NCBI GenBank assembly: GCA_021816865.1
Contig: JAKAWX010000003.1
Location: 34,681-98,680, forward strand
Source of the DNA: Thermoplasmata archaeon
Lineage (GTDB): Archaea > Thermoplasmatota > Thermoplasmata > Lutacidiplasmatales > UBA184
DNA: 64,000 bases
Direction of reading: 5' to 3'
In this document: positions 1 to 64,000 of the stretch, piece by piece
Layout of the letters: each line of letters begins with the position of its first letter
Position numbering within the stretch: the first letter of the stretch is position 1
The notes under the pieces: model-generated
Databases searched by the model: none
What the model was told of the DNA's origin: nothing
What the model saw: the letters and a program-made list of their open reading frames with translations, nothing else
Program-made: the position numbers and the translations under genes

Positions 1-708
1 GGGATCCTGAGGACCCTTCACTTCGCCGAGCGTCTCGGCTGTCCGACCTACGTGGTCCACGTGTCGACGGCCGAAGGGGCCCGCCTTATCGGGGAGGCCG
101 AGCGACGTGGGGTTCCCGTGATCGGCGAGACGTGTCCCCAGTACCTCTGTTTCACCCAGGACGACCGGTTCGAGGTGATCGCGCGAGTGAATCCCCCGTT
201 GAGGAGCCGCTCCGACAACGACGCCCTGTGGCAGGCCCTGGCTCGCGGCGACATCCGGTGCATGGGGTCCGACCATATCCCGAACCGAACGAAGTCGATG
301 GCGACCGACAACGTCTGGACGACCAAGGTCGGAGGCTATCCGGGGTCGGGAGTGATCCTGCCGGTCCTGATGAGCGAAGGGGTCCACCGGGGCCGCATCG
401 ACCTGCCCACGGTCGCCCGGGTGGCGAGCGAGAACGCGGCGCGGTGGTTCGGGCTTTACCCGCAGAAGGGCGCGATCTTGCCCGGCGCCGACGCGGACCT
501 CGTCGTGTGGGACCCGAGCCTCGAAGTCACCTACTCGCCCGAGGTCGGGCACCTCTCCTCGGACTTCTCCTGGTTCACGGGCCGCTCCTTCCACGGCTGG
601 CCGTCCCACGTCTTCCGGCGGGGCGAGCTCGTGGTCGAGCACAACGAGCTGCGCGCGAAGTCCGGGAGCGGTCGCTACCTTCGTCGGCCGCTAGCGCCGG
701 CCCGTTGA
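1..708 (+). CDS. Cyclic amidohydrolase (D-hydantoinase/dihydropyrimidinase-like), C-terminal part; 5' end lies outside the window
   Basis: Frame 1 is open from nt 1 (GILRTLHFAERLGCPTYVVHVSTAEG...). Motifs IGETCPQYL, GSDH and LPGADADLVVWDP are typical of the family. Paralogous to 12643-14028. Confidence 0.8.
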   Translation, partial: GILRTLHFAERLGCPTYVVHVSTAEGARLIGEAERRGVPVIGETCPQYLCFTQDDRFEVIARVNPPLRSRSDNDALWQALARGDIRCMGSDHIPNRTKSMATDNVWTTKVGGYPGSGVILPVLMSEGVHRGRIDLPTVARVASENAARWFGLYPQKGAILPGADADLVVWDPSLEVTYSPEVGHLSSDFSWFTGRSFHGWPSHVFRRGELVVEHNELRAKSGSGRYLRRPLAPAR

Positions 709-2172
709 ACGGCGGCCGGCCGGGTCGGCGCGTCCGCGTCGGACCGGCCCGACCGCATCGGAGAGCTCCGCCACGAGCGCCGCCACCGGCTCTCCGAGAC
801 GAGCCGACCACCATCGGTCCCAGGTCCGGGTCGCGGGGTCGACGGAGGAACGACCGGCCACCGACCGGAGGAATTTCGCACGGACCTCCTCGACGGACAT
901 CGGGTGCTCGGGATCGCCCCAACGGTGGCGCACGGTCGAGCGCATCGACCGACCGTCACGGAATGTGATCGTGACCTCGGCCGTCGTCGTGCGCGGATAG
1001 CGGCGGGTCGCGGCCTCGTCCTCTCGGAGGCGGACCCGGCGGCCCAGCGCGAGGACGAGGGGATCGAAGCGTCGCCCCGGACCGAAGCGTTCGGGTCCGA
1101 GGGTTCCGTCCCGGATCCCCGCCGCGATCACGTAGCGCGTGCTCTGCGTCAATTCGGCGAGCGGGCTCCCGGTTCGCGGCATCGAACCGGTGAGCGCGAG
1201 CGCCGTGCGGTACGTCCGGACCTCGACCGACCGGATCGTCCGCGGGTCCGTGGGCCGGGCGCCGGTGATCCGCAGGGCCGCGTCGAGAGGGGCGTGCGCG
1301 TGGCGGCCCCCCGGGTACGGCTTCAGGTAGACCTCGTCGATCGCCCACGGAGCCCCGGGCCCTCGCTCCAGGCGCCGAGGATGCGCCCGGGGCGAGAGCT
1401 GCTCGAGGAAACCGTGGGGCGGCTCGAAGCTTCCGGGGCCGCCGCCGAGACCTTCCCGCGCCCAGACCGCCGCGCGCAGGCCCAGTTCGGCGGCCATCCC
1501 GGCGATGAGCGGCTTGGCCGGACTCCGCATCGTCTGGACCAGGGAGATCGGTGTGGCGAACGCGGCCGTCGACAACGCCCGCTCGGTGGTCGAGAGGTCA
1601 CTCCCCAGGAGCCTCGACCCGGCCATCGCCGCGCCCAGGGGACCGCAGGTCCCGTCCGGATAGTACCCCGCCTGCGTCTGCCCGGGAAAGAGCGCCTCTC
1701 CAAACCGAACGGCCACCTCGTAGCCCGCCACGATTCCCGAGAGGAGCTCCCCGACGGAGTTCCCGTGGGACTCCGCGAGGGCGAGCGCCACCGGGACGGC
1801 TCCTTCGCACGGGTGCATACCGGCGCGCCGATGGCCGTCCTGGGCCTCGAGGAGGTCGAGGTGCACGGCGTTGTGGAACGCGGCCCGTTGGGGAGCGGTC
1901 GAACCGGACCAGCCGAAGATCGTCACGTTCCCGTGCGGTACCGGTCCGCTGGCCCGATCCACGGCGAGCGCCTCCGGGAATCGCGAGGCCGCGACCATGT
2001 TGCCGAGCGCATCGAGAAGGCAGAGGCGACTCTTGCGGACGGTCGGGCCCGAAAGCCCAGCGAGCGATAGACCGACAAGCGGCCGAAGGAGCCGCTCGAT
2101 CCTCTCGGCCCATCGGGTCGGCGGGCGCGGGGAGCGATCGCTCACGGGGCGCACGACCCGTGCTCGGCCCAT
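691..2172 (-). CDS. MmgE/PrpD family protein (2-methylcitrate dehydratase-like)
   Basis: This is the 3' 1.48 kb of the 1036-aa ORF. N-terminus ...RWAERIERLL..LCLLDALGNMVAAS, and PrpD-like body to the C-terminus. The ATG at 2172 gives 493 aa. The upstream part of the ORF is antisense to the SBP gene. Confidence 0.8.
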   Translation of the reverse strand: MGRARVVRPVSDRSPRPPTRWAERIERLLRPLVGLSLAGLSGPTVRKSRLCLLDALGNMVAASRFPEALAVDRASGPVPHGNVTIFGWSGSTAPQRAAFHNAVHLDLLEAQDGHRRAGMHPCEGAVPVALALAESHGNSVGELLSGIVAGYEVAVRFGEALFPGQTQAGYYPDGTCGPLGAAMAGSRLLGSDLSTTERALSTAAFATPISLVQTMRSPAKPLIAGMAAELGLRAAVWAREGLGGGPGSFEPPHGFLEQLSPRAHPRRLERGPGAPWAIDEVYLKPYPGGRHAHAPLDAALRITGARPTDPRTIRSVEVRTYRTALALTGSMPRTGSPLAELTQSTRYVIAAGIRDGTLGPERFGPGRRFDPLVLALGRRVRLREDEAATRRYPRTTTAEVTITFRDGRSMRSTVRHRWGDPEHPMSVEEVRAKFLRSVAGRSSVDPATRTWDRWWSARLGEPVAALVAELSDAVGPVRRGRADPAGRRSTGRR

Positions 2173-2272
2173 AACAGGTTCGCCCCGGAAGGGGACCCGG
2201 CGCCCCGGTGCTTCGTTCGGGACGGCGGCGGCCGCCGAATCGGGACCGAACCGCCCGGTTCCCACTGAACGC

Positions 2273-2281
2273 TCATATATC
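2273..2281. promoter_or_regulatory. TATA-like box (tcatatatc) in the divergent prpD-like / SBP intergenic region
   Basis: An isolated AT-rich 9-mer in GC-rich spacer. The SBP ATG at 2380 is preceded by aaggagag (SD-like). Confidence 0.3.
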
Positions 2282-2379
2282 GGGAGACTTGTGCGAACCT
2301 CGGCTTCGAACGCATCGACCCACCGGCGGAGCGAAGGTCGCCGGGGCTCGGTGGAAATCGAATACCAAGGAGAGATTGG

Positions 2380-3708
2380 ATGGGAACCAGCGAAGGAACA
2401 GCGTCGACCGGACCGACCACGTCGAGCCCGACCCCACCGCCGAAGGGCGGGGGTCGAAGAACGGCCGCGATCGCCGTCGCGGTGGTCGTTGTCCTGGCAG
2501 CGATAGGCGGCGGAGTCTACTACTACTACTCGACCCACTCGAGCTCGTCGAGCGGCAGCGGAGACTTCACCGTGGGCGTCGTGGGTCCGCTGACCGGCGC
2601 GCTCGGCCCGGCGGGGACGCCGTGGGCCGACGGAGTCACGGTGTGGGCGAACGCGATGAACGCCCAGGGCGGCGTCCACTACAACGGGCAAACCCTGCAC
2701 GTGGTCGTGAAGACGTACGACGACCAGAGCAACCCGTCGCAGGCGATCCAGCTCGTCACGCAGGCGGTCAGCGGCGATCACGTCGACATGTTGATCACCG
2801 GATTCTTGACCCCCGACACGGACGCGATCGCGTCGACCGTCCAGAGCCTGCAGGTTCCGATCGTCGCGAACGCGGCGGACGACCCCGAGTTCCACACGGG
2901 GAACCCGTACCTGTTCTCGATCTATCCGACCACGGCGCAGCAGATGGGGACGTTCGCGCAGTTCTTCGCCGGACTCAGCCCCCAACCGTTGAACATCTCG
3001 ACCCTCTACGCGAACGAGGAGGCGATGATCGGCCTGCTCGGCACGACCATCCACCTGATGGGGCCGAGCTACAACATCGTCTACAACCAGACGTACGACC
3101 CGAACGCGCTGACGAGCTCGAGCGCGGACAGCTACCTGCTCGCGGCGAACGCGCCCCACCCGAACATGCTGATGGTCTCGGACGAGTACCCGGGGAACGT
3201 CATCACCTGGGTCCAGCAGATGAAGTCGCTCGGCGTCCGCCCCTCGATGATCTTCTCGGAGGACATGTGGGACGCGCCGTTCTTCATCAGCCAGCTCGGG
3301 GCCGACGCGAACGGCCTTGTCGGGCAGGACAACTGGGCGGCCAACATGACGAAGGCCGAGGCGAGCGGCGACTACGCGAACGCGACGTACTGGTACCAGC
3401 AGATGAACGCGACGTTCGGACAGACGATCGCGATCAACCAGCTGCCGTACCAGGCGATCATGGCCGCGGAGGTCCAGTTTGCGGCGATCCAGAAGGCCGG
3501 GGCCACCTCCGGTCCTGCGGTCGCGGCCGCGCTCGCGGGCCTCAACATGTCGACGGTCGACGGCCGGTTCGTGGCGAACTCGGCCGGGCTGGACATCGCC
3601 CGCGGACCGTTCGTCATTCAGGTACAGAACGGCCTGCCCGAGATCATCGCGCCCGCGCAATTTGCGACGGCAACGCCCATCTACCCGTTGTCGTCCACGT
3701 GGCCTTAG
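2380..3708 (+). CDS. ABC transporter substrate-binding protein, Leu/Ile/Val-binding (LivK-like) family, with N-terminal membrane anchor
   Basis: 442 aa. Has a TM segment AAIAVAVVVVLAAIGGGVYYYY and a Ser-rich linker, followed by GVVGPLTGALGPAG...YDDQSNPSQAIQ, typical of type I periplasmic binding proteins. Confidence 0.85.
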   Translation: MGTSEGTASTGPTTSSPTPPPKGGGRRTAAIAVAVVVVLAAIGGGVYYYYSTHSSSSSGSGDFTVGVVGPLTGALGPAGTPWADGVTVWANAMNAQGGVHYNGQTLHVVVKTYDDQSNPSQAIQLVTQAVSGDHVDMLITGFLTPDTDAIASTVQSLQVPIVANAADDPEFHTGNPYLFSIYPTTAQQMGTFAQFFAGLSPQPLNISTLYANEEAMIGLLGTTIHLMGPSYNIVYNQTYDPNALTSSSADSYLLAANAPHPNMLMVSDEYPGNVITWVQQMKSLGVRPSMIFSEDMWDAPFFISQLGADANGLVGQDNWAANMTKAEASGDYANATYWYQQMNATFGQTIAINQLPYQAIMAAEVQFAAIQKAGATSGPAVAAALAGLNMSTVDGRFVANSAGLDIARGPFVIQVQNGLPEIIAPAQFATATPIYPLSSTWP

Positions 3709-3769
3709 GCGGGGGAGGCAGCTCCACGGCGATACCCCACGGAACCACGGAAGCGGAGGGCTAGGTTTC

Positions 3770-4660
3770 GTGGGGTTCAACCCTTTCCTGGTCGCCCTCA
3801 TCGGGGGTCTGGGCGTCGGCAGCCTCTACGTAGTCTTCGCGCTCGGCATGAACCTCCTGATCGGGGTCATGCGAGTGATCAACTTCACGCACGGGTACCT
3901 CATGCTGCTCGGTTCGTACCTGACGTACTTCCTCTGGGAGTGGTACGGCCTGAACCCGCTCCTCTCGCTGCTGGTAGTGATGCCGGCGCTTTTCGCGGTC
4001 GGGGTCCTCTTCCACTTCCTCATGGTCCAGCCGGTGCTGAAGCGGCCGTACTTCGAGGACACGACCCTGCTCCTCACGTTCGCGGGCCTGCTCATCCTGG
4101 ACAACATCTTCGTCAAGCTCTGGACCGACAACCAGCGTCAGGTCCCGACGATCTACTTCAACACGCCCGTGATCTTTTCGACGCCGTGGGGGGACGCGGT
4201 CCTTTCCCAGGTCGTCCTGATCGGCGCGGGTCTCGCGGCGGCGGCGACGCTCACCCTCGGTCTCTTCCTCCGATTCACCTGGACGGGCCGCGCGATGCGG
4301 GCCGCAAGCCAGGACCTCCTCGCGGCCCGGCTCCTCGGGATCCCGGCGACACGGCTCTACGCGATCAGCTTCGGCATCTCGGGCGTTCTCGCGGGGATCG
4401 CCGGGGTCGTCGTCGCGATGGAGTTCCTCTTCTACCCGGAGTTCGGGTTCAGCTACCTTCTCAAGGCGTTCGGCGTGATCATGATGGGGGGCCTGGGGAG
4501 CCTCGTCGGGACGATCGCGGGGGGCCTCACGCTCGGTGTGGCCGAGTCGCTGACGGCTTGGGTGTACAACGGGGCCTACGGAACGTGGGCGAACGGGGCG
4601 GCGTACGTGGCGATCCTGGTCGCGCTCGCGGTCCGCGCCCTCTTGGGGAAGTCCCGGTGA
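3770..4660 (+). CDS. livH: Branched-chain amino acid ABC transporter permease (LivH-like)
   Basis: GTG at 3770 (VGFNPFLVALIGGLGVGSLYVVFALGMNLLIGV...). Multi-TM protein, 296 aa. The stop overlaps the next start (GTGA). Confidence 0.85.
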   Translation: MGFNPFLVALIGGLGVGSLYVVFALGMNLLIGVMRVINFTHGYLMLLGSYLTYFLWEWYGLNPLLSLLVVMPALFAVGVLFHFLMVQPVLKRPYFEDTTLLLTFAGLLILDNIFVKLWTDNQRQVPTIYFNTPVIFSTPWGDAVLSQVVLIGAGLAAAATLTLGLFLRFTWTGRAMRAASQDLLAARLLGIPATRLYAISFGISGVLAGIAGVVVAMEFLFYPEFGFSYLLKAFGVIMMGGLGSLVGTIAGGLTLGVAESLTAWVYNGAYGTWANGAAYVAILVALAVRALLGKSR

Positions 4661-5652
4661 GCGCGCCGGTCCTTCCCGCCGCCGCTCCGGCGCCGACGGG
4701 GTTTCGCGGCCTCGGCACCCGCCTCGCGCGCTGGAACCACCGTCGGACGCTCCTCATCGTGGTCTTCGCGCTCCTCGCACTCCTCCCGGTCCTCTACCCG
4801 AGCCCGTACACCCTGGCGACCGTCCTCTTCTACGTCCCGTGGTACCTCGCGATGGCCCAGAGCTGGAACATCTCGGGCGGTTTCAGCGGCCAGCTGAGCT
4901 TCGGGCACTGGGGCCTCCTCGGCGTCGGCGCCTACACGAGCGCGATCTTTGCGGTGACCTACGGCTGGAACGTGGTGAGCGCGATGGCCATGGCGGCCGT
5001 CGTGACGTTCCTGCTCGGGCTGCTCATCGGCTACGTCGGCTCCGCGCTCCGAGGACCGTACTTCGCGATCGCCACGCTCGCGGCGGCCGCGCTCATCCAG
5101 CTCGTCGTCCTCAATTGGAAGTCGGTCACCCTCGGTTCGCTCGGCTTTCCGATCTTCTACATCCTCCTCTCCCCGTCCGACCTCTACTACGGCGCGCTCG
5201 CGCTCGGCGCCGTCGCGACGGCGATGGTCTATCTGATCAGCCGCAGCCGCATCGGGCTCGCCTTCGAGGCGGTCCGGGAGAACGAGGACCTCGCGACCGC
5301 GTCGGGCATCTATGCGCGGGGGTACAAGGCGCTCGCGTTCGGCCTGAGCGGCGCCATCATGGGACCGGTCGGTGGGCTCTACGCCTTCGCGTCGCACTAC
5401 ATCGACCCGACGTCCGCCTTCAACCTGCTCTACAACCTCCAGATCATCCTCATGGTCGTGGTCGGGGGGCGGGGCAAGGTGCTCGGCCCCATCGTCGCCG
5501 CGGTCGTCTTCGCCTGGGTCTTCGAGGTCGCGCTGACGAGCTTCAACGTCTACAATTACCTCATCACGGGGGTCGTGATCTTCGCGGCCGTCCTCCTCGT
5601 ACCCCGCGGGATCTTCGGGTTCCGGGGGATCCCCAAGGTCCTCCAGTTCTGA
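4657..5652 (+). CDS. livM: Branched-chain amino acid ABC transporter permease (LivM-like)
   Basis: GTG at 4657 overlaps the livH stop. Motifs AQSWNISGGFSGQLSFGHWGLLGVGAYT and a multi-TM body. Confidence 0.85.
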   Translation: MSAPVLPAAAPAPTGFRGLGTRLARWNHRRTLLIVVFALLALLPVLYPSPYTLATVLFYVPWYLAMAQSWNISGGFSGQLSFGHWGLLGVGAYTSAIFAVTYGWNVVSAMAMAAVVTFLLGLLIGYVGSALRGPYFAIATLAAAALIQLVVLNWKSVTLGSLGFPIFYILLSPSDLYYGALALGAVATAMVYLISRSRIGLAFEAVRENEDLATASGIYARGYKALAFGLSGAIMGPVGGLYAFASHYIDPTSAFNLLYNLQIILMVVVGGRGKVLGPIVAAVVFAWVFEVALTSFNVYNYLITGVVIFAAVLLVPRGIFGFRGIPKVLQF

Positions 5653-5693
5653 GCACCGGCGAGACGCCGGCGCCCGGTCCCCCGGGACCGGAC

Positions 5694-6458
5694 CTACATT
5701 CCGAGCACAGCCCGCCGGATCTCCGGGTGGTCGAGGAGCTCGCGCGCGTTCCCCTGGTCGACGATCCGGCCCTGGGAGAGCACGTAGGCCCGGTCGGCGA
5801 GCTGGAGGATCTGGCGGACGTTCTGCTCCACGGCGAAGACCGTCACGCCCCGGCTTGTGAGCGAGCGGAGCGTCTGGAACACGCGGGCCACGACCTGGGG
5901 GGCGAGGCCGAGCGACGGCTCGTCGACCATGAGAATGCGCGGGCGGCTCATCAGCGCCCGGCCGATCGCGAGCATCTGCGCCTCCCCGCCCGAGAGGGTC
6001 TTCGCCGACTGCCGCGCGCGCTCCTTGAGGATCGGGAACATCGCACAGACCTCCTCGTACGTCTCGCGGAAGCGCGCCCGGGCGGCCGGTAGGTAGGCGC
6101 CGAGGGAGAGATTGTCGTGGACGCTCATGTTGGGGAAGACGTGGCGGCCCTCGGGGACGAGCGAGATCCCGGCACCTACGATCGCTTCGGGGGAGCGACC
6201 GGTCAGCTTTCGTTCGCCGAGGTGCGTCGTGCCGCCGAGGGTCGGGATGAGTCCCGTCACCGCGCGGAGGAGCGTCGTCTTCCCCGCACCGTTCGGGCCC
6301 ACGAGGGTCGTGAACTGCCCCTCGGGGATCTCGAGGCTCACGTCGTGGAGGACGTCCATCCGGTCGTAGCCCGCTCGAAGCGAGTCGATCCGGAGGGCCG
6401 GGAAACCGGTCGCCGTGCCGGGGCTCGAGGTCGGGACGGCGGACGGGGTCGACGCCAT
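5694..6458 (-). CDS. livF: ABC transporter ATP-binding protein (LivF-like)
   Basis: Walker A GPNGAGKTT, signature LSGGEAQML, Walker B ILMVDEPSLGLAP. Confidence 0.85.
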   Translation of the reverse strand: MASTPSAVPTSSPGTATGFPALRIDSLRAGYDRMDVLHDVSLEIPEGQFTTLVGPNGAGKTTLLRAVTGLIPTLGGTTHLGERKLTGRSPEAIVGAGISLVPEGRHVFPNMSVHDNLSLGAYLPAARARFRETYEEVCAMFPILKERARQSAKTLSGGEAQMLAIGRALMSRPRILMVDEPSLGLAPQVVARVFQTLRSLTSRGVTVFAVEQNVRQILQLADRAYVLSQGRIVDQGNARELLDHPEIRRAVLGM

Positions 6459-6489
6459 GGTGGGCTCACGCGGGAAACACGGGGGGAGA

Positions 6490-7116
6490 TTAAGGGTTCG
6501 CGGAGGAGGGTCGGACGGCGAGAAGCTCGGCGGAGCTCACGACCGCCCCGACGGTTTCCTCGAGGTTCCGCAACGCCGCCCGGTGAAGCTCTTCGTCGAC
6601 CCCCGCCACCGCGTCCCGAACGACGACGACGTCGAGGTCCCGCGCGAACGCGTCCCGCGCCGTCGCGTCGACACAGACGTGGGAGAGGACGCCGGTCAGC
6701 ACCAGCGAGCGCACGCCGGCCCGTTCGAGGCGCTCGCCGAGGTCGGTCCCGAAAAAACCGGAGTACCGATTCTTGTAGACGACCGGTTCGTCCTCGGCCG
6801 GTGCGAGCTCGGGGACGATCTCCGTATCGGGCGAACCGGGCGTGAAGAAAGGGTCCGAGCGATTCGAATAGGCCCGGGGCAGGATCCGGTGCCGGCGCGC
6901 CGGATAGTCCGCCCCATCGGCCCGGTAGCGATACGCGGTGTAGAGCCGGGGAAGCCCGCTGGCCCGGAACGCGCCGCGCAACCGGACGATCGTTTCGGAA
7001 AGCGTTTCGGCGTCGCGCACCGGACGGCCGAGGTGTGCGTAGGCGCCGTGGGGACCGACGAACCCGACCTGCATGTCGACGATCAATAGCGCCGGACGTT
7101 CGAACGACGAGAGCAT
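6490..7116 (-). CDS. Isochorismatase-family cysteine hydrolase
   Basis: PALLIVDMQVGF... and VLTGVLSHVCVDATARDA, typical of the isochorismatase/cysteine hydrolase fold. 208 aa, ATG start. Confidence 0.8.
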   Translation of the reverse strand: MLSSFERPALLIVDMQVGFVGPHGAYAHLGRPVRDAETLSETIVRLRGAFRASGLPRLYTAYRYRADGADYPARRHRILPRAYSNRSDPFFTPGSPDTEIVPELAPAEDEPVVYKNRYSGFFGTDLGERLERAGVRSLVLTGVLSHVCVDATARDAFARDLDVVVVRDAVAGVDEELHRAALRNLEETVGAVVSSAELLAVRPSSANP

Positions 7117-7138
7117 TCGGTGAGCATCGAGAGGAGGG

Positions 7139-7146
7139 ATTTAAGG
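7139..7146. promoter_or_regulatory. Candidate shared TATA element (atttaagg) for two divergent, probably leaderless genes
   Basis: The only AT-rich patch in the 57-nt spacer. It lies about 25 nt from the ATG at 7116 (minus strand) and about 30 nt from the ATG at 7174 (plus strand). Confidence 0.3.
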
Positions 7147-7173
7147 AGGGGAGGACTGCCCGGGACGGTTCTC

Positions 7174-8379
7174 ATGGGTTCGTTGAGACGGCCGCTCGAA
7201 GGGCTGAACGTCGTGGAGCTTTCCCAAGGGATCGCCGGCCCGTACTGCGCGATGGTGCTCGCCGACCTCGGCGCGGACGTGGTGAAGGTCGAGATCCCGG
7301 GCGCGGGCGACCTCGCCCGAGGGTGGGGTCCGCCGTTCGCCTCCCCGCACAACTCGGCGTACTTCCTCTCGGTCAACCGCAACAAGCGCTCGATCGAGCT
7401 CGACCTCAAGACGCCGTTCGGCAAGGAGGTGCTGCGACGCCTCCTCGAAGACGCGGACGTGCTGGTCGAGAACTTCCGCCCCGGCACGATGGCCGACCTC
7501 GGCTTCGACCTCGCGACCCTGCGGTCGATCCGAGCGGACCTCTTGGTCGCATCGATCACCGGCTACGGGCCGGAGGGACCGAGCCGCAACGACCCTTCCT
7601 TCGACCTCATCGCGCAGGCGCGATCGGGGCTGATGAGCGTCACCGGCACGGTCACCGGGGAACCTATCCGGGTCGGGATCGCCCTCTTCGACCTAGCGGC
7701 GGGGCTCTACGCCGCCATCGGAATCCTCACCCAACTGCGCGAACGGGACGCGGGGCGTCCGTCCGTCCCGGTGGAGGTCAACCTGCTCGACACCTCGGTC
7801 TCGATGTTGACCCACTGGTTGCCGATCCTGAGCCTCGAAGGGAAAGTTCCCCCGCCGAGCGGCACCGCGCACCCGCTGATCGTCCCCTACCAGGTCTTCC
7901 CGACCCGGGAGGGGTTCGTCGCGCTCGGAGTGTCGACCGACATCCTCTGGCACCGGTTCTGCGGCGCGCTCGGGCTCGAGGCGATCGAGAACGACCCGAA
8001 GTTCTCGACGAACGCGGCCCGCGTCGCCCACCGAGGGGAAGTCCTCGCGCACGTGCTCCCCGCGCTCGCCCGGTGGACCGCGTCCGAGGCCGCCCGCGAG
8101 CTCAACCGGTCGGGCGTCCCGTGCGCGGTCGTCGCGCGCATCGAAGACCTCCCGCGCGACCCCCAGGTCGAGTTCAACCGCTCGGTCGTGACCATGCCCG
8201 CCCCGCACGCGGGCCCGGTGATGGTCGGGGGCTCGCCGCTCCGCTCATTGCTTCCCGAAGGAGACCCGCTCGTCCACCGTCCGGCACCGGACCTCGGCGA
8301 ACACACGGAGGAGGTCCTCCGCGAGCTTAAAGTCGCGCGACCCCCCCCTCTCACGTCGGGACCGGCGGGCCGCTCATGA
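7174..8379 (+). CDS. Family III CoA-transferase (CaiB/BaiF-like)
   Basis: LEGLNVVELSQGIAGPYCAMVLADLGADVVKVE. The ATG at 7174 is preferred over the GTG at 7120, which lies 4 nt from the divergent start. Confidence 0.8.
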   Translation: MGSLRRPLEGLNVVELSQGIAGPYCAMVLADLGADVVKVEIPGAGDLARGWGPPFASPHNSAYFLSVNRNKRSIELDLKTPFGKEVLRRLLEDADVLVENFRPGTMADLGFDLATLRSIRADLLVASITGYGPEGPSRNDPSFDLIAQARSGLMSVTGTVTGEPIRVGIALFDLAAGLYAAIGILTQLRERDAGRPSVPVEVNLLDTSVSMLTHWLPILSLEGKVPPPSGTAHPLIVPYQVFPTREGFVALGVSTDILWHRFCGALGLEAIENDPKFSTNAARVAHRGEVLAHVLPALARWTASEAARELNRSGVPCAVVARIEDLPRDPQVEFNRSVVTMPAPHAGPVMVGGSPLRSLLPEGDPLVHRPAPDLGEHTEEVLRELKVARPPPLTSGPAGRS

Positions 8380-9194
8380 GGGCCATCGATGTCGTGGCCA
8401 ACCTGCGCAACGAGCACTACGTCACCGCCATCCGGCCCTACATGGAGGAGGCGTGGAGGACCCTGCGCCAGGACATGGACCGCCTCGTCATCGCGCCCGA
8501 GACGATGGTCGAGGAGATGGACCGGGCTGGGATCGAGCGGGCGTTCCTGGTCGCGGCGAAGGGGGAGGGCTGGGAGGTCCCCTACGAGGACGTCGCCCGG
8601 GTCGTCCGCGAGTACCCCGACAAGTTCTCCGCGCTGGCCGGGTTCAATCCGTTCCACGGGATGAAAGGCGTCGCCCGGCTCGCCGAGGCGGTCGAAAAGC
8701 ACGGGTTCATCGGGGCGCACGTCTACCCGCACTGGTTCCGCCGGCCGCCGAACGATGCGATCTACTACCCGTTCTACGCGAAGTGCGTGGAACTCGATAT
8801 CCCGGTCCAGATGCAGGTCGGCCACGCGACGCCGAACACCTACCTCCCGTCGGTGGCGCGGCCGATCCTGCTCGAGGACATCGCGATCTATTTCCGCGAC
8901 CTCAAGATCATCGGGATCCACCTCGGCTACCCCTGGACCGAGGAGATGATCTCGGTCGCCTACCGGTTCCCGAACGTCTTCATCGCCCCCGACGCGCATG
9001 CTCCCAAGTACTGGGAGCCACGGTTCGTCGAGTACCTGCGCACCCGCGGGTCGAGGAAGGTCCTCTTCGGTACCGATTACCCGATCGTCGGGTTCGAGCG
9101 CGCCCTCAAGGAGCTCGCGGACCACCGACTGCCCGACCACGTCCTCGAGCGGTTCCTGCGCGAGAACGCCCGGGAGGTCTACCGGCTTCCGTGA
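8376..9194 (+). CDS. Amidohydrolase-2 family protein (ACMSD/decarboxylase-hydrolase type, PF04909-like)
   Basis: ATGA overlap with the upstream gene. C-terminal VLFGTDYPIV...FLRENAREVY is typical of the family. Confidence 0.7.
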   Translation: MRAIDVVANLRNEHYVTAIRPYMEEAWRTLRQDMDRLVIAPETMVEEMDRAGIERAFLVAAKGEGWEVPYEDVARVVREYPDKFSALAGFNPFHGMKGVARLAEAVEKHGFIGAHVYPHWFRRPPNDAIYYPFYAKCVELDIPVQMQVGHATPNTYLPSVARPILLEDIAIYFRDLKIIGIHLGYPWTEEMISVAYRFPNVFIAPDAHAPKYWEPRFVEYLRTRGSRKVLFGTDYPIVGFERALKELADHRLPDHVLERFLRENAREVYRLP

Positions 9195-9265
9195 CGGTGC
9201 GAGGATAGGACCCGAGCGCTGATGAGCGATATCGCCGTACGCCGCAAGAGGACCGAACGAGTGCG

Positions 9266-10162
9266 ATGACCGGAACCGAGCCCCGGCCGACGCTGCGGAG
9301 CCGCATCGCGCACGGGCCGATCGTCGTGGCGCCCGGCGCGTACGACGCCCTCTCGGCGCGCCTCGTCGAGCAGGCCGGCTTCCCGGCGGTGTACGCGAGC
9401 GGCGCCGGCGCGTCGTACAGTCTCCTCGGCGCTCCCGACATCGGGCTTCTCTCCTTGGCCGAGATGCGCGACCAGGTCGCCCGCATCGCGAACGCGGTCC
9501 GCATCCCCGTGATCGCCGACGGCGACACCGGTCACGGGAACGCGCTCAACGTCCAAAGGACCGTCCGCGAGTTCGAAGCGGCCGGAGCGGCGGCGATCCA
9601 GCTCGAGGACCAGACGTTCCCGAAACGGTGCGGCCATCTGAGCGAGAAGACCGTCGTTCCTCGCGCCGAGATGGAGGGGAAGGTCCGGGCGGCGGTGGAC
9701 GCCCGGCGCTCCTCCGAGACGCTGATCATCGCACGGACCGACGCCCTCGCGGTCGAAGGGACGGCCTCCGCGATCGCTCGGCTACGGGCGTACGCCGGCG
9801 CCGGCGCGGACCTGCTCTTCCTCGAGGCCCCGCCCGACGTCGACACCATGCGGCAGGCGTGCGCGTCCCTCGAGTGGCCGATGATGGCGAACATGGTCGA
9901 AGGGGGAAAGACCCCGCTTCTGACCACGCGGGAACTCGAGGAGATCGGCTACCGCCTTGTGATCTTCCCCGGGGCCGGGGCGAGGATCGCCGCGTACGCT
10001 CTTCGGGAGCTCTACACGACGCTCGGACGCGAAGGGTCGACCTCCTCGATGCTCGACCGGATGCTCCTCTTCGACGACCTCAACCGGGTCGTGGACCTCC
10101 CGGGGATTCGTGCCTCCGGTCGAAAGTACGAGCCCGACTCGGCCGGAGCCAAGACGCCATGA
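9266..10162 (+). CDS. Isocitrate lyase/PEP mutase superfamily lyase (methylisocitrate lyase / dimethylmalate lyase-like)
   Basis: APGAYDALSARL, IADGDTGHGN and QLEDQTFPKRCGH motifs. Confidence 0.8.
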   Translation: MTGTEPRPTLRSRIAHGPIVVAPGAYDALSARLVEQAGFPAVYASGAGASYSLLGAPDIGLLSLAEMRDQVARIANAVRIPVIADGDTGHGNALNVQRTVREFEAAGAAAIQLEDQTFPKRCGHLSEKTVVPRAEMEGKVRAAVDARRSSETLIIARTDALAVEGTASAIARLRAYAGAGADLLFLEAPPDVDTMRQACASLEWPMMANMVEGGKTPLLTTRELEEIGYRLVIFPGAGARIAAYALRELYTTLGREGSTSSMLDRMLLFDDLNRVVDLPGIRASGRKYEPDSAGAKTP

Positions 10163-11445
10163 GCCGACCCCAGACGCAGATCGAACGGATCCTCTCGCGC
10201 CATTCCACCGAAGCGCCCGGACGCGCCGTCGACCCCGACGATTTCGTGGAGGTCGAAGTGGACCGGCTGGTCCTGCTCGACATGGCCGCGACCCACCCCG
10301 AGTTCCTCGCCCACCTCCCTCGCCGGGTCCATCGGCCCGAGCGAGTCGCCTGGGTTTTCGACCACCTCGTCCCGGCCCCGACCGTCGAGCTCGCCTCGGG
10401 TCTCGTGAAGCTCCGGGAGCTCGCCCGGCGCTGGGGGATCTCGCACGTCTTCGACATCGGCCGGGGCGGTATCTCGCACCCGCTGGTGGCGGAGCGGGGG
10501 TGGGTGCGACCCGGCGAGATCCTCGCCAACACCGACTCCCACACCTGCGCCGCGGGGGCGCTCGGCTGCGCCGGCCGCGGGGTCGGGATGCTCGAGGTGA
10601 TGAGCATCCTCTGCACGGGCCGCACCTGGTACCGGGTCGGTGAGACGGTCCGCGCGTCCCTGAGCGGTCGACTCCCTGATGCGGTCGCGGGAAAGGACGT
10701 CTTCCTTTCGCTCGCGGGCGACCTGGGAGCGATCCCCGGCCGCAATATCGAATTCGCGGGCGACGGGATCGCGGCCCTCCCGATCCCTACGCGCCAGGCG
10801 ATCGCCACGATGTGCGCGGAGATCAGCGCCGAGTTCGCGCTCTTCCCCTGCGATGCCCGTGCCCTCGACTACGTCCGGGCGCGGGTTCCGTCCGGCGAAC
10901 CCGTCGAGTCGGTGGGCCCGGATCCCGAGGCCGCGTACGCAAAGGAGTGGACCGTCGACCTTGCCACCGTCGTGCCGCTGGTCGCCCTGCCGCACCGGGT
11001 CGCGCGGAACGTGCGGCCCGTCTCGGAGGTCGAAGGCGTGCCGATCACCCGGGCCGTCGTCGGGTCGTGCGCGAACGGGACGATCGAAGACCTCGAGGAG
11101 GTCGCCCGGGTGCTGCACGGACGGGCGGTGCATCCCGATGTCGTCTTCACGGTCACGCCCAACACGGCGGAGGTCTTCGCGGAGGCCGCGCGCCGCGGAC
11201 TGGTCGACCGGATCCTGGCGGCCGGCGCGCTCGTCACGAGCCCCACCTGCGGGGCCTGCTTCGGGGGCCACATGGGAGTGCTGGGAGACGGAGAGGTGTG
11301 CGTCACGAGCACGACCCGGAACTTTCAGGGCCGGATGGGCTCCCCGAACGCGAAGATCTACCTCGCGTCGAGCGCGACCGTGGCGGCGAGTGCGGTGGCG
11401 GGGCATCTCGCCGACCCCCGGGGCATCGCCCGAGGCCCCTCGTGA
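10159..11445 (+). CDS. Aconitase-family dehydratase large subunit (LeuC/HacA/DmdA-like)
   Basis: ATGA overlap at 10159-10162. Motifs NTDSHTCAAGALG, GSCANG, CGACFGG and TTRNFQGRMG. Confidence 0.85.
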   Translation: MSRPQTQIERILSRHSTEAPGRAVDPDDFVEVEVDRLVLLDMAATHPEFLAHLPRRVHRPERVAWVFDHLVPAPTVELASGLVKLRELARRWGISHVFDIGRGGISHPLVAERGWVRPGEILANTDSHTCAAGALGCAGRGVGMLEVMSILCTGRTWYRVGETVRASLSGRLPDAVAGKDVFLSLAGDLGAIPGRNIEFAGDGIAALPIPTRQAIATMCAEISAEFALFPCDARALDYVRARVPSGEPVESVGPDPEAAYAKEWTVDLATVVPLVALPHRVARNVRPVSEVEGVPITRAVVGSCANGTIEDLEEVARVLHGRAVHPDVVFTVTPNTAEVFAEAARRGLVDRILAAGALVTSPTCGACFGGHMGVLGDGEVCVTSTTRNFQGRMGSPNAKIYLASSATVAASAVAGHLADPRGIARGPS

Positions 11446-11927
11446 AGCTGGTCGGCCGGGCCTGGGTCTTCGAGGACGACATCAACACCGACCTGCTCTA
11501 CCCCGCCGCCTGCTTCCGTCTACCCGCCGCAGACCGGCCCGCGCTCACGATGAGCGCGAACCGCCCGGGGTGGTCGGGCCAGGTGCGGCCCGGTGACCTG
11601 CTCGTCGCGGGCGCGAACTTCGGCACCGGCTCCTCGCGTCCGGCGGCGGACAACCTGAAGGCGCTCGGGATCGCCGGCGTTGTCGCGGAATCGATCAACG
11701 GTCTGTTCTTCCGGACCGCGATCAACACGGGACTTCCCGCGCTGGAGGCCCCGGGCGTGCGGGCGTTCGTGCGAGAGGGCGCGGTCGTCGAGGTCGACCT
11801 CGACGCGGGGACGATCCGCGCGGACGGACGCGAACTGACGGTCAAGCCGCTCCCCGGCTTCCTCGCGCGGATCCTCGCGGACGGGGGGCTCATTCCCCGA
11901 CTTCGCAAGGAAGGGTATATCGACTAG
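11442..11927 (+). CDS. Aconitase-family dehydratase small subunit (LeuD/DmdB-like)
   Basis: GTGA overlap at 11442-11445. Motifs GRAWVFEDDINTDLLYP and GANFGTGSSR. Confidence 0.8.
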   Translation: MKLVGRAWVFEDDINTDLLYPAACFRLPAADRPALTMSANRPGWSGQVRPGDLLVAGANFGTGSSRPAADNLKALGIAGVVAESINGLFFRTAINTGLPALEAPGVRAFVREGAVVEVDLDAGTIRADGRELTVKPLPGFLARILADGGLIPRLRKEGYID

Positions 11928-11956
11928 CGGCGCTCCGCCCCCTCCGAGGCACGCGA

Positions 11957-12646
11957 ATGCATCCATGGGACGCGACGCTGGGAGAGCTCGATCGGCAGGT
12001 CATCCGCGCCGCCGGCTACGGCAAGGAGCGCCCGTTGGGGAACTCCCCGGTGCTGCTGGTCATCGACGCGCAGTACAACTACGTCGGCGAGGACCTCCCG
12101 ATCCTGGAGTCGATCCAGAAGTTTCCGACGAGCGTCGGCCGCTCGGCGTACGAGGCGCTGCCCAAGGTGCTCGCGCTCGTCCGCGCCTTCCGGGAGAAGA
12201 AACGGCCCGTCCTCTTCACGACCGTCGCGCCGAAGGAGGCCCTGCTCCCCTTCTCGATCAGCGGCCGCGTCCACGCCGACCGCCGGTCGGAGACGCTCGT
12301 GGCGGGTCACAAGGGCACCGAGATCGTCGAAGCGCTGCGGCCGGAGCCGGGGGAGCTCGTCCTCGACAAGGCGTTCGCGAGCGCCTTCCTCGGGACCCCG
12401 CTCGCGACGATCCTCACGCTCCAACGCGCCGATACCGTGGTCGTCTGCGGAGGGACCACGAGCGGATGCGTCCGCGGAACGGCCGTCGACGCGGCGGGGC
12501 TCGGCTACAGCGTCGTCGTCGCCGAAGATGCGGTCTTCGACCGGATCCAACTCTCCCACGCCGCGAACCTCCTCGACCTCTGGATGAAGTACGCGAACGT
12601 GTTCCGGGCCCAGCGGGTCGTCGACTGGGTGCGCTCGCTCCCATGA
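11957..12646 (+). CDS. Isochorismatase-family hydrolase (amidase-like)
   Basis: VLLVIDAQYNYV and VVVCGGTTSGCVRGTAVDA motifs. 229 aa. Confidence 0.8.
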   Translation: MHPWDATLGELDRQVIRAAGYGKERPLGNSPVLLVIDAQYNYVGEDLPILESIQKFPTSVGRSAYEALPKVLALVRAFREKKRPVLFTTVAPKEALLPFSISGRVHADRRSETLVAGHKGTEIVEALRPEPGELVLDKAFASAFLGTPLATILTLQRADTVVVCGGTTSGCVRGTAVDAAGLGYSVVVAEDAVFDRIQLSHAANLLDLWMKYANVFRAQRVVDWVRSLP

Positions 12647-14028
12647 GCGAGCTCGTCCTACGCAACGCCCGCCTCGTCTTCCCCCATGCGGGGGTCGTGG
12701 AGGGCGAGGTCGGGGTCTCCGGCGGCCGTATCGACGCGGTGGGGAAGGACCTCGGTCGCGGCGACCGCGAGGTCGACGTGCACGGCGCCTTCGTGGGCCC
12801 GGGGATCGTCGATCCCCACACGCACGTCGGGATCTACCGGCCCGCCGAGGAGGATGCCCGGACCGAGTCGGAGTGTGCCGTGCGGGGCGGCGTCACGACG
12901 ATGGTCACGTACTGGCGCGTCGGCGAGCCCTACACCGACGGCCTCGTGGAGTACGGCCGCGCGTTTCCGGCGTTCCGCGCCCGGCTCGAGGGACGGATGC
13001 ACGCCGACTACGCCGTCAACCTCGGGATGCTGACCCGCGCGCACCTCGCCGAGGTCCCCGACCTCGTACGGAACGAGGGCGTCACGACCCTCAAGTACTT
13101 CGCCCACTACGAGGGACGGGCCGATATCGGGCGTGACCTCGATTCCGGGTACTTCTACTCGCTCGCCGAAGCGGTCGCGCGCCTTCGGCGCGACGTTCCT
13201 GCCGTGCGGCTGAGCGTCCACAGCGAGGACCCGTACATCGTACGGGAGGCGACCGACCGGGAGAAGCAGCACGGCGGGAACGACCTCGAGGCGTATCGCC
13301 GCTCGCGCCCCGAGGTCGCGGAAGCGGTGGCGGTCGCCCGGCTGGGGGAGACCGCCCTCGCGACCGGGGCACCCGTCTATCTTCCTCACGTGAGCTCCGC
13401 GCTCGGATACTCCCGGGCGGCCGAATACGTCGCCCGGGGCGCCGACCTCACGATCGAGACCAGCCTCCACTACCTTACCCTCACGAGCGACGGCCCGGCG
13501 GGCCTCCTCGCGAAAGTCAACCCTGCCGTGCGGCGAACCGAGGATGTCGAGTCCCTGTGGGCAGCGGTCGCTCGCGGCGGGCTCCGCTGCATCGGCAGCG
13601 ACCACGCCTCCAACCTGCGCGCGGAGAAGTCGGAGCTCTGGAGCGCGAAGCCGGCGTTCGCCGGCACGGGCCTCCTCCTTCCGCTCCTCTTCGAGGAAGG
13701 GGTAGTCCGTCGCCGGGTCCTCTCCCCCGAGTCCCTGTGGGGGATCCTCGCCGAGAACAACGCGAAGGCGCACGGGCTCTTCCCGCGGAAGGGAGCGCTC
13801 GTGCCGGGCGCGGACGCCGACCTTGTCGTCGTCGAGAAGCTCGCGACCCCCCGGCGCGTGACCGCGGAGTACGTGCACTCGGCGGCCGACTACTCCCCGT
13901 ATGAGGGCCGGGAGCTCCGCTACGCGCCCACCCGGACGTTCGTGCGCGGGGAGCTCGTCGCGGACGAGTCGGGCGTGCGTTCGCCGGGAACGGGCGCCTA
14001 CCTGCGCCGTCCCCTCGGGCCCGGTTGA
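12643..14028 (+). CDS. Cyclic amidohydrolase (hydantoinase/dihydropyrimidinase/enamidase-like)
   Basis: ATGA overlap at 12643-12646. Motifs GIVDPHTHVG, GSDHASN and VPGADADLVVV. 461 aa. Confidence 0.85.
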   Translation: MSELVLRNARLVFPHAGVVEGEVGVSGGRIDAVGKDLGRGDREVDVHGAFVGPGIVDPHTHVGIYRPAEEDARTESECAVRGGVTTMVTYWRVGEPYTDGLVEYGRAFPAFRARLEGRMHADYAVNLGMLTRAHLAEVPDLVRNEGVTTLKYFAHYEGRADIGRDLDSGYFYSLAEAVARLRRDVPAVRLSVHSEDPYIVREATDREKQHGGNDLEAYRRSRPEVAEAVAVARLGETALATGAPVYLPHVSSALGYSRAAEYVARGADLTIETSLHYLTLTSDGPAGLLAKVNPAVRRTEDVESLWAAVARGGLRCIGSDHASNLRAEKSELWSAKPAFAGTGLLLPLLFEEGVVRRRVLSPESLWGILAENNAKAHGLFPRKGALVPGADADLVVVEKLATPRRVTAEYVHSAADYSPYEGRELRYAPTRTFVRGELVADESGVRSPGTGAYLRRPLGPG

Positions 14029-14044
14029 ACCGGCCCGTCGCCGC

Positions 14045-15424
14045 CTACGCCGCCCGCGCGCGAACGAACTCGCCGCGCGCCGGGAGGTCGGGGACGCTGC
14101 CGGGAAACGTCCCCTCCGCGACCGTCACGCCGCGGCTGACCGTGCGCACGGGGACTCCCGTGAGCGACCAGCCCTCGAACATGGTGAACTCGCTGTGGTG
14201 GTGGAGCCCCTCGTTGCGGATCTTCGTCGTCGCCTTCGGGTCGACGAGAACGAAGTCCGCGTCCGAGCCCGGCAGCAGGACCCCCTTGCGAGGATAGTAG
14301 CCGAAGCGTCGCGCCGGTCCTTCGGCGAGGAGGTAGAGGAGCCGGTCCCAGTCGAGACGGCCGGCGAACGCCTCTCCGAGCATCACCGGGTACATCGTCT
14401 CGCTGCCCGGAAAGCCCGGCGGGATCGCGAAGATGTCCTCCGCGCCCGGCGCTTTCTCCGAGCTCGGCGCGGCGTGGTCGGAGGCGAGGAAGTCGACCGT
14501 CCCGTCGCGCACCCCGGCCCACATCGCCTCGACCTCGGCGCGGCTCCTGAGCGGAGGGTTGACCTTCGCGTACGGTCCGCGGTCGCGGTAGGCCGACGTG
14601 TCGAAGAAGAGGTAGTGCGGGCATGTCTCGACCGAGAGGTCGGCGCCGGCAGCCCGGGCCGCGCGCACGGTGGGGAGGGTGAATCCGCTCGACAGGTGTA
14701 CGATGTGCACCGCGGACCCCGCCGCGCGTCCGATCCGCGCCACGCGGGCGACCGCATCGTCCTCGGCGAGGGTGGGCCGGGAGTCGGTGTACACCTCGGG
14801 CGTCGTCCGTCCGGTCTCCCGGAGGCGGCGGGTCGCCTCCGCCACGATCGACGGGTTCTCGGCGTGGACCTCGAGCGGAGCGCCGGTGCCGGCGAGTCGT
14901 TCGGCGACCGCCAGCAGGGTCGCGTCGTCGCACGCGGTGTACTCCCCGACGGGGTTCCAGCCCATGTAGACCTTCACGCCCGCCACGCCGGCCCGCACGA
15001 GCTCGGGGATCTCGGCGAGGTTGCCGGCGCAACCGCCCGCGTGAACTCCGAAGTCGACGAGCGCGTTCGCCCGACCGAGGGCGACCTTCGCCTCGAGCGA
15101 CGCGAGCGTGAGCGTCGGCGGGCAGTGCGGGGGTGTCGAGGCGGCCTGCTCGACGAAGGTCGTGACCCCGCCCGAAGCGCAGAGCCGGCTGCCCGTTCCG
15201 ATGTCGGTGCGCTCCGGCCGGCCGTAGGTGAAGTGCGTGTGCGTGTCCACGGCCCCGGGCAGCAAAAGCTGGCCGTGGGCGTCGATCGTCCGGTCCGCGT
15301 TCGGGAGGTGGACGTCCTTCGCGATCCGCACGATGCGGCCGCGCTCGACGGCGAGTCCCGCCGCGACCCATTCGCCCCGCCAGCGAAGTCGCGCCGACCG
15401 GACGATGAGGTCGACCGGGCTCAC
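14045..15424 (-). CDS. Cyclic amidohydrolase (allantoinase/hydantoinase/dihydroorotase-like)
   Basis: The GTG at 15424 overlaps the stop of the upstream gene. Motifs LLPGAVDTHTHF, ASDHAP and LPGSDADFVLVDP. 459 aa. Confidence 0.85.
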   Translation of the reverse strand: MSPVDLIVRSARLRWRGEWVAAGLAVERGRIVRIAKDVHLPNADRTIDAHGQLLLPGAVDTHTHFTYGRPERTDIGTGSRLCASGGVTTFVEQAASTPPHCPPTLTLASLEAKVALGRANALVDFGVHAGGCAGNLAEIPELVRAGVAGVKVYMGWNPVGEYTACDDATLLAVAERLAGTGAPLEVHAENPSIVAEATRRLRETGRTTPEVYTDSRPTLAEDDAVARVARIGRAAGSAVHIVHLSSGFTLPTVRAARAAGADLSVETCPHYLFFDTSAYRDRGPYAKVNPPLRSRAEVEAMWAGVRDGTVDFLASDHAAPSSEKAPGAEDIFAIPPGFPGSETMYPVMLGEAFAGRLDWDRLLYLLAEGPARRFGYYPRKGVLLPGSDADFVLVDPKATTKIRNEGLHHHSEFTMFEGWSLTGVPVRTVSRGVTVAEGTFPGSVPDLPARGEFVRARAA

Positions 15425-16260
15425 GCCGGGCCGCCCCCCAAGCGAGCGACGACCGTCCCTCCGGGGTTCGTCCAGCCCGAGCGGAAGTAGAACGCGGACT
15501 CGATGCGACGCGGGGCGAGGGGGAGGAGTTCCTCGTTCTCCGCCGGGTAGAGCTCGAGCTCGCCGGTCCCGCGCCACACGTCGGTGACGACGCGGCCGGT
15601 CGTTTGCACGCGGACCAGCTCGTGGAGCGAGGGCGGTTGGCGCGGGTCCACGCTCGGGAAGTAGCGGACCCCGAAGTAGGTGCCGAGGGAAGGCAGGTCC
15701 TCCGGCCGAGCGGGTTCCTCGAGGGTCACCCCGGCGAAGAGGATCCGCTCGCCGTGCCGGGAGAGCACGCCCCCGAGCCGTGCGCCGGCGACGGCCGGTT
15801 TGAGGGTGGGGTGCAGCGGGTGGAGGCGAGTCATCCGCACCTGGGCCACCTTCTTCGGCCACCCGTTGAACCACCCGCGCATCATCGACCAATCGTGGTC
15901 GGTCCAGATGAACGGGAGGTAGACGCCCGACTCGCCCCGATACTGGCAGGGGACCGTCACGATCGCCTCCCCGTACTGGGTCGCCTCGGGCTGGCGGTAG
16001 GCGAGGTCGGCATCGCGGTCACCGACCGAGATCACCTCGGTGACCCGGACGGTGACCCGGTCGGGCTCGGGACCCGGTTCGAGCGGGGCCGGCAGGACCC
16101 GGCGAACGGCCTCCGGGTCCGCCCGGTACACCAACTGGATCACGTCGGACGCAAAGTGCCAGGGCGGATGGTCGACGAGGGAGCTCTTTCCTTCGGGACC
16201 GAACGGGGGAGTATACCCGGCACCGCCCGACGGGATCAACGGCCGCGGAAGCTCGGTCAT
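15421..16260 (-). CDS. Acetoacetate decarboxylase (ADC) family protein
   Basis: ATG at 16260. Motifs PPWHFASDVIQLVYRADPEAVRRVLPAPLEP and MMRGWFNGWPKK (compare the family's GRE.wGfPKK motif). 279 aa. Confidence 0.75.
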   Translation of the reverse strand: MTELPRPLIPSGGAGYTPPFGPEGKSSLVDHPPWHFASDVIQLVYRADPEAVRRVLPAPLEPGPEPDRVTVRVTEVISVGDRDADLAYRQPEATQYGEAIVTVPCQYRGESGVYLPFIWTDHDWSMMRGWFNGWPKKVAQVRMTRLHPLHPTLKPAVAGARLGGVLSRHGERILFAGVTLEEPARPEDLPSLGTYFGVRYFPSVDPRQPPSLHELVRVQTTGRVVTDVWRGTGELELYPAENEELLPLAPRRIESAFYFRSGWTNPGGTVVARLGGGPA

Positions 16261-16274
16261 CGCACGGCCCCCCG

Positions 16275-17021
16275 TCAGGCGGAAGCGCTCGCCGCCGTCT
16301 CGGCTCGGCCGAGGTACGCTTCGAGTACCGCCGGATCCTGGCTCGCCGCCCGAACGTCGCCGCTGAACAGGAGCTGGCCGTGGTGGAGGACCAGGACCCG
16401 ATCGATCAGCTGGAAGAGCGACTCCACGACGTGCTCGGTGACGAGTAACGTGACCCCGCGAGCGTGGATCCGCCGGATGATCTCGACGATCTCGGCGAGC
16501 TCGGCCGGGTTGAGCCCGGCCATCACCTCGTCGAGGAGGAGGAGCTGCGGGGACGCGGCCAGCGCTCGGGCGACCTCGAGCCTCTTTCGCCCCGCGAGCG
16601 TGAGCTCGGTCGACCGTGCCGAGCGGCGGTCCGCGAGGCTCGTCATTTCGAGGACTTCGTCGACCGTCAGCGCGGCGGGGTCGCCCTTTCGGCGACGGCC
16701 CGCGCCGAAGAGCGCGCCGACCCGTACGTTCTGCTCGACCGTCAGGTCGGGGAACGCTTGGGCGAGCTGGAAAGTCTGGACCAGCCCGTGATGGCAGCGA
16801 CGGTGGGGCGCCCACCGAGTGACGTTCGTGCCCTTGAAGACGATCCGGCCGCTGGTCGGGGCGAGCATGCCCGACAGGAGGGCGAACAAGGTGCTCTTGC
16901 CGGCGCCGTTCGGTCCGATCAGCCCCAGGATCTCTCCTTCCGCGATCTCGAAGGTGATGTTCGAGACCGCGGTCACCCCCGCGAACCGCTTCGTGAGGGC
17001 TTCGCCCGCGAGTAAAGCCAC
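16275..17021 (-). CDS. livG: ABC transporter ATP-binding protein (LivG-like)
   Basis: LTKRFAGVTAVSNITFEIAEGEILGLIGPNGAGKST and LLLLDEVMAGLNP. The GTG at 17021 sits about 29 nt from a TATA-like ctttaag (17048-17053). An alternative GTG lies at 17108. Confidence 0.8.
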   Translation of the reverse strand: MALLAGEALTKRFAGVTAVSNITFEIAEGEILGLIGPNGAGKSTLFALLSGMLAPTSGRIVFKGTNVTRWAPHRRCHHGLVQTFQLAQAFPDLTVEQNVRVGALFGAGRRRKGDPAALTVDEVLEMTSLADRRSARSTELTLAGRKRLEVARALAASPQLLLLDEVMAGLNPAELAEIVEIIRRIHARGVTLLVTEHVVESLFQLIDRVLVLHHGQLLFSGDVRAASQDPAVLEAYLGRAETAASASA

Positions 17022-17337
17022 GGCGGCGGCCGAACACGATGCGTCCCTTAAAGGCTCCGGGACTTCGAGCTCCTGCGAGGGGGCCGGTCCCCCGCAACGA
17101 GACCGCACTCGACCGTGTCCGCACGACCGAGTCGCGCTGCTCGCGGGAACGGACGCGGATCTCCCGCGAGCGGGTGCGGTCGTGCGGGAGCGGGTCGTTC
17201 CGAGGCCCGCGGCCTCCGCCGGCGGTCAGGAGGATTGTCGGTCGACGACGGGTCTCTGCGGTCTCGTCCCGTTCCCTCGCCCGAGTGGAACGTTCGGGAA
17301 AAGAGCGGGTCGCCGTGCCCCTACGGCCGTACGGCGG

Positions 17338-18675
17338 TCACGCGAGCTCGGCGAACAACTGGTGCGGGTCTTCGAGATAGGCTTTGACCGTCGCGAGGAA
17401 CTGGGCCCCATCGATCCCGTCGACCACGCGGTGATCGAGCGAGACCGAGAGGTTCATGATGTCGGCCGGGCCGATCGTCCCGTCCGCCCGGTACACGGGC
17501 CGTCGCTGGATCTTGTGGACCCCGAGAATGCCGACCTCGGGGTAATTGAGGATCGGCGTCGCGAGCAGCCCGCCGAGCGCCCCGAGGCTCGTGACGGTGA
17601 AGGTGCTGCCCGTGAGCTCGGCGCGGCCGAGCTTCCCCGCCTTCCCCCGCTCGGCGAGCTCCTGGATCTCTCGGGCGAGCTGCGAGACGCTCTTCTGTTC
17701 GGCGTTCCGGACGACGGGCACGATCAGTCCTTCGGGGGCCGCGGCCGCGATCCCGATGTGGTACGCCGAACGGACGACGAGCTCTTCGTGCGCATCGTCC
17801 ATCGTCGCGTTGAGCCGGGGGTGGGCCTTGAGCCCAGCGACGACCGCCTTCACGATGAACGGCAGGAAGCTGAGGCGGGTACCCTGCTTTTCCACGTGCT
17901 TGGCCATCCGGTCCCGAAGCCGCACGAGCTCGGAGACGTCGACCTCCTCGACGTAAGTGAAGTGCGCGGCCCGGTGCGTCGATTCCGTCATGTGATCGAA
18001 GATGACCCGACGGATCCCCCGGATCGGGATCCGTTCGCGGACCTCGGCCGCGGGGAAGAAAGGGCCTCCGGAAGCCGTGGGGGCCGCCGTACCGGTCGTG
18101 CGGGGCGTCGGGACGGGGGCCCCCGGGGTCGGCGCGGCGGAGCTCAGGGGCGCCGACGGGGCCGTCTTCTCCGCCGGGGCGTCGGCCAGGTCGGCTTCCG
18201 TTATCCGGCCGGCCGGCCCGCTCCCCTTCACGGTCGATAGGTCGATCCCGCGCTCCGCGGCGAGCCGCCGCACGTAGGGCGACGCGAGGAGGCGAGCGGG
18301 ACCTGAGCTTCCGCCGGGCAACGCCCGAGCCCCGGCGCCTTCCCCCGGCGGGGACGTTGACGAGGGGCGCGGCACCGCCGCGGGCGGAGCCGAAGTCCCG
18401 CCGCTCGGAATAGGAGCCCCCGGGCCGGGCGGACCGCCCGGGGTATCGATCGTGACGAGGAGACCACCGACCTTCACCTTGTCACCGACCTTCGCGTGCA
18501 GGGTCGCGATCCGACCCGACTTCGGCGACGGGATCTCGACGTTCGCCTTGTCGGTGAGGACGCTCACGAGAGGCTCGTCCTCGCGGATCGCATCGCCTTC
18601 CTTAACGAACCACTGGACGACCTCGCCCTCCGCGACCCCTTCGCCGATATCGGGAAGGCGGAACTCGAACGCCAT
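17338..18675 (-). CDS. 2-oxoacid dehydrogenase complex E2 (dihydrolipoamide acyltransferase)
   Basis: Lipoyl domain with LTDKANVEIPSP, a Pro/Ala linker, a peripheral subunit-binding domain (ASPYVRRLAAERGIDL), and a catalytic domain with LSVSLDHRVVDG. Confidence 0.9.
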   Translation of the reverse strand: MAFEFRLPDIGEGVAEGEVVQWFVKEGDAIREDEPLVSVLTDKANVEIPSPKSGRIATLHAKVGDKVKVGGLLVTIDTPGGPPGPGAPIPSGGTSAPPAAVPRPSSTSPPGEGAGARALPGGSSGPARLLASPYVRRLAAERGIDLSTVKGSGPAGRITEADLADAPAEKTAPSAPLSSAAPTPGAPVPTPRTTGTAAPTASGGPFFPAAEVRERIPIRGIRRVIFDHMTESTHRAAHFTYVEEVDVSELVRLRDRMAKHVEKQGTRLSFLPFIVKAVVAGLKAHPRLNATMDDAHEELVVRSAYHIGIAAAAPEGLIVPVVRNAEQKSVSQLAREIQELAERGKAGKLGRAELTGSTFTVTSLGALGGLLATPILNYPEVGILGVHKIQRRPVYRADGTIGPADIMNLSVSLDHRVVDGIDGAQFLATVKAYLEDPHQLFAELA

Positions 18676-18684
18676 CGTCCCCTC

Positions 18685-19662
18685 CTACGCCGCCTTCATC
18701 GTGGCGCGCACGGCGTGCACGATCTTCTCCGCGTTCGGCAGGTACGCGTTCTCGAGGGCGTACGGGAACGGGGTATCATACCCCGTGACCCGGGCGATCG
18801 GAGCCCGGAGCGAGAAGAACGCCTTCTCGGCCAGGATCGCCGAGAGCTCCGCTCCGAAGCCGCACGTTCGCGCCGCCTCGTGCACGACGACGGCGCGGCC
18901 GGTCTTCTCCACGGACGCAACGACCGCCTCCTCGTCGAGCGGGACCAAGCTCCTCAGGTCGATGACCTCGGTCGAGAGACCCTCGGCCGCGAGGGCTTCG
19001 GCCGCCTCCGTCGCGGGCGCCACCATCGCGCCGTAGGCGAAGACGGAGACGTCGTTCCCTTCCCGGACCAGGCGCGCCCGACCGAACGGCACCCGGTGGT
19101 CGCCGTCCGGTACTTCGCCGGTCACCGACCGGTAGATCCGCTTGGGCTCGAGAAAGATCACCGGGTCGGGGTCGTGGATCGCCGTGAGGAGGAGGCCCTT
19201 CGCGTCCGCCGGGGTGGAGGGGATCGCGACCTTCAGTCCCGCGGTGTGGCAGAAGTACGCCTCGGTGCTCTGGGAGTGGTAGAGCCCCCCCTTGATGCCC
19301 CCGCCGTAGGGGGCGCGGATCGTGACCGGGCACGGATATTGGCCGCCCGAGCGGTACCGGAACTTCGCGAGCTCGCTGACGATCTGGTCGAACGCCGGAT
19401 AGATGAAGTCGAGGAACTGGATCTCGGCGACCGGCTTGAGTCCGTAGAGCGCCATCCCGATCGCCGTCCCGACGATCCCGGTCTCGGAGAGCGGAGTGTC
19501 GATCACGCGGTCGGCGCCGAACTGCTTGAAGAGTCCCTCGGTCGCGCGGAAGACCCCGCCGTTCACGCCGATGTCCTCGCCGAGGAGGAGGACGTCGGGA
19601 TCCTGTCGCATCGCTTCCTCCAGCCCGCGGTTGACCGCCTGGACCAACGTCATCTCCGTCAT
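18685..19662 (-). CDS. 2-oxoacid dehydrogenase E1 beta subunit
   Basis: MTEMTLVQAVNRGLEEAMRQDPDVLLLGEDIG..GGVFRAT, a typical E1 beta. 325 aa. Confidence 0.9.
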   Translation of the reverse strand: MTEMTLVQAVNRGLEEAMRQDPDVLLLGEDIGVNGGVFRATEGLFKQFGADRVIDTPLSETGIVGTAIGMALYGLKPVAEIQFLDFIYPAFDQIVSELAKFRYRSGGQYPCPVTIRAPYGGGIKGGLYHSQSTEAYFCHTAGLKVAIPSTPADAKGLLLTAIHDPDPVIFLEPKRIYRSVTGEVPDGDHRVPFGRARLVREGNDVSVFAYGAMVAPATEAAEALAAEGLSTEVIDLRSLVPLDEEAVVASVEKTGRAVVVHEAARTCGFGAELSAILAEKAFFSLRAPIARVTGYDTPFPYALENAYLPNAEKIVHAVRATMKAA

Positions 19663-20759
19663 GGCGTCCCACCTCCGGACCCGGCACCGGCCGCGAACCC
19701 GCTCCGCTGCGCCTCCAACTGGGGGGTGCGGGTCTCGAAGACGTCATCGAACAGGGAAAGGGCGTCGACCGCCGGGGCGCCCTCGGCGGCCTCGAACGCC
19801 CGCGCGACGTCCCCCCGGGCCGTCTCCCAGATCGCCTTCTCGGCCCCCGCCTCCAGCACCCCCGCCTGCACAAGTCCGCGCGCCAACCGCTGGATCGGGT
19901 CGCGTTCTCGCGCGGCCGCGACCTCCGCGTCCGAGCGATACCGGTGAGGGTCGTCGGAGGTGCTGTGGGGACCAAAGCGGTAGACCTGCGCCTCGATCAG
20001 GGTCGGCCCCTCGCCGCGCACGGCCCGAGCGCGGGCCTCGCTCACGGCCCGGTAGACGGCGTTGAGGTCGTTGCCGTCCACGACAACCCCGGGGAAACCG
20101 TAGGCGTTCGACTTCTCCGCGAGCGTCGCGCTGCGGGTCTGCTTTTCGCGCGGCAGTGAGATCGCCCACTGGTTGTTCTGGCAGAGGAAGATCGTGGGGG
20201 TTCCGAACACCCCCGCGAAATTGAGACCGGCGTGGAAGTCGTTCGAGCTGGTCGCCCCGTCGCCGAAGAACGCTATCGTCGCGATCGGGTCGTGGCGCCG
20301 CCGAGCGGCCATCGCCGCCCCGACCGCGTGGGTGATCTGCGTGCCGATCGGGCTCGAGGGGACGACGATGTTCTTGTCGCGGAAACCGAAGTGGTTCGGC
20401 ATCTGCCGGCCCTTGCTCACGTCCAGGGAGTTCCCGACGAGCTGGTCGAAGATGGACCGGAGGGGTATCCCGCGGACGAGCGCGACCGCGAGCTCGCGGT
20501 ACGCGGGAAAGAACCAGTCTTCCTCCTGCATCGCGAGCGCCGCCCCGACCTGCGCGGCCTCCTGGCCCGACAACGGGGCGTAGAAGCCGATGCGGCCCTG
20601 GCGTTGCAGGGAGAGGCATCGCTCGTCGGTGACCCGGGCGACGACCATCCACCGGTAGGCGTCGAGCATCCGCGCCGCGGGAAGTTCGTGAGGCAGCACG
20701 CTTTCGGGTGCCCCGACGCCCGCGCCGGCGCCCGTCGATTGCGTCACAGGTCCCGGCAC
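19659..20759 (-). CDS. 2-oxoacid dehydrogenase E1 alpha subunit (TPP-dependent)
   Basis: LQRQGRIGFYAPLSGQEAAQVG and FFGDGATSSNDFHAGLNFA (TPP motif). ATGA overlap with E1 beta. The start is either GTG 20759 or GTG 20747; the latter lies 24-30 nt from aatatta at 20771-20777. Confidence 0.9.
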   Translation of the reverse strand: MPGPVTQSTGAGAGVGAPESVLPHELPAARMLDAYRWMVVARVTDERCLSLQRQGRIGFYAPLSGQEAAQVGAALAMQEEDWFFPAYRELAVALVRGIPLRSIFDQLVGNSLDVSKGRQMPNHFGFRDKNIVVPSSPIGTQITHAVGAAMAARRRHDPIATIAFFGDGATSSNDFHAGLNFAGVFGTPTIFLCQNNQWAISLPREKQTRSATLAEKSNAYGFPGVVVDGNDLNAVYRAVSEARARAVRGEGPTLIEAQVYRFGPHSTSDDPHRYRSDAEVAAARERDPIQRLARGLVQAGVLEAGAEKAIWETARGDVARAFEAAEGAPAVDALSLFDDVFETRTPQLEAQRSGFAAGAGSGGGTP

Positions 20760-20872
20760 CTGTCGCTTCGAATATTACCTTTGAGATGGGGCCCCGGGGC
20801 CATCGACCACCGATCTCCTACCGCCCCGGAGCCGCCGGGGGTGGCCGCCGCACCGCGCGGTATCCTCGGGAC

Positions 20873-21373
20873 CTAGTCCGGAACTAGCGAGATCGGGTCG
20901 CCGGGGCACACCGGGCCGCCGACGACAACACGCGCGTACCATCCGCGCCGGTCGAGCATGGTGCGAAGAAACGCGGGACCCCGGTCCGCACCAACGTACG
21001 GCAGTAGGTAGAGGTTGTCGCACGGCGTGCACGGCTTCGAAATCTCCAGCGTGACCGGCCCCACGCGAAGGCGACGACCGGCCGCGAGCGCCTCCGGAGG
21101 GATTCCCGCCGTCGTGACGTTCTCCCCGAGGTCCCCCGGCGCGACGGGCCAGCCTTCGCGGTTCAACTGCTCGATCGTCTCGATAGGGACCAGAAGCACG
21201 GCCATCGCCGGGTCGTCCTGCTTCTCCTCGTGGCGATACCGGTTGAAGTCCCCGGCGACGCCTTCGACCGTGAACTCCGCCCGGTCGACCGCGACCTTCG
21301 GGAGCCCGTGCTCGTGGTCCGCCTCGGGCTTGACATTGACTCGAACGACGGTGGGCAACGCGTGCGCGCGCAT
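20873..21373 (-). CDS. MOSC domain protein
   Basis: GDLGENVTTAGI...LEISKPCTPC, typical of MOSC. The ATG at 21373 lies 26 nt from ttgaataaa (21395-21403). The start given by the ORF track, 21403, is a TTG inside that box. Confidence 0.75.
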   Translation of the reverse strand: MRAHALPTVVRVNVKPEADHEHGLPKVAVDRAEFTVEGVAGDFNRYRHEEKQDDPAMAVLLVPIETIEQLNREGWPVAPGDLGENVTTAGIPPEALAAGRRLRVGPVTLEISKPCTPCDNLYLLPYVGADRGPAFLRTMLDRRGWYARVVVGGPVCPGDPISLVPD

Positions 21374-21516
21374 CCGCGTCGGGGAGTCCCACCGTTTATT
21401 CAAGGTTCGCCCATCCCGTAACGGCTCCCCCAGGGGTGTTCCGCGACCCCTTCGGGATGGTTAATGCCTATTTGTACTGGTGTCGGCCTGCGCGCGAGCC
21501 TTGGAGCCCCTGCACG

Positions 21517-22503
21517 ATGTCCGGACATTCCTTCGCCATCGAAACCCGGGGCGTCACTCGCGTCTTCGATAGCCGCAAGGGGTTCCTCTTCCGGGAAGTC
21601 TCGCACACCGAGGCACTGAAAGGCGTCGACCTTGCGGTCGAGCAGGGAGCGATCTTCGGGCTCCTCGGTCCGAACGGGGCCGGGAAGACGACGCTCACGA
21701 AGATCCTCTCGACCCTCTTGCTTCCGACGGGGGGCCGCGCGCTCGTCCTCGGCCACGACGTCGTCACCGACGCGGAATGGCTGCGGCCGCGCATCGGACT
21801 CGTCCTGGGCGGCGAGAGGGGGCTCTACAACCGCATTAGCGGTCGGGAGAACCTGCGGTACTTCGCCGACCTCTACGGCCTCCCGACGGCCGAGCGCGAG
21901 CGACGGATTGACGAGATCCTCGCGCGCGTCGACCTGAGCTCGGCGGCCGACCGACGGGTGGAGGAGTACTCGCGCGGCATGAAGCAGAAGCTCCACCTGG
22001 CTCGCGGCATCCTCCTTCGGCCGCAGGTCCTCTTCCTCGATGAGCCGACAATCGGCCTCGACCCGAAGAGCGCGCGGGAGACCCGAAAGCTCGTACGCTC
22101 GCTCGTCGCCGACGGCGTGACGATCTTCCTCACGACACACTACATGTTCGAGGCCGAAGAGCTCTGTCCCCAGCTCGCGATCCTGTCGAAGGGGCGGATC
22201 GTCGCCCGCGACACGGTCGCGAGGCTTCGGCAGCTCGTCGGTGGCGACCGCACGCTCGAGGCCGAGGCGTACGGGTTCGAGGACACCGAGGTCAGCGCGC
22301 TCCGTCGGCTTCCCGGAGTATCGAAGATCATCGAAGAGGAGTACGGTCCACGCACGCGTCTCACACTGCGGGTGCGGACCGACGAGGTCCGGCCGGACGA
22401 CGTCCGCGCCCTCCTGCCGGATCATCCCGAACTCGAGGTGAAGGAGCGACGGACGAGCCTAGAGGACGTCTACCTCGACCTGGTCGAGGAGGAGGCCCAC
22501 TAG
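21517..22503 (+). CDS. ABC transporter ATP-binding protein (DrrA/ABC-2 exporter type)
   Basis: GLLGPNGAGKTTLTKIL, YSRGMKQKLHLAR and LFLDEPTIGLDP. Start taken at MSGHSF. Confidence 0.85.
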   Translation: MSGHSFAIETRGVTRVFDSRKGFLFREVSHTEALKGVDLAVEQGAIFGLLGPNGAGKTTLTKILSTLLLPTGGRALVLGHDVVTDAEWLRPRIGLVLGGERGLYNRISGRENLRYFADLYGLPTAERERRIDEILARVDLSSAADRRVEEYSRGMKQKLHLARGILLRPQVLFLDEPTIGLDPKSARETRKLVRSLVADGVTIFLTTHYMFEAEELCPQLAILSKGRIVARDTVARLRQLVGGDRTLEAEAYGFEDTEVSALRRLPGVSKIIEEEYGPRTRLTLRVRTDEVRPDDVRALLPDHPELEVKERRTSLEDVYLDLVEEEAH

Positions 22504-23310
22504 ATGGAACCCGTACGGAGCGAGTTCTCCCGCGGCCGGTCGACGCTGGCGTCGCTTCGGATCGCGATCCTCCAGTTCCTCGCGGACCCCCAGTGGCTCA
22601 TCCCGTCGATGATTGCCCCCGTCGTCTTCGCGCTCGTCTCCTACGAGCTCTTCCGTGGCTCGGGGCCGTACTTCCTCACCTACGCGATCCTCGGTGCGGG
22701 CATGATGAGCATGTGGGGCCAGACCCTCTACGGGAGCGGCTGGGCCACTTCCCAGGACCGCGAGTTCGGTACGCTCGAACCGACGATCCAGTCCCCCACC
22801 CCCTACCTCTACGTGATCCTCGGACGGGTACTCTGGAACGTGCTTTCGGGTCTGTTCGGCGGGCTGATCGTCTACGTCGTCATCGTTGCCGCGTCGGGCG
22901 GACCCCCGGCGCTTCCCGACCCGCTCGGCTTCGCGCTCCTCTTCGTCTTCGTGATGTTGTCGCTCGCGAGCGTCGGGGTCGTCTTCGCGGCCTTCTACGT
23001 GTACACCCGGTACGCGGGGTTCATCCAGAACATCGGGGAGTTCGCATTTTACGTCGGGACCGGCTGCATGTTCCCGGTCGTCCTCCTCCCGTTCTGGACG
23101 AACCCGATCTCGCTCGTATTCCCCCCGACCTGGGGGCTCGACGCGCTCCGCTACCTCGCGATCCCCGGCTACCGCGGGTTCGGTTGGGGGTTCTGGCTGG
23201 ACCTCCTCGGGGCGCTCGGGACCACGCTGGCGTACCTCGCGATCGCCGGCTCGATCTTCCACCGGGTGGAGCGCCACGTCCTCGAGGAGGGGAACCTCTC
23301 CCAGTACTGA
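22504..23310 (+). CDS. ABC-2 type transporter permease
   Basis: Starts immediately after the ATPase stop. A 6-TM-like hydrophobic profile. Confidence 0.75.
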   Translation: MEPVRSEFSRGRSTLASLRIAILQFLADPQWLIPSMIAPVVFALVSYELFRGSGPYFLTYAILGAGMMSMWGQTLYGSGWATSQDREFGTLEPTIQSPTPYLYVILGRVLWNVLSGLFGGLIVYVVIVAASGGPPALPDPLGFALLFVFVMLSLASVGVVFAAFYVYTRYAGFIQNIGEFAFYVGTGCMFPVVLLPFWTNPISLVFPPTWGLDALRYLAIPGYRGFGWGFWLDLLGALGTTLAYLAIAGSIFHRVERHVLEEGNLSQY

Positions 23311-23326
23311 CGGGAGCGGAACGGAG

Positions 23327-24145
23327 ATGTCGAGCGCGCTCGCGGCCTACCGCACCTCGTTCTGGAGGACGTTCTGGCGGAACGCCCTCATGGCGCCGCG
23401 AACGAGCCTCGGGTTCATGCGCGTCGACTTCATCCTCGGAACCGTCTTCGTCGTTCCCCTCACCCAGATGGTCTTCTTTGCGTTCGTCGTCCAACTGGGC
23501 GGCGGCGGCGCGTCGGAGATCGCGTACACCGCCCTTGGGAACGCGGTCGCGACGGTCACCTACTCGAGCATCTTCTCGGTCTGCCAGACGACCGACTCCG
23601 AGAAGTCCCAGGGAACGATGGAGCACCTCCTCGTATCGCCGGCGAACCGGCTCGCGTTGTACTTTGGTCGGGGCCTGATCCCGATCCTGATCTCCCTCGC
23701 GACGGTCGCGGTCGGCCTCGTATACGCGAGCGTCCTGTTCGGCGTGAGCATCGCCGCCGCCTCGATCCCGGAGCTCGCGGTTTCGGTCGTACTCACCGCG
23801 TTCGCGATGGTGGGCTTCGGCCTGCTGCTCGGCGGCGTCGCGCTCTACCTCCGTACGTCGATCATCCTCGGGAACATCTTCCTGTTTGCCGGACTGCTCC
23901 TCTCGGGGGTCAACTTCCCCCTCTCCCAGCTTCCGCTACCGCTTCAGTGGGCGGGGGATGCGTTCCCGCTCACCTGGGGTCTCGCCGCCATCCGGGCCGC
24001 GGTGTCGGGCGAACCGCTCTCGTCGCTGCTGGTGCTTTGGGGGGCAGTCGCTCTATCGGCGATCTTGGCCTTCTCGGCCGCGATCGGTCTCTGGACCGTG
24101 TTCGAGCGCCGCGCTCTCGCCACCGGCAGCATCGCCCGGTTCTAG
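23327..24145 (+). CDS. ABC-2 type transporter permease (second subunit)
   Basis: Multi-TM protein of 272 aa, in the same operon. Confidence 0.75.
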   Translation: MSSALAAYRTSFWRTFWRNALMAPRTSLGFMRVDFILGTVFVVPLTQMVFFAFVVQLGGGGASEIAYTALGNAVATVTYSSIFSVCQTTDSEKSQGTMEHLLVSPANRLALYFGRGLIPILISLATVAVGLVYASVLFGVSIAAASIPELAVSVVLTAFAMVGFGLLLGGVALYLRTSIILGNIFLFAGLLLSGVNFPLSQLPLPLQWAGDAFPLTWGLAAIRAAVSGEPLSSLLVLWGAVALSAILAFSAAIGLWTVFERRALATGSIARF

Positions 24146-24199
24146 TCCCGACCACGGGGCGACCGTTCGTTTATTAGCCGACGGCGGGTCGGTGGACCC

Positions 24200-25309
24200 G
24201 TGCGCCGGGCCACCCCGATAGAACTCGCTCCCGAGGAACGCGCCGAGCTCGAACGCTGGAGCCTCGCGTCGGCGGAACCCGCTCGCCTGGGGACGCGCGC
24301 GCGGATCGTACTCGAGGCTGCGGCCGGACGTTCGAACGCAGAAATCGCCACCCGCGTCGGCGTGCATTCCGAGACCGTCACGCGCTGGCGCCTTCGCTTC
24401 GCGGTCAACCGACTGGAGGGGCTGCGTCGCGACGCCCCCCGGTCCGGCCGGCGGGCATCCCCGTCCTCGAACCTCGAGGAAAGGATCGTACGTCTCGTCT
24501 CGGCCGATCCTGCGTCGGACGGGTCCGCGTGGACCACCCGTTCGCTCGCCCGACGCCTGGAGGTCAACCACATGGCCATCCACCGCACCCTCGCGGCACG
24601 GGCCCGTCGGCCCGGCGCCCGTCTCGGCAGCGGGTCCGTCCGTGTCGACGTCGGGGGGGTGTTTCTGCATTCCCCTGCGGCCGCGATCGTCTTCGAGATC
24701 AGCCCCACCGCTTCCGACGGGAGTCCGGAGGATCCTCACCTCCCGGCGACGACCCATCAGTCGGGAGGGTACCTCTTCTCGGACCGGAACGCCGTCCCCT
24801 CCGCCCTCGTCGAGGTCCTCTCGCGAGCAGAGGAACTGATCAGCCGGGTGGCCGACACCGGCCGCTCCCCCCATGAACTCCTCGTTTTCCTGCGGGCGGT
24901 CGACGAAGCGCTTCCCCGAGCTGGCCGACTGCGCCTCTTCTTGGACCGCCCGCTCGGTTACGTGTCGGGGCGCTTGACGGCTTGGCTGAACGCTCACCCC
25001 CGGTTCGAGGTCGTGGCGACCCCCGCGGACCGTTCTTGGACCGACGAGGTCGAGAGCTGGCTTCACGGGTGGGACGGATCCCCGCTCCGTATCGAAAGCT
25101 TCGCCAACTTTGCCCCGCTGATCGAGGCGCTCGCCCGCGCGGTCGGGACCGAGACAGCCATGCCGCGCGCATTTGCATGGGCGGCGGAACCGATGTCCCC
25201 GGCGGCACTCGCCCGTGGCGCACCTCGTACGCGAGCTCCACGAGTCGAACGATCGGCTCCTTCGGCAGGAGGGCGGGATCTTCTACCAAGGGCGCCGCCC
25301 CGCATGTAG
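24200..25309 (+). mobile_element. IS630-family-like transposase homologue, apparently degenerate
   Basis: N-terminal HTH (GRSNAEIATRVGVHSETVTRWRLRF) and wHTH (WTTRSLARRLEV..MAIHRTL). The body aligns by eye to the IS630 pattern ..VDEKSQ.. / ..LDN.. / ..SWLNQVE.. as IVFEISPT / LFLDRP / SWTDEVE. A TATA-like tttatta lies at 24170-24176. Confidence 0.55.
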
Positions 25310-25590
25310 CCGCGGGGTGGGAAACACCGGTCCGCCGACGGCCGCGGCCAGAGTGCTAGCCGCGGGCACGACCCGGTCCGGACCTCCGACCGTGTCGGTT
25401 GCCGCTTCGGTCCGGGGTTCCGCGTCGAGATTCCGAGCTCCCTCTCTCCCAGCGGTCCGGTGGGGTGGGGGAGCTTGCGGGGCTCCTCTCGCTTCGGGCG
25501 CCCGCCAGGGCCCCGTTCGCGCCGTCCTGACGCCGGGAGACCTTCGGATCGGCGAAATACCTAAAGCCACCCTCACCTCCCGCCCCTCGA

Positions 25591-25607
25591 GGGCCCAAAG
25601 CTTGGTT
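25591..25607 (+). repeat. Orphan copy of the 5' end of tRNA-Ile (15/17 identity), candidate att-site remnant
   Basis: gggcccaaagcttggtt versus gggcccatagcttagtt at 28958-28974, in the same orientation. Confidence 0.4.
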
Positions 25608-25631
25608 CCGGATCGATCATGCTCGGTCCCC

Positions 25632-25916
25632 ATGGCAACAGACGGCTCTCGCTCGAGCGTCCTTAGGGTCGCGGATTCACGCGATCCCCGATACGAAGAG
25701 CCCCGCCGCCCAGTCGGATGGACCGAGAAGGAGCGGAAGACATGTGCTCTGTGCGGAAGCACCGGCACGATCTCCGTCTCGCGCTTGCCGTGTGCGCCGC
25801 CTGCCGCGCTTCGATGTGACTGGTGCTCGAGGTCGGGTTGGATGCGCGGGAGAGGGAGTTCAAGGAAGCATGACGCGACTCTAAGAACCAGCACGCTGAC
25901 GGGCGGAGCGGAATGA
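25632..25916 (+). CDS. Hypothetical small Cys-rich protein (possible zinc ribbon)
   Basis: 94 aa with CALCGSTG..x12..C..x8..CDWC. ATGA overlap with the next small ORF. Third-position GC is only moderate, so this is weakly supported. Confidence 0.25.
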   Translation: MATDGSRSSVLRVADSRDPRYEEPRRPVGWTEKERKTCALCGSTGTISVSRLPCAPPAALRCDWCSRSGWMRGRGSSRKHDATLRTSTLTGGAE

Positions 25917-26065
25917 TGGCGAGCGCCGAGGACGAGGACGGCGAGGATTTCTCCGACGAGGAAATCGCCGAACTCAAGGACCTCATGGAGCACGGTCTTT
26001 TCGTCGACGTCGAGTTCGCTCCGAACGGGGGCCTGCTGACCATCGGCGGCCGTCGTGTCGAGTGA
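25913..26065 (+). CDS. Hypothetical small acidic protein (50 aa)
   Basis: MMASAEDEDGEDFSDEEIAELKDLMEHGLF... About 84 percent G/C at codon position 3 by hand count. Too short to appear in the ORF track. Confidence 0.35.
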   Translation: MMASAEDEDGEDFSDEEIAELKDLMEHGLFVDVEFAPNGGLLTIGGRRVE

Positions 26066-26296
26066 ACCTCGCGGGCGGTGAAAGCCCCTCGCGGGTGGCT
26101 CAGAAGGAGCAGGGTCGGCCCGAGCGGGCCGTCGGTTCTTCGAAGTGTTTCTAGGATTCGAGGGGGTTCCCTCCCCCGAAGAGTCTCGTGGTGGCTGCCC
26201 CCTCCTGATCGGCCCGAATCCCCGATCCTGCGCTAGTCCGGCGGGCGAGTGAAGATACGGGATGGCTCTATCCTCACAATGCGGTTGTGCCATGTA

Positions 26297-26310
26297 GTTT
26301 ACTTATATAC
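26297..26310 (+). promoter_or_regulatory. Archaeal TATA box (ttatata) driving a leaderless transcript
   Basis: Lies in a strikingly AT-rich island (26291-26335). The TATA at 26303-26309 sits 24-30 nt upstream of the ATG at 26333. Confidence 0.5.
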
Positions 26311-26332
26311 TTATCAACAATACTTAGGACAT

Positions 26333-26899
26333 ATGATCCCGACCGTATCCTTCGTCCGGTCCCCATCGGAACGGGCCGTCCCCCGCCGTCTCTTTCTACC
26401 GGAGGTCCGCCCGTTCCATCGCCCCCCGCAGCGGACACGGCTGCGCCTCGACCACCCGGAGGATGTGGAGGAGGCACGCAGAGCAGGTCTCCCGCTCTAT
26501 CTCCTCCGGCCCGAGACCGTGACCATGCTCGGCTACCCGATGGCCTTTCCCCCGGTCCTGTTCGCCACCGAGCCGACTCGCTCCGGCATCGACTCTACGT
26601 TCCGGAGCGTGGCGATGGTCTCCGACGAAGCCGTGCGGAACCCCCGGCTCGAAGACGTGATCGTGATGCTCCTGCACGTCGACGAGCTCGCCGCGCGAGC
26701 CGTGGCAGAACGAAACCGGGAGGATGTCCACCCCGCGTATCTGCTGAAGCGGATCCTCCAGGAGGACTGCGAGCGCGCGGCGACGCTCGTGCGGCTTCAG
26801 GATCTCGTCCCAGCCTTGGCGAAGGTAGGCCGCGCGCTTCCCAAAGCCGCGCTGACCCGGCAAATGCGGAAGAACCGCCCTCGCGGAGTCATCCCATGA
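26333..26899 (+). CDS. Hypothetical helical protein, partner of the downstream nucleotidyltransferase
   Basis: 188 aa starting at MIPTVSF. ATGA overlap with the next gene. Contains ERNREDVH (an Rx5H pattern). I recognise no family. Confidence 0.6.
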   Translation: MIPTVSFVRSPSERAVPRRLFLPEVRPFHRPPQRTRLRLDHPEDVEEARRAGLPLYLLRPETVTMLGYPMAFPPVLFATEPTRSGIDSTFRSVAMVSDEAVRNPRLEDVIVMLLHVDELAARAVAERNREDVHPAYLLKRILQEDCERAATLVRLQDLVPALAKVGRALPKAALTRQMRKNRPRGVIP

Positions 26900-27453
26900 G
26901 ACCGGCGGAAATTGAAGAAATCGCCGAGCGCTTGGCGGAGCTCGGGGTGCCGTTCGTCGTGGTCGGCGGCTCGGCTCTCGAGCGGGAGTTCTCGGTCGGG
27001 ACTTCTGACGTGGACCTTCTCGTCCTCGTAGGCGACTTCCAATCGCTGGAGGAGCTTCTTGCGGACCGCAAGGACATGGGCCCGTTCGAGCCCACCGGTA
27101 ACATCGGTACCGCGCAGGTGCTCGTCGGGTCGGGCTGGACCGAAGTCGAGTTCATTACGGGCTCGTCGTTCTCGGGACGGCAATCTGGGGACTCCTTCGT
27201 CCGGTACGTCCGCGACTACCGTTCCGAGAAGCGCGCCGGAGTCCGGTGGGCGCGGCCCGAAGTCGTTTGGTATATGCGGCTAAGCACGGACGACTGGCAA
27301 CTCTACGTGATCAAGATCCACCGGGACCTGAGGGCAGGAGTACCAGCGTCCACGTTCGATGGGGTGCTGGACGTCGCCCGGCACTTCGGTGTCGAGGAGA
27401 AGATCCGGGGTCGAGTCGGGAAGGCGCAGGAAGTCGTCCGTCTTTACCGATAG
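26896..27453 (+). CDS. Pol-beta superfamily nucleotidyltransferase-like protein
   Basis: VVGGSALEREFSVGTSDVDLLVLV fits hG[GS]x9-13Dh[DE]h. 185 aa. Confidence 0.7.
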   Translation: MRPAEIEEIAERLAELGVPFVVVGGSALEREFSVGTSDVDLLVLVGDFQSLEELLADRKDMGPFEPTGNIGTAQVLVGSGWTEVEFITGSSFSGRQSGDSFVRYVRDYRSEKRAGVRWARPEVVWYMRLSTDDWQLYVIKIHRDLRAGVPASTFDGVLDVARHFGVEEKIRGRVGKAQEVVRLYR

Positions 27454-28934
27454 AGGCGGCAGTTGAATCTGGGATCCGAGGGGGGTCTCCCCCCTCCCCG
27501 TCGGCCTGCCCGCGACCTCGATGTACTTGGGGCCTTCCTCGCCGGCGAACTCGCGTTGAAGGTAGAACCGGTCGCCCCGGGCCCGCCCTCCGATTCTTTC
27601 CTCTTGAGCCGGTGCAGTCGATCGATCTCGTTCTTCCGTCGCCGACAATCGCCACGGTTCGGGCCTTCGACCCGGCCTCGGAAGCGGCACTTCCTCGCGC
27701 GGTGGTCGCCTCGCGGCGAGCGCCTCGATAACTCGGTCCTGCCTGAGCTCTCCGAGAGCGTCTATCTCGGCCCTGGAGCACCCTCTTTCCGATAGCAGTA
27801 CCCGGAGCAGCGGCCCGTAATCTACGACCCGTTCGCAGAGAGCCAAAACTCGAAGGAACCGATCCGCCGCTTTCGCGTAGGCTTCGCGATCCTGTTCCTC
27901 GGGGTCCGTTCTCAGCCTCGACTTCCCGATGTTGTACCGGCGCGCGATGTCGACCGCATGACCGAGAACGAGTTCGCGAACGTCTCGCGACAGAAGCCCC
28001 GCGTTTTCGGCGGGCATGAGCTGGGAGCCGGCGAAAGAACGAAGGACGTACGGACGCCACCGGACCCTCGCGGGAACGACCTTCTCGAAGGCGAGCCGGA
28101 TCGTGTCGGCGAGTCCGCCCTCGGAAACGAATGCGACACCGTCCTTCGCCCTACGAAGATGAACGGCCGAAGTCTTCGGTTCCGGCGAGAACACCGCGGA
28201 GTCGGGCCCGAGCTTCTCGCCGCGTCGGACCCGCTCTCGGAGGTAGATGCATAGCTCGGTGTCGGCCTCTTCGGTCCCGAAGCTGAAGCATGCGTTACCC
28301 CCTTACTCAGGTCGCTCGGAATCTCTACCTTGAAGGGGAAACGGTCGAAGTGCGGCTCCGGGTCTAGCTTGAGCCCCGGGGGATTCCGGAGACGAGGGCC
28401 ATTCTCCGAGAACCGAGCACCGAGGGCGCCGATTCGGATTCCGCTCGTTGCGAGGAAGGGGCCCAAGGCACGAACCCTCGGTACTGGCGACCGGTCGAGT
28501 ACGGCGCGAAGCTGTTCCGGGGTCGGGACGATCCCGCTGACGAGGGTTTCGGCGGACCGAATCCTGAACTTGGGGGCCCACGCCGGCGCCGCCTCCTCGT
28601 GCTTCAGGAACGAACGGATTGCGGCCCAACTCGCCGCGATGTACGCCTCCGGCCGCCCTGCCTTCCGTTCCGTATCGATCCAAGTGATCACGGCGTCCTC
28701 GAACTCCCGGGGCTTATGGGATGACTGGTCCCGGCCGAGCTCCAGGAGTTCTCCGACGTCCAAGCTGGCCCGACGGAGGAACAGTTCGAGTTGAGAGAAC
28801 TGGGTGTGCGCGGTGCGTTCCGAACGCCTAGACTTAAACCACCGTTTGACTCGGGGGTCCGCTAGGAGGACCTCCTTGCGCTCGGCTACCGAACCCGGTG
28901 CACGCGTCAATTGAGGGTAGAGTGTCCCGACCAT
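27280..28934 (-). pseudogene. Tyrosine recombinase/integrase, split by a 1-nt frameshift in a homopolymer
   Basis: The N-terminal part (from ATG 28934) runs ...ATSGIRIGAL...IPSDLSKG. The C-terminal part, in the -1 frame, runs GNACFSFG...RPYVLRSF...LVLGHAVDIARRY. The frames switch at the C5 run at 28298-28302. The 3' end is uncertain. Confidence 0.75.
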
Positions 28935-28957
28935 ACGCAGTATTGTGGAGCACGAAC

Positions 28958-29032
28958 GGGCCCATAGCTTAGTTTGGCTGGAGCACCCGGCTGATAACCG
29001 GGAGGTCGTCGGTTCAAATCCGACTGGGCCCA
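28958..29032 (+). tRNA. tRNA-Ile (anticodon GAU)
   Basis: Cloverleaf folded by hand: acceptor gggccca/tgggccc; D arm gctt..gagc; anticodon stem cccgg/ccggg with loop ctGATaa; variable loop aggtc; T arm gtcgg-ttcaaat-ccgac; discriminator A. No CCA is encoded. Confidence 0.9.
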
Positions 29033-30321
29033 TCTCACGTCATCCTGTTCTCACGGCTCCTTCGACTCCCGTTGCCGTGGACGTTCGGTTGCGTCGGCGA
29101 GGGACGAGTAAGGAACGGGGTTCGCTCGGTCGACCCTGCCTTTAGACCACACCAGCTACTTCCGGCCGTGACCATCGGTTCCGATCCCTCCCCGAGCGAT
29201 GATCACACGCACCCGATCCCCAACGGGGCGAAGAGATGCCCGAGGTCGCCGGGGTGCGTACGGTCGTCCCCGGGGTCCGGGCTGGTGGGGTCCTAGCTCG
29301 AGGACATCAAGTCTTACTCCGGCCACCGAGACACCCCCGCTACGGCGCGGGCCGGTCGAGCCGTTCTCGGTGCCGCCAGCGTTTCGTCCCACCCTTTCGA
29401 CGAGAAAGTGCGACCGGGTCCCGTCGTCGGTCGCACCGGCCGGACGGTTGGCGGCCTCGGGAGAGTGGGCCAATCCGGATTCCCCCCGTACTTTCGGGTG
29501 CGCTCGTCTGCGCACGCTCCGTGGGACATCGTCGCCTATTGCCAAGGCAGAAGACTGCCGCTGAGGGGGGCGACAAGTACGATCTTGGCCACCGCACTGG
29601 GTGCCCCCTCGACCCCGATGGACGTCAGAGGGGACGACGGGCGTATCTTGGCGACCGCCTCGAACCGGCCGTCCGTGGCGTGGGTCGTTGGTCTAGAGCC
29701 GGGATCTTTGGACAGGGAGGAACGGTCCAGCGGGGCCGTTGCGACGCTCGAATAGCGGGCGGTGCTCGGGACCGGGCTCCCGTATTTCGCGAGTCGACGG
29801 CGGGCTCCGCGGAGGACGGAACCACGACAAACCGCCGAGATCTTCTCCGCGCCGTACGCTCTGTGTCCGGGTCATTCGAGTCCCGACGGAAGGTTGAGCG
29901 AGCTCGTGTCGCCGTGCGGGGAACGGGGGGGCGTGGGAGGACCCTCTCGGCACGAAAAGCCGGCCGGGCTCGTCAAGTTACGTACGAACGGTCCGGGAAG
30001 GCGAAGGCCCTCCGGACGCGGGTCCCGCGTGGTTCGAATGGCGAAGCACGCGGGTTCCTCCGTGAAGGCGGCTCGCGGTCGGTCTGCGTTCGACGAACCC
30101 CGACCGTGCAGAACTCCTGCTGCGCGAAACGGCTCGGCCGCCGTCAAGACCTTCCGAGCCGTCGGAAGGCACTCTGTTTCTCCGACTCCTCAAGCACGCT
30201 CGTGAGCTCGAGCGAGTTTAGTTCGTCGGCGCAATCAGTAACCTTACCCCACGGCGCCTGATCGGGGTCGGAGCCGAGCCTGTGACGTCGGAGGCCACTC
30301 TTTACCGTAGTCGACCGAACC

Positions 30322-30711
30322 TCAAGCAGGCGGGACAAAGAATTCGATCCAGATCCCGTTGGGGTCCTGAATGTAAGCCCAGCGGTGTGCAGGGTCTTTC
30401 AACTCAAGATGAGCCGGGTATCCTGCCTTCGTCACCTCGGCAAGTACCGCGTCCAAGTCCTTCACCTCGAATCCGAGGTGGTCGAGCCCCTCACCAACCT
30501 CATACTTTGTATCGAACCGGTTCCCCGGGGGGTAGTAGTTCAGCTCGAGTAGGTGTCCGCTGCTCCCCAAGGCAAGGAGCACGACCTCCCCTCGCGTGGT
30601 GGCTTGCGTGAACCGATCCACTTCTTTCATGCCCAGGACACTCGTGTAGAACTTGACCGACGCTTCCAAGTCCTTCACTCGAATGCCCGTGTACCCGAAC
30701 GCAGCTTGCAT
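30322..30711 (-). CDS. Glyoxalase/VOC family protein (lactoylglutathione lyase-like)
   Basis: GIRVKDLEASVKFYTSVLGM...HLGFEV..., a paired beta-alpha-beta-beta-beta pattern. The ATG at 30711 lies about 34 nt from cttata (30743-30748). Confidence 0.8.
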   Translation of the reverse strand: MQAAFGYTGIRVKDLEASVKFYTSVLGMKEVDRFTQATTRGEVVLLALGSSGHLLELNYYPPGNRFDTKYEVGEGLDHLGFEVKDLDAVLAEVTKAGYPAHLELKDPAHRWAYIQDPNGIWIEFFVPPA

Positions 30712-31220
30712 CTGTCCGCCCCGGCCCGGATTCGCGTTGGGGTATAAGTTTCCCAACTAAGTCAAAGATCGGTGTTCAGGTGGCCTCGTAGACAACGGAC
30801 GCCTTAATCGAACCGACATCCCGAGCTGTCTTCGATAGGACTGGCGATGCGTTCCAGTGACGCAAGGTCGTGTGGGTGAATCGTGGGTGACAACTCCCGC
30901 TCCCGTGGAACGGCCCCTGGGCGAATCACTCCCGCATCGCTCGACCCCCTTGATGCGGTCGTGCGGTCGGCGAGGAGTGTGCCCGATCGCCGACCGTGGA
31001 CTCGAAGCACCGACCTGGTCGATCCCAGGCTCCGAAGAGTTGGCTCCACGCTCCGAAGGCGGTTGCCGGCGGCGAAGCCTCCCGAAGGGTTGGAGGCTCG
31101 GCTCGTGCAAAGGTAGATAGCCCGGAGTCCCATCGTCAAAAAAAGCGGGGTGGCGGGGGCCCGGACGGTCAGCGAGAACGACAGTTTCGCGGACCGCCGA
31201 TACTCCCGAACGAGGGGCAA

Positions 31221-32096
31221 ATGCCAAGGGAAGTCCTTGTGGTCGGTGCGACCGGAACTCTGGGCGGGATGATCTCACGGCGGCTGCTGGACCAACGACG
31301 AGCGGTCCGGATACTGGCCCGGGGTGGTTCGGCCTACCAGCCCCTCGAGGACGCAGGGGCAGAGGTCGCGAAAGGCGACCTGAAGCAGCGGTCCTCGCTC
31401 GACGAGGCTTGCAAGGGCGTCTCCACCGTTGTCACCACCGCCAACTCGGCCCTGAGGGGCCCGCCCGATACGGTTGAGTCGGTCGACCTCGCCGGCAATC
31501 GGAACCTCATCGACGCGGCGAGAGGCGCCGGAGTTCGGCAATTCGTTTTTGTCTCGGCACTCGGCGCGGACCCGCAAAGCCCCGTGCCGTTTATGCAAGC
31601 GAAAGCTCGCACCGAGGCATACCTAAAGGAATCCGGCATCCCCTATACCATTGTCTCGCCGAATCTCTACATGGAGGTCTGGATCGGGATGGTGGTCAGT
31701 GCGGCCCTGCAAGCCGGCCGCGCGGTCACGCTCGTCGGGGAGGGCCGCCGAAGACATTCCTTCATTTCGATGCAGGATGTGGCGAAGTTCGTCACGGCTT
31801 CGATCGATAACCCGGCCGCGATGAACCGGCAGCTGGTGCTCGGCGGGCCCCAGGCCGTCTCGTGGCGGGAGATCCTCGCAACCTTCGAGCGGGTACGGGG
31901 CGCTCGGGTCACCTCCCATTGGGTCGCGCCGGGCACCGAGATCGCTGGCCTGCCTCCGGTGATGGTCGCGATGCTGGGGACGCTCGAGACCTACGACTCC
32001 CCTGTGGAGTCCGACAAGCTCGCGAAGGAGTACGCCGTTTCCCTCACTTCCGTGGAGCAGTTCGCGCGGTCGGCCGCACCGCCGGGCGGGAAGTAG
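31221..32096 (+). CDS. NmrA-like / atypical SDR NAD(P)-binding protein
   Basis: VLVVGATGTLGGMISRRLL Rossmann motif. 291 aa from the ATG at 31221. Confidence 0.8.
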   Translation: MPREVLVVGATGTLGGMISRRLLDQRRAVRILARGGSAYQPLEDAGAEVAKGDLKQRSSLDEACKGVSTVVTTANSALRGPPDTVESVDLAGNRNLIDAARGAGVRQFVFVSALGADPQSPVPFMQAKARTEAYLKESGIPYTIVSPNLYMEVWIGMVVSAALQAGRAVTLVGEGRRRHSFISMQDVAKFVTASIDNPAAMNRQLVLGGPQAVSWREILATFERVRGARVTSHWVAPGTEIAGLPPVMVAMLGTLETYDSPVESDKLAKEYAVSLTSVEQFARSAAPPGGK

Positions 32097-32531
32097 CCGC
32101 CACGATCTCGGGACCGGGGAAAGGGGGCGCTGGCGGTCGGACCGCCCCGGCGACATTACGAGAGATGGGGGACGGCGGCATCCGACACGGACTCGGTCGT
32201 TCGTTCGCCGGCCAAGTCGGGCGGTGCGCGCCGCCGCTCGAGCAACTCTCGAGCTCGTGCGGAGGCGGGGCCGGTTCTTTTCTGTCGATAAGAGCGGTCC
32301 CTACTCCGTTCCCGCCCCCTTCCCGTGGGGGGCGAGAGCCCGCAAACGGGCCGGGGGTCAAGGACCATGAACGGTCGAACTCGCCAGGGTTTCCGATGGA
32401 TACCCAGATTCGTACGGCGCGACCCTCATGGAAGCGGCAGACGCACTCGTCCGGCTTCTCGGTCGGTCGTCCGGGGGCTTCGCCGGAGGGACCCGTTACG
32501 GTACGGCGGCAGGTTTATCCGCGGTACGACG

Positions 32532-33608
32532 ATGCCGGAAGAGGTACTGTGGGTTGATCCCTTGATCGGGACCCATCGACGCCGTAGCCGTTGCGCCCGT
32601 ATCCTGCCGGTGGCCATCGTGGTGCTGGCGATCGTGTCGACCATCGGCTGGGCCGCCATCACGCGCCCGAGCCAAGGGCTGGCGGCCAGTGATCGAGCAC
32701 CGCTCCTCTCCGGCCTTTCGACGGGAGTCCCCGCCCGGATCACCAGCTGTTCGGTGGGAGGAAGTCCCAGCCAGGTCGCGTACGACCCCTTGAACCATTA
32801 CCTCTACGTCGCGGCCGGGAGCTCGATTTCGATCGTCTCGAGTCCCTGCCACGTGGTCGCGACTATCTTCGGTGTCGGCACGGACTTTGATGGCGTCGGG
32901 TACGACCCTCACACGAAGTCGGTGCTCGTCTCCGAGTACAATTCGGGCCAGCTCTTCGTGGTCTCCGGAACCTCGGTGGTCGGCTCGTTCGGGGGGAGTT
33001 TCTGTTCCCCGGGTCCGATGGCCTGGGATTCTGCCGCCGATGCGATGCTCGTGGTCGATTATTGTGGAGAGATCGATGAGGTCTTCGGCACGTTCCCCTC
33101 TGCGACCACCTCGTTCGGGGAATGCGCTCCCGTCGCCATCGCGGTGGCCGCGTCGTACGTGTGGGTCTCGGACGATTGCGGCGCCCCGTACTCGGTCGAT
33201 GTGTTCAACGCCTCAACCTTCCTCGGGGTCGGCGCGTTCTCCCTTCCGACGGCACCGTCAGGATTGGGTTGGGACCCGGTGAACCACACGGTCCTGGTCG
33301 GCAGCCTGTTCACGCATCTGATGTACGTCCTTTACCCCGCGACGGTGGCGACGCATGGCTTCCAGAACACCACTTTTCCCCTCGGGACCTTGCTGGGAAC
33401 GGGCGGTGTGACCTACTCTCCGTCCTCGCACTTCATGTACGTGACGGGGCGGATCGGAAACTACCTGTGGACCGTTTCCGCCTCGGGGATCGTTCGCCAC
33501 GTTGAGCTGGGGTCCGGCGCCGACGGCACGCTGATGGTCTACGACCCGTCCAACCACTACGTCTACATCTGCGGTTCGGGTACCGGCCGGCTCTACGTCG
33601 TGTCTTGA
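32532..33608 (+). CDS. Membrane-anchored beta-propeller repeat protein (YVTN-like repeats)
   Basis: N-terminal TM segment ILPVAIVVLAIVSTIGWAAI. Repeated motifs VAYDPLNHYLYVA, VGYDPHTKSVLVS, LGWDPVNHTVLVG, VTYSPSSHFMYVT, MVYDPSNHYVYIC. Confidence 0.7.
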   Translation: MPEEVLWVDPLIGTHRRRSRCARILPVAIVVLAIVSTIGWAAITRPSQGLAASDRAPLLSGLSTGVPARITSCSVGGSPSQVAYDPLNHYLYVAAGSSISIVSSPCHVVATIFGVGTDFDGVGYDPHTKSVLVSEYNSGQLFVVSGTSVVGSFGGSFCSPGPMAWDSAADAMLVVDYCGEIDEVFGTFPSATTSFGECAPVAIAVAASYVWVSDDCGAPYSVDVFNASTFLGVGAFSLPTAPSGLGWDPVNHTVLVGSLFTHLMYVLYPATVATHGFQNTTFPLGTLLGTGGVTYSPSSHFMYVTGRIGNYLWTVSASGIVRHVELGSGADGTLMVYDPSNHYVYICGSGTGRLYVVS

Positions 33609-34019
33609 CCCGCGGAGCAGTCTCCGATCCGGCGATCCGGGTCACGAAGCTCACCGTTCGCGGTGAGGCCGAACGAGGATCGGGCCGTCCCCGTTCCGAG
33701 CGCCGCGCAGCTCGAAGCTCCGTGCCGGTCGCGGCCGGACGGCGCCGGCGCTCCCGCGGCCTCGGCCCAAGCATTGGACCGGGAAGGCTTCCGGGTCGCG
33801 GCTCGCTCGACGTCGACGGGCGTCCGCCGACCCCTTCCGGGTGGGCCGGCTCCTGAGCCCGACGGCTCCCGCTCGGCCCGGATCCCGTACGGTGCCGGTT
33901 CGGCCGGCTCGCGGGCCCAACTCCGAGGACCCGCGCGCGGTCGAACACGGCGCTTAAGTCGGGAATACCGTTAGCGCTTCGAGGGGGTCGAAACGGAGGG
34001 GTCCGCGGGGGGCGACGGT

Positions 34020-35651
34020 GTGCCCCGAGGACCGCGGGCTCCTCCCCCGGAGCTCGCGGAACTTCCCCCTCGCGGTCTCACGTGGGTCTACGCGAGCAGT
34101 ACGGTGTTCTTCGTCACCGGCGGTATCTTCTATCTCTATCTCGCGCACGTCCTCGCCCCCGACGATCTCGGTACGGTCGTCGTCCTATCGGCCGTGGCCC
34201 TGATCGCCAGCACGGCGGCGGTCCTCGGCCTGGGGGCCGGCTTTCAGCATTTCCTTGCGTTCTACCTGGGGCGGGGGGACGGCGACCGCCTGCGGAACCT
34301 CGTATCGTCCGCTCTGGCGACGGCCGCCGTCCTCGCGGTCGTCGCTGCGGTCGCGGTCGCCTCGGCCTCTTGGCCCCTGAGCGTCTTCTTCTTCCACACG
34401 CCCCGGTTCGCGCTGACGATCGAGCTCCTCGGATTGTACTCGGGTCTCGCGACCGCCGCTACGATCCTGCAATCGGTGCTGCTGGGGCTCCAGCGGTTCG
34501 CCGTGTACGCGCGCGTGTACATGGCGGCCAGCATCGCAACGTACGGGCTCCCGGTCCTCCTCCTCCAGTTCGTCCCGGGCGTGGTGACGATCGTGGTCGG
34601 CTGGACGGCGGGCTCGGCGATCGGCCTCCTGCTTTGCTTGGTCGCCGTCCTTCGAGGCACCCGCCCGCTCGCTCCCCTGATGCTGGGAAGAGGCGCCCGA
34701 CTCGGGGGGGCACCGATCTCCCGCAGCCTGCTCCTCTACTCGATCCCGATCTTCGCGTCGTCCTTGATCGGCACCTCGGCGTCCTATGTGGACCGGCTGG
34801 TCCTTGCTTCGCTGACCGCGCTCTCGACCGTCGGGGTCTACAACTACGCGATCCTGATGACGACAGGAAGCATGTTCCTCGTGGGCCCGGTCGCGACCGT
34901 GCTCGTCCCGCGGATCTCGGCCATGTTCGGCCGGAGCGACCTCGACGCGATCCGCGCGGCGGGACGGACCTCGATCACCCTCGTCGTGCTGGTCTTCGTA
35001 CCGTTCGCCCTCGGACTCGCAGCGGTCGGACCGTTCGTACTCCGTCTCCTGCTCGGCAGCACGTTCGTGTCGGCGAGCGTACCGCTCGCGATGCTCCTGG
35101 TGATCAGCGCGGCCTCGATCCCGTACGTGATCCTCGTCGCCTTGGCGTCGGGGATACGGCGCACGGGCCTCCTCCTCGAGGCCTCCGCCCTCGCGCTGCT
35201 TGCGAACGTAGGCCTATCGGTGGGACTCGTACCTTCGGCCGGGATGATAGGCGCTGCCGTCGGCAATTCGGCGATGTATTGGGTTGCCCTCCTGACGGTC
35301 TACTTCGGACTGCGCGGTACCGACCTCGTGCGGTTCGACACCGCATCGATCGCCCGCATCTGGTTGGCGAGTCTTGCGATGTTCGTCACGGTTGCCCTCC
35401 CGTTGGCCCTCCTCGGGTACCGTGCGGCCTTCGTGGTGGGGTTCATCGCGGTCGGAGTCGTCGTTCTGCTGGTCTCCCTGCGCCTGGTCCGCGCCGTCCC
35501 CGCGGACGCTGTCACCGCGTTGGTCGCGCAACTCCCGAAGTGGGCGGCTTTCGTCTGCCCGCTCGTCTGCTGGGTGGCCGGATGCCACGATTGCGACCAC
35601 CCTGCCGAACTTTCGGGGGCACCGACCCGCGGCGATGCCGAAGCGAAGTGA
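34020..35651 (+). CDS. Polysaccharide/oligosaccharide flippase (Wzx/MOP superfamily)
   Basis: About 12-14 hydrophobic segments, with the family-like central motif region YSIPIFASSLIGTSASYVDRLVL. The start (GTG 34020) is uncertain. Confidence 0.7.
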   Translation: MPRGPRAPPPELAELPPRGLTWVYASSTVFFVTGGIFYLYLAHVLAPDDLGTVVVLSAVALIASTAAVLGLGAGFQHFLAFYLGRGDGDRLRNLVSSALATAAVLAVVAAVAVASASWPLSVFFFHTPRFALTIELLGLYSGLATAATILQSVLLGLQRFAVYARVYMAASIATYGLPVLLLQFVPGVVTIVVGWTAGSAIGLLLCLVAVLRGTRPLAPLMLGRGARLGGAPISRSLLLYSIPIFASSLIGTSASYVDRLVLASLTALSTVGVYNYAILMTTGSMFLVGPVATVLVPRISAMFGRSDLDAIRAAGRTSITLVVLVFVPFALGLAAVGPFVLRLLLGSTFVSASVPLAMLLVISAASIPYVILVALASGIRRTGLLLEASALALLANVGLSVGLVPSAGMIGAAVGNSAMYWVALLTVYFGLRGTDLVRFDTASIARIWLASLAMFVTVALPLALLGYRAAFVVGFIAVGVVVLLVSLRLVRAVPADAVTALVAQLPKWAAFVCPLVCWVAGCHDCDHPAELSGAPTRGDAEAK

Positions 35652-36218
35652 ATCGCGGCCACCGGGGGACCACCCGCCGGCAAGTGCGCCTCCATATCTC
35701 GCCGGCCTGCCGAGGCCACTCGTACGTGGAACGGGCTGGACGCGGCGACACCGGGCCTAGGTCGACGGAACCGAGCCGGTCGGCGATGGGTTGCCCGGGC
35801 AGAACGATCGCCCGGCCCGCCGGCGTGCCGTGGGGCCCATCGCTTGCGGCTCGAGGGGTCAACCGCCCCGTAGCCGCAACCGTGGAGCGAGTCGGTAGCG
35901 CGGCAGACTTGGCGGGGACCCGAACCGCGAGACCCGCCGACCGGTAGGGGCGAGCCGCCCCGGACCGGCACGACCCGCCCCACCGATCTGGGCACCAAGC
36001 CGGGAGGCGCGGAAGGCTCGGATCGCGTCGCCGTTCCGGACCTTGCCTCTTTCGGCCACCGCCGCCTCAGCCGGAACCGCGGGAAAATCCCTCGGCCAGG
36101 ACCCCCCGTCCGAGGTCCCCGGGGCGCCCCGACCCGGACCGCGGACGGGCCGCCGCGACCGTGCGGACCGGGACCGCGTGGACGTCTCGCGTCGCCCACG
36201 GACGGAGCCGACCCGGGT

Positions 36219-36653
36219 CTAGCCGAGGCCGATCTGTTTCATCAGGCCGACCAGGTCGTAGAAGAGCCGCTCCTCGGTGATCTCTCCCCGCTCGTTCCAG
36301 CTCGCGACCGTGCAGAACTCGACGTGGAAGCTCTTCTGGGTGGGAGAGATCACCTTCCCCCCGACGGTCATCGGACCCTTCATCGTCCCGTAGAAGTCGG
36401 CGACCGAACAGGTGTGATTCCCCTCGGCGAAGAGGATCTTGTACGGACGATTGATGAGATGGTTGTCCGGGAAGGTCTTGAAGAACTCCTGGGCCTCGGT
36501 CTCGTGGTCGTGGCGCCCCCGGGTCGGATCGGGCTGCCCGGGCCAGTAGACCGCCGTGTCCTCCGAGTGCCGTCGGCGGAAGACCGCCCAGTCCTGCGCG
36601 TTCCAGGCGTCGTCCAGCGTCTGCATGAGCTCGAGGAGCTCCTCCGTTTTCAT
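36219..36653 (-). CDS. SnoaL-like / NTF2-fold (ester cyclase-like) protein
   Basis: MKTEELLELMQTLDDAWNAQDWAVFRRRHSEDTAVYWPG... 144 aa from the ATG at 36653. Confidence 0.65.
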   Translation of the reverse strand: MKTEELLELMQTLDDAWNAQDWAVFRRRHSEDTAVYWPGQPDPTRGRHDHETEAQEFFKTFPDNHLINRPYKILFAEGNHTCSVADFYGTMKGPMTVGGKVISPTQKSFHVEFCTVASWNERGEITEERLFYDLVGLMKQIGLG

Positions 36654-36753
36654 GCCACACCCCGTCGACCCCACGGCGAGGGAGTCTATCCGTATTCGTA
36701 CGCGAGACGCGGGAGCGCCGGGCCGTGTTGACGCTCCTAAGTAGGGGGGGAGA

Positions 36754-37710
36754 GTGCCTTTGGCCGTGACCTCCGTCTCCGTGGTCGTCACCGCCTACCG
36801 GCGCACCCAATACCTTGAGGGGGCGATCCGCACCGCCCTCGAGCAGACCTCCCCCCCCGAGGAGGTAGTGGTCGTCGAGGACAATCCCCCGTACCGTCCC
36901 CCCTCGACCGCAACGGTCGGGTCCACGAGCGTGCGACGGTTCAACCTCTCGCTGCCGAACGTCGGAGAGTCGCTTGCTTTCGGGATCGACCACGCGACCG
37001 GCGACGCCGTCTGCTTTCTGGACGACGACGACCGGTTCGAGCCCGACAAGGTCGCGCGCGCGCGACGCGTCTTCTCCGATCACCCGTCGGTCGTCTTCTT
37101 CCGGCACGCGGTGAGCTACATCGACGGGGCCGACCGCCCGATCCCGCCCCCGCACTTTCCCCAAAGGCCGTTCCCGACCGGTGAAGTGGCGCCGTCCCTG
37201 AGCGCCCTCTCCCGGGCGCAGATGTCGTCGCACGTCTCCTCGATGTCGATCCGTCGGAGCGCGTATGCGGGACAGGCCGAACTGTTGCGTCCGATCCGGG
37301 CGGCCCCGGACCACGCCCTCTACTGGCTCTCGCAGCTTCCCCGAACCCGGACCGTCTGGTACGCCCCGGAGCCGCTCGTCCGGTACCGTCGCCACCCCGG
37401 CAACATGTCCGCGCACCCGGACGAGGTCGTCCGGTACGCCGAGGCCGCCCGCTACATGCTCGAGCGTTCGCACGGGGCGCCCAGCGCGGAACGGTTCGTC
37501 CGAGGGTTCGACCGCTCGATGCGACTTCGCCTCGCCCAAGTCACGGGCCGCCGACCGACCGCTCGCGATGTGACGGCGCAGCTCTGGGATGCCCTCGTTC
37601 GCCTCTCCCCGTTCCACCTTCGCCAGTGGGCGGTGGGCCTGAGGGAGTCGATTCGACCGGGGCGTCGCGGAGCCGCTAGGTCGGCACCGGCGCCGGGCAG
37701 TACGCCTTGA
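36754..37710 (+). CDS. Family 2 glycosyltransferase
   Basis: VSVVVTAYRRTQYLEGAIRTALEQT and FLDDDDRFEPDK (DxD motif). Confidence 0.8.
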   Translation: MPLAVTSVSVVVTAYRRTQYLEGAIRTALEQTSPPEEVVVVEDNPPYRPPSTATVGSTSVRRFNLSLPNVGESLAFGIDHATGDAVCFLDDDDRFEPDKVARARRVFSDHPSVVFFRHAVSYIDGADRPIPPPHFPQRPFPTGEVAPSLSALSRAQMSSHVSSMSIRRSAYAGQAELLRPIRAAPDHALYWLSQLPRTRTVWYAPEPLVRYRRHPGNMSAHPDEVVRYAEAARYMLERSHGAPSAERFVRGFDRSMRLRLAQVTGRRPTARDVTAQLWDALVRLSPFHLRQWAVGLRESIRPGRRGAARSAPAPGSTP

Positions 37711-38650
37711 CGAGGTAGTCCGAAACGTCCTGGATCGTCACGTCCGCGGGCGCGACGCGCTTCAGGTTCGCCAGGCAGAGCGGGCAGGCGGTTACGACCC
37801 GCTTGCTGACCGCGCTCAGCTGGCCGACCCGACGCTTCGCGATCTCGGCCGACTTCCCGGGGAAGAGGCTTTCGAGCGGACCGCCGCAGCAGAACGTGAG
37901 CTTCCCCGACATCTCGGGCTCGAGGACCGTGACCCCGCCTTCCTTCAAGAGCGACCTCGGCTCCTCGAGGACGCCCTCGTAGCGCGCGTAGACGCACGAG
38001 TCGTGGAACGTCGCCGTCTCCCCGAGCTTCGTGGTCGCCCTCAAGCGCCGCTCCGCGAGGACCTCGAGGTAACTCTTCACTTGGACGTCGAATCCCGGGA
38101 CCACGGTGGGGTACACGCTCCGCAGCATGTTGGTCGTGTGCGGGTCCACGGTGATCACGCGGCGAACGCCGTGGCGGCGCAGGGCGTCGGCGACGCGCTG
38201 CGCCTGGACCCGGAACGCGTCGTCGAGGCCCTCGTCGTGGGCGAGCCCGCCGGCGTAGAGGTCGTCCTCGTAGAGGTAGCCGAACGGGACCTGCGCGGCC
38301 GCGAGGAGCTTCGCGATGTTCCGCAGGCGCTCGTCGAACGCAGCCCGCTCCCGCGCCGACGTGCGGGCGAGGAACGGCGTGAGGTTGAGGACCTTGTTCA
38401 TCGAGCGGGCGACGGAAAAGAGCCGGGCGCTCGAGCGGCCCTCGTACTTCGCGAGCTGCCGGCTCATCGCGTCGATCGCCGGGACCATCTGCCACATCTG
38501 GCCGGTGTAGAGGACGGTCTCCCCGCCCCTCGGGATGTTGAGGCCGTGCGTCCACCCGGTGACCGCGCGTCGCCGTAGGGGCAGCGCGCTCTTGCGCTTG
38601 CGAAGGTTGTCGCCGAGCATCCCCAGGGTGCTTTTGATCGGAACCGGCAT
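37676..38650 (-). CDS. HdrB-like CCG-domain Fe-S protein (single intact CCG motif)
   Basis: The C-terminal half carries C-x32-CC-x33-CxxC (DSC...FCCGGP...CPLC). The N-terminal 200 aa contain no Cys. GGGAGG lies upstream of the ATG. Confidence 0.8.
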   Translation of the reverse strand: MPVPIKSTLGMLGDNLRKRKSALPLRRRAVTGWTHGLNIPRGGETVLYTGQMWQMVPAIDAMSRQLAKYEGRSSARLFSVARSMNKVLNLTPFLARTSARERAAFDERLRNIAKLLAAAQVPFGYLYEDDLYAGGLAHDEGLDDAFRVQAQRVADALRRHGVRRVITVDPHTTNMLRSVYPTVVPGFDVQVKSYLEVLAERRLRATTKLGETATFHDSCVYARYEGVLEEPRSLLKEGGVTVLEPEMSGKLTFCCGGPLESLFPGKSAEIAKRRVGQLSAVSKRVVTACPLCLANLKRVAPADVTIQDVSDYLVKAYCPAPVPT

Positions 38651-38666
38651 CTTCGCTCGCCTCCCG

Positions 38667-38975
38667 TCAGGCCTCCGCGAGGCCGTAGACGTCCCGGTTG
38701 ACGACCGTTCGCAGGGTGCGCACGTTCTCGGCGATGTGGATCCCCGCGGGGCAATTCGCCTCGCAGAGGCGGCAGAGGAGGCAACTGAAGATCGTCTCGG
38801 CCTCGCCGAGCACCCCCTCTCGATGGCCGAGGAGAGCGTAGCGGAAGAGGCGGCGGGGCATCAGCTCGACGCCGAGCGGGCAGAGCGCCGTGCACGTGCC
38901 GCAGTTGATGCACAATCGGGCGTCGAACTCGCCGCCCAGCTTGAGCGCGCTCAGGAACTCGGTGTCGACCTTCAT
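38667..38975 (-). CDS. HdrC-like 2x[4Fe-4S] ferredoxin-type subunit
   Basis: CINCGTCTALCP and CLLCRLCEANCP motifs. 102 aa. ATGA overlap with the upstream gene. Confidence 0.8.
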   Translation of the reverse strand: MKVDTEFLSALKLGGEFDARLCINCGTCTALCPLGVELMPRRLFRYALLGHREGVLGEAETIFSCLLCRLCEANCPAGIHIAENVRTLRTVVNRDVYGLAEA

Positions 38976-39223
38976 GGGGTCTCCTCCGCCAGTTGGTAGC
39001 GGTAGTAGTCCTCCGAGCGGGCCTTCGGGAGGTCGCGGACGCGGCCGTAGCGCCGCATCGCCATCACCCACTTCGTCACCTCGGGCGCCGGGACGCGGAG
39101 CGTCGTGGCGAGCTCGGGGATCGTCTTCGGTCCCTCCCGCAGCGCCGCCGCCACTCGGTCGCGCTCGTAGAGCTCGTCCCGCAGGACCTCCCCGAGGTTC
39201 CGCAGGTACTCTTTTCCCGTCAT
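38972..39223 (-). CDS. Small winged-helix-like protein embedded in the Hdr-like operon
   Basis: 83 aa. GPKTIPELATTLRVPAPEVTKWVMAMRRYGRV resembles a wHTH. ATGA overlaps at both ends. Confidence 0.55.
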   Translation of the reverse strand: MTGKEYLRNLGEVLRDELYERDRVAAALREGPKTIPELATTLRVPAPEVTKWVMAMRRYGRVRDLPKARSEDYYRYQLAEETP

Positions 39224-40944
39224 GTCGCCTCCGCGGCGAGCGCGTCGATCATGGCGTGGATCTGCTCGTTCGAGTAGCCCTGGACCGAGATCGCCTGCTT
39301 CGGGCAGACCGGGACGCACGCGCCCTCGCCCTTGCAGAGGACGCCGTTGACCTCGGCGATCCGCCGGTCGCCGTAGTCGACCGGTGCGACCGCTCCGTAC
39401 GGGCACGCCTTCGTGCACTCGTCGCACCAGACGCAGAGCGTCGGGTCGACCTTCGCGACGAGCGGGTCGAGGTCGACGTACCCCTTCAGCAGGAGGCCGC
39501 CGGTCTTGGAGACGGCGGCGAGCGCGCTCGAGACGCTCTCGGCGACGTTCTTTGGGCCCTGCGCGGCCCCGACGATGTAGACCCCGTCGACGACGGTCTC
39601 GACGGGTCGCAACTTCACGTGGACCTCATGGAAGAACCCGTCCTGGCCGATCGGAAGCTTGAGCGCGCGCACGAGGGCGTCGTTCTCCCGGGGAACCATC
39701 CCCGTCACCAGGACCACGAGGTCGGGTCGCATCTCGACCTCCTCGCTGCGCATCAGTCGGTCCTTCACCCGCACGACGAGGCCTCCCTCCTCCCGCGTCA
39801 CCGTGGGGCGCGCCTCCTCGCCGTATCGGAGGTAGACCGAGCCCCCGCGCAGCGCCCGCTCGTAGAGCGTTTCGTACTTGCCGTAGGTGCGCACGTCCCG
39901 GAACAGATGGAACTGATGGACCGTGGGGTCGAGGCCGCTGACGACCGTCGCGAGGTGGGAGGTCGCACTGCAGCAGTAGCGCGAGCAGTAGGTGTGGCCG
40001 CCGGGGGTGTCCGCTCCGTCGCGGGAGCCCACGCAGTAGATGTACGCGATCGACCGCACGGGCCGACCGTGGTACTCGAGTCGGCCCGGATGTTCCGCGA
40101 CCAGCTCCTTCAGCTCGGGCAACGTGATCACGCCTTCGAGGCCGAATCCGAACTCACCTTCCTTCGGCGAGTACGGGTCGAACCCGGTCGCGACGACGAT
40201 CGCGCCCACCTTGAGGCCGATCGTGTCGCCTGTGCGCGTCCGCAACGTGACCGCGAATTCCCCGAGCCGCCCCGTCTTCTCGACGAGCTCGGTCGAGAGG
40301 TAGAGGTTCACGTTCTCGCGGCGCCGGACTTCGTCGATCAGGCCGTCGACGAGCTCGCGCCCGACCTTGTCGTTCGGAAAGAGGGTCCCCCAGCGAGCGA
40401 CCTGCCCGCCCGCCTCCGCGGCCCTTTCGATGAGGTGAACCGAGATCCCGAGATCGCTCAGCGCGAGGGCGGCTCGCAGGCCGGCCACGCCCGCGCCCAC
40501 GACCAGCGCCTGGGGGAGCGTCTCCACGCGCATACGCTCGAGCGGCACCGAAAGCGCCGTCTTGGCCACCCCCGCCCGTGCGAGCTTGAGCGCCTTCTCC
40601 GTCGCGGCCGCACGGTCGTGCGTGTGCGCCCACGAGCACTGCTCGCGGATGTTCACCTGAGTGTACTCGTACGGGTTGAGGCCGGCGCGCTGGGCCATTG
40701 CCCGGAACGTCGCGGTGTGGAGCTTCGGCGAGCAGGAGCAGACGACGACACCGTCGAGCTTCTTCTCCCGGATCTCCTGGATCACCGACTGCTGCGCCGC
40801 GTCCGAGCAGGCGAACATCTGTACCTGGGAGGCGACGACGTCCCCCTCCTTCGCGATCTCCGACCTCACTTTCTCGGTGTCGACGTAGTCCGAGATGTTG
40901 CCGCCGCACTGGCAGACCACCACGCCGAGGCGTCGACCGGTCAT
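39220..40944 (-). CDS. HdrA-like flavoprotein paralogue 2 (N-terminal Cys domain plus C-terminal 2x[4Fe-4S])
   Basis: LGVVVCQCGGNISDYVD, VVCSCSPKLH, REQCSWAH, VVGAGVAGLRAAL, YCSRYCCS, CVWCDECTKACP and CKGEGACVPVCP. Has FPNDKVG where HdrA normally has FPTxDCxxC. Confidence 0.85.
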   Translation of the reverse strand: MTGRRLGVVVCQCGGNISDYVDTEKVRSEIAKEGDVVASQVQMFACSDAAQQSVIQEIREKKLDGVVVCSCSPKLHTATFRAMAQRAGLNPYEYTQVNIREQCSWAHTHDRAAATEKALKLARAGVAKTALSVPLERMRVETLPQALVVGAGVAGLRAALALSDLGISVHLIERAAEAGGQVARWGTLFPNDKVGRELVDGLIDEVRRRENVNLYLSTELVEKTGRLGEFAVTLRTRTGDTIGLKVGAIVVATGFDPYSPKEGEFGFGLEGVITLPELKELVAEHPGRLEYHGRPVRSIAYIYCVGSRDGADTPGGHTYCSRYCCSATSHLATVVSGLDPTVHQFHLFRDVRTYGKYETLYERALRGGSVYLRYGEEARPTVTREEGGLVVRVKDRLMRSEEVEMRPDLVVLVTGMVPRENDALVRALKLPIGQDGFFHEVHVKLRPVETVVDGVYIVGAAQGPKNVAESVSSALAAVSKTGGLLLKGYVDLDPLVAKVDPTLCVWCDECTKACPYGAVAPVDYGDRRIAEVNGVLCKGEGACVPVCPKQAISVQGYSNEQIHAMIDALAAEAT

Positions 40945-43739
40945 GCCTTCGCCTCCGCCCTTGGGACGAGTACCGGGACCTCGATCGACGCGGGCTCGAT
41001 GGGGAGGGGCGGCTTCGGCTCCCGCCGCTTCAGGTACGCCGCGATCTGGGCGGACGCCGCCTCCGAGTGAAGGATCGTATCGGGAATGTCGCGAACGGCC
41101 GTGGCCGAGCCGATGACGAAGACGCCGGGGAGGCTCGTGCGGCCGGGCTCGAGCTCCTCGTTCGTCTCGCGCACGTACGAATGAGCGTCCTTCTCCGGCG
41201 CTCCCTCTGGGAACAACCGGAACGCGCCCTGGTTCGGCAGGAGCCCCGTCGCCAGTACGACGAGGTCGTGGCGCGCCTCCTTCGGCCCGCCGTCCCCTTC
41301 GATGTCCTCGTAGTGGACGATGAGGTCGTTCGAGTCGGTCTCCTCGACGCGGGAGACCTTCCCCCGCGTGAAGTAGACCCCCATGCCCTTCGTCTGCTGG
41401 AAGAACTCCTCGTACCCCTTCCCGAACGCGCGGATGTCGATGTAGTAGATCGTGACGTCCGCGAGCGGGATCGCCCCCATTAGGAGCTGCGCCTGCTTCA
41501 TCGAGTACATGCAGCAGACCCGCGAGCAGAGGCGGTTGCCGACCTGCTCGTCCCGCGACCCCGCGCAGAGGAGGAACGCAACGTTCGTCGGTGCCTTCCC
41601 ATCGGACGGTCGGACGACCGCGTTGAACGGACGTGTCGGGGCGAGGATGCGGTCCATCTGAGGACCGGTGATCACGTTCGCGAAGCGACCGAAGCCGAAC
41701 GCGGGCTTCTGGCGGGCGTCGAACGGGGAGAAGCCGGTGGCGAGCGCCACGGAACCCACGGTCACGGCCTCGTGGCGGGCCCGCATGTCGAGGTCGATCG
41801 CGTCCGCAGGACACGCGGCGACGCATTCCCGACACTCCGAGCAGACGCCGCAGTCGAGGCAGCGGTTCGCGCTCGCGCGCGCGGCCGCCTCCCCCATCGC
41901 GAGCTCGTACGGGGCGAAGGAGGTGAGCCGCTCGGCGACGGGGAGGCGGACGATCGGAATCGGGTCCCGGCGCGTGCCGTGCTCTCGAGCCCTGGCCGCG
42001 ACCGCGCTCCGGTCCGCGACCGGCAGCCGGTCGTCGAACCGGAGACCGTCGTCGGGGGCCTTGCGGAGGAAGCGATCGATGTGAAACGCCGCGCGCTTTC
42101 CCTGGCCGATCGAGGTCACGATCATCGTGGGACCGGTGACCGCGTCGCCCCCCGCGAAGACGCCGGCCATCGAGGTCGCCAGCGTCTCGGGGTCGACCTC
42201 GATCGTCCCGTTCCGCCGGAGCGCGAGCTCGGTGGCGAAGGCCTGGGTGTTGGGCGAGAGCCCGATCGCGGTGATCAGCACTTCGCCGGGGACCGTCTCC
42301 CGGACGGTCGGATCGAACGTGGGCCGGAACCGGTGCTCGGCATCGAAGACCGACGTGCACCGAATGAGCTCGACCCCCGAGACCCGGCGGTCGTAGCCGA
42401 CGACCTGCCCGACACCCCAGGAGTTGGTGATGACCACCCCTTCGTCTTCGGCCTCCTGGACCTCCCAAGGATGGGCGGGCATCTCCGTCCGCGACTCGAG
42501 GCAGTAGAGGCGGACCGATCGCGCCCCGAGACGGAGCGCACTGCGCGCGGAGTCGATCGCGACGTTCCCGCCTCCGATGACCACGACGGCTTTGCCCGCG
42601 ACGTCGGGGGCCTGGCCGTCGTTGACCCGGTGGAGGAACTCCATCGAGTCGATGACGCCGGGGAGCTCCTCGCCCGGCACCGATAGCTTGCGACCGCCGC
42701 GGTCGCCCGCCGCCACGAAGACCGCATCGAATCCGGACTCGCGCAACGCCTTGAGCGAAGTGACCGGGTGGGCGGTCTCGATGCGGACCCCGAGCGCGGT
42801 GATGTTCGCGAGGTCTCGCGCGAGAACCTCCTTCGGGAGGCGGTACGAAGGGATCCCCCATCGCATGATCCCGCCCGGCTCCCGGTCGGCCTCGAAGACC
42901 GTCACGTCGTAGCCGTTCCGGCCGAGGAAGAACGCGGCGGCGAGGCCCGCCGGTCCGGACCCGACGACCGCGACGCGCTGGCCGCGGCGTTCGGTCGGTG
43001 GCCCGTACTCGGGCGCCGGGTGGCCCGCGTAGTACCGGTCGGCCATGAACCGCTTGATCCCCCGGATCGGAACGGTACCCTCGAGCTCCGCGCGGGAGCA
43101 CTGGTCCTCGCACGGTGCGTAGCACGCTCGGCTGAGGACGCCCACGAGAGGGGCGTCGTCGAGGTGCTGACGGAACGCCTTGTCGTACTGGCCGGAGCGG
43201 ACGAGAGAGATGTACCCGTGGGGCTTGACTCCCGCCGGGCACGAGAACGAGCAGGGCGAGGTTCCCACCCGGGTGATGATCGCCTTTTTCGGGACCGCCT
43301 GCGGGAAGGCGATGTGCGCCGCCCGTCGTGCCGCGAGGTCGTAATTGAACTCGTCCGGGACCGCGACCGTGCACGCGGGCTCGCACAGCGCACAGCCGGT
43401 GCACTTCGCCGCGTCGACGAACGTGGGCTTGCGGGTGAGACGGACCTTGAACGCTCCGTCGCCGACCGGTGTGATGTCGTCGACCTCGGAGTAGACGAGC
43501 GTGCGCACGTTGGGGTGGTTGTTCACCGCGGCCATCTTGGGCGTCGAGATGCAGCTCGCGCAATCGAGCGTCGGGAAGACCTTGCTGAGCAAGATCATGC
43601 GCCCCCCGACGCTCGGTTCCTTCTCCACGACGAGGACCTTGAACCCCATATCGCCGAGCGTGAGCGCAGACTCCATGCCCCCGACGCCCGCGCCGACGAC
43701 GAGAACGTCGTAATCGGTCTTCGCGCCGTCCGCGGCCAT
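40941..43739 (-). CDS. HdrA-like flavoprotein with an inserted GltD/NfnB-type NAD(P)H oxidoreductase module
   Basis: HdrA parts: VLVVGAGVGGMESAL, VFPTLDCASCISTPKM, CTGCALCEPAC ... CLDCGVCSECRECVAACP, LCSRVCCMYS. Inserted module (about aa 158-560): SPCSFSCPAG..ACYAPCEDQC.., VAVVGSGPAGLAAAF, VVVIGGGNVAIDSA, GVFAGGD. Confidence 0.85.
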   Translation of the reverse strand: MAADGAKTDYDVLVVGAGVGGMESALTLGDMGFKVLVVEKEPSVGGRMILLSKVFPTLDCASCISTPKMAAVNNHPNVRTLVYSEVDDITPVGDGAFKVRLTRKPTFVDAAKCTGCALCEPACTVAVPDEFNYDLAARRAAHIAFPQAVPKKAIITRVGTSPCSFSCPAGVKPHGYISLVRSGQYDKAFRQHLDDAPLVGVLSRACYAPCEDQCSRAELEGTVPIRGIKRFMADRYYAGHPAPEYGPPTERRGQRVAVVGSGPAGLAAAFFLGRNGYDVTVFEADREPGGIMRWGIPSYRLPKEVLARDLANITALGVRIETAHPVTSLKALRESGFDAVFVAAGDRGGRKLSVPGEELPGVIDSMEFLHRVNDGQAPDVAGKAVVVIGGGNVAIDSARSALRLGARSVRLYCLESRTEMPAHPWEVQEAEDEGVVITNSWGVGQVVGYDRRVSGVELIRCTSVFDAEHRFRPTFDPTVRETVPGEVLITAIGLSPNTQAFATELALRRNGTIEVDPETLATSMAGVFAGGDAVTGPTMIVTSIGQGKRAAFHIDRFLRKAPDDGLRFDDRLPVADRSAVAARAREHGTRRDPIPIVRLPVAERLTSFAPYELAMGEAAARASANRCLDCGVCSECRECVAACPADAIDLDMRARHEAVTVGSVALATGFSPFDARQKPAFGFGRFANVITGPQMDRILAPTRPFNAVVRPSDGKAPTNVAFLLCAGSRDEQVGNRLCSRVCCMYSMKQAQLLMGAIPLADVTIYYIDIRAFGKGYEEFFQQTKGMGVYFTRGKVSRVEETDSNDLIVHYEDIEGDGGPKEARHDLVVLATGLLPNQGAFRLFPEGAPEKDAHSYVRETNEELEPGRTSLPGVFVIGSATAVRDIPDTILHSEAASAQIAAYLKRREPKPPLPIEPASIEVPVLVPRAEAKA

Positions 43740-44165
43740 CTACGCCTCCGCGGCGACCGACGCGAGGTCGTCGAGCGCCTTTCCGAATTGCTTCATGTGG
43801 TTGACGAACGGCTCGGCGCACACCGAGCAAATTGCCGCCATCTTGACCCGCCCGGTGTCGAGGCCGTTCTTCTGGAGCAACGCCTGGGACCGCGTCACGA
43901 CGTCGGCCGTGCGACCGACGCAATCCGGAAGCAGCGCGCACTCCGGTCCGTCCGCGGCGATGAAGACGCCATCGAACCCGGCCTTCAGGGCGTGGAGGAC
44001 CCAGGTCGGATTGATACCGCCCGAGCACGGAACGGCGATGACCTCGACGGAGGACGAGTAGTCCATGTGAGCGCTTCCGGCGAGGTCGATCCCCATGTCG
44101 GAGATCGCGTTCGTCGAGAAGACCAGCACGCGGGGTCGGTGGCCGGTCGCGCCCGCGTCGGTCAC
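43740..44165 (-). CDS. MvhD-like (methyl-viologen-reducing hydrogenase delta subunit family) [2Fe-2S] protein
   Basis: RVLVFSTNAISDMGIDLAG...VEVIAVPCSGGINPTWVLHALKAGFDGVFIAADGPECA. The GTG at 44165 overlaps the tusA-like stop by 1 nt. Confidence 0.8.
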   Translation of the reverse strand: MTDAGATGHRPRVLVFSTNAISDMGIDLAGSAHMDYSSSVEVIAVPCSGGINPTWVLHALKAGFDGVFIAADGPECALLPDCVGRTADVVTRSQALLQKNGLDTGRVKMAAICSVCAEPFVNHMKQFGKALDDLASVAAEA

Positions 44166-44419
44166 TACTTGCCTCGCCGCAGGTAAACGCGCCAGAGTCC
44201 GCCCTCGGGGATCGTCCCGAGATACTCGTGCCCGACCTTCCTGGCCCAGAGCGGGACGTCCTCGGTCGTTCCCTCGTCGGAGGAGATGACTTCCATCACG
44301 CCGTGCATCGGAACCGACGGGACCGTCCGCTTCGCCTCGAGGAGAGGGCCCGGACACGCCATCCCGCGAGCGTCAATCGACTTGTCGACCTTGAGGTGCC
44401 GCAACTCCTCGATCTCCAT
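44165..44419 (-). CDS. tusA: TusA/SirA-like sulfur carrier protein
   Basis: 84 aa. DARGMACPGPLLEAKR contains the conserved CPxP Cys motif. Confidence 0.8.
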   Translation of the reverse strand: MEIEELRHLKVDKSIDARGMACPGPLLEAKRTVPSVPMHGVMEVISSDEGTTEDVPLWARKVGHEYLGTIPEGGLWRVYLRRGK

Positions 44420-44678
44420 GCCCCTTCCTCGAACCCCTGACCTTCGGTGAGGGATATGAGAGCGCAGTCAACGAAGCTTGACTATGCCGTCCGTCGGCGA
44501 AGCGAGCGCCCGCCGGGGGTGCGACACATCGACACGGTGCGAAACGTCGCGGCGTTCGATCCGGTTCCGTGACCCCCGGTTCGTCCGGCACGAGATCGAC
44601 ACCGGCCCGCGCCGATCGACAGCCCGCGTCGGGTTCGATCCCGCCGCGCAGGGCACCCGTGGCTCGATCAGACTCGGG

Positions 44679-44796
44679 TGGGTCTCAGGGGTGCCGAAGA
44701 GACCCGGCGCCTCTGCTCACCGTCCCTCCCCTGAGACCCAATCTAAGAATGGTGCGAGTGCGGATACGCGTCTCGTCAAGTCAAACTCACTCGCAC
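44679..44796. repeat. Two tandem perfect inverted repeats (13-bp and 9-bp stems)
   Basis: tgggtctcagggg (44679-44691) pairs with cccctgagaccca (44728-44740). gtgcgagtg (44752-44760) pairs with cactcgcac (44788-44796). Confidence 0.6.
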
Positions 44797-44893
44797 GCCG
44801 CGCGGGAGGTACCTCGGCTCGGTCGAAGCCCCTCCGGGCGGCTCGGCCACGCCAAATAGGCCCGATCTGTCCGCCGCAAGGTCACCGAGCAAC

Positions 44894-46192
44894 GTGGTCG
44901 ACTTGAAACCGGTACGGGCGTTCCATCCGGACCCCCGTCGGGGGTCACCGGACCGACTGGTCTGCCCGGTCTACGACACCCTCTCGGAATCCGAGCTCGC
45001 GCGGTACGCGGCCCACCGCCACAACGCGGCGCGGTTCGTTACCCGGCCGAAGGACGTTCCGGTCGGACGGTTCGTCGCGGAGGCGGCGGCACGGCTCCGC
45101 GAAGCCCTCCGGTCGGAAGTGTTCGTGCAGGACCCCCGGCCGGCGTTCTACGTCTATGGGATCCGCTACTTCCCACCCGACGACCTCCTCGAGACGATCG
45201 ATCCCAGGCAACGACGCGCCCGCTACCTTCTGCTCGGCCTCGTCGGCGCCCTCGACTTCGACACGATCGAACCCGGACAGGTGGCGATGCACGAGCGAAC
45301 GTTCGCCGACCGGGTCGAAGAGCGCGTGGCGCTCACCGATGCCACGGGGATGAGCTTCGCCCCGATCATGGCGGGCTACCACCGGCCCGACCACGCCCTC
45401 AACGACCGGCTCGAGCGGTGGCTCGGGCTCGACCGCCGGGGCCTCGCGTTCGACGGCGACGTGCCCCCGCTCGCGGAAGCCGTCCTCGAAGGGACGACCC
45501 ACCGTCTCTGGCGGATCGACGAGCCGTCACGCATCGAGGAGATCTCCCGAGAGCTTCGTTCGTATCGGGTGCTGGTCCTCGACGGGCACCACCGCTTTAC
45601 CGCAGCGGCCCTGCGCCACTCCGCCGGTCGACGGTCGGCGCCGCTCGCGATGCTCGTGGACGGGGAGGACCGCGCCCTACGGGTACTCCCGTGGCACCGG
45701 GTGCTTCCCGCACACGGCGGCGTCTCGTTCGCCGAGATCGTCGGCGCGGCGCGTCGGGAGTTCCCGCGGGTCGAGACCGTGGAGCGACCCGGAGCGGTCG
45801 AAGGGGTGATCGAGCGACTGGGCGAGATGCGTCGCGAAGGCCGGCGGGGGTTCCTGGCGCTCGACGGGGGGTCGATGGCCGAGGTCGGCGGCCCGCCGAG
45901 TTCGGATGTTGGCGCGGACTTCGACCTCCTCCACGGATTCCTCGAGGGTCGGCTGGGGGTCGACCCCCACGAGCTCGAGTTCGTCCGCTCGCCCCGTGCG
46001 GCGTTCGACCGCGTCACCGCCTCGCGCGGGGGCCTTTCGGACGGGTCGGCGTTCCTGGTTCCGGGACTCACGGAGAAGGGGATCGAGGAGCGGGCGTTCG
46101 GATCCGGAACGATGATGGCCCACAAGTCCACGATGTTCCTGCCCAAAGTGGCCGACGGAATGATCTTTGCCCGGGCGGACGCGTCGAACTGA
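44894..46192 (+). CDS. DUF1015 family protein
   Basis: MVDLKPVRAFHP....VCPVYDTLSE at the N-terminus and LDGHHRF in the middle match my recollection of DUF1015. Confidence 0.65.
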   Translation: MVDLKPVRAFHPDPRRGSPDRLVCPVYDTLSESELARYAAHRHNAARFVTRPKDVPVGRFVAEAAARLREALRSEVFVQDPRPAFYVYGIRYFPPDDLLETIDPRQRRARYLLLGLVGALDFDTIEPGQVAMHERTFADRVEERVALTDATGMSFAPIMAGYHRPDHALNDRLERWLGLDRRGLAFDGDVPPLAEAVLEGTTHRLWRIDEPSRIEEISRELRSYRVLVLDGHHRFTAAALRHSAGRRSAPLAMLVDGEDRALRVLPWHRVLPAHGGVSFAEIVGAARREFPRVETVERPGAVEGVIERLGEMRREGRRGFLALDGGSMAEVGGPPSSDVGADFDLLHGFLEGRLGVDPHELEFVRSPRAAFDRVTASRGGLSDGSAFLVPGLTEKGIEERAFGSGTMMAHKSTMFLPKVADGMIFARADASN

Positions 46193-46235
46193 ACGACCCC
46201 TCGGCTCCCGCGGACTCGCGGACGCGTGCGTCGGG

Positions 46236-48365
46236 TCAGAGCGGACGGCGATAGGGACGCCCGGTGGTCCCGGTTCCCGGGGAGACGGGCGGGACGTTCG
46301 GGGGCGGTCCGGCGGGGACCATGCGGAGCGGGGACGACGCGGTCGGGTGCACGGGTCGGCCGAGCTTCTCCCGGAGCCAGTGGCGGACATCGAAGAAGTA
46401 CATGTTCCCGTAGGGACAGGCCTCGACGCAGTCGCCGACGCCGCAGCACTTCGAGCTGCGGAACTCGCCCTTCTGCCGGAAGTGCCCCGGCATGTCGACC
46501 AGCCCTACCGGGCACGACTTCGCGCAGTCGACGGTCGTGCAGCGACGACAAACCTCCTTGTCCCTCACTTTGAGACGGAAGAACCCAAGCCGCCCGAATG
46601 CCGCCGTGATCTGACCCGTGTAGCACCAACCCATCGTGACGCAGCTGTAGTTGCCCGAGTAGGGGATGGTGACGAACAGGACGTACCAGAGGACGCCAAA
46701 GTAGAGTGCGTAGAGGAACGCGGTCGGGTCGGCGCCAAGGACCCTGAGGTCCCAGATGCCGACCTGGTCGAGGTACGAAGCGGCGGAGGCGAGAACGAGC
46801 GAGACCATCACGCAGGCCGTCGTGACGGAGTACGCCGTCGACAAGCGGCTGCTGAGGTACTTGCGGGCAAGGGGGGAGGTGCGGTTGAAGCTCTTCATCG
46901 CGTCGATCGTCGTCCCCTGGAACATCAGCGGGGCCGTGCAGAAGACCGAGCAGACGACCCGACGGCCGAAGAGGACCGCGAGGAGGCCCACGACGGCGTA
47001 CGTGGCGAGGAGCACGACGAAGACCGAGGTCGCGAGCGGCGCCGAGCCGATCCCCATGCTCCATCCGAGCACGGGCACTGCCGGGCCCCGGGGAAATGTC
47101 GGGAAGACGAGCGGGTAGTACACGCTCGGAAAGAACACCGCGAATGCGGCGTAGCTCCCCATCATGAGGGCGAGGCGCACCCGGGTTTCGCGCGAGCGCG
47201 TCTCGCGGAACTTGAAGCAGACGAGCGCGCCCATCTCAATCCCCATCATGACGAGGAACCACGTCGACCCGGTGGTGAGGGCGACGAACCAGAAGATGTC
47301 GTAGAGCGCGCGATACGCGATCCCACCTCCGCCCCCCGAAAGCGGGAGCAGGCCCCCGCTCCCGAAGAACGAGGGCCCGGCGATCGCAACGTCGAGAAGC
47401 GCCCCCATGAACACCTCCGCCACGAAGATCGTCCCGAGCAGGACGACCGACCAGCCCGGCCGCAGCGTCCAGGGCGTCGTCGGTCCGTCGGTGAAACGGG
47501 CCGGCCGCGTCAGCGCGCCAAAGAAGATCACCATCTCGATCACGACCGAGAGGGCGAAGACGGTCGTCGACCCGGTTTCCTTCCAGGCGTAGAGCCCGGC
47601 CATCATCCCGGCGTAGACCGCGAGCAACTGCACCAGGTAGGAGGCGAGCCCCGCCTCGACGTTGCGGTGCCGGTAGAGGAACTCCATCACGAAAACGACC
47701 AGGACGATCATGGCCGCGCTCGAAGCGGCGATTGCGAGGTCGGCCCAGAGCGCGCCCGCGAGAGCCGGCGGGGAGAACGCCATGATCAACGCCTGCCCAC
47801 CGAGGATCGCGACGACCGGCCGCGAGAGGCGGTCGCGAAGGAGGGCGGCGGACAGGAACATCTCGGCGGCCATCGTGAAGAGGAACCAGGGAGAGTCGAT
47901 CGTCGACGCGACCCCCGAGACGATCCCCGGGAGGCTCCCGCCCCCGAACCCGACGGTGGATCCGGCCGCGGCCGAGAAGGTCCACCCCATCAGGAGCTCG
48001 TTGGCCAGAACGAGAAGCACGATGCCCGCGACGAACGCCCCGCGATGTTTCAGGATCGGCGGAGATGCACCGCCCTCGACGGAAGTCCGGTGTCTCGCTT
48101 CCTCGAGGAATCCCAGGAACACCTGGACGACGCTCACCGCCATGAGCGCGCTCGCGACCCAGAAGCCCTCTACTAGGGCCGGGGTCCCGGGATCGGAGTA
48201 GTACACCGCCGCGCCGGCGAGCATCGAGACCATCATCAGGAGGAGGAAGACGACCGTCGACGCCGGCAGGGCGGTACGGGCGTCGGCCGCCCAGCGGATC
48301 AGGTAGGCGGTCGCGGACGCCATCGCCGCCGCGAGCGGAACGAGAACCACCCAGGTTGCGATCAT
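46236..48365 (-). CDS. Large integral membrane protein fused to a NapH/polyferredoxin-like Fe-S domain
   Basis: 709 aa. About 450 aa of TM helices are followed by VCSVFCTAP..., more TM segments, and CRRCTTVDCAKSCP plus CCGVGDCVEACP. Confidence 0.75.
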   Translation of the reverse strand: MIATWVVLVPLAAAMASATAYLIRWAADARTALPASTVVFLLLMMVSMLAGAAVYYSDPGTPALVEGFWVASALMAVSVVQVFLGFLEEARHRTSVEGGASPPILKHRGAFVAGIVLLVLANELLMGWTFSAAAGSTVGFGGGSLPGIVSGVASTIDSPWFLFTMAAEMFLSAALLRDRLSRPVVAILGGQALIMAFSPPALAGALWADLAIAASSAAMIVLVVFVMEFLYRHRNVEAGLASYLVQLLAVYAGMMAGLYAWKETGSTTVFALSVVIEMVIFFGALTRPARFTDGPTTPWTLRPGWSVVLLGTIFVAEVFMGALLDVAIAGPSFFGSGGLLPLSGGGGGIAYRALYDIFWFVALTTGSTWFLVMMGIEMGALVCFKFRETRSRETRVRLALMMGSYAAFAVFFPSVYYPLVFPTFPRGPAVPVLGWSMGIGSAPLATSVFVVLLATYAVVGLLAVLFGRRVVCSVFCTAPLMFQGTTIDAMKSFNRTSPLARKYLSSRLSTAYSVTTACVMVSLVLASAASYLDQVGIWDLRVLGADPTAFLYALYFGVLWYVLFVTIPYSGNYSCVTMGWCYTGQITAAFGRLGFFRLKVRDKEVCRRCTTVDCAKSCPVGLVDMPGHFRQKGEFRSSKCCGVGDCVEACPYGNMYFFDVRHWLREKLGRPVHPTASSPLRMVPAGPPPNVPPVSPGTGTTGRPYRRPL

Positions 48366-48540
48366 CTTCCGGCGCCCCGCCGCTTACGACTCGTCCCGGT
48401 CATGGGGCGCCATCGACCGGCGCGGCCGGGACGGCCACCGGGGGCGGACTACGCGTCCCCTGGAGGGGGCCGGCGGTACCGCTGCCGGTCCCGCCCAGAG
48501 CCGGAGCGGCGGGCGACACCGTTCCTTAGCCGGCTCGGAC

Positions 48541-48547
48541 TTTATAT
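48541..48547. promoter_or_regulatory. Isolated TATA-like box (tttatat) inside a 960-bp ORF-poor spacer
   Basis: The only AT-rich patch at 48366-49240. It is 180 nt from the minus-strand start at 48365 and 780 nt from the aceB start. Confidence 0.3.
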
Positions 48548-49325
48548 CGGGGGGGTCCGAACCGTGACCTCACCGCGGAACTCCTGTCGGCCGTGGGGAT
48601 CGGAGGCGGCCGCGCCGGGGTCGGTCCCGCGGACGCTTCCGCGAGGCCCGACGGCATCGGGCGCCACCGTCCCGGGCGGCCGTCGAACGCCCGCCACACC
48701 CCGCGGTTGCGCCCGGCCCGCGCCACGGCGGCACGAACAACCCCCGGCCCTGCGCATCGTTCCGAGGGGCGGACGGAGCAAAGCCCGGGTGGCGCCCTAC
48801 AAAAGCGACTTCGCGAGCCGGTAGCGCGGAGCTGCTCGAACGGTTACGACGCTGCGGCGAACTGCGCGGGGCGGCCGGTGGTCGAGGGTCCTCTCTGGCT
48901 CCAACTGCCGCAACCCGGCGCCCCGCCTCCCCCGGACGGCGGAGCGTCACCGCTTGGGGGTCTGCTCCGGGCCGGGGGACCGATCGGGGGCGGGGATTCG
49001 CGGTCGTGGCTTCGCTCGTCGACCCGGAGAGCTCGAAGGGCATCCGAGCGCGGGGCTCGGGACCGAGGACGGGCACGTCGGCCGCTCGAGCGCGGTGGTC
49101 TTCCGCCGGCGCCCTAAGTGCGGCTCGAGCGGGGTCTCCTCTGCATTCGCAACGCGCCGCTCATGCGGGAGTCGGATCGGAACCGGCAGGACGCTGCCCC
49201 GCGGGGAAGCCGGACGCCCGGATGTCCCGCGAAGGTTCGCAACGTATTTTGACCGGAAGTGCGTGGGTTCTCTCGCTCACGGGACGTGGACCTCTACCGT
49301 CCTCGCTCCGGCGATCGAGACTTCG

Positions 49326-50969
49326 ATGAGTTCCCGGGATCCTCGTCCAGGGAGTTCTCCCCCCGAGCCCGTTCGACCCCACATCGAGGTGGACGGCCCG
49401 ACCGCACCGAGGTTCGCCGAGATACTCACTCCGGAGGCGCTCGACTTCCTCGGATCCCTGCACGCGCGGTTCGACACCCGTCGCCGGTCGCTCCTCGCGG
49501 CACGCGGTGCGTTCCGGGAGATGGTCACCGCCGGTCGGCTCCCCGACTTTCCCCCGGAGACCCGATCGGTGCGGGAGGGCGCGTGGACGGTTCCACCTCC
49601 GCCGGTGGACCTCGAGGACCGCCGAGTCGAGATCACCGGCCCCGTCGACCGGAAGATGATCATCAACGCGCTCAACTCGGGCGCCCGGGTTTACATGGCC
49701 GACTTCGAGGACGCCCACTCCCCAACGTGGGCTGCGACCGTCGCCGGCCAGGTGAACCTTTGGGATGCGGTGCGGCGCCGCATCTCCTACGAGGCTCCGG
49801 ACGGACGGGCGTACCGGCTCGCGGAGCGAACCGCCACCCTCCTCGTCCGGCCCCGGGGGTGGCACCTCGAGGAGCGACACGCCCGGGCCGACGGGACCCC
49901 GCTCTCGGCCAGCCTGTTCGACTTCGGGCTCTACTTCTTCCACAACGCGAAGGAGCTCCTCGCCCGAGGTACGGGGCCGTACTTTTACCTCCCCAAGATC
50001 GAGCACTACCTCGAAGCCCGGCTCTGGAACGACGTCTTCCGGGCCTCGGAGGCGGCGCTCGGGATCCCGGTCGGGTCGATCCGGGCGACCGTCCTCATCG
50101 AAACCCTGCCCGCCGCCTTCCAGATGGACGAGATCCTCTACGAGCTGCGGGAGCACTCGGCCGGGCTCAACTGCGGGCGTTGGGACTACCTCTTCAGCTT
50201 CATCAAGCAGTTCCGCGACGATCCGACGTCGAGGTTCCCCGACCGGGCCCGTCTCACGATGGACACGGGGTTCCTGACCGCGTACTCGCACCTCCTGATC
50301 CAGACCTGTCATCGTCGGGGGGCCCATGCGATGGGGGGGATGGCCGCGCAGATCCCGATCAAGAGCGACCCCGTCGCGAACGCCGAGGCGATCGCCAAGG
50401 TGGTCGCGGACAAGGAACGGGAGGTCCGGGCCGGGCACGACGGCACGTGGGTCGCGCACCCGGGGCTCGTCCCCATCGCCGCCGCGGTCTTCGACCGTGA
50501 GATGCGCGGGCCGAACCAGATCCACATCCCCCGCACCTGCCCCCCGATCGGGCCCGCGGAGCTTCTGGCCGTTCCTCCGGGCCCGATCACGGCGGACGGC
50601 GTCCACCGGAACGCGCGGGTCGCGCTCCTCTACCTCACGGCATGGCTCGGCGGGAACGGCTGCGTGCCGATCGACCACCTCATGGAGGACGCCGCCACCG
50701 CCGAGATCGCCCGGACCCAGCTCTGGCAGTGGGTCCACCACGGGGCCCGTCTCGAGGACGGTCGGCCGATCGATGTCGCCCTCGTCCGTACCGAGCTCGC
50801 GCGAGAGCTCGAGCGGCACCGGGCCGAGGCGGAGACCGAGGCCGTCCGGACGACCGCGACGACGGCCGCCGCCCTGCTCGAGGAGCTCATTACCCGTCCC
50901 GGGCTCGAGGAGTTTATCACGCGGTATGCGTACCCGTACTTGGGCGACGCGCCGGAGAGCGGAGCATGA
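49326..50969 (+). CDS. aceB: Malate synthase (A-type)
   Basis: [47 protein letters not shown] and [11 protein letters not shown] motifs. 547 aa from the ATG at 49326. Confidence 0.9.
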
Positions 50970-52306
50970 AGGAGGTCGTCGGGTCCGACTGGAAGAAGGC
51001 CGAACGCTGGAAAGGAATCATTCGGCCGTACCGGGCGGAGGACGTCGAACGGCTGCGGGGATCGGTCCCGATCGAGTACACGATCGCGTCGCTCGGCGCC
51101 CAGAGGCTGTGGCGGCTCCTCCAGAGCGAGCCGTACCTCCCGACGCTGGGGGCGATGAGCGGCACCCAGGCGGTCCAGATGGTCGCCGCGGGCCTCCCCG
51201 CGATCTACGCGAGCGGCTGGCAGGTGGCCGCCGACGCGAACGATGCGGCCCAGACCTATCCCGACCAGAGCCTCTACCCGGCGGACTCGATGCCGCACCT
51301 GGTCCGCCGGATCAACAACGCCTTCCGCCGCGAGGACGAGAAGCAGCACGCCCTCGGGAAGGGCGACGTTTACTGGTACGCCCCGATCGTCGCCGACGGC
51401 GAGGCCGGCTTCGGAGGGAACCTCAATGTCTTCGAGCTCACGAAGGCCCTGATCGACGCGGGCGCCGCGGGACTGCACCTCGAGGACCAGCTGGCCTCGG
51501 TCAAGAAGTGCGGACACATGGGCGGGAAGGTCCTCGTCCCCACGCGGGAGTTCAACCAGAAGCTCTGGGCGGCCCGTCTCGCCGCCGACGTCGCCGGGGT
51601 CCCGACGGTCGTGATCGCCCGCACCGACGCGCTCAGCGCGAAGCTCCTGACGAGCGACATCGACCCGCGCGACGAGGCGTTCCTGACCGGGAAGCGTACC
51701 TCCGAGGGATTCTTCGAGATCACCGGGGGCCTCGACATGGCGATCGCCCGCGGGCTCGCCTACGCGCCGTTCGCCGACCTCCTGTGGTTCGAGACCGCGG
51801 GGCCCGACCTCGACGAGGCGGAGCGGTTCGCGCGCGAGATCCACCGCGCGTTCCCGGGAAAGCCGCTCGCTTACAACTGCTCGCCGTCGTTCAACTGGCG
51901 CAAGAAGCTCTCGACCGACGTGATCGCGCAGTTCCAGACGACGATCGGCGAGATGGGCTACAAGTTCCAGTTCGTGACCCTGGCCGGCTTCCACGCGCTC
52001 AACCTCTCGATGTTCCGGCTCGCGAAAGGCTACTCGCAGACCGGCATGTCGGCGTACACCGACCTCCAGGAAGAGGAGTTCCGCGCCGAGGAGGACGGGT
52101 ACGCCGCGGTGAAGCACCAGTCGTTCGTCGGCACCGGTTACTTCGACGACGTGGCCCAGGTCCTCTCGGGCGGGTTGACCTCCACGCTCGCCATGGACGG
52201 CTCGACCGAGAAGGAGCAGTTCCAGGAGCCGCAACCGCGCCGGGCGAGCGGAGAGGCGCCCGTTCGGTCGGCACGCTCCCGGTCGGCCTCCTCGAAGGTC
52301 AGCTGA
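50966..52306 (+). CDS. aceA: Isocitrate lyase
   Basis: ATGA overlap with aceB. Motifs [21 protein letters not shown] and [21 protein letters not shown]. Confidence 0.9.
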
Positions 52307-52351
52307 TCCACCCCCGGCGCCGCGCGCCGGTCGTGCCGGCTCGGCCTCGCC

Positions 52352-53530
52352 TCAGGCCGACCGGGGCGCCTCGCCGGCTTTCGGCTCCCGGCGGGGCCAG
52401 AGACGACGGGCCGCGACCCAGAGCATGATCTCCGACGGGCCGTGGGCGATGCGGCCCGAGCGCACGTCCCGCCACCGCTGCTCGTGCGGCAGCTCCTGGG
52501 AGTAGCCTCGCCCGCCGTGGAATTGGATCGCGTGGTCGATCGTGCGGAGCGCGACCTCCGTCGCCATCCACTTCGCGAGCGCCGCATCGCGGTCGCACTC
52601 GGCCCCGCGGTCGAGCCGTTCGAGGACCCGGTCCGTGTACAGCCAGGACGCCTCGAGCTCCGCCCCGTCCGCCACCAGCGCGAACGCGACCGCCTCCTGC
52701 GCGGACAGCGGGCGACCGAAGACCTTCCGATCCTCGACGAAGCGGACGGTCTCCTCCCACGACGCCCGCGCCACGCCGAGGTAGATCGCCGCGAGGAGCG
52801 CGTGCTCGCGGGTGAGCTCGTGTTGCACGTAGTCGAACGCCGCTCCGACGTCGCCGATCCGCAGGCGGCCGGGCACGCGGACCCGGTCGTAGCGCACGGT
52901 TCCGCGGCGCTGCCACCGCTCCCCGAGGTCGCCGGCGGTGCTCTCGGCGTGGACACCCGGAAGGTCGTGAGGCACGAGGAAGGCGGTGATCTCGCGTCGG
53001 GGGTCCGGTCCGGGCACGCGGGCGTAGACGATCGCCGCCTGGGCGTCCGTCGCGAACGCCGCCTCGCTCTTCGTGCCGCTGAGCAGGTAGTCGTCACCGT
53101 CCGGCACGGCGACCGCGCGGATCGCGCCCGCGTCCGAACCGGCGCCCGGCTCGGTGATCTGGTTGCCGACGAGCGCCTCGCCGCGGACGATCGGGCGGAA
53201 CCATTCCCGAACGAGGTCCGGCGAGCCGTGCTCGGCGAGGACCGACGAGAACTCCGGCTGAAGGGAGAGCTTCGCGAACGTCGTCCCGGCGAGGTAGCCA
53301 AGATGGTAGAGCGCGACCCCGACCCGGCGCACGGGCCATCCGCGGCCGCCGAGCTCGGACGGGACATGGAGGCCGAGCAGGCCGGCCTCGCCGAGGGCCC
53401 GGTACTCGGGCCAGGGGAACGCGGGAGCCCGGTCGAGCTCGCGGGAGCGTCGGGCGAGGTCGAGACGCCGAGCGACGTCGCCGATCTCCTCGACGACCGG
53501 GTCTTCGGGCAACGGCGGGAGGTCCGGCAC
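52352..53530 (-). CDS. Acyl-CoA dehydrogenase family protein
   Basis: GNQITEPGAGSDAGAI, QFHGGRGYSQE and IAHGPSEI, typical of ACAD. Abuts the upstream stop. Confidence 0.85.
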   Translation of the reverse strand: MPDLPPLPEDPVVEEIGDVARRLDLARRSRELDRAPAFPWPEYRALGEAGLLGLHVPSELGGRGWPVRRVGVALYHLGYLAGTTFAKLSLQPEFSSVLAEHGSPDLVREWFRPIVRGEALVGNQITEPGAGSDAGAIRAVAVPDGDDYLLSGTKSEAAFATDAQAAIVYARVPGPDPRREITAFLVPHDLPGVHAESTAGDLGERWQRRGTVRYDRVRVPGRLRIGDVGAAFDYVQHELTREHALLAAIYLGVARASWEETVRFVEDRKVFGRPLSAQEAVAFALVADGAELEASWLYTDRVLERLDRGAECDRDAALAKWMATEVALRTIDHAIQFHGGRGYSQELPHEQRWRDVRSGRIAHGPSEIMLWVAARRLWPRREPKAGEAPRSA

Positions 53531-54889
53531 CTACACCTCCTCCGAGGCGTAGAACGGCCGGGCGGACGGCGCCGGTCCGCGCGCGGGCGGATGCTCGCCG
53601 ACGACCCCGAGGCTCCGCAGACGTCCGACCTCGTCCGAGGAGTAGCCGAGGATCCCGGTGAGGACCGAATCGTTGTCCTGGCCGAGCCACGGCGCCCCGC
53701 GCCACACGCCGCCCGGCGTCGCCGAGAACTTCGGCGCGACGCCCGCGCCCTTCACGCGGCCCGCCACCGGATCGTCCCACTCCACGAACATCCCCCGGTC
53801 CCGGTAGTGCGGGTCGCGGGCGATGTCCGCCATGTCCTGGACCCGGTTGATCGCGACGTCGTGCTCGCGACCGAGGCGTTCGAGCGCCTCGCGCGAGCGG
53901 CTCCTGCAAAACTCGGCGATCGACCGGTCGACCGGTTCCCGGTGCGCGAGGCGGTAGTCCCGGTCGTCGAACGCCGGGTCGTCGAACCCGATCAGCGCCT
54001 TGAGCCGCGCCCAGGAGTCCGGGGTCGGGGCGGCAACGACGACAAAGCCGTCCGACGCGCGGTGCACGTCGTACGGGTGGAGTCGGGCGTGCCCGGAGCC
54101 GAAGCGGCCCCGGACGACCCCGCGCATGAAGTAGTCGAGCGCGACGTTCTCGAGCAGCACGAAGAAGACCTCGTACTGGGCGACGTCGACCGACTGCCCC
54201 CGCCCGGTTCGCTGCGCGTGGATGTAGCCCATGAGGCCGGCGGTCGCCGACGCGAGACCGGTGACGGTGTCGTTGATCGCGGTGCCGGCCCGCATCGGCG
54301 GCTCCGGGTCCGGGTTCCCCTGGAGCGCGAGGTAGCCGCTGTACGCCTGGGCGGTGAGGTCGTACGACGGGGCCGCCACCCGCTGCGGGTCGCCGGTCCG
54401 CCCGTAGCCCGAGACGTGGACGATCGTGAGCCGCGGGTTCGCCGCCCATGCTTCGGCGTCCGAGAGCCCGAGCCGGTCGTAGGTACCGGGACGAGACGAT
54501 TCGATCCAGATATCCGACTGCCTCAGGAGGTCGAGGAAGACCCGTCGTCCCTCGGGCCGTCGGACATCGAGACCGACCGAGAGCTTGTTGCGGGAGTACT
54601 GGACCCACGATTCGGAGACCGCGTCCTCGGGCGAGGGGCCGGGCAAAAGCGGCCGGAGCGTTCGCGTCGCGTCGGCGTAGGGAGGTTCGAACGGCGGACC
54701 CTCGACGTGCACGACGCGGGCGCCGAACTCGCCCAGGTACGTGGCCGCCCACGGTCCCGCGACGAACCGGGCCGACTCGAGGACCCGGAGACCCGAGAGC
54801 GGGCCGTACGGCGGCACCACGACGTCAGGGCCCGAATCGGACGACACGCGGGCCGAGCGGCCCGGTTCTCGATAACGGTCGAGGTTCAC
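53531..54889 (-). CDS. Family III CoA-transferase (CaiB-like)
   Basis: LSGLRVLESARFVAGPWAATYLGEFGARVVHVE. The start, GTG 54889, is tentative. Confidence 0.8.
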   Translation of the reverse strand: MNLDRYREPGRSARVSSDSGPDVVVPPYGPLSGLRVLESARFVAGPWAATYLGEFGARVVHVEGPPFEPPYADATRTLRPLLPGPSPEDAVSESWVQYSRNKLSVGLDVRRPEGRRVFLDLLRQSDIWIESSRPGTYDRLGLSDAEAWAANPRLTIVHVSGYGRTGDPQRVAAPSYDLTAQAYSGYLALQGNPDPEPPMRAGTAINDTVTGLASATAGLMGYIHAQRTGRGQSVDVAQYEVFFVLLENVALDYFMRGVVRGRFGSGHARLHPYDVHRASDGFVVVAAPTPDSWARLKALIGFDDPAFDDRDYRLAHREPVDRSIAEFCRSRSREALERLGREHDVAINRVQDMADIARDPHYRDRGMFVEWDDPVAGRVKGAGVAPKFSATPGGVWRGAPWLGQDNDSVLTGILGYSSDEVGRLRSLGVVGEHPPARGPAPSARPFYASEEV

Positions 54890-54934
54890 CGCGGAACCTC
54901 GCCGTCCAAATACGCTTCCCCGTTCGACGCTCCG

Positions 54935-55675
54935 ATGACCGAACCCCCGTGGATCCGGTTCGAGGGCGAGAAGTTCCGTGACGAGCTCACGAGCTTCAAG
55001 ATGGCGCACCACCCGTTCAAGACCCACCCGTTCTTCGCCCGGCTCGAGAGGGGCGAGGTTCCCCTCCCGGTCGTGCGGGAGTGGGCGAAGCAGTTCTACC
55101 CGTGGCTCGCCTCGGTGCCGATCGCGATGGCCGAGCGGTTCGCGAACTGCTCGTGGGAGCCCGAGAACGACCGCTACCGCCGCATGATCCTCGACCAGCT
55201 CGTCGAGGAGGCCGGGGACCCGAAGGGGAAGGCGCCCGGACATCCGGAGCTCTGGCTCCGGTTCTGCGAAGGGCTCGGGCTTTCGCGACGGGAGGTCCAG
55301 TCGGCGTCCCTCCTCCCGTCCACGATGGTCGCGATCGACGATTTCCTCTACACGAACCGGGTCAACAGCTTCTACGTATCCGCGGCGGGGTCGTCCGAGC
55401 CCCCGAACGTCGAGCTCTGCGCGCGCCTGTTACCGGCGTTCCGCACGCACTATAAGGTCGCCGAATCGCACCTCGAGTACTACAACCTCCACGTCGTCGC
55501 CGACGTCGAGCACAGCGAGTGGATCGGCCAGATCGTGGCCGGCTTCGCCTCGTCGCCCGTGATCCGCAAGCAGATGTGGGACCAGATGCTGCGGGGCTTC
55601 TCGATCCACGCCCTACTTGTCGACGGAGTGACCGCGGCGAACGGCGGTGGGATCGCCCCGTCGAAGGCTAAATAG
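54935..55675 (+). CDS. Heme-oxygenase-like fold diiron-type protein (PqqC/TenA/CADD-like)
   Basis: HPFFARLERGEVPLPVVREWAKQFY, LVEEAGDP....GHPELWLRFCEGLG and HVVADVEHSEW (E/ExxH...D..H ligand-like pattern). 246 aa. Confidence 0.65.
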   Translation: MTEPPWIRFEGEKFRDELTSFKMAHHPFKTHPFFARLERGEVPLPVVREWAKQFYPWLASVPIAMAERFANCSWEPENDRYRRMILDQLVEEAGDPKGKAPGHPELWLRFCEGLGLSRREVQSASLLPSTMVAIDDFLYTNRVNSFYVSAAGSSEPPNVELCARLLPAFRTHYKVAESHLEYYNLHVVADVEHSEWIGQIVAGFASSPVIRKQMWDQMLRGFSIHALLVDGVTAANGGGIAPSKAK

Positions 55676-55873
55676 GGGAACGGGGGTTCCCGGGAGCGAT
55701 GACGGCCGGCTCGTGCCTCCCCGCGGCGATGCGGACGGACGGACAGCCCGCCGTGGCCTGGCTCTGGTGAACGGGAGGCGCCGGGAGGGCGCCGTCCCGG
55801 TCGTGCCCTGCACGTTCTCGGGCCGACGCCGTCTCGGTCGCTTCCTCGATAGGATGTCCACGGAGAAGAACCG

Positions 55874-56626
55874 ATGTACGGAAAAACGATCCGCCTGAAG
55901 CGACTGTTCCCCGACCGACGGCGACGGCTGTTCTCGGTACCGCTCGACCACCCGGTCTCGATGGGGCCGATCGACGGGCTCGAGGAGCTTCAGCCGCTCG
56001 CCGAGGAGCTCCAGGACGGGGGCGCCGACCTCCTGATCGTCACGAAGGGCGCCGTCCGTGAGGTCGCGCCGATCCTCGCTCCGACGACGCGGCTCGGGGT
56101 CCACGTCTCGGCGTCGACGAGCCTCGGCCCGACGTCGAACCGCAAAGTGCTCGTCGGGACCGCCGAAGAGGCGGTCAGCCTCGGCGCGGACGTCCTGTCG
56201 GTCCAGGTGAACTTCGGGATCCCCGAGGAGCCCGACATGCTCCGGGACCTCGGCGTGGCCGCGGACCAGTGCCGCCAGCTCGGGCTCCCGCTGCTGTGCA
56301 TGGCGTACGTGAAGTCGGGCAGCGGAGGTACTCCGGACGAGCTCCGCCACGCGGCCCGCGCCGCCGCCGACACCGGGGCCGACATCGTGAAAACGAGCTA
56401 TCCCGGCTCGAGGGAAGAGTTCGCGAAGCTCTGCCGCACGACGCCGGTGCCCGTCCTCATCGGCGGGGGAGTACGCCTCGACGACGAGGCGGCGTTCCTG
56501 AACATCATCGCGGACAGCGTCGCCGCAGGCGCCGGCGGGATCTGCATCGGCCGCAACCTCTTCCAGCGACGGCCGGTCGGACCGCTCGCCCGGCGGATCG
56601 CGACGGTCCTTCACTCCGAGGGGTGA
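55874..56626 (+). CDS. aroA': Class I aldolase (DhnA family), probable 2-amino-3,7-dideoxy-D-threo-hept-6-ulosonate (ADH) synthase
   Basis: FSVPLDHPVSMGP and ADIVKTSYPG (Schiff-base Lys context). Sits directly upstream of type II DHQ synthase. Confidence 0.75.
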   Translation: MYGKTIRLKRLFPDRRRRLFSVPLDHPVSMGPIDGLEELQPLAEELQDGGADLLIVTKGAVREVAPILAPTTRLGVHVSASTSLGPTSNRKVLVGTAEEAVSLGADVLSVQVNFGIPEEPDMLRDLGVAADQCRQLGLPLLCMAYVKSGSGGTPDELRHAARAAADTGADIVKTSYPGSREEFAKLCRTTPVPVLIGGGVRLDDEAAFLNIIADSVAAGAGGICIGRNLFQRRPVGPLARRIATVLHSEG

Positions 56627-56637
56627 CCGGAGGGACC

Positions 56638-57663
56638 GTGACACGGGAACGGGTCGCGATCGCCCCGGTCGGTCGCGACGTCGCCGACCGGGCGGCCGTC
56701 ATCGAGCGCGCCCGGCGCCGCGGCTTTGCCCGCTTCGTCGTGGACGACGACGCGCCGTTCGACGCTCGGCCCGGTGAGGAGGTCGTGCGACGCAAGGGCG
56801 ACCGGCTCGAGCGCCCGGGCGGAGCGGTCGTGCCGATCGCCCGAATCTCAGGTCCCGAGGAGCTGGCGGCGGCCGTCGCTCGCGTCCCCACCGCCGGGGC
56901 GCTTGCGATCGAATGGACCGGCGACCGCGTGATCCCGCTCGAGAACGCGATCGCGGCGCGGGGACGCCGCTTCGAACTGTGGGCGTACGCGCGGACCGCG
57001 AGCGAGGTCCCGGGAGCGCTCGGGGCGCTCGAGCACGGCGCCGACCGCGTGATCGTCGAGGTCCGCTCGCCCACGGAGGTCGACACCCTCGAACGGGTCC
57101 TCGACGGTCCGTTGCCGACGGGCCTCGACTGGACGCTCGTCCCGGTCCTGTCCGTGCGCCCGGTCGGGGTCGGCGACCGAGTGATCGTGGACACGACGTC
57201 GCTCCTCGCGCCGGCGGAGGGCCTGCTGGTCGGCAGCGCCGCGGCGTTCCTCTACCACGTCGCGAGCGAGGCCGTCGGTTCGCAGTTCAGTCGACCTCGG
57301 CCGTTCCGGGTGAACGCGGGGGCCGCCCACTCCTACGTGCTGATGGCGGACGGGACGACCCGGTACCTGGCCGAGCTCGGGAGCGGGGACGCGGTCCTCG
57401 TGGCGGAGCCGAACGGACGCGCACGGTCCGCGCGCGTCGGCCGCATCAAGATCGAGCGACGCCCCTTGGTCGCCGTGGTGGGCGACGATGCGGGTGAGCG
57501 TCGGACGCTCTTCCTCCAGGAGGCCGAGACGGTCCGGGTCTCGACCGAGACGGAACGGGTCGCGACCACGGACCTCGAGCCGACGGCCCGACTCTTCGGC
57601 GTTCGTCTCCCGCCCGCCCGCCACCTTGGCCACGCGATCGAGGAGACGATCGAGGAACGGTGA
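56638..57663 (+). CDS. aroB': 3-dehydroquinate synthase type II (archaeal)
   Basis: RPRPFRVNAGAAHSYVLMADGTTRYLAELGSGDAVLV...VGRIKIERRPLV matches the family signature. Confidence 0.8.
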   Translation: MTRERVAIAPVGRDVADRAAVIERARRRGFARFVVDDDAPFDARPGEEVVRRKGDRLERPGGAVVPIARISGPEELAAAVARVPTAGALAIEWTGDRVIPLENAIAARGRRFELWAYARTASEVPGALGALEHGADRVIVEVRSPTEVDTLERVLDGPLPTGLDWTLVPVLSVRPVGVGDRVIVDTTSLLAPAEGLLVGSAAAFLYHVASEAVGSQFSRPRPFRVNAGAAHSYVLMADGTTRYLAELGSGDAVLVAEPNGRARSARVGRIKIERRPLVAVVGDDAGERRTLFLQEAETVRVSTETERVATTDLEPTARLFGVRLPPARHLGHAIEETIEER

Positions 57664-59168
57664 GCGCGCGCGTCCCCGTCCTGGTCGTCTCCTTGCCCGC
57701 GACGTCGGTCGCGCCAGCCCGCGCCCAGGCGGCGGCCGCGTTCGCGGCGGGCGCGGACCTCGCCGAGATCCGGTTCGACCGCTGGTCGGCCACGGAGCGA
57801 GGCTCGGTGCCGGAGCTCTTCCCCTCCCCCCTTCCGCTGGTCGCGACCCTGCGGTCGTGCGCCGAAGGCGGCGCCGGACCGGACGATCCCACCGAGCGGG
57901 AGCGTATCCTCCTCGAACTGGCCCGTTGGCCGTTCCGATGGATCGATGTGGAGGCCGCGCGAGACGGCCCGCTCCTCGCCCGCCTTCCCGACCCGGAGAA
58001 CCTCGGACGCATCGTCTCGACGCACGTCGTCGGGGAGGTCGATGTCGGCGCCTGGGCCCGCCTCCTCCGCGAACCGGTCCCTGTCGGCTGCGTCCGCAAG
58101 GTCGTGGCCTCCTCGTCGATCGGCCGACTGCTCGGGGAACTTTTGCCTCGGCTTCCCCGGGTCGAGGAGGCGCTGGTCGCGGCGATGACGACCGGAGCGT
58201 CCGGGCCGCTCCTGAGGGCGTGGGGGCAACGTCTCGGGCTCCCGATCGTCTACGCGTCGCTTCCCGAGGAGGGGCCCGGCGGCGGGTCGCCCCCGGTGGA
58301 ACCCGGCCAAGTGCCGGTCGACCGGTTGAGGCGCTACTTCGCGGCGCGGGAGGCCGGACCGATCTTCGGGGTCGCCGGTCACCCGGTCGCCCATTCGCAC
58401 AGCCCGTGGCTCCATTCGCGCTGGATGCGCGATTCGGGGCGGCCGGGGATCTACGTGCCGCTCGACTTTTCGTCGGAGGCGGAGTTCGTGGAGGCCCTAG
58501 GCCCGCTCGCGGACCGGGGGTTCCGAGGGATCAACGTGACGCATCCGTTCAAGGAGGCGGCGCTCGCGGCCGCGAGCGACGTGCGACCGGGGGCCGCGGC
58601 GTGCGGGGTCGCGAACTGCCTGACGCTGCGGGGGACCGAGGTGGAGGCCGAGAACACCGACCTCCTCGCGGTACTCCGCCGGCTCAGGGAGCTCGCAGAG
58701 GCGGGCCGCTGGGACGGACAATCGCTCACCGTCGTCGGGACGGGAGGCGCGGCGCGCGCCACGCTCGCCGCGGCCCGGACCCTCGGCGTCGAGCGTCGGG
58801 TGCTTGGCCGCGACCCCGCCTCGGCGGCGAACGTCGCCCGCGCGTTCGGTGCGACGGCGCTATCGCCCGCGGACCGGCGATCGGACGGCCTGGTCGTCCA
58901 CGCCACTCCGGTCGGGCGGGCGGACGCCGGACCGCTCGGACTGGACCTCGAACGCCTCCTTCGGCCCGGCGGTCACCTTCTCGACTGGGTGTACGCCCCG
59001 GACCGCCCGTCGGTCGCCGAGGCCGCGGGGCGTGTCGGCGCGAGCTACGAGGATGGACGGCGTCTCTTGGTCTACCAGGCCGCCGCCAGCTTCGCGCGGT
59101 GGTGGGGCGAAGATCCGGACCCGGAGTCCCTGCGGGCGACCCTCGAGGAGGAACGGTGCACGGCGTAG
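57660..59168 (+). CDS. aroDE: Bifunctional 3-dehydroquinate dehydratase (type I) / shikimate 5-dehydrogenase fusion
   Basis: AroD half: ADLAEIRFDRW, ATLRSCAEGG, IVSTHV, VRKVV, EPGQV. AroE half: HSHSPWLH, INVTHPFK, NTD, GTGGAARA. Confidence 0.85.
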   Translation: MSARVPVLVVSLPATSVAPARAQAAAAFAAGADLAEIRFDRWSATERGSVPELFPSPLPLVATLRSCAEGGAGPDDPTERERILLELARWPFRWIDVEAARDGPLLARLPDPENLGRIVSTHVVGEVDVGAWARLLREPVPVGCVRKVVASSSIGRLLGELLPRLPRVEEALVAAMTTGASGPLLRAWGQRLGLPIVYASLPEEGPGGGSPPVEPGQVPVDRLRRYFAAREAGPIFGVAGHPVAHSHSPWLHSRWMRDSGRPGIYVPLDFSSEAEFVEALGPLADRGFRGINVTHPFKEAALAAASDVRPGAAACGVANCLTLRGTEVEAENTDLLAVLRRLRELAEAGRWDGQSLTVVGTGGAARATLAAARTLGVERRVLGRDPASAANVARAFGATALSPADRRSDGLVVHATPVGRADAGPLGLDLERLLRPGGHLLDWVYAPDRPSVAEAAGRVGASYEDGRRLLVYQAAASFARWWGEDPDPESLRATLEEERCTA

Positions 59169-60025
59169 GACGCGCGTCCGCCGCGATCACGATCGTCAAT
59201 GCCCTTCCGACGGGGATCGGCTGCGCGATCGGCATCGACCTCGAAGCGATCGCCGAGGCCACGATCCTCCCGGCGCTCGACGACCCGGGGGCGCCGACCG
59301 AGCCGCGGACCGACGGACCGTCGCCCCTCGTCGCGGAGGCCGTCCGGGAGGCCCTCCGACAGTTCACGAAGGACGTCGACTCCCCCTGCGAGGTGACCGT
59401 CCGATCCGCGATCCCGATCGCCCGGGGCTTGAAGAGCTCGAGCGCCGTCGCGAGCGCGGTCGTCCTCGCCGTCGCCCAGGCCGCGGGCTCGACGCCGGCC
59501 GCGCGGCAGGTGGCGCGACTGTCCGCCGAGGTGTCGCGGCGCTCGGGCGTCAGCGCGACCGGAGCGTACGACGACGCCCTCGCCGGGCTGTCGACCGGGT
59601 TCGTCGTCACCGACAACGGCCGGGACGCGCTCATGCGCCACCGACCCGCCGACCCCCGCTGGGAGGTCGCGCTCCTCGTCCCTCCCGGTACCCACCCGGC
59701 CTCCCCCGGTCTCCAGGACGCGTTCCGCGCGTACGCGAAGGAGAGCCGACGGGCGCTGGACGCCGCCCTCGCCGACCGGTGGTGGGACGCCATGCACCGC
59801 AACTCCGAGATCGTCGAGCGCGTGATGGGCTACTCGTACGCCTCGCTCCGCACGAGGCTCGCGACGGCGGGGGCCGTCGGCAGCGGTGTGAGCGGTCTCG
59901 GTCCCGCCTACGCCGCCGTCGCGCCGACCGAACGGATCCCCCGTATCCTCGAGCTCCTCGCCAAGGAGGAAGGGACGGTCCTCCGGGCGGGCCTCCGACG
60001 AACGCGGTCGGGAGGCGTCGCGTGA
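59156..60025 (+). CDS. aroK: Archaeal-type shikimate kinase (GHMP kinase family)
   Basis: ITIVNALPTGIG and PIARGLKSSSAVASAV (GHMP motif). The GTG at 59156 overlaps the aroDE 3' end. Confidence 0.8.
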   Translation: MHGVGRASAAITIVNALPTGIGCAIGIDLEAIAEATILPALDDPGAPTEPRTDGPSPLVAEAVREALRQFTKDVDSPCEVTVRSAIPIARGLKSSSAVASAVVLAVAQAAGSTPAARQVARLSAEVSRRSGVSATGAYDDALAGLSTGFVVTDNGRDALMRHRPADPRWEVALLVPPGTHPASPGLQDAFRAYAKESRRALDAALADRWWDAMHRNSEIVERVMGYSYASLRTRLATAGAVGSGVSGLGPAYAAVAPTERIPRILELLAKEEGTVLRAGLRRTRSGGVA

Positions 60026-61296
60026 TTCGGGTCCGGCTCCGGCCCGGCCGGGCGTTCGGCGTCGTGCGAGCGCCGCCGTCGAAGAGCTACACTCACCGGG
60101 CGCTCGTGGTGGGACACCTCGCCCGGCGGCGCTACCGGGTCGACGACCCGCTCGACGCCGACGACACGCGGGCGACAGCCCGGGCGGTCGGGGCGCTCGG
60201 TACTCCGGTCGAGCGGTCGGACGCCCGCTGGACCGTGGAGCCCCCCGAACCCGCGCGCCTCCGTGGCGTCGCCCGCATCGACTGCCGGGAATCCGGCACG
60301 ACGCTCCGTTTCGCCACGGCGCTCGCCGCGCTGTCGGATCGAACCGTCGTGCTGCGCGGCTCGGGGCGGCTTCCGACACGTCCGATGGGCCCGCTCGTCG
60401 CGACCCTCGAGCGACTCGGCGCGACCGTGCGCACGCCGGCGGGCGGCCGCACGCTTCCCCTCACCATCCGGGGGCCGATCGACGCCGGCCGCGTCGAGCT
60501 CGACGCCTCGGAGAGCTCGCAGTTCGCCTCCGCGCTCCTCCTCGCCCTCCCGACACTGCCCGATGCGTCGACGCTCCTCCTTCGCGGCCCGGTCGTGTCG
60601 GCCCCGTACCTCGACGCCACCGTGGCGATCCTTTCCCACCACGGCGTCGAATGCTCGCGGAGCGCTCGCACCCTCCGCGTCCCGGGAGGACAGCGGTACC
60701 GCGGGGATCGGTTCGCCGTCCCCGGGGACGCGTCGTCGGCCGCCTACCTCTGGGCCGCGGCGGCGGTCTCGGCCGGCGAGGTCCGGGTCCGCGGGATCCC
60801 CTCCTCCTGGCCCCAGGCGGACCTCGCGATCCTCGACCTCCTCGAGCGGAACGGTGCCGAGGTGCGACGGGAGCGGGACGGCGCGACCGTGAAGGGCACC
60901 GGCCCTCGGCGGCCGTTCACCGTCAACCTCACGAACGCCCCGGACCTTTACCCGCTCGTGGGAGTGCTCGCGGCGACGACCGTCGGCCGCAGCGAGCTGC
61001 GCGGGGCGCGGCAGGTCGTCCGGAAGGAGTCGGACCGACGGCAGGGGACGGTCGACCTCGTTCGCGGGTTGGGCGCCGCGGTGGCGATCTCCGGCGACCG
61101 GCTCCGCATCTCGGGGACCGCCGCGCCGAAGGCGCTCACGCTCGACGCCCTCAACGACCACCGGCTCGTGATGAGCGCCGCCGTAGGATCGCTCGCCGCG
61201 AGCGGTCCGTCCGTCGTCGGCGACGCCCGGGCCGTGCGGAAGTCGTTCCCCGGGTTCTGGACCGTCCTCCAGGAGCTCACCGGAGGGGGCCCATGA
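60022..61296 (+). CDS. aroA: 3-phosphoshikimate 1-carboxyvinyltransferase (EPSP synthase)
   Basis: PPSKSYTHRAL, CRESGTTLRF, LPTRPMG and NDHRLVMSAAV. GTGA overlap. Confidence 0.9.
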   Translation: MIRVRLRPGRAFGVVRAPPSKSYTHRALVVGHLARRRYRVDDPLDADDTRATARAVGALGTPVERSDARWTVEPPEPARLRGVARIDCRESGTTLRFATALAALSDRTVVLRGSGRLPTRPMGPLVATLERLGATVRTPAGGRTLPLTIRGPIDAGRVELDASESSQFASALLLALPTLPDASTLLLRGPVVSAPYLDATVAILSHHGVECSRSARTLRVPGGQRYRGDRFAVPGDASSAAYLWAAAAVSAGEVRVRGIPSSWPQADLAILDLLERNGAEVRRERDGATVKGTGPRRPFTVNLTNAPDLYPLVGVLAATTVGRSELRGARQVVRKESDRRQGTVDLVRGLGAAVAISGDRLRISGTAAPKALTLDALNDHRLVMSAAVGSLAASGPSVVGDARAVRKSFPGFWTVLQELTGGGP

Positions 61297-62375
61297 TGTC
61301 GTTCGGCGAGCGGTTCCGCGTCACGGTCTTCGGGTCGAGCCACGGGCCGGAGGTCGGCGTAACGATCGAAGGGATCCCCGCGGGGACCCGCATCGACCCG
61401 GAGCGGATCCAGGCCGACCTCGACCGGCGGCGGCCGGTCGGGCGCCGCCTCGCGACCCGCCGCCAGGAAGAGGACCGTCTCGTTCTCGACTCGGGAGTGA
61501 CCCAAGGACAGGCGGACGGAGCTCCGCTGCGGGCGCACGTGGCGAACGAGGACGTCCGACGCGAGCCGTACGACCGCCTCAAGGATACCCCCCGCCCGGG
61601 CCACGCCGACTACCCGGCGCGGGTCCGGTACGGGACGGGCGCCGACCTCTCGGGCGGAGGGATCTTCTCCGGCCGGATGACGGTCGGCCTCGTGATCGCG
61701 GGGTCGGTGGCCAAGACGCTGCTCGCAGCCCGGGGGATCGACGTGGTCGGCTACACCCGTTCGATCGGGACCGTCGACGCGGAGATCCCGCCGGCCGCGG
61801 ACGTCCCCCGACTCCGCGAGTGTTCCCGGACGAATGAGGTCGGGACCCCGGATCCCCTCGCGTCGTCCCGTATGGAGGAGGCCATCGCCGCGGCGCGCCG
61901 GGACGGCGACAGCCTCGGCGGGATCGTCGAGGTCCGCATCGACCACGTTCCGGTCGGCCTGGGCGAGCCGTTCTTCGACTCGCTCGAGAGCACGATCGCG
62001 CACGCCCTCTTCTCGGTCCCGGCGGTCAAGGCGGTCGAGTTCGGCGCCGGCTTTGCGGCGGCGCGGATGCGCGGCAGCGAGCACAACGACCCGTTCGTAT
62101 GGGTCGGCTCCGAGGTCCGCACCGCCACGAACCACGCCGGGGGGATCCTCGGGGGCCTCGCCACGGGTATGCCGATCGTCGTCCGGGTCGCCGTCAAGCC
62201 GACGTCGTCCATCGCGCGGCCCCAGCGTACGGTCAATCTGGCCACTCGCTCGGAGGAGACGCTCGTCGTCACCGGCCGCCACGATCCGTGCATCGTGCCG
62301 AGGGCGGTGGTCGTGCTCGAGGCCGTCGCCGCGATCGCGGTCGCCGACCTGGCCCTTCGGGGAGGTTACGTATGA
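61293..62375 (+). CDS. aroC: Chorismate synthase
   Basis: FRVTVFGSSHG, RPGHADY and SGGGIFSGRMT. ATGA overlap. Confidence 0.9.
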   Translation: MMSFGERFRVTVFGSSHGPEVGVTIEGIPAGTRIDPERIQADLDRRRPVGRRLATRRQEEDRLVLDSGVTQGQADGAPLRAHVANEDVRREPYDRLKDTPRPGHADYPARVRYGTGADLSGGGIFSGRMTVGLVIAGSVAKTLLAARGIDVVGYTRSIGTVDAEIPPAADVPRLRECSRTNEVGTPDPLASSRMEEAIAAARRDGDSLGGIVEVRIDHVPVGLGEPFFDSLESTIAHALFSVPAVKAVEFGAGFAAARMRGSEHNDPFVWVGSEVRTATNHAGGILGGLATGMPIVVRVAVKPTSSIARPQRTVNLATRSEETLVVTGRHDPCIVPRAVVVLEAVAAIAVADLALRGGYV

Positions 62376-63454
62376 CGGACGAACGTCGGATAGCGTGCGC
62401 CATCCTGGGAGCGAGCGGTTACATCGGTCAGCACTTCGCTCGGCTCCTCGCCGACCACCCGACGTTCGCCCGACCGCTGCTCGCGGCGAGCGAGCGCTCT
62501 GTCGGACGACGGCTCGCCGACGTCTGGCAACTCGCCGAGGCCCCCCCCGACGCGCTCGCGACGTCGGCGCTCGTCCGGTCGAGCCCGTCGCGCCTCGTCC
62601 GGGCGGGGGTCCGGGTCGTCTTCTCGGCGCTCCCTTCCGGTACGGCCGGACCCGTCGAGGCCGAGCTCGTCCGCCGGGGGATCTCGGTCTTCTCGAACGC
62701 GGCGGACCACCGGATGGACCCTGCGGTCCCGCTGCTCGTTCCCGAGGTGAACGCCGACCACCTCGCGCTCACGTCCCGGCGGCCCCGCGGCCGCGGCCTG
62801 CTCGTGACGAACCCGAACTGCTCGACGACCGGTCTCGTGGTCGCGCTCGCCCCGATCGTCCCGCTCCTGCGCCCTCGCGCGGTCCACGTGGCGACGTACC
62901 AAGCGCTCTCGGGCGCCGGGTACCCCGGGGTGCCGTCGCTCGCGATCGCCGACAACGTCGTTCCGTTCATCCGCGACGAAGAGGAGAAGATGCGCGCGGA
63001 GACGGCGCGCATCCTCGGCCGCCGTCGGGGCGCCCACGTCGCCCCGCTGGACCTCCCCGTGGTCGCCCAGTGCGCCCGCGTCGCGACACGCGAAGGTCAT
63101 CTCGAGGCGGTGACGCTCGAAGCGACGCGTCGGTCCTCTCTTGACGAGGTCGAACGGGCCTGGCGTGCGTTCGACCCGCTCGCCGCAGACGAGCTGCCCA
63201 CCGCGCCCCGACCGCCGATCGAGCTCCGGGCGGAAACCGACCGGCCCCAGCCGCTGCGCGACCGGTGGGCGGGCGCGCCGGCCCGCGCCCGCGGCATGGC
63301 GGTCGTCGTCGGGCGTCCGCGCCTCGACCCGCCCTACCTGCGGTTCTTCGTCCTCTCCCACAACGCGGTGCGCGGAGGAGCGGGGGGCTCGGTGCTCAAC
63401 GCCGAGCTCGCTCTCGCCCGAGGGTTCCTGTCGCGGGAGGTCGCGCCGCCGTGA
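62372..63454 (+). CDS. asd: Aspartate-semialdehyde dehydrogenase
   Basis: AILGASGYIGQ, TNPNCSTTG and YQALSGAGY. ATGA overlap. Confidence 0.9.
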   Translation: MTDERRIACAILGASGYIGQHFARLLADHPTFARPLLAASERSVGRRLADVWQLAEAPPDALATSALVRSSPSRLVRAGVRVVFSALPSGTAGPVEAELVRRGISVFSNAADHRMDPAVPLLVPEVNADHLALTSRRPRGRGLLVTNPNCSTTGLVVALAPIVPLLRPRAVHVATYQALSGAGYPGVPSLAIADNVVPFIRDEEEKMRAETARILGRRRGAHVAPLDLPVVAQCARVATREGHLEAVTLEATRRSSLDEVERAWRAFDPLAADELPTAPRPPIELRAETDRPQPLRDRWAGAPARARGMAVVVGRPRLDPPYLRFFVLSHNAVRGGAGGSVLNAELALARGFLSREVAPP

Positions 63455-64000
63455 GCCCCGCCCGCCCCCCGGTCGTTCTCAAGTTCGGCGGCGCTTCGCT
63501 CGCCGACCCCGCCCGCGTCGCGTCCGACGTCCGGTCGGCGCTCGCCGAGGGCGCGCCGGTGGTCGTCGTCGCATCGGCCCGGGAGGGGATCACCGACCGA
63601 CTCGGCGCGGCGCTCGCCCATCCGCGCTCGGTCTCGCGGCACCGGAGCACGATCGACGAGCTCCGACGCGCGCACCCGGGGCTCCCTCCGGCGGGTCGGC
63701 GGCAGCTCGAGCGGCTCGGGCGCCTTCTCCGGCAGGTCGAGGCGGCCCCCGGGCACGACGCGCCGCTCACCGATCGGGTCCTGAGTCAGGGCGAGCGGAT
63801 CTCGGTGCACTGGCTGAGCGCTGACCTCAACGCCCGCGGACTCGATGCGGTCCCCGTAGAAGCGGACCACCTCGGGCTGATCACCGACAATGCGTACGGG
63901 GCGTCCTGCATCCTCTTCGAACGCTCGCGCGTCGCGGTCCGGCGGGGACTTCACCGGCTCCTCGCCCGCGGAAAGTTGCCGGTCGTCACGGGGTACTTCG
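63451..64000 (+). CDS. Aspartate kinase, N-terminal part (runs off the window end)
   Basis: GTGA overlap with asd. Hand translation gives VVLKFGGASLAD, VVVVASAREGITDRL and KLPVVTGYF. Not in the ORF track because there is no stop within the window. Confidence 0.85.
   Translation, partial: MSPARPPVVLKFGGASLADPARVASDVRSALAEGAPVVVVASAREGITDRLGAALAHPRSVSRHRSTIDELRRAHPGLPPAGRRQLERLGRLLRQVEAAPGHDAPLTDRVLSQGERISVHWLSADLNARGLDAVPVEADHLGLITDNAYGASCILFERSRVAVRRGLHRLLARGKLPVVTGYF

Follow-up and report, generated by a model that had tools for sequence, protein, structure and literature searches.

A tightly packed, conserved gene island in a soil Thermoplasmata archaeon that may degrade a small carboxylated N-heterocycle by hydrolysis

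Gene content and conservation of the island

The genes considered here lie in a 64,000-nucleotide stretch (the window) of contig JAKAWX010000003.1 of a soil Thermoplasmata archaeon (assembly GCA_021816865.1), and their coordinates are collected in Table 1. Pfam bore out the seven consecutive plus-strand genes and the families given for them in an initial annotation, and all of the neighbours that it had named, i.e. hydantoinase paralogues, a second isochorismatase-like gene, PrpD-like and ADC-like genes and a Liv-type importer, were present. The four 4-nt overlaps claimed for the seven-gene run were also found, as ATGA at 8376, 10159 and 12643 and as GTGA at 11442, and these join the CoA-transferase to the Amidohydro_2 gene, the lyase to the LeuC- and LeuD-like genes, and Iso2 to HydA, the genes at the remaining two junctions being 71 nt and 29 nt apart. 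The divergent intergenic region upstream of this run contains a TATA-like TTTAAG at approximately 7139-7146 and is likely to be a promoter region common to both divergent units, while at the other end HydB is convergent with HydA and shares a 4-nt overlap with the ADC-like gene.

Table 1. Coordinates of the island genes and associated features within the window
Feature	Position	Strand	Basis
Amidohydro_1 gene, 3' end of a 459-aa protein (start upstream of the window, C9:34009)	1-708	+	Pfam
MmgE/PrpD gene	691-1998	-	Pfam MmgE_PrpD_N/C
Peripla_BP_6 binding protein of Liv-type importer	2380-3708	+	Pfam
BPD_transp_2 permeases (two)	3770-4660, 4657-5652	+	Pfam
ABC ATPase, LivF/G-like	5694-6458	-	Pfam ABC_tran
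Isochorismatase gene Iso1	6490-7116	-	Pfam
Divergent intergenic region, 57 nt	7117-7173		Read from sequence
CoA_transf_3 gene	7174-8379	+	Pfam, 366 bits
Amidohydro_2 gene	8376-9194	+	Pfam, 133 bits
PEP_mutase/ICL lyase gene	9266-10162	+	Pfam
Aconitase (LeuC-like) gene	10159-11445	+	Pfam, 256 bits
Aconitase_C (LeuD-like) gene	11442-11927	+	Pfam; TIGR02087
Isochorismatase gene Iso2	11957-12646	+	Pfam, 109 bits
Amidohydro_1 gene HydA	12643-14028	+	Pfam
Amidohydro_1 gene HydB	14045-15424	-	NCBIfam allantoinase, below cut-off
ADC-superfamily gene	15421-16260	-	Pfam ADC
Second ABC ATPase of importer, first gene of minus-strand unit	16275-17021	-	Pfam ABC_tran

The same gene order occurs in six other Thermoplasmata species genomes at 62-98% protein identity, as well as on a metagenome contig with different flanks. 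The conserved unit comprises the seven genes together with the importer, the second cysteine hydrolase, the second ring amidohydrolase and the ADC-like gene; across related loci the importer (2380-5652) is conserved at 72-97% and its second ATPase at 70-86%. Of 150 species examined in a single Thermoplasmata genus, 7 had co-inherited the whole set with its order kept and the other 143 lacked it, so that it represents an accessory island. The PrpD-like gene was present in four related archaeal loci and absent from one, L011, which keeps everything else. The island is real, tightly packed and conserved, and its gene arrangement exceeds chance.

Predicted enzymes and their active sites

The lyase is assigned by similarity to the PrpB/PDP/DML-type C-C lyases of the ICL/PEP-mutase superfamily, its solved relatives being the petal death protein (PDP; 210 bits), PrpB (192 bits) and DML (191 bits), and the KRCGH motif and D85/D87 metal site are present. 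It scored 291 bits against NCBIfam prpB (cut-off 354) and carries NMVEGG in place of the PrpB motif NITEFG, as do DML and PDP. A placement with either Dml or PrpB had been envisaged initially; in the tree the protein lay outside the E. coli/Salmonella PrpB clade and also outside the DML clade, in a clade of its own grouped with the lyase of Microvirga (L003), which has no LeuCD neighbour, and it was the bacterial LeuCD-linked lyases that grouped with the dimethylmalate lyase of A. niger. The LeuC-like protein, with Cys304, Cys364, Cys367 and an NTDSHT motif, is predicted to be the large subunit of a [4Fe-4S] hydro-lyase; it matched PDB 4KP1 at 283 bits and exceeded the cut-off of NF001614 (413 against 385 bits), a model that is subfamily-level only. 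The LeuD-like protein exceeded the cut-off of TIGR02087, the LeuD/DmdB family model (132 against 109 bits). Substrate preference in this enzyme class is set by the recognition loop of the small subunit (PMC7308503), and comparison of this loop over 80 loci showed that the island protein has PAACFRLP, with CFRL where the canonical LeuD of the genome has YLTI (GKYLTII), the Arg thereby suggesting an extra anionic group on the substrate. Operons of a lyase with LeuCD-like genes, often with a family III CoA-transferase, recur in bacteria, examples being Eremiobacterota L021 (CoAT-ICL-LeuC-LeuD), L056, Bosea L055, S. cattleya and an Ancylobacter plasmid.

HydA appears to be a cyclic amidohydrolase of the DHP/hydantoinase/allantoinase type that is translationally coupled to Iso2. 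It is equidistant from solved D-hydantoinase (151 bits), allantoinase (149 bits) and L-hydantoinase (145 bits), all of its NCBIfam equivalog matches fall below cut-off, and H59/H61, K151, H192, H249 and D320 are present. HydB, 35% identical to HydA and complete in its binuclear-site residues, scored 328 and 317 bits against the NCBIfam allantoinase models (cut-offs of 631 and 358, respectively), while the top NCBIfam matches of the protein ending at position 708 were dihydropyrimidinase models (325 and 317 bits, below their cut-offs); the latter is the fourth of four ring hydrolase paralogues, namely HydA, HydB and two just upstream. Iso2 resembles the CSHase/maleamate-amidase cysteine hydrolases, its solved relatives being N-carbamoylsarcosine amidase (103 bits), maleamate amidase 4L07 (95 bits) and NicF 3UAO (69 bits), and it has an intact D37-K138-C171 triad. 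Hydrolases of the Iso2 type adjoin ring openers of any family: HyuAB in L004, CE4 in Comamonas and L170/L176, and the DHP type in L131 and the present island. Proven cyclic imidases occur among the CE4 relatives (PMC9304392).

The CoA-transferase is probably a family III enzyme of the dicarboxylate (glutarate/SUGCT-like) type, its top solved relative being SUGCT 9BR6 (255 bits), and a candidate catalytic Asp172 is present. The Amidohydro_2 protein belongs to the uncharacterised BB4693/3IRS subfamily (80 bits to PDB 3IRS; 34 bits to the runner-up, LigJ) and has a conserved D-x-V-x-N in place of an HxH motif; by raw count, 33 of the 47 metagenome loci with a homologue had a CoA ligase or CoA-transferase gene within 8 kb of it. 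Iso1, with a D14-K115-C148 triad, is a putative BiuH/RutB-like cysteine hydrolase (NCBIfam BiuH, 93 bits; RutB, 80 bits; both far under cut-off) of the type that accompanies Amidohydro_2 in bacteria, its nearest bacterial counterparts being hydrolases that adjoin Amidohydro_2 in Microvirga and Roseomonas. For the ADC-like protein a role as a decarboxylase was rejected, as NCBIfam MppR (140 bits, cut-off 380) and PDB scores (4ZBO, 138 bits; 5UPB, 133 bits; MppR 4JM3, 125 bits; true acetoacetate decarboxylases, at most 40 bits) placed it on the MppR/Sbi00515 branch of Schiff-base aldolase-dehydratases. Similarly, the protein at 691-1998 was rejected as a 2-methylcitrate dehydratase orthologue on account of its 45.7 bits against the NCBIfam PrpD cut-off of 950 and is regarded as a member of the MmgE/PrpD superfamily; a second PrpD-family protein gave no match in the NCBIfam PrpD test. 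No solved relative of the importer binding protein was found at E <= 1e-5.

A candidate degradation route and its alternatives

With a probability that we put at about one half, the locus is an accessory island that serves the hydrolytic catabolism of a small carboxylated N-heterocycle, or of a few such compounds, of the cyclic-imide or cyclic-ureide type. Most likely, a nitrogen-containing ring acid is imported and opened, its ammonia is removed, and the resulting branched acid is cut to central metabolites, as would be consistent with the family assignments and the intact catalytic residues of every enzyme. Also in favour of this reading are the translational overlaps, the joint inheritance of the set, the adjacency of Iso2-type hydrolases to ring openers, the solved relatives of Iso2, the bacterial lyase-LeuCD operons, the LeuD loop and the linkage of Amidohydro_2 homologues to CoA ligase or CoA-transferase genes. 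Uptake by the Liv-type ABC system is proposed from family assignment. Judging from family chemistry and gene linkage, the compound would then be opened by the binuclear-metal cyclic amidohydrolases HydA, HydB and the two just upstream, and Iso2 would hydrolyse the linear half-amide or N-carbamoyl product, freeing ammonia. The left-over skeleton, an alkyl- or carboxyalkyl-substituted maleate or a 2-alkylmalate, may then be hydrated or isomerised by the LeuCD-like Fe-S hydro-lyase and split by the PrpB/DML/PDP-like lyase into a 2-oxo acid and a carboxylic acid. The glutarate-type CoA-transferase, the 3IRS-type Amidohydro_2 protein and Iso1 may form a second conserved module in which an acid is handled as its CoA ester, and the probable substrate of the MppR/Sbi00515-like protein is a 2-oxo-enoate or a 4-hydroxy-2-oxo acid. 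Which compound is degraded, whether its ring is an imide or a ureide, in which order the steps proceed and what the CoA-transferase, Amidohydro_2 and ADC-like genes do are matters of inference. No enzyme reaches an equivalog cut-off, and therefore no substrate can be named. Two points of chemistry count against this reading, as the product of a ureide ring would be an amino acid, with no obvious entry into a LeuCD-type hydratase, and an imide ring requires one amidase only, yet two amidases and four ring hydrolases are present. The position of the archaeal lyase outside the DML clade also counts against it.

In the present analysis the island emerged as a mosaic, its three modules (the lyase with LeuCD-like genes, Amidohydro_2, and an Iso2-type hydrolase with a ring opener) being found apart in bacteria as well; they therefore need not share one compound. 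The island could accordingly bring together two or three separate pathways that act on different substrates: alkylmaleate/alkylmalate utilisation by the lyase and LeuCD, a CoA-dependent acid route comprising the CoA-transferase, Amidohydro_2, Iso1 and ADC-like proteins, and hydantoin or ureide nitrogen scavenging by the Hyd paralogues and Iso2. The Ancylobacter plasmid, where ICL-LeuC-LeuD stands alone between IS elements, favours such an arrangement, as do Comamonas, with Amidohydro_2, ligase, ACAD, Iso and CE4 genes but neither lyase nor LeuCD, and Microvirga, with lyase, ligase, Amidohydro_2, Iso and ADC genes but neither LeuCD nor a DHP-type hydrolase. We nevertheless consider it rather unlikely in the archaeon, given the single packed plus-strand run with overlaps within modules and only short gaps at two module boundaries, the presence of one importer only, and the co-inheritance of the full set, unchanged in order, by seven species.

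Assignment to established pathways fared worse. A variant methylcitrate cycle for propionyl-CoA, with propionate activated by the CoA-transferase and the amidohydrolases as unrelated neighbours, would draw on the fitting chemistry of the PrpD-, LeuCD- and PrpB-like families, on the absence of any further PrpD-family or PrpB-type gene from this genome, on three citrate-synthase-family genes elsewhere, and on the Arg of the LeuD loop, which a tricarboxylate would suit. It is improbable in view of the PrpD scores and the score, motif and tree position of the lyase, the lack of a citrate synthase in the cluster, the retention of everything but PrpD in L011, and a distribution that would be odd for a housekeeping detoxification route. 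The general idea of an import-and-degrade route for a cyclic amide stood, whereas its nicotinate/enamidase variant, the terminal part of a Eubacterium barkeri-type fermentation running from enamidase to DmdAB and Dml, did not and is very improbable: the coupling of an ICL-family lyase to a LeuCD-type hydratase, the LeuD/DmdB model match and four Mo-hydroxylase large subunits elsewhere in the genome are in its favour, but the solved proteins related to HydA at E <= 1e-20 do not include an enamidase, the cluster has no Mo-hydroxylase, 6-hydroxynicotinate reductase, 2-(hydroxymethyl)glutarate enzymes, B12 mutase or PrpF-type isomerase, the single B12-binding domain gene of the genome is distant, and uncharged dimethylmaleate would not call for an Arg in the LeuD loop. 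That genes of leucine/isoleucine (LeuCD) and pyrimidine (PyrC) biosynthesis had been clustered by chance is effectively refuted; similarity to these is at family level only, the leuC, leuD and pyrC equivalog cut-offs were all missed by wide margins, a canonical leuA-leuC-leuD-leuB operon, whose LeuC is just 39% identical to that of the island, lies on contig C2 and a PyrC-like dihydroorotase gene on contig C6, and 143 of 150 congeners do without the island.

Relation to known systems

No described pathway matches the island. Its CoA-transferase resembles SUGCT (succinate-glutarate/succinate-hydroxymethylglutarate CoA-transferase, PDB 9BR6), its top solved and NCBIfam relative, in the family III fold and in a candidate catalytic Asp, but at 311 bits it falls short of the equivalog cut-off (750) that would establish its acid substrate. 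The methylcitrate cycle (PrpD, aconitase, PrpB) employs the same three superfamilies and a dehydrate, rehydrate and cleave logic; in contrast, the island enzymes fall outside PrpD and PrpB, PrpC is not linked and the distribution is accessory. In the creatinine/N-methylhydantoin route a hydantoinase is followed by N-carbamoylsarcosine amidase, and NicF and Ami are the maleamate amidases of nicotinate and nicotine catabolism; Iso2 has the same Asp-Lys-Cys triad and coupling to a ring-opening hydrolase, but its similarity is too low for choosing between a ureide and a half-amide substrate, and the island has no genes for sarcosine handling or a ring-cleaving dioxygenase.

The cyclic-imide pathway of Blastobacter sp. 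A17p-4 has reportedly been described biochemically as an imidase, a half-amidase and then a maleate hydratase. Aspergillus nidulans has the cyclic imidase HxnM and the amidase HxnN (PMC9304392). The proposed route would share with these hydrolytic ring opening, half-amide hydrolysis with ammonia release and hydration of an unsaturated dicarboxylate; unlike them, the island has a ring opener of the DHP type and an isochorismatase-like cysteine hydrolase as the amidase, and adds a C-C lyase, a CoA-transferase, Amidohydro_2 and an MppR-like protein. In the nicotinate fermentation of E. barkeri, DmdAB is the 2,3-dimethylmaleate hydratase and Dml the 2,3-dimethylmalate lyase. The island differs in that the rest of that pathway is absent, the archaeal lyase lies outside the DML clade (represented in the comparison by Aspergillus niger DML, PDB 3FA3), the LeuD loop carries an Arg, and the hydratase-lyase pair is joined with amidohydrolase, cysteine hydrolase and CoA-transferase genes. 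What the two systems have in common is a two-subunit Fe-S hydratase of the LeuCD type and, coupled to it directly, a lyase of the ICL/PEP-mutase family for cleaving a substituted malate to a 2-oxo acid and a short acid, a likeness extended by the match of the island LeuD to the LeuD/DmdB family and by the grouping of the bacterial LeuCD-linked lyases with DML.

Extent, gene order and distribution of the island

Genes were mapped with a caller that uses third-position G+C and had been validated on the window, and the map also draws on the gene calls of an identical public contig. Profile searches agree exactly with the families that the initial annotation had claimed for the seven plus-strand genes at 7174-14028, and the four 4-nt overlaps it had described are all real, being formed by ATGA at 8376, 10159 and 12643 and by GTGA at 11442; the flanking genes it had named, among them the importer and further hydantoinase paralogues, are likewise found in the map. 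The island continues leftwards, where the gene for a 491-aa PrpD-like protein shares 4 nt with that of a 465-aa cyclic amidohydrolase, and where a 459-aa cyclic amidohydrolase begins upstream of the window and stops within it. Two such pairs of PrpD-like and hydantoinase-like genes are present in the island, and as epimerases and decarboxylases also belong to the PrpD superfamily, this pairing may be functional. A related metagenome contig, L011, carries the island proteins at 62-84% identity with their order retained and with differing flanks, and has no PrpD-like gene.

Positions and gene orders of the island, its surroundings and related bacterial loci (plain numbers are window positions; C9 is the contig that holds the window, which spans C9:34681-98680)
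Locus	Position	Strand	Genes
Left of window, ~6-9 kb	C9:25417-28556		480-aa E3-like dihydrolipoamide dehydrogenase, extra E1-alpha-like gene, lipoate-protein ligase
Left of and into window	C9:30256-35388 (window 1-708)		SDR, 491-aa PrpD-like, 465-aa and 459-aa cyclic amidohydrolases
Island	6490-7116	-	Iso1, isochorismatase-like cysteine hydrolase
Island	7174-8379	+	CoA-transferase
Island	8376-9194	+	Amidohydro_2
Island	9266-10162	+	ICL/PEP-mutase-family lyase
Island	10159-11445	+	LeuC-like
Island	11442-11927	+	LeuD-like
Island	11957-12646	+	Iso2, isochorismatase-like cysteine hydrolase
Island	12643-14028	+	HydA, cyclic amidohydrolase
Island	14045-15424	-	HydB, cyclic amidohydrolase
Island	15421-16260	-	ADC-like
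Window	17338-20759		E1alpha-E1beta-E2 operon
Window	20873-24145	- (MOSC)	MOSC-domain protein, then ABC-2 type exporter (one ATPase, two ABC2_membrane proteins)
Window	49389-50969	+	malate synthase
Window	50966-52306	+	true isocitrate lyase
Window	52352-55429	-	acyl-CoA dehydrogenase (ACAD), second family III CoA-transferase (CoAT) with ~200-aa N-terminal extension
L011			ADC-like, binding protein, two permeases, ATPase(-), Iso1(-), CoA-transferase, Amidohydro_2, lyase, LeuC, LeuD, Iso2, HydA, HydB(-), ATPase(-)
Eremiobacterota MAG (L021)			CoAT-lyase-LeuC-LeuD
Rhodospirillaceae MAG			Amidohydro_1-CoAT-LeuC-LeuD-lyase
Bosea sp. Root381			CoAT-ACAD-lyase-ABC transporter, divergent from LeuCD
S. 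cattleyicolor pSCATT (L097)	pSCATT:31221-36500		LeuC-LeuD-PrpD-like-PrpF-lyase
Ancylobacter plasmid			lyase-LeuC-LeuD alone, between IS elements

The host MAG comprises 1.54 Mb in 11 contigs (83% complete, ~70% G+C), and the closest named homologues derive from MAGs labelled 'Thermoplasmata archaeon'. The gene set was found at 65-98% identity in six species-representative Thermoplasmata genomes, while its Amidohydro_2 marker occurs in 7 of the 150 species genomes of the genus (5/53 of those of high quality) and is absent from all 32 genomes that represent other genera of the class. With gene order kept across relatives and the marker present in so few congeners, the cluster is a conserved, co-inherited accessory island, and this distribution, combined with nearest homologues beyond the genus that are bacterial (~45-54% identity), suggests a single acquisition in a sub-lineage. 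A scan for terminators and promoters with bacterial-type models gave no terminator and a single promoter-like site, probably without meaning.

A glyoxylate-shunt pair is encoded some 35 kb downstream of the cluster and could take up glyoxylate or acyl-CoA produced by it; acyl-CoA dehydrogenase and CoA-transferase genes lie beyond that pair. The E1alpha-E1beta-E2 operon has a nearby E3, given the E3-like gene to the left of the window, and the MOSC-domain and ABC-2 exporter genes appear unrelated to the cluster.

Cyclic amidohydrolases, hydratase and lyase

HydA retains a complete binuclear metal site (H59/H61, K151, H192, H249 and D320) and HydB has an equivalent set. HydA scores below the equivalog cut-offs for ErtD (212 vs 600), allantoinase (202 vs 358), D-hydantoinase (188 vs 393) and DHOase (180 vs 452), and by comparison with solved structures it is equally far from D-hydantoinase, allantoinase and L-hydantoinase (151-145 bits). 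HydB is nearest to allantoinase (317 vs a cut-off of 358), and the two upstream paralogues reach 308-325 bits vs cut-offs of 393-647. As these four paralogues share only 32-35% identity they are old, and their substrates probably differ. At E <= 1e-20 HydA has 42 solved relatives, every one a hydantoinase, allantoinase, DHPase or DHOase, and the Eubacterium barkeri enamidase (PDB 2VUN) is not among them. Nicotinate fermentation of the E. barkeri type was rejected owing to this lack of similarity to enamidase and to the lack of genes for the upstream steps: the cluster genes include no Mo-hydroxylase, reductase, B12 mutase or PrpF-type isomerase, and the four Mo-hydroxylase genes and one B12-binding gene of the genome are all on other contigs.

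The initial annotation had set its catabolic proposal against pyrimidine biosynthesis for the amidohydrolases and against leucine biosynthesis or the methylcitrate cycle for the LeuCD-like, PrpB-like and PrpD-like proteins, and its proposal withstood all three comparisons. Pyrimidine biosynthesis is ruled out by a separate DHOase-like gene on contig C6 and by the wide margins by which the island amidohydrolases miss every pyrC model. The LeuC-like and LeuD-like proteins are 39% and 38% identical to the LeuC and LeuD of a canonical leuA-leuC-leuD-leuB operon on contig C2, and it is the existence of this operon, together with scores that miss the leuC (TIGR02083, 334 vs 611 bits) and leuD (TIGR02084, 94 vs 246 bits) cut-offs, which rules out leucine biosynthesis for the cluster pair. 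The methylcitrate cycle is largely rejected, since the 435-aa PrpD-like protein reaches 45.7 bits vs a PrpD cut-off of 950, and the lyase falls below the prpB equivalog cut-offs (291 vs 354 bits for TIGR02317, 244 vs 353 for PRK11320) and outside the PrpB clade; the 491-aa PrpD-like protein gave no match at 1e-10.

The lyase, with a catalytic loop KRCGH at 120-124 and the Asp metal ligands in DGDTG at 85-89, is a member of the ICL/PEP-mutase superfamily whose solved relatives are nearly tied, at 210 bits for petal death protein (PDP), 192 for PrpB and 191 for dimethylmalate lyase (DML). The choice between DML and PrpB had been left by the initial annotation to phylogeny, and in a maximum-likelihood tree of unresolved backbone the Thermoplasmata lyases form a clade of their own with the lyase of Microvirga antarctica as sister (support 91/95), apart from the PrpB of E. 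coli and Salmonella and not sister to DML. Most bacterial lyases linked to LeuCD cluster with A. niger dimethylmalate lyase (91/84), and that of locus L021 groups with DML at 99/96. The segment NITEFG of PrpB, the Thr of which contacts the distal carboxylate of succinate, is NMVEGG in the cluster lyase, as compared to NMIEGG in petal death protein and NMVEHG in dimethylmalate lyase, and the loss of this Thr argues against 2-methylisocitrate as substrate; together with the missed equivalog and the position outside the PrpB clade it led to the rejection of a 2-methylisocitrate lyase (PrpB) identity. The lyase retains a conserved Arg which we take to be equivalent to PrpB Arg241.

The LeuCD-like pair is assigned by its motifs to the aconitase-superfamily Fe-S hydro-lyases: the LeuC-like subunit has all three cluster-binding cysteines (Cys304, Cys364 and Cys367) and an Aconitase Pfam score of 256 bits, while the GSSR motif of the LeuD-like subunit is present as GTGSSRP. 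Substrate preference in this enzyme class is set by the recognition loop of the small subunit (PMC7308503). This loop departs from YL[VT]x in the cluster LeuD, where it is CFRL, as compared to YLTI in the canonical paralogue and YLTS or YLTL in Bathyarchaeia LeuD. An Arg at the same position is what sets methanogen homoaconitase (YLRT) apart from isopropylmalate isomerase (YLVY), and there it contacts the distal carboxylate, which suggests that the substrate of the LeuCD-like enzyme has a third anionic group. Across the compared loci the loop varies widely, with Leu, Phe, Tyr or His in place of Arg (YLT in canonical LeuD); the Arg is found in every Thermoplasmata copy (CFRL/CFRV) and in five bacterial loci where the lyase adjoins LeuCD.

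The ADC-like protein retains a Lys pair and matches Sbi00515 (4ZBO, 138 bits), Swit_4259 (5UPB, 133) and MppR (125), all Schiff-base aldolase-dehydratases acting on 2-oxo acids, as compared to at most 40 bits for true acetoacetate decarboxylases, an identity which is therefore rejected; its score against the MppR equivalog is 140 vs a cut-off of 380 bits. The binding protein of the importer has no solved relative and no NCBIfam match, and hence gives no clue to the ligand.

Three modules and their recurrence in bacteria

The cluster is a mosaic of three modules, namely lyase with LeuCD (A), Amidohydro_2 with a CoA enzyme (B) and ring opener with Iso2 (C). For module A, bacterial LeuCD-like proteins (45-54% identical to the archaeal ones) are repeatedly linked to an ICL-family lyase, often with a family III CoA-transferase, an acyl-CoA dehydrogenase or a PrpD-like gene as further partners. 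Actinobacterial LeuCD-like proteins have a Leu-type loop and are encoded near PrpD-like and CoA-transferase genes in L046-L066 (Acidimicrobiia, Mycobacterium sp. BK086), and near a PrpD-like gene, a PrpF-family isomerase and the lyase on pSCATT. As the relatives of PrpF include methylitaconate isomerase, the pSCATT set looks like a route for an itaconate- or aconitate-type acid in a cultured strain.

For module B, the CoA-transferase (366 bits over the full Pfam profile) has the family III fold, its candidate catalytic Asp172, in GIALFDLAAG, was assigned by eye, and its nearest relatives are succinate-glutarate and succinate-hydroxymethylglutarate transferases. The Amidohydro_2 protein (Pfam domain, 133 bits) belongs to a subfamily whose homologues number at least 3,974 (E <= 1e-20) and whose sole close solved member is BB4693 (3IRS). 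It lacks the N-terminal HxH metal ligands canonical for the ACMSD, LigJ and LigI type and has in their place D5-x-V7-x-N9, without variation among 24 aligned homologues; H115, H119, H182 and D234 are conserved. Its linkage was surveyed in 47 metagenome loci of at least 6 kb (Amidohydro_2 44-52% identical, flanks of up to 8 kb), where, as raw counts with no background rate set beside them, an AMP-forming ligase was found in 24, mostly directly downstream on the same strand, a family III CoA-transferase in 11, one or the other in 33, an isochorismatase-like hydrolase in 18 and an acyl-CoA dehydrogenase in 16. Single loci agree with these counts: Microvirga antarctica unites the lyase with a ligase, a pair of Amidohydro_2 genes, Iso, an ADC-like gene and an ABC transporter, and the Comamonas endophytica plasmid carries TctC, Amidohydro_2, a ligase, ACAD, a hydrolase, Iso and two CE4 genes. 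These linkage data say only that Amidohydro_2 works beside a CoA-activation step. In many bacterial phyla, proteins of the 3IRS/BB4693 type are encoded near CoA ligases or transferases, and they look like a so far uncharacterised class of enzymes that act in a CoA-thioester step or next to one.

For module C, the Asp-Lys-Cys triads of both cysteine hydrolases are intact (Iso1 D14/K115/C148, Iso2 D37/K138/C171) with Pfam scores above cut-off. Iso1 is nearest to the BiuH and RutB models, far below their cut-offs, and the best solved relatives of Iso2 are N-carbamoylsarcosine amidase (CSHase, 103 bits), with which the maleamate amidases 4L07 and 4L08 (95 and 91 bits) are almost tied, and NicF (3UAO, 69 bits). 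Iso1-type hydrolases adjoin Amidohydro_2 rather than a ring opener. Hydrolases of the Iso2 type adjoin the ATP-dependent HyuAB in L004, two CE4 'polysaccharide deacetylase' proteins on a Comamonas plasmid and in L170 and L176, and a DHP-type hydrolase in L131 and in the window; the PuuE allantoinase is a CE4 protein, as are proven cyclic imidases (PMC9304392). That the amidase partner stays constant beside non-orthologous ring openers argues more strongly than anything else here for a pathway whose first step opens a cyclic amide by hydrolysis and whose second is deamidation.

Candidate ring types and wider significance

Gene content, intact active sites, translational coupling, co-inheritance and modular recurrence are observed for the island; from these we infer a single substrate for all modules, the order of the steps and the type of ring. 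An imide ring best explains why a maleate-type hydratase and a lyase would be joined to hydrolases, since each step would have a family precedent in maleamate amidase, maleate or dimethylmaleate hydratase and dimethylmalate lyase. Two observations favour instead a ureide (hydantoin) ring: HyuAB, CE4 and DHP-type enzymes are all known openers of hydantoin or allantoin rings, and the top match of Iso2 is a carbamoyl-amino-acid amidase. A more specific version of the imide reading, which we regard as improbable, is that the island degrades substituted maleimides derived from tetrapyrroles. Hematinic acid, methyl-ethyl-maleimide and methyl-vinyl-maleimide are monopyrrole remnants of the oxidation of chlorophyll, haem and bilins, and plant material is reported to contain them (PMC7318184). 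Under this scheme the several DHP-type hydrolases would be imidases for different ring substituents, the amide would be removed by the maleamate-amidase-like cysteine hydrolases, and the Arg-bearing LeuCD-like enzyme would hydrate carboxyethyl-methyl-maleate, formally 2-methyl-cis-homoaconitate. The PrpB/PDP-like lyase would then yield pyruvate and glutarate, the latter being activated by the glutarate-type CoA-transferase, while the MppR/Sbi00515-like enzyme would handle the 2-oxo-3-enoate expected from a vinyl-substituted ring. The scheme would fit features that otherwise look odd, namely that there are several imidases, that the hydratase is of the Arg type, that the lyase is of the pyruvate and the CoA-transferase of the glutarate type, and that a 2-oxo-enoate enzyme is present; our literature search on maleimides found no report of their microbial degradation.

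The cluster is a solid, testable orphan pathway. If correct, the proposed opening and deamidation of a cyclic amide would give uncultured, small-genome archaea of soil and peat a hydrolytic route for organic-nitrogen ring compounds, and would provide a working context for three large uncharacterised enzyme groups, namely the 3IRS-type Amidohydro_2 subfamily, the non-biosynthetic LeuCD-like hydratases of varied recognition loops, and the Iso2-type amidases that accompany ring openers of three different families. As the modules occur in cultured bacteria, with Streptantibioticus cattleyicolor, Bosea sp. Root381, Comamonas endophytica and Microvirga antarctica as candidates, tests of the chemistry need no culture of the archaeon itself. 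A literature search found no publication describing this gene combination. The families of enzymes and the general logic are already known, and the novelty lies in variants: the way they are combined, a host that is an archaeon, a LeuD of the Arg type and an Amidohydro_2 subfamily that is CoA-linked.

Follow-up and report, generated by a model that had tools for sequence, protein, structure and literature searches.

In the known Hdr complexes, MvhD serves as the adaptor that docks a variable partner enzyme, and in FlxABCD-HdrABC of Desulfovibrio an MvhD-like adaptor is combined with an NADH donor and an HdrABC core, with DsrC being the proposed disulfide substrate. The HdrA flavoprotein with an inserted GltD/NfnB module has already been described as HdrL in Desulfobacterium autotrophicum in 2009 (PMC2702500), as the HdrA-NfnB fusion in ANME-1 (PMC9012536) and as type III HdrA (PMC12054007), its hosts being D. 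autotrophicum, ANME-1 and Bathyarchaeota. The GltD insert was proposed, from structures, to swap the ferredoxin site of HdrA for an NAD(P)H site (PMC12054007), and a heterodimer of complementary HdrAs was proposed for the tandem HdrAs of ANME from the M. wolfeii structure (PMC9012536). The sHdr gene sets are of type I, shdrC1B1AHC2B2, and type II, shdrC1B1AHB3-etfAB-emo (PMC11094781, PMC6067878). The locus considered here is an operon of seven genes in the window, i.e., the whole 64-kb stretch of DNA that was analysed, and the best explanation of its sequence is that the products of these genes together form a single soluble iron-sulfur flavoenzyme of several subunits and of the Hdr/Qmo kind.

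All seven open reading frames of the minus strand translate cleanly, and their limits and junctions, as given by an earlier sequence-only reading of this DNA, were confirmed. The tusA and mvhD genes overlap by 1 nt (TAGTG), the start codon of mvhD being GTG; mvhD abuts hdrA(GltD) (TAGATG); ATGA overlaps follow at the next three junctions; and the hdrB-like gene is preceded by a 16-nt gap containing GGGAGG. A GGAGG-like motif is located 5-10 nt 5' of all five ATG starts from hdrA(GltD) to hdrB, while the sequences upstream of tusA and mvhD are poorer matches (GAGGAAGGGG, GCGAGG), and the p83 gene is translationally coupled on both flanks. On one side of the operon lies a DUF1015 gene in divergent orientation, and on the other a glycosyltransferase gene in convergent orientation. 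The perfect palindrome AGTCAAcgaagcTTGACT at 44466..44483, 47-64 nt 5' of the tusA ATG, is a candidate operator; it has one match in the window with 0.03 expected, and GTCAAC-N-GTTGAC-like sites are present 5' of the first cluster gene in the Thermoplasmata relatives L001 and L026.

The search for the gene order in other genomes showed that the core tusA-mvhD-hdrA(GltD insert)-hdrA2-p83 recurs with its order unchanged in 27 species-level genomes of about ten lineages, with a varying end module. The hosts are soil and sediment archaea and bacteria, including Thermoplasmata, Dehalococcoidia, Actinomycetes, Bacillota, Gemmatimonadales, Aminicenantes, and Verrucomicrobia, and the identity of the fused HdrA across the TusA-linked relatives is 52-82%. 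The same order in 27 independent genomes places the arrangement far beyond chance, and the operon of the window belongs to a conserved module. The tusA gene is present in 24 of the 25 related loci where the upstream DNA extends far enough (the relative without tusA adjoining mvhD being L020), and p83, always at the same position, in 22 of the 23 whose DNA reaches it; no neighbours of TusA other than MvhD, both HdrAs and p83 are invariant. The module ends with HdrC and a one-CCG HdrB in 12 loci, the window counted, with a full-length QmoC-like membrane subunit in eight (NF038018, E 1e-54 to 1e-63), and with neither of them in one (L013); a third of the loci can do without HdrB. BigR/SqrR-pattern two-Cys ArsR regulators stand beside the cluster in most relatives, and no MvhAG hydrogenase or formate dehydrogenase genes were found beside the related clusters. 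In the annotated parts of the window, the annotation being only partial at about 10.2-16.3 kb and 56.6-64 kb, no genes of hydrogenase, formate dehydrogenase, DsrE or LbpA were found, as the sequence-only reading had stated. Tblastn for DsrE and ArsR spanned the entire window and found neither; a missing DsrE is a trait of this genome and not of the system, DsrE/DsrE2-like carriers adjoining the cluster in 19 of the 27 relatives. Lipoate-assembly genes were likewise absent from the annotated parts, where the sole lipoyl domain noted belongs to a normal 2-oxoacid dehydrogenase E2 (17338-18675), and neither the operon nor its flanks yielded an NfnA/PyrK-like gene.

The first gene, tusA (44165..44419, minus strand), encodes an 84-aa protein matching PF01206 (E 1.7e-18, 66.6 bits with a cut-off of 28.6), whose Cys22 in the CPGP motif is invariant in 25 orthologues; YedF models are matched as well (E 1e-6), TusA models scoring higher. 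By its fold family and CPxP cysteine the product is a member of the TusA family of sulfur carriers, with persulfide carriage predicted. The mvhD-like (FlpD) gene (43740..44165, minus strand) encodes 141 aa of the FlpD family PF02662 (E 5e-25, 88 bits with a cut-off of 22), which align with M. wolfeii MvhD 5odc_D. The cysteine set is, however, unlike that of canonical MvhD: from the five columns common to M. wolfeii and the HdrL-linked MvhD, two (Cys47 and Cys76) are kept and three are missing, and Cys82, Cys113 and Cys116 are gained in 27/27 TusA-linked loci and in none of 29 MvhD sequences of 28 HdrL-type loci. The swap brings a new CxxC and is restricted to the TusA-bearing clusters, TusA being found in 0/53 HdrL-type loci, which carry the canonical MvhD.

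The product of hdrA(GltD) (40941..43739, minus strand; 932 aa) begins at the FAD motif and has neither the N-terminal nor the C-terminal domain of HdrA. Its HdrA halves, 1-125 and 626-905, which match 5odc_A, flank Fer4_20 (160-236) and Pyr_redox_2 (255-547), and residues 161-640 match the structures of NfnA, NfnB and GltD (the insert against NfnB/GltD families, E 1e-60 to 1e-142; the NfnB-like module against 4ylf_B, E 1e-62). The GltD/NfnB module is located inside the 'inserted ferredoxin' domain, between its first (113-123) and second (627-643) Cys motifs; 21 cysteines and the DCASC motif are invariant, and Cys60 and Cys63 are the equivalents of Cys194/Cys197. The product of hdrA2 (39220..40944, minus strand; 574 aa) matches HdrA models with E 1e-106 to 1e-136 and consists of the N-terminal Fe-S domain, the FAD/TrxR domain with a 4-Cys cluster, and the C-terminal 2x[4Fe-4S] ferredoxin. 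It is devoid of the inserted ferredoxin domain and of a Cys197 equivalent, being colinear with 5odc_A over residues 4-235 and 240-569 with 5odc residues 236-314 skipped, and carries FPNDKVGRE where 5odc_A has FPTNDCSIC. Both proteins score best on methanogen HdrA models and keep the GxGxxG motif and the Cys-X12-Cys-X3-Cys-Cys site of the FAD/TrxR domain (C725/738/742/743 and C304/320/324/325 in HdrA(GltD) and HdrA2, respectively). Because the losses are complementary, with the N-terminal domain lost in one and the Cys197 equivalent in the other, the two are predicted to form an obligate heterodimer, and their complementarity, as read from the alignments, matches the heterodimer rule of PMC9012536. 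Cys63 of HdrA(GltD) would ligate the N-terminal cluster of HdrA2, and HdrA(GltD) contributes the inserted ferredoxin domain, into which a complete NfnB/GltD NAD(P)H:FAD module is spliced.

The p83 gene (38972..39223, minus strand) encodes an 83-aa protein with no Pfam match, reaching no Pfam or NCBIfam family threshold. The winged helix suggested for it by the sequence-only reading was borne out by the AF2 model (pLDDT 86), in which p83 has the ArsR/SmtB winged helix-turn-helix topology, the best Foldseek matches being SmtB, HlyU, SqrR and CzrA (probability 1.0, TM about 0.66). It is cysteine-free in 22 orthologues, with no metal- or persulfide-reactive Cys sensing residues, and its family is small, 70 representatives being found among 1.8 billion at E<=1e-10; p83 may be no more than a regulator. 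The hdrC-like gene (38667..38975, minus strand) encodes a minimal 2x[4Fe-4S] ferredoxin of 102 aa (Fer4_17, E 2e-10; HdrC TIGR03290, E 1e-12; QmoC N-terminus, E 6e-9) with eight invariant cysteines. The hdrB-like gene (37676..38650, minus strand) encodes 324 aa with a lone C-terminal CCG domain (PF02754, E 2e-10, residues 214-297), whose motif has the full five cysteines (C219, C254, C255, C289 and C292), and an N-terminal pseudo-CCG domain, where 'DPHT' aligns with 'CPHC' of EtfD and no cysteine occurs in 12 orthologues. The best fold matches of its model (AF2 pLDDT 80) are M. smegmatis EtfD, LutA and HdrB; such CCG proteins as EtfD and LutA also perform non-sulfur chemistry. In its single noncubane cluster the HdrB/HdrC pair is like DsrK, whose substrate is a protein-bound trisulfide. 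It also resembles sHdrB3, the HdrB type with one noncubane cluster (PMC11094781). The domain scan as a whole upheld the TusA, FlpD/MvhD, GltD-type and CCG assignments of the sequence-only reading, and the finding of the NfnB/GltD module agrees with its view that the NAD(P)H input is built into HdrA.

In the proposed mechanism, electrons would be exchanged between NAD(P)H and the HdrA flavin via the GltD FAD and a [4Fe-4S] chain; since the Arg-Arg loop of NfnB (YRRT) reads Leu-Glu-Ser in the window protein (YCLESR), the pyridine nucleotide in this genome is probably NADH. Two further branches would leave the core, one of them running from the 4-Cys cluster through HdrC to the single noncubane cluster of HdrB. 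TusA would give or take protein-bound sulfane sulfur (persulfide), with the HdrB cluster and the modified MvhD both being candidate docking sites, and in most relatives DsrE-family carriers would assist under a persulfide-sensor-like ArsR repressor. The CCG cluster of HdrB, the site of TusA chemistry implied earlier, cannot be a general one, because HdrC/HdrB are replaced by the QmoC-like subunit in eight relatives and missing in L013, with TusA kept. By the third branch, flavin-based bifurcation or confurcation may take place; bifurcation, with ferredoxin as a putative third partner as in the sequence-only reading, is speculative, since it is doubtful whether the persulfide/sulfide couple is sufficiently positive to drive ferredoxin reduction from NAD(P)H. 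The NAD(P)H input together with persulfide delivery by TusA suggests that the enzyme ties the redox chemistry of persulfides/disulfides to the pool of pyridine nucleotides, and the presence of TusA in 24/25 loci, with DsrE and BigR-like ArsR beside most relatives, strengthened the tie to TusA-borne sulfur that had been supposed from the sequence alone. Accounted against this function were the non-sulfur chemistry of other CCG proteins, the possibility that p83 is just a regulator, and the lack of DsrE and ArsR in the window and of tusA beside mvhD in L020. The main reading, with a probability of roughly one half, is that sulfane sulfur bound to TusA is reduced to sulfide at the expense of NAD(P)H, for reactive-sulfur homeostasis or sulfur trafficking in a heterotroph.

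A possible though doubtful alternative is that the five-gene core is a Qmo-like NAD(P)H-linked bifurcating or confurcating module with an exchangeable high-potential partner (quinone via QmoC, or a soluble disulfide via HdrCB here) and the sulfur reaction at the TusA/modified-MvhD end. As an example, sulfide or persulfide would be oxidised, part of the electrons going to NAD(P)+ and part to quinone or disulfide. The variable end module beside the invariant TusA-MvhD adjacency, the MvhD cysteine swap with its new CxxC occurring only where TusA is present, and the adaptor role of MvhD are in line with such a module, and the transfer from sulfide (-270 mV) to quinone and NAD+ is estimated to be thermodynamically feasible. 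However, catalysis at MvhD is without precedent, the five MvhD cysteines may just re-ligate the same cluster, and the soluble version in the window is without a quinone link.

It is unlikely that the operon encodes a generic NAD(P)H:disulfide reductase for low-molecular-weight thiols or protein disulfides, related to Flx-Hdr, in which TusA is a redox-regulatory or assembly accessory and not a substrate carrier. The set of HdrA, HdrB, HdrC and MvhD with an NADH module does parallel FlxABCD-HdrABC, the CCG motif is intact, and no other sulfur-trafficking genes were found in the window (annotated parts; tblastn for DsrE). Yet TusA with its catalytic cysteine is conserved in the cluster across the domains of life, the DsrE-family carriers and persulfide-sensor-like repressors accompany most relatives, and HdrB is not needed in a third of the loci. 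Far less probable is selenium handling, i.e., the NAD(P)H-dependent reduction of selenium species on a YedF/TusA-like protein, to which only weak resemblances point: that of TusA to YedF, of the GltD part to YgfK (E 2e-78), and of HdrA(GltD) and HdrB to 'diclust_near_Sec' NF045663. These matches are far below the family cut-offs and reflect common domains, TusA scores higher on its own models, the relatives' neighbours are sulfur genes of the DsrE/BigR type, and neither selenocysteine codons nor sel genes were seen. Although TusA proteins are multifunctional, the reading of unrelated neighbours, with tusA serving tRNA thiolation or Moco synthesis and p83 being an unrelated regulator, is strongly disfavoured by the overlapping start and stop codons and by the identical order in 24/25 loci of archaea and many bacterial phyla.

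A broader proposal can be made only tentatively, namely that the module represents a third class, hitherto unrecognised, of Hdr-type machinery fed by TusA/DsrE, in addition to Dsr and sHdr. The core of five proteins would comprise TusA, a ligand-swapped MvhD providing with TusA a new sulfur site, an asymmetric pair of HdrAs with the NAD(P)H module built in, and a winged-helix subunit devoid of cysteine. If so, protein-persulfide chemistry would be coupled directly to the pyridine-nucleotide pool through flavin-based electron bifurcation or confurcation, the core would plug into either the soluble one-cluster HdrCB or the quinone-linked QmoC module, and horizontal transfer would have spread it through soil and sediment archaea and bacteria. 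The architecture had been called distinct by the sequence-only reading; the GltD/NfnB-inserted HdrA and the heterodimer logic turned out to be known, while the TusA link, the swapped cysteine set of MvhD, p83 and the interchangeable output modules are new as far as the literature was searched.

Among the known systems, methanogen HdrABC-MvhAGD has a single HdrA of four domains in a symmetric homodimer, whereas in the window the domains are split over two paralogues; methanogen HdrB has two CCG domains with two noncubane [4Fe-4S] clusters, the window HdrB the C-terminal CCG only; and the methanogen complex is tied to MvhAG/Fdh and CoM-S-S-CoB metabolism, for which no genes were found in the annotated window parts. 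The transhydrogenase NfnAB pairs NfnB with NfnA ([2Fe-2S]/FAD, PyrK-like), and the NfnB-like module of the window has no such partner in the operon or beside it. The ArsR/SmtB transcription factors share the fold of p83 and differ in having the sensing Cys. QmoABC likewise has two different HdrA-like flavoproteins and an MvhD-like element, but QmoC, which joins an HdrC-like Fe-S domain to a haem b membrane domain, stands in place of the 102-aa soluble protein, no aprAB is nearby, and Qmo includes neither TusA nor the NAD(P)H module. FlxABCD-HdrABC and the window have in common the proposed logic of NADH donor, adaptor, Hdr core and sulfur-carrier protein; however, NAD(P)H enters via FlxABC and FlxD in the former and via the module fused into HdrA at the ferredoxin branch in the latter, and DsrC with two Cys and HdrB with two clusters correspond to TusA with one Cys and HdrB with one cluster.

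The sHdr systems have Hdr-like Fe-S flavoprotein genes clustered with TusA and DsrE-family sulfur transferases, as in the window clade, a small hypothetical gene between hdrA and hdrC/B in a position like that of p83, in type II an HdrB-type subunit with only one noncubane cluster, and an overlapping distribution (Thermoplasmatota, Chloroflexota, Actinobacteriota, Bacillota). In contrast, the window has, in its annotated parts, no sHdrC1B1 pair, LbpA, lipoate-maturation, EtfAB or EMO genes, and with one hdrC, one hdrB and two large hdrA genes it departs from the sHdr synteny (PMC11094781); its HdrAs are large and methanogen-type, sHdrA being roughly 340 aa, and it has the MvhD and GltD module that sHdr is without. 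Of the TusA and DsrE-type sulfur transferases that accompany sHdr, the window has TusA, and DsrE is present in 19 of the 27 relatives. The tandem or fused HdrAs of ANME and Moorella MetFV-HdrABC-MvhD (PMC9012536) also include one copy with Cys197 and without the N-terminal domain, and their C-terminal ferredoxin domain is split complementarily, as in the window; there, the Cys197-bearing copy additionally holds the GltD module, and where the others have FdhAB, F420 modules or MetFV as partners, it has TusA, p83 and an HdrB with one CCG. The window HdrA is also like HdrL/type III HdrA, in which the NfnB/GltD NAD(P)H-FAD module of ~500 residues is also inside the inserted ferredoxin domain, mvhD also adjoins, and NAD(P)H use is predicted. 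However, the fused HdrA of the HdrL-type loci is just 35-44% identical to the window protein, which forms a separate clade; the N-terminal domain, fused upstream in the HdrL type, and the C-terminal domain are both supplied by the second HdrA in the window; and the window clade alone carries TusA and p83, with an MvhD cysteine set of its own.

The seven-gene operon tusA-mvhD-hdrA(GltD)-hdrA2-p83-hdrC-hdrB, which the sequence-only reading had placed at 37676-44419, was confirmed as seven minus-strand open reading frames with uninterrupted translation, and inspection of the sequence bore out exactly the junctions claimed for it: a 1-base overlap (TAGTG) between tusA and mvhD, the latter starting with GTG, an abutting mvhD/hdrA junction (TAGATG), ATGA overlaps at the three junctions that follow, and a 16-nt spacer with GGGAGG preceding hdrB. 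A GGAGG-like motif lies 5-10 nt 5' of all five ATG starts, from hdrA(GltD) through hdrB, and the matches upstream of tusA and mvhD are poorer. The operon is bounded by a divergent DUF1015 gene (44894-46192, +) and by a convergent gene for a family-2 glycosyltransferase (36754-37710, +), which overlaps the hdrB end. Its GC content (69%) is no different from that of the flanks, and the nearest named relatives of its proteins are found in Thermoplasmata MAGs, a related locus of 79% identity being flanked by archaeal housekeeping genes (FEN1, primase, RIO1, PAC2). The intergenic region between tusA and the DUF1015 gene measures 474 bp. In a 709-aa protein encoded at 46236-48365 (-), only the C-terminal part, a 2x[4Fe-4S] region weakly similar to the NapH/MauN type (residues 451-654), is recognisable, and the N-terminal part of about 450 residues has no family match; this protein was rejected as a partner, as its gene lies beyond the divergent one and is not conserved beside the related clusters.

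A profile scan with the fused HdrA (the 932-aa protein with the inserted GltD/NfnB module) over one genome per GTDB species recovered more than 590 relatives, and the 80 loci kept were split into group A (27) and group B (53). Group A, with 52-82% identity to the fused HdrA of the window, spans Thermoplasmata, Dehalococcoidales, Gemmatimonadales, Deferrimicrobia/"delta", Alphaproteobacteria, Bacillota, Actinomycetes, Ignavibacteriales, Aminicenantes and Verrucomicrobia. The gene order from tusA through p83 recurs in this group wherever the contig extends far enough, and overlapping junctions as in the window were found in all three relatives checked. TusA is present in 24 of the 25 group A loci with sufficient upstream DNA, the exception being L020 (Dehalococcoidia UBA6808), where mvhD has no tusA upstream (L020 1-1000). 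Group B, at 35-44% identity and with lineages including Desulfobacterales, Dehalococcoidia and Thorarchaeota, is of the HdrL type, that is, a full-length HdrA with the insert and a canonical mvhD downstream, without tusA or p83. Since archaeal and bacterial copies share 62-67% identity, horizontal spread of the module may be inferred.

Within group A, the variation is confined to the cluster end, which consists of hdrC and a one-CCG hdrB in 12 loci (the window counted) and of a 380-430-aa QmoC-like protein, which matches QmoC from end to end (E 1e-54 to 1e-63), in 8 loci without a CCG protein; in L013, a Bacillota MAG locus, a DrsE_2 (DsrE-family) gene comes right after p83 (9806-10660), without hdrC, hdrB or qmoC. 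Genes of the DsrE family (PF13686/PF02635; DsrE2 model E 8e-22) lie inside the cluster in 19 of the 27 relatives, and an ArsR-type regulator directly 5' of tusA in about 18, most of the bacterial ones carrying the alpha2 + alpha5 two-Cys pattern of the BigR/SqrR-type persulfide sensors. Neither DsrE nor ArsR was found in the window by tblastn with the proteins of the relatives (best E 0.3), so that the earlier remark on the lack of DsrE holds for the window alone. The DUF1015 gene sits where the relatives carry dsrE and arsR.

The two HdrA proteins are mirror images in domain content. The 932-aa protein opens directly with the GxGxxG motif for FAD. Residues 113-123 hold the inserted ferredoxin domain's first Cys motif, and a full NfnB/GltD module comes next (Fer4_20 at 160-236, FAD/NAD(P)H domains at 255-547; E 1e-85 against PDB NfnA 9n5u and 1e-62 against T. 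maritima NfnB 4ylf_B), then more Cys motifs at 627-643; last comes the thioredoxin-reductase domain, represented by its C-terminal half, which includes the C-X12-C-X3-CC cluster site. Both the N-terminal and the C-terminal HdrA domains are lacking. The 574-aa HdrA2 is colinear with M. wolfeii HdrA across the N-terminal Fe-S and FAD domains, skips the inserted ferredoxin domain (residues 236-314 of 5odc, the M. wolfeii structure) and retains the C-terminal 2x[4Fe-4S] domain; the Cys194/Cys197 motif "FPTNDCSIC" has become "FPNDKVGRE", while "FPTLDCASC" is invariant in the fused HdrA. In the C-terminal ferredoxin of HdrA2, the second [4Fe-4S] motif reads CKGEGAC at residue 540 (39325-39327), its second Cys being replaced by Glu in the window and in the related loci L002-L004, L026 and L075; L007, L018 and L021 have Gly there, and the remaining relatives have Cys. 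This suggests a three-Cys or alternatively ligated cluster on the route to MvhD. A tblastn search of a plasmid collection with the fused HdrA gave partial GltD-like matches only and no fusion.

In M. wolfeii HdrA, electrons pass from MvhD through the C-terminal ferredoxin domain and on to the FAD, and leave either by the thioredoxin-reductase-domain cluster to HdrC and HdrB or by the N-terminal cluster, whose fourth ligand is Cys197 from the partner HdrA, and the inserted ferredoxin domain to ferredoxin; tandem HdrAs that complement each other in the loss of the N-terminal domain and of Cys197 are expected to form asymmetric heterodimers (Chadwick et al., PMC9012536). The pair described here fits this rule exactly, so the most economical arrangement would be a heterodimer with a single flavin site that is fully wired. 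In such a wiring, the GltD module would take up the ferredoxin exit of the HdrA core, as has been proposed for type III HdrA (PMC12054007), and NAD(P)H would then exchange electrons with the HdrA flavin via the FAD of GltD and a further five or six [4Fe-4S] clusters. In HdrA(GltD), the loop for the pyridine nucleotide reads YCLESR (residues 411-416; 42493-42510) vs YRR(T/S) in NfnB-type enzymes; among the loci L001-L029 and L075, 13 relatives have the NfnB/NADPH-like YRR(S/T/R)R, and the window and 11 relatives have CLES(R/P), CLEK, SLES or SLEK. From these motifs we infer a preference for NADH in the window enzyme and for NADPH in the YRR relatives, and the nucleotide preference was probably switched inside the TusA-linked clade.

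The domain and profile matches support the calls made earlier for TusA, FlpD/MvhD, the GltD module and the single CCG. TusA matches PF01206 (E 1.7e-18), and its Cys22, in CPGP, is invariant across 25 orthologues. MvhD is a clear member of the FlpD family (88 bits) that aligns to M. wolfeii MvhD and keeps only Cys47 and Cys76 of the five canonical cysteine columns, defined as those conserved in M. wolfeii and in 29 MvhD sequences from 28 HdrL-type loci; three gained cysteines, Cys82 and the pair Cys113-x-x-Cys116, are invariant in 27 of 27 TusA-linked loci. The HdrC-like protein is a 102-aa ferredoxin with eight Cys. In the HdrB-like protein, the one CCG motif that is complete reads C219-X34-CC-X33-C-X2-C; the N-terminal half is a pseudo-CCG domain without cysteine, in which "DPHT" aligns with "CPHC" of the nearest structure. 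The structures matched by the AF2 model of this protein (pLDDT 80) are M. smegmatis EtfD, LutA and HdrB.

The 83-aa p83 has no cysteine and no family match, is confidently predicted to fold as an ArsR/SmtB-type winged helix (pLDDT 86), and belongs to a small family (70 representatives at E<=1e-10 among 1.8 billion). Its place in the cluster, its coupled translation and the degree to which it is conserved point to a stoichiometric subunit, and the fold, together with a palindrome upstream of tusA, allows a regulator. The palindrome AGTCAAcgaagcTTGACT, a perfect 6-6-6 at 44466-44483, 47-64 nt 5' of the tusA start, has its sole match within the window there (0.03 expected), and similar GTCAAC..GTTGAC sites lie 5' of the first cluster gene in the Thermoplasmata relatives L001 (8095) and L026 (8399); it is a possible operator for p83 or for an ArsR-type repressor. 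PDB sequence and fold searches returned no solved structure for the fused HdrA or the MvhD variant, nor one with p83 as an Hdr subunit.

With the ferredoxin exit so occupied, the HdrA core would have two ports left, HdrC/HdrB, which has one noncubane cluster, and the modified MvhD. The universal TusA with its catalytic Cys, the DsrE carriers and the persulfide-sensor-like repressors all argue for a chemistry of protein-bound sulfane sulfur, and the favoured reaction, direction included, is NAD(P)H-dependent reduction of TusA persulfide, in which a third branch may enable electron bifurcation or confurcation. In a rival model, the site of the sulfur reaction would be the TusA/MvhD end, with HdrCB and QmoC as exchangeable electron sinks or sources. 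It draws on the loss of HdrC/HdrB, or their exchange for QmoC, in one third of the group A loci and on the invariance of TusA, of the swapped-Cys MvhD, of both HdrAs and of p83, so that the CCG cluster cannot serve as the site for TusA throughout. The reading as unrelated neighbours is rejected because synteny is kept across loci, and a selenium-handling reading, too, since the resemblance is at the domain level only. The earlier interpretation as an NAD(P)H- and sulfur-carrier-linked complex was supported in part: the sequences show the composition, cofactor motifs, heterodimer complementarity and synteny, and the substrate, the direction, bifurcation and the preference for NADH are predictions.

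The glyoxylate shunt genes for malate synthase and isocitrate lyase, within 48954-52306 (+) and 52352-55243 (-), adjoin genes for acyl-CoA dehydrogenase and a family III CoA-transferase, and 2-oxoacid dehydrogenase E1 alpha, E1 beta and lipoyl-bearing E2 genes followed by a MOSC-domain gene lie at 17338-20759 (-) and 20873-21403 (-). These glyoxylate shunt, acyl-CoA metabolism and 2-oxoacid dehydrogenase genes indicate an organotrophic lifestyle, and such a heterotrophic context suggests for the module a role in reactive-sulfur homeostasis, not lithotrophy. Elsewhere, an ORF at 24200-25309 (+) has the homeodomain-like domains HTH_32/HTH_23/HTH_29, as is typical of IS630-type transposases, and stands beside a stretch (26000-32000) with GC of 0.64-0.66 vs about 0.70 and several ORFs without family match, which may be mobile DNA or a recent acquisition. 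Two genes of the isochorismatase family and a second member of the PEP-mutase/isocitrate-lyase family (6490-7116, -; 11957-12646, +; 9266-10162, +), with genes for ABC transporter, CoA-transferase and amidohydrolase close by, may form a catabolic island unrelated to the Hdr operon.

Hdr-type flavoenzymes are the model system of flavin-based electron bifurcation, and TusA/DsrE relays are the points of entry into cytoplasmic sulfur metabolism. If the favoured reading is true and the module ties both to NAD(P)H, it would be a new route of sulfane-sulfur (reactive sulfur species) turnover in uncultured, abundant soil Thermoplasmata, Actinomycetes, Chloroflexota and others, and a natural experiment in the re-plumbing of the HdrA core, with an asymmetric dimer, an NAD(P)H module in place of the ferredoxin site, and HdrCB or QmoC as interchangeable outputs; two specific peculiarities that lend themselves to testing are the altered MvhD and the invariant winged-helix protein. 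Even if it is merely an NADH:disulfide reductase, the enzyme remains widespread and mis-annotated.

The module is uncharacterised, and databases list its parts as "FAD-dependent oxidoreductase", "MarR family regulator" and "(Fe-S)-binding protein". None of the principles on which it is built is new: the GltD/NfnB-inserted HdrA (e.g., type III HdrA, PMC12054007), the asymmetric HdrA heterodimers (PMC9012536) and the Hdr-like systems accompanied by TusA/DsrE (sHdr) are already in the literature. The literature search found no description of a TusA plus MvhD/FlpD cluster, its matches concerning sHdr, Dsr or unrelated Mvh-Hdr clusters; a mention in Appel et al. 2021 (BBA 1862:148379) is possible. 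The operon differs from the methanogen Hdr gene set by the missing two-CCG HdrB and hydrogenase or Fdh, from sHdr by the missing C1B1AHC2B2 or B3-etfAB and LbpA, from Qmo by the missing QmoC and AprAB, and from Nfn by the missing NfnA. It would be best filed as an asymmetric Hdr/Qmo-type module, linked to TusA and NAD(P)H-fused, whose outputs are exchangeable.
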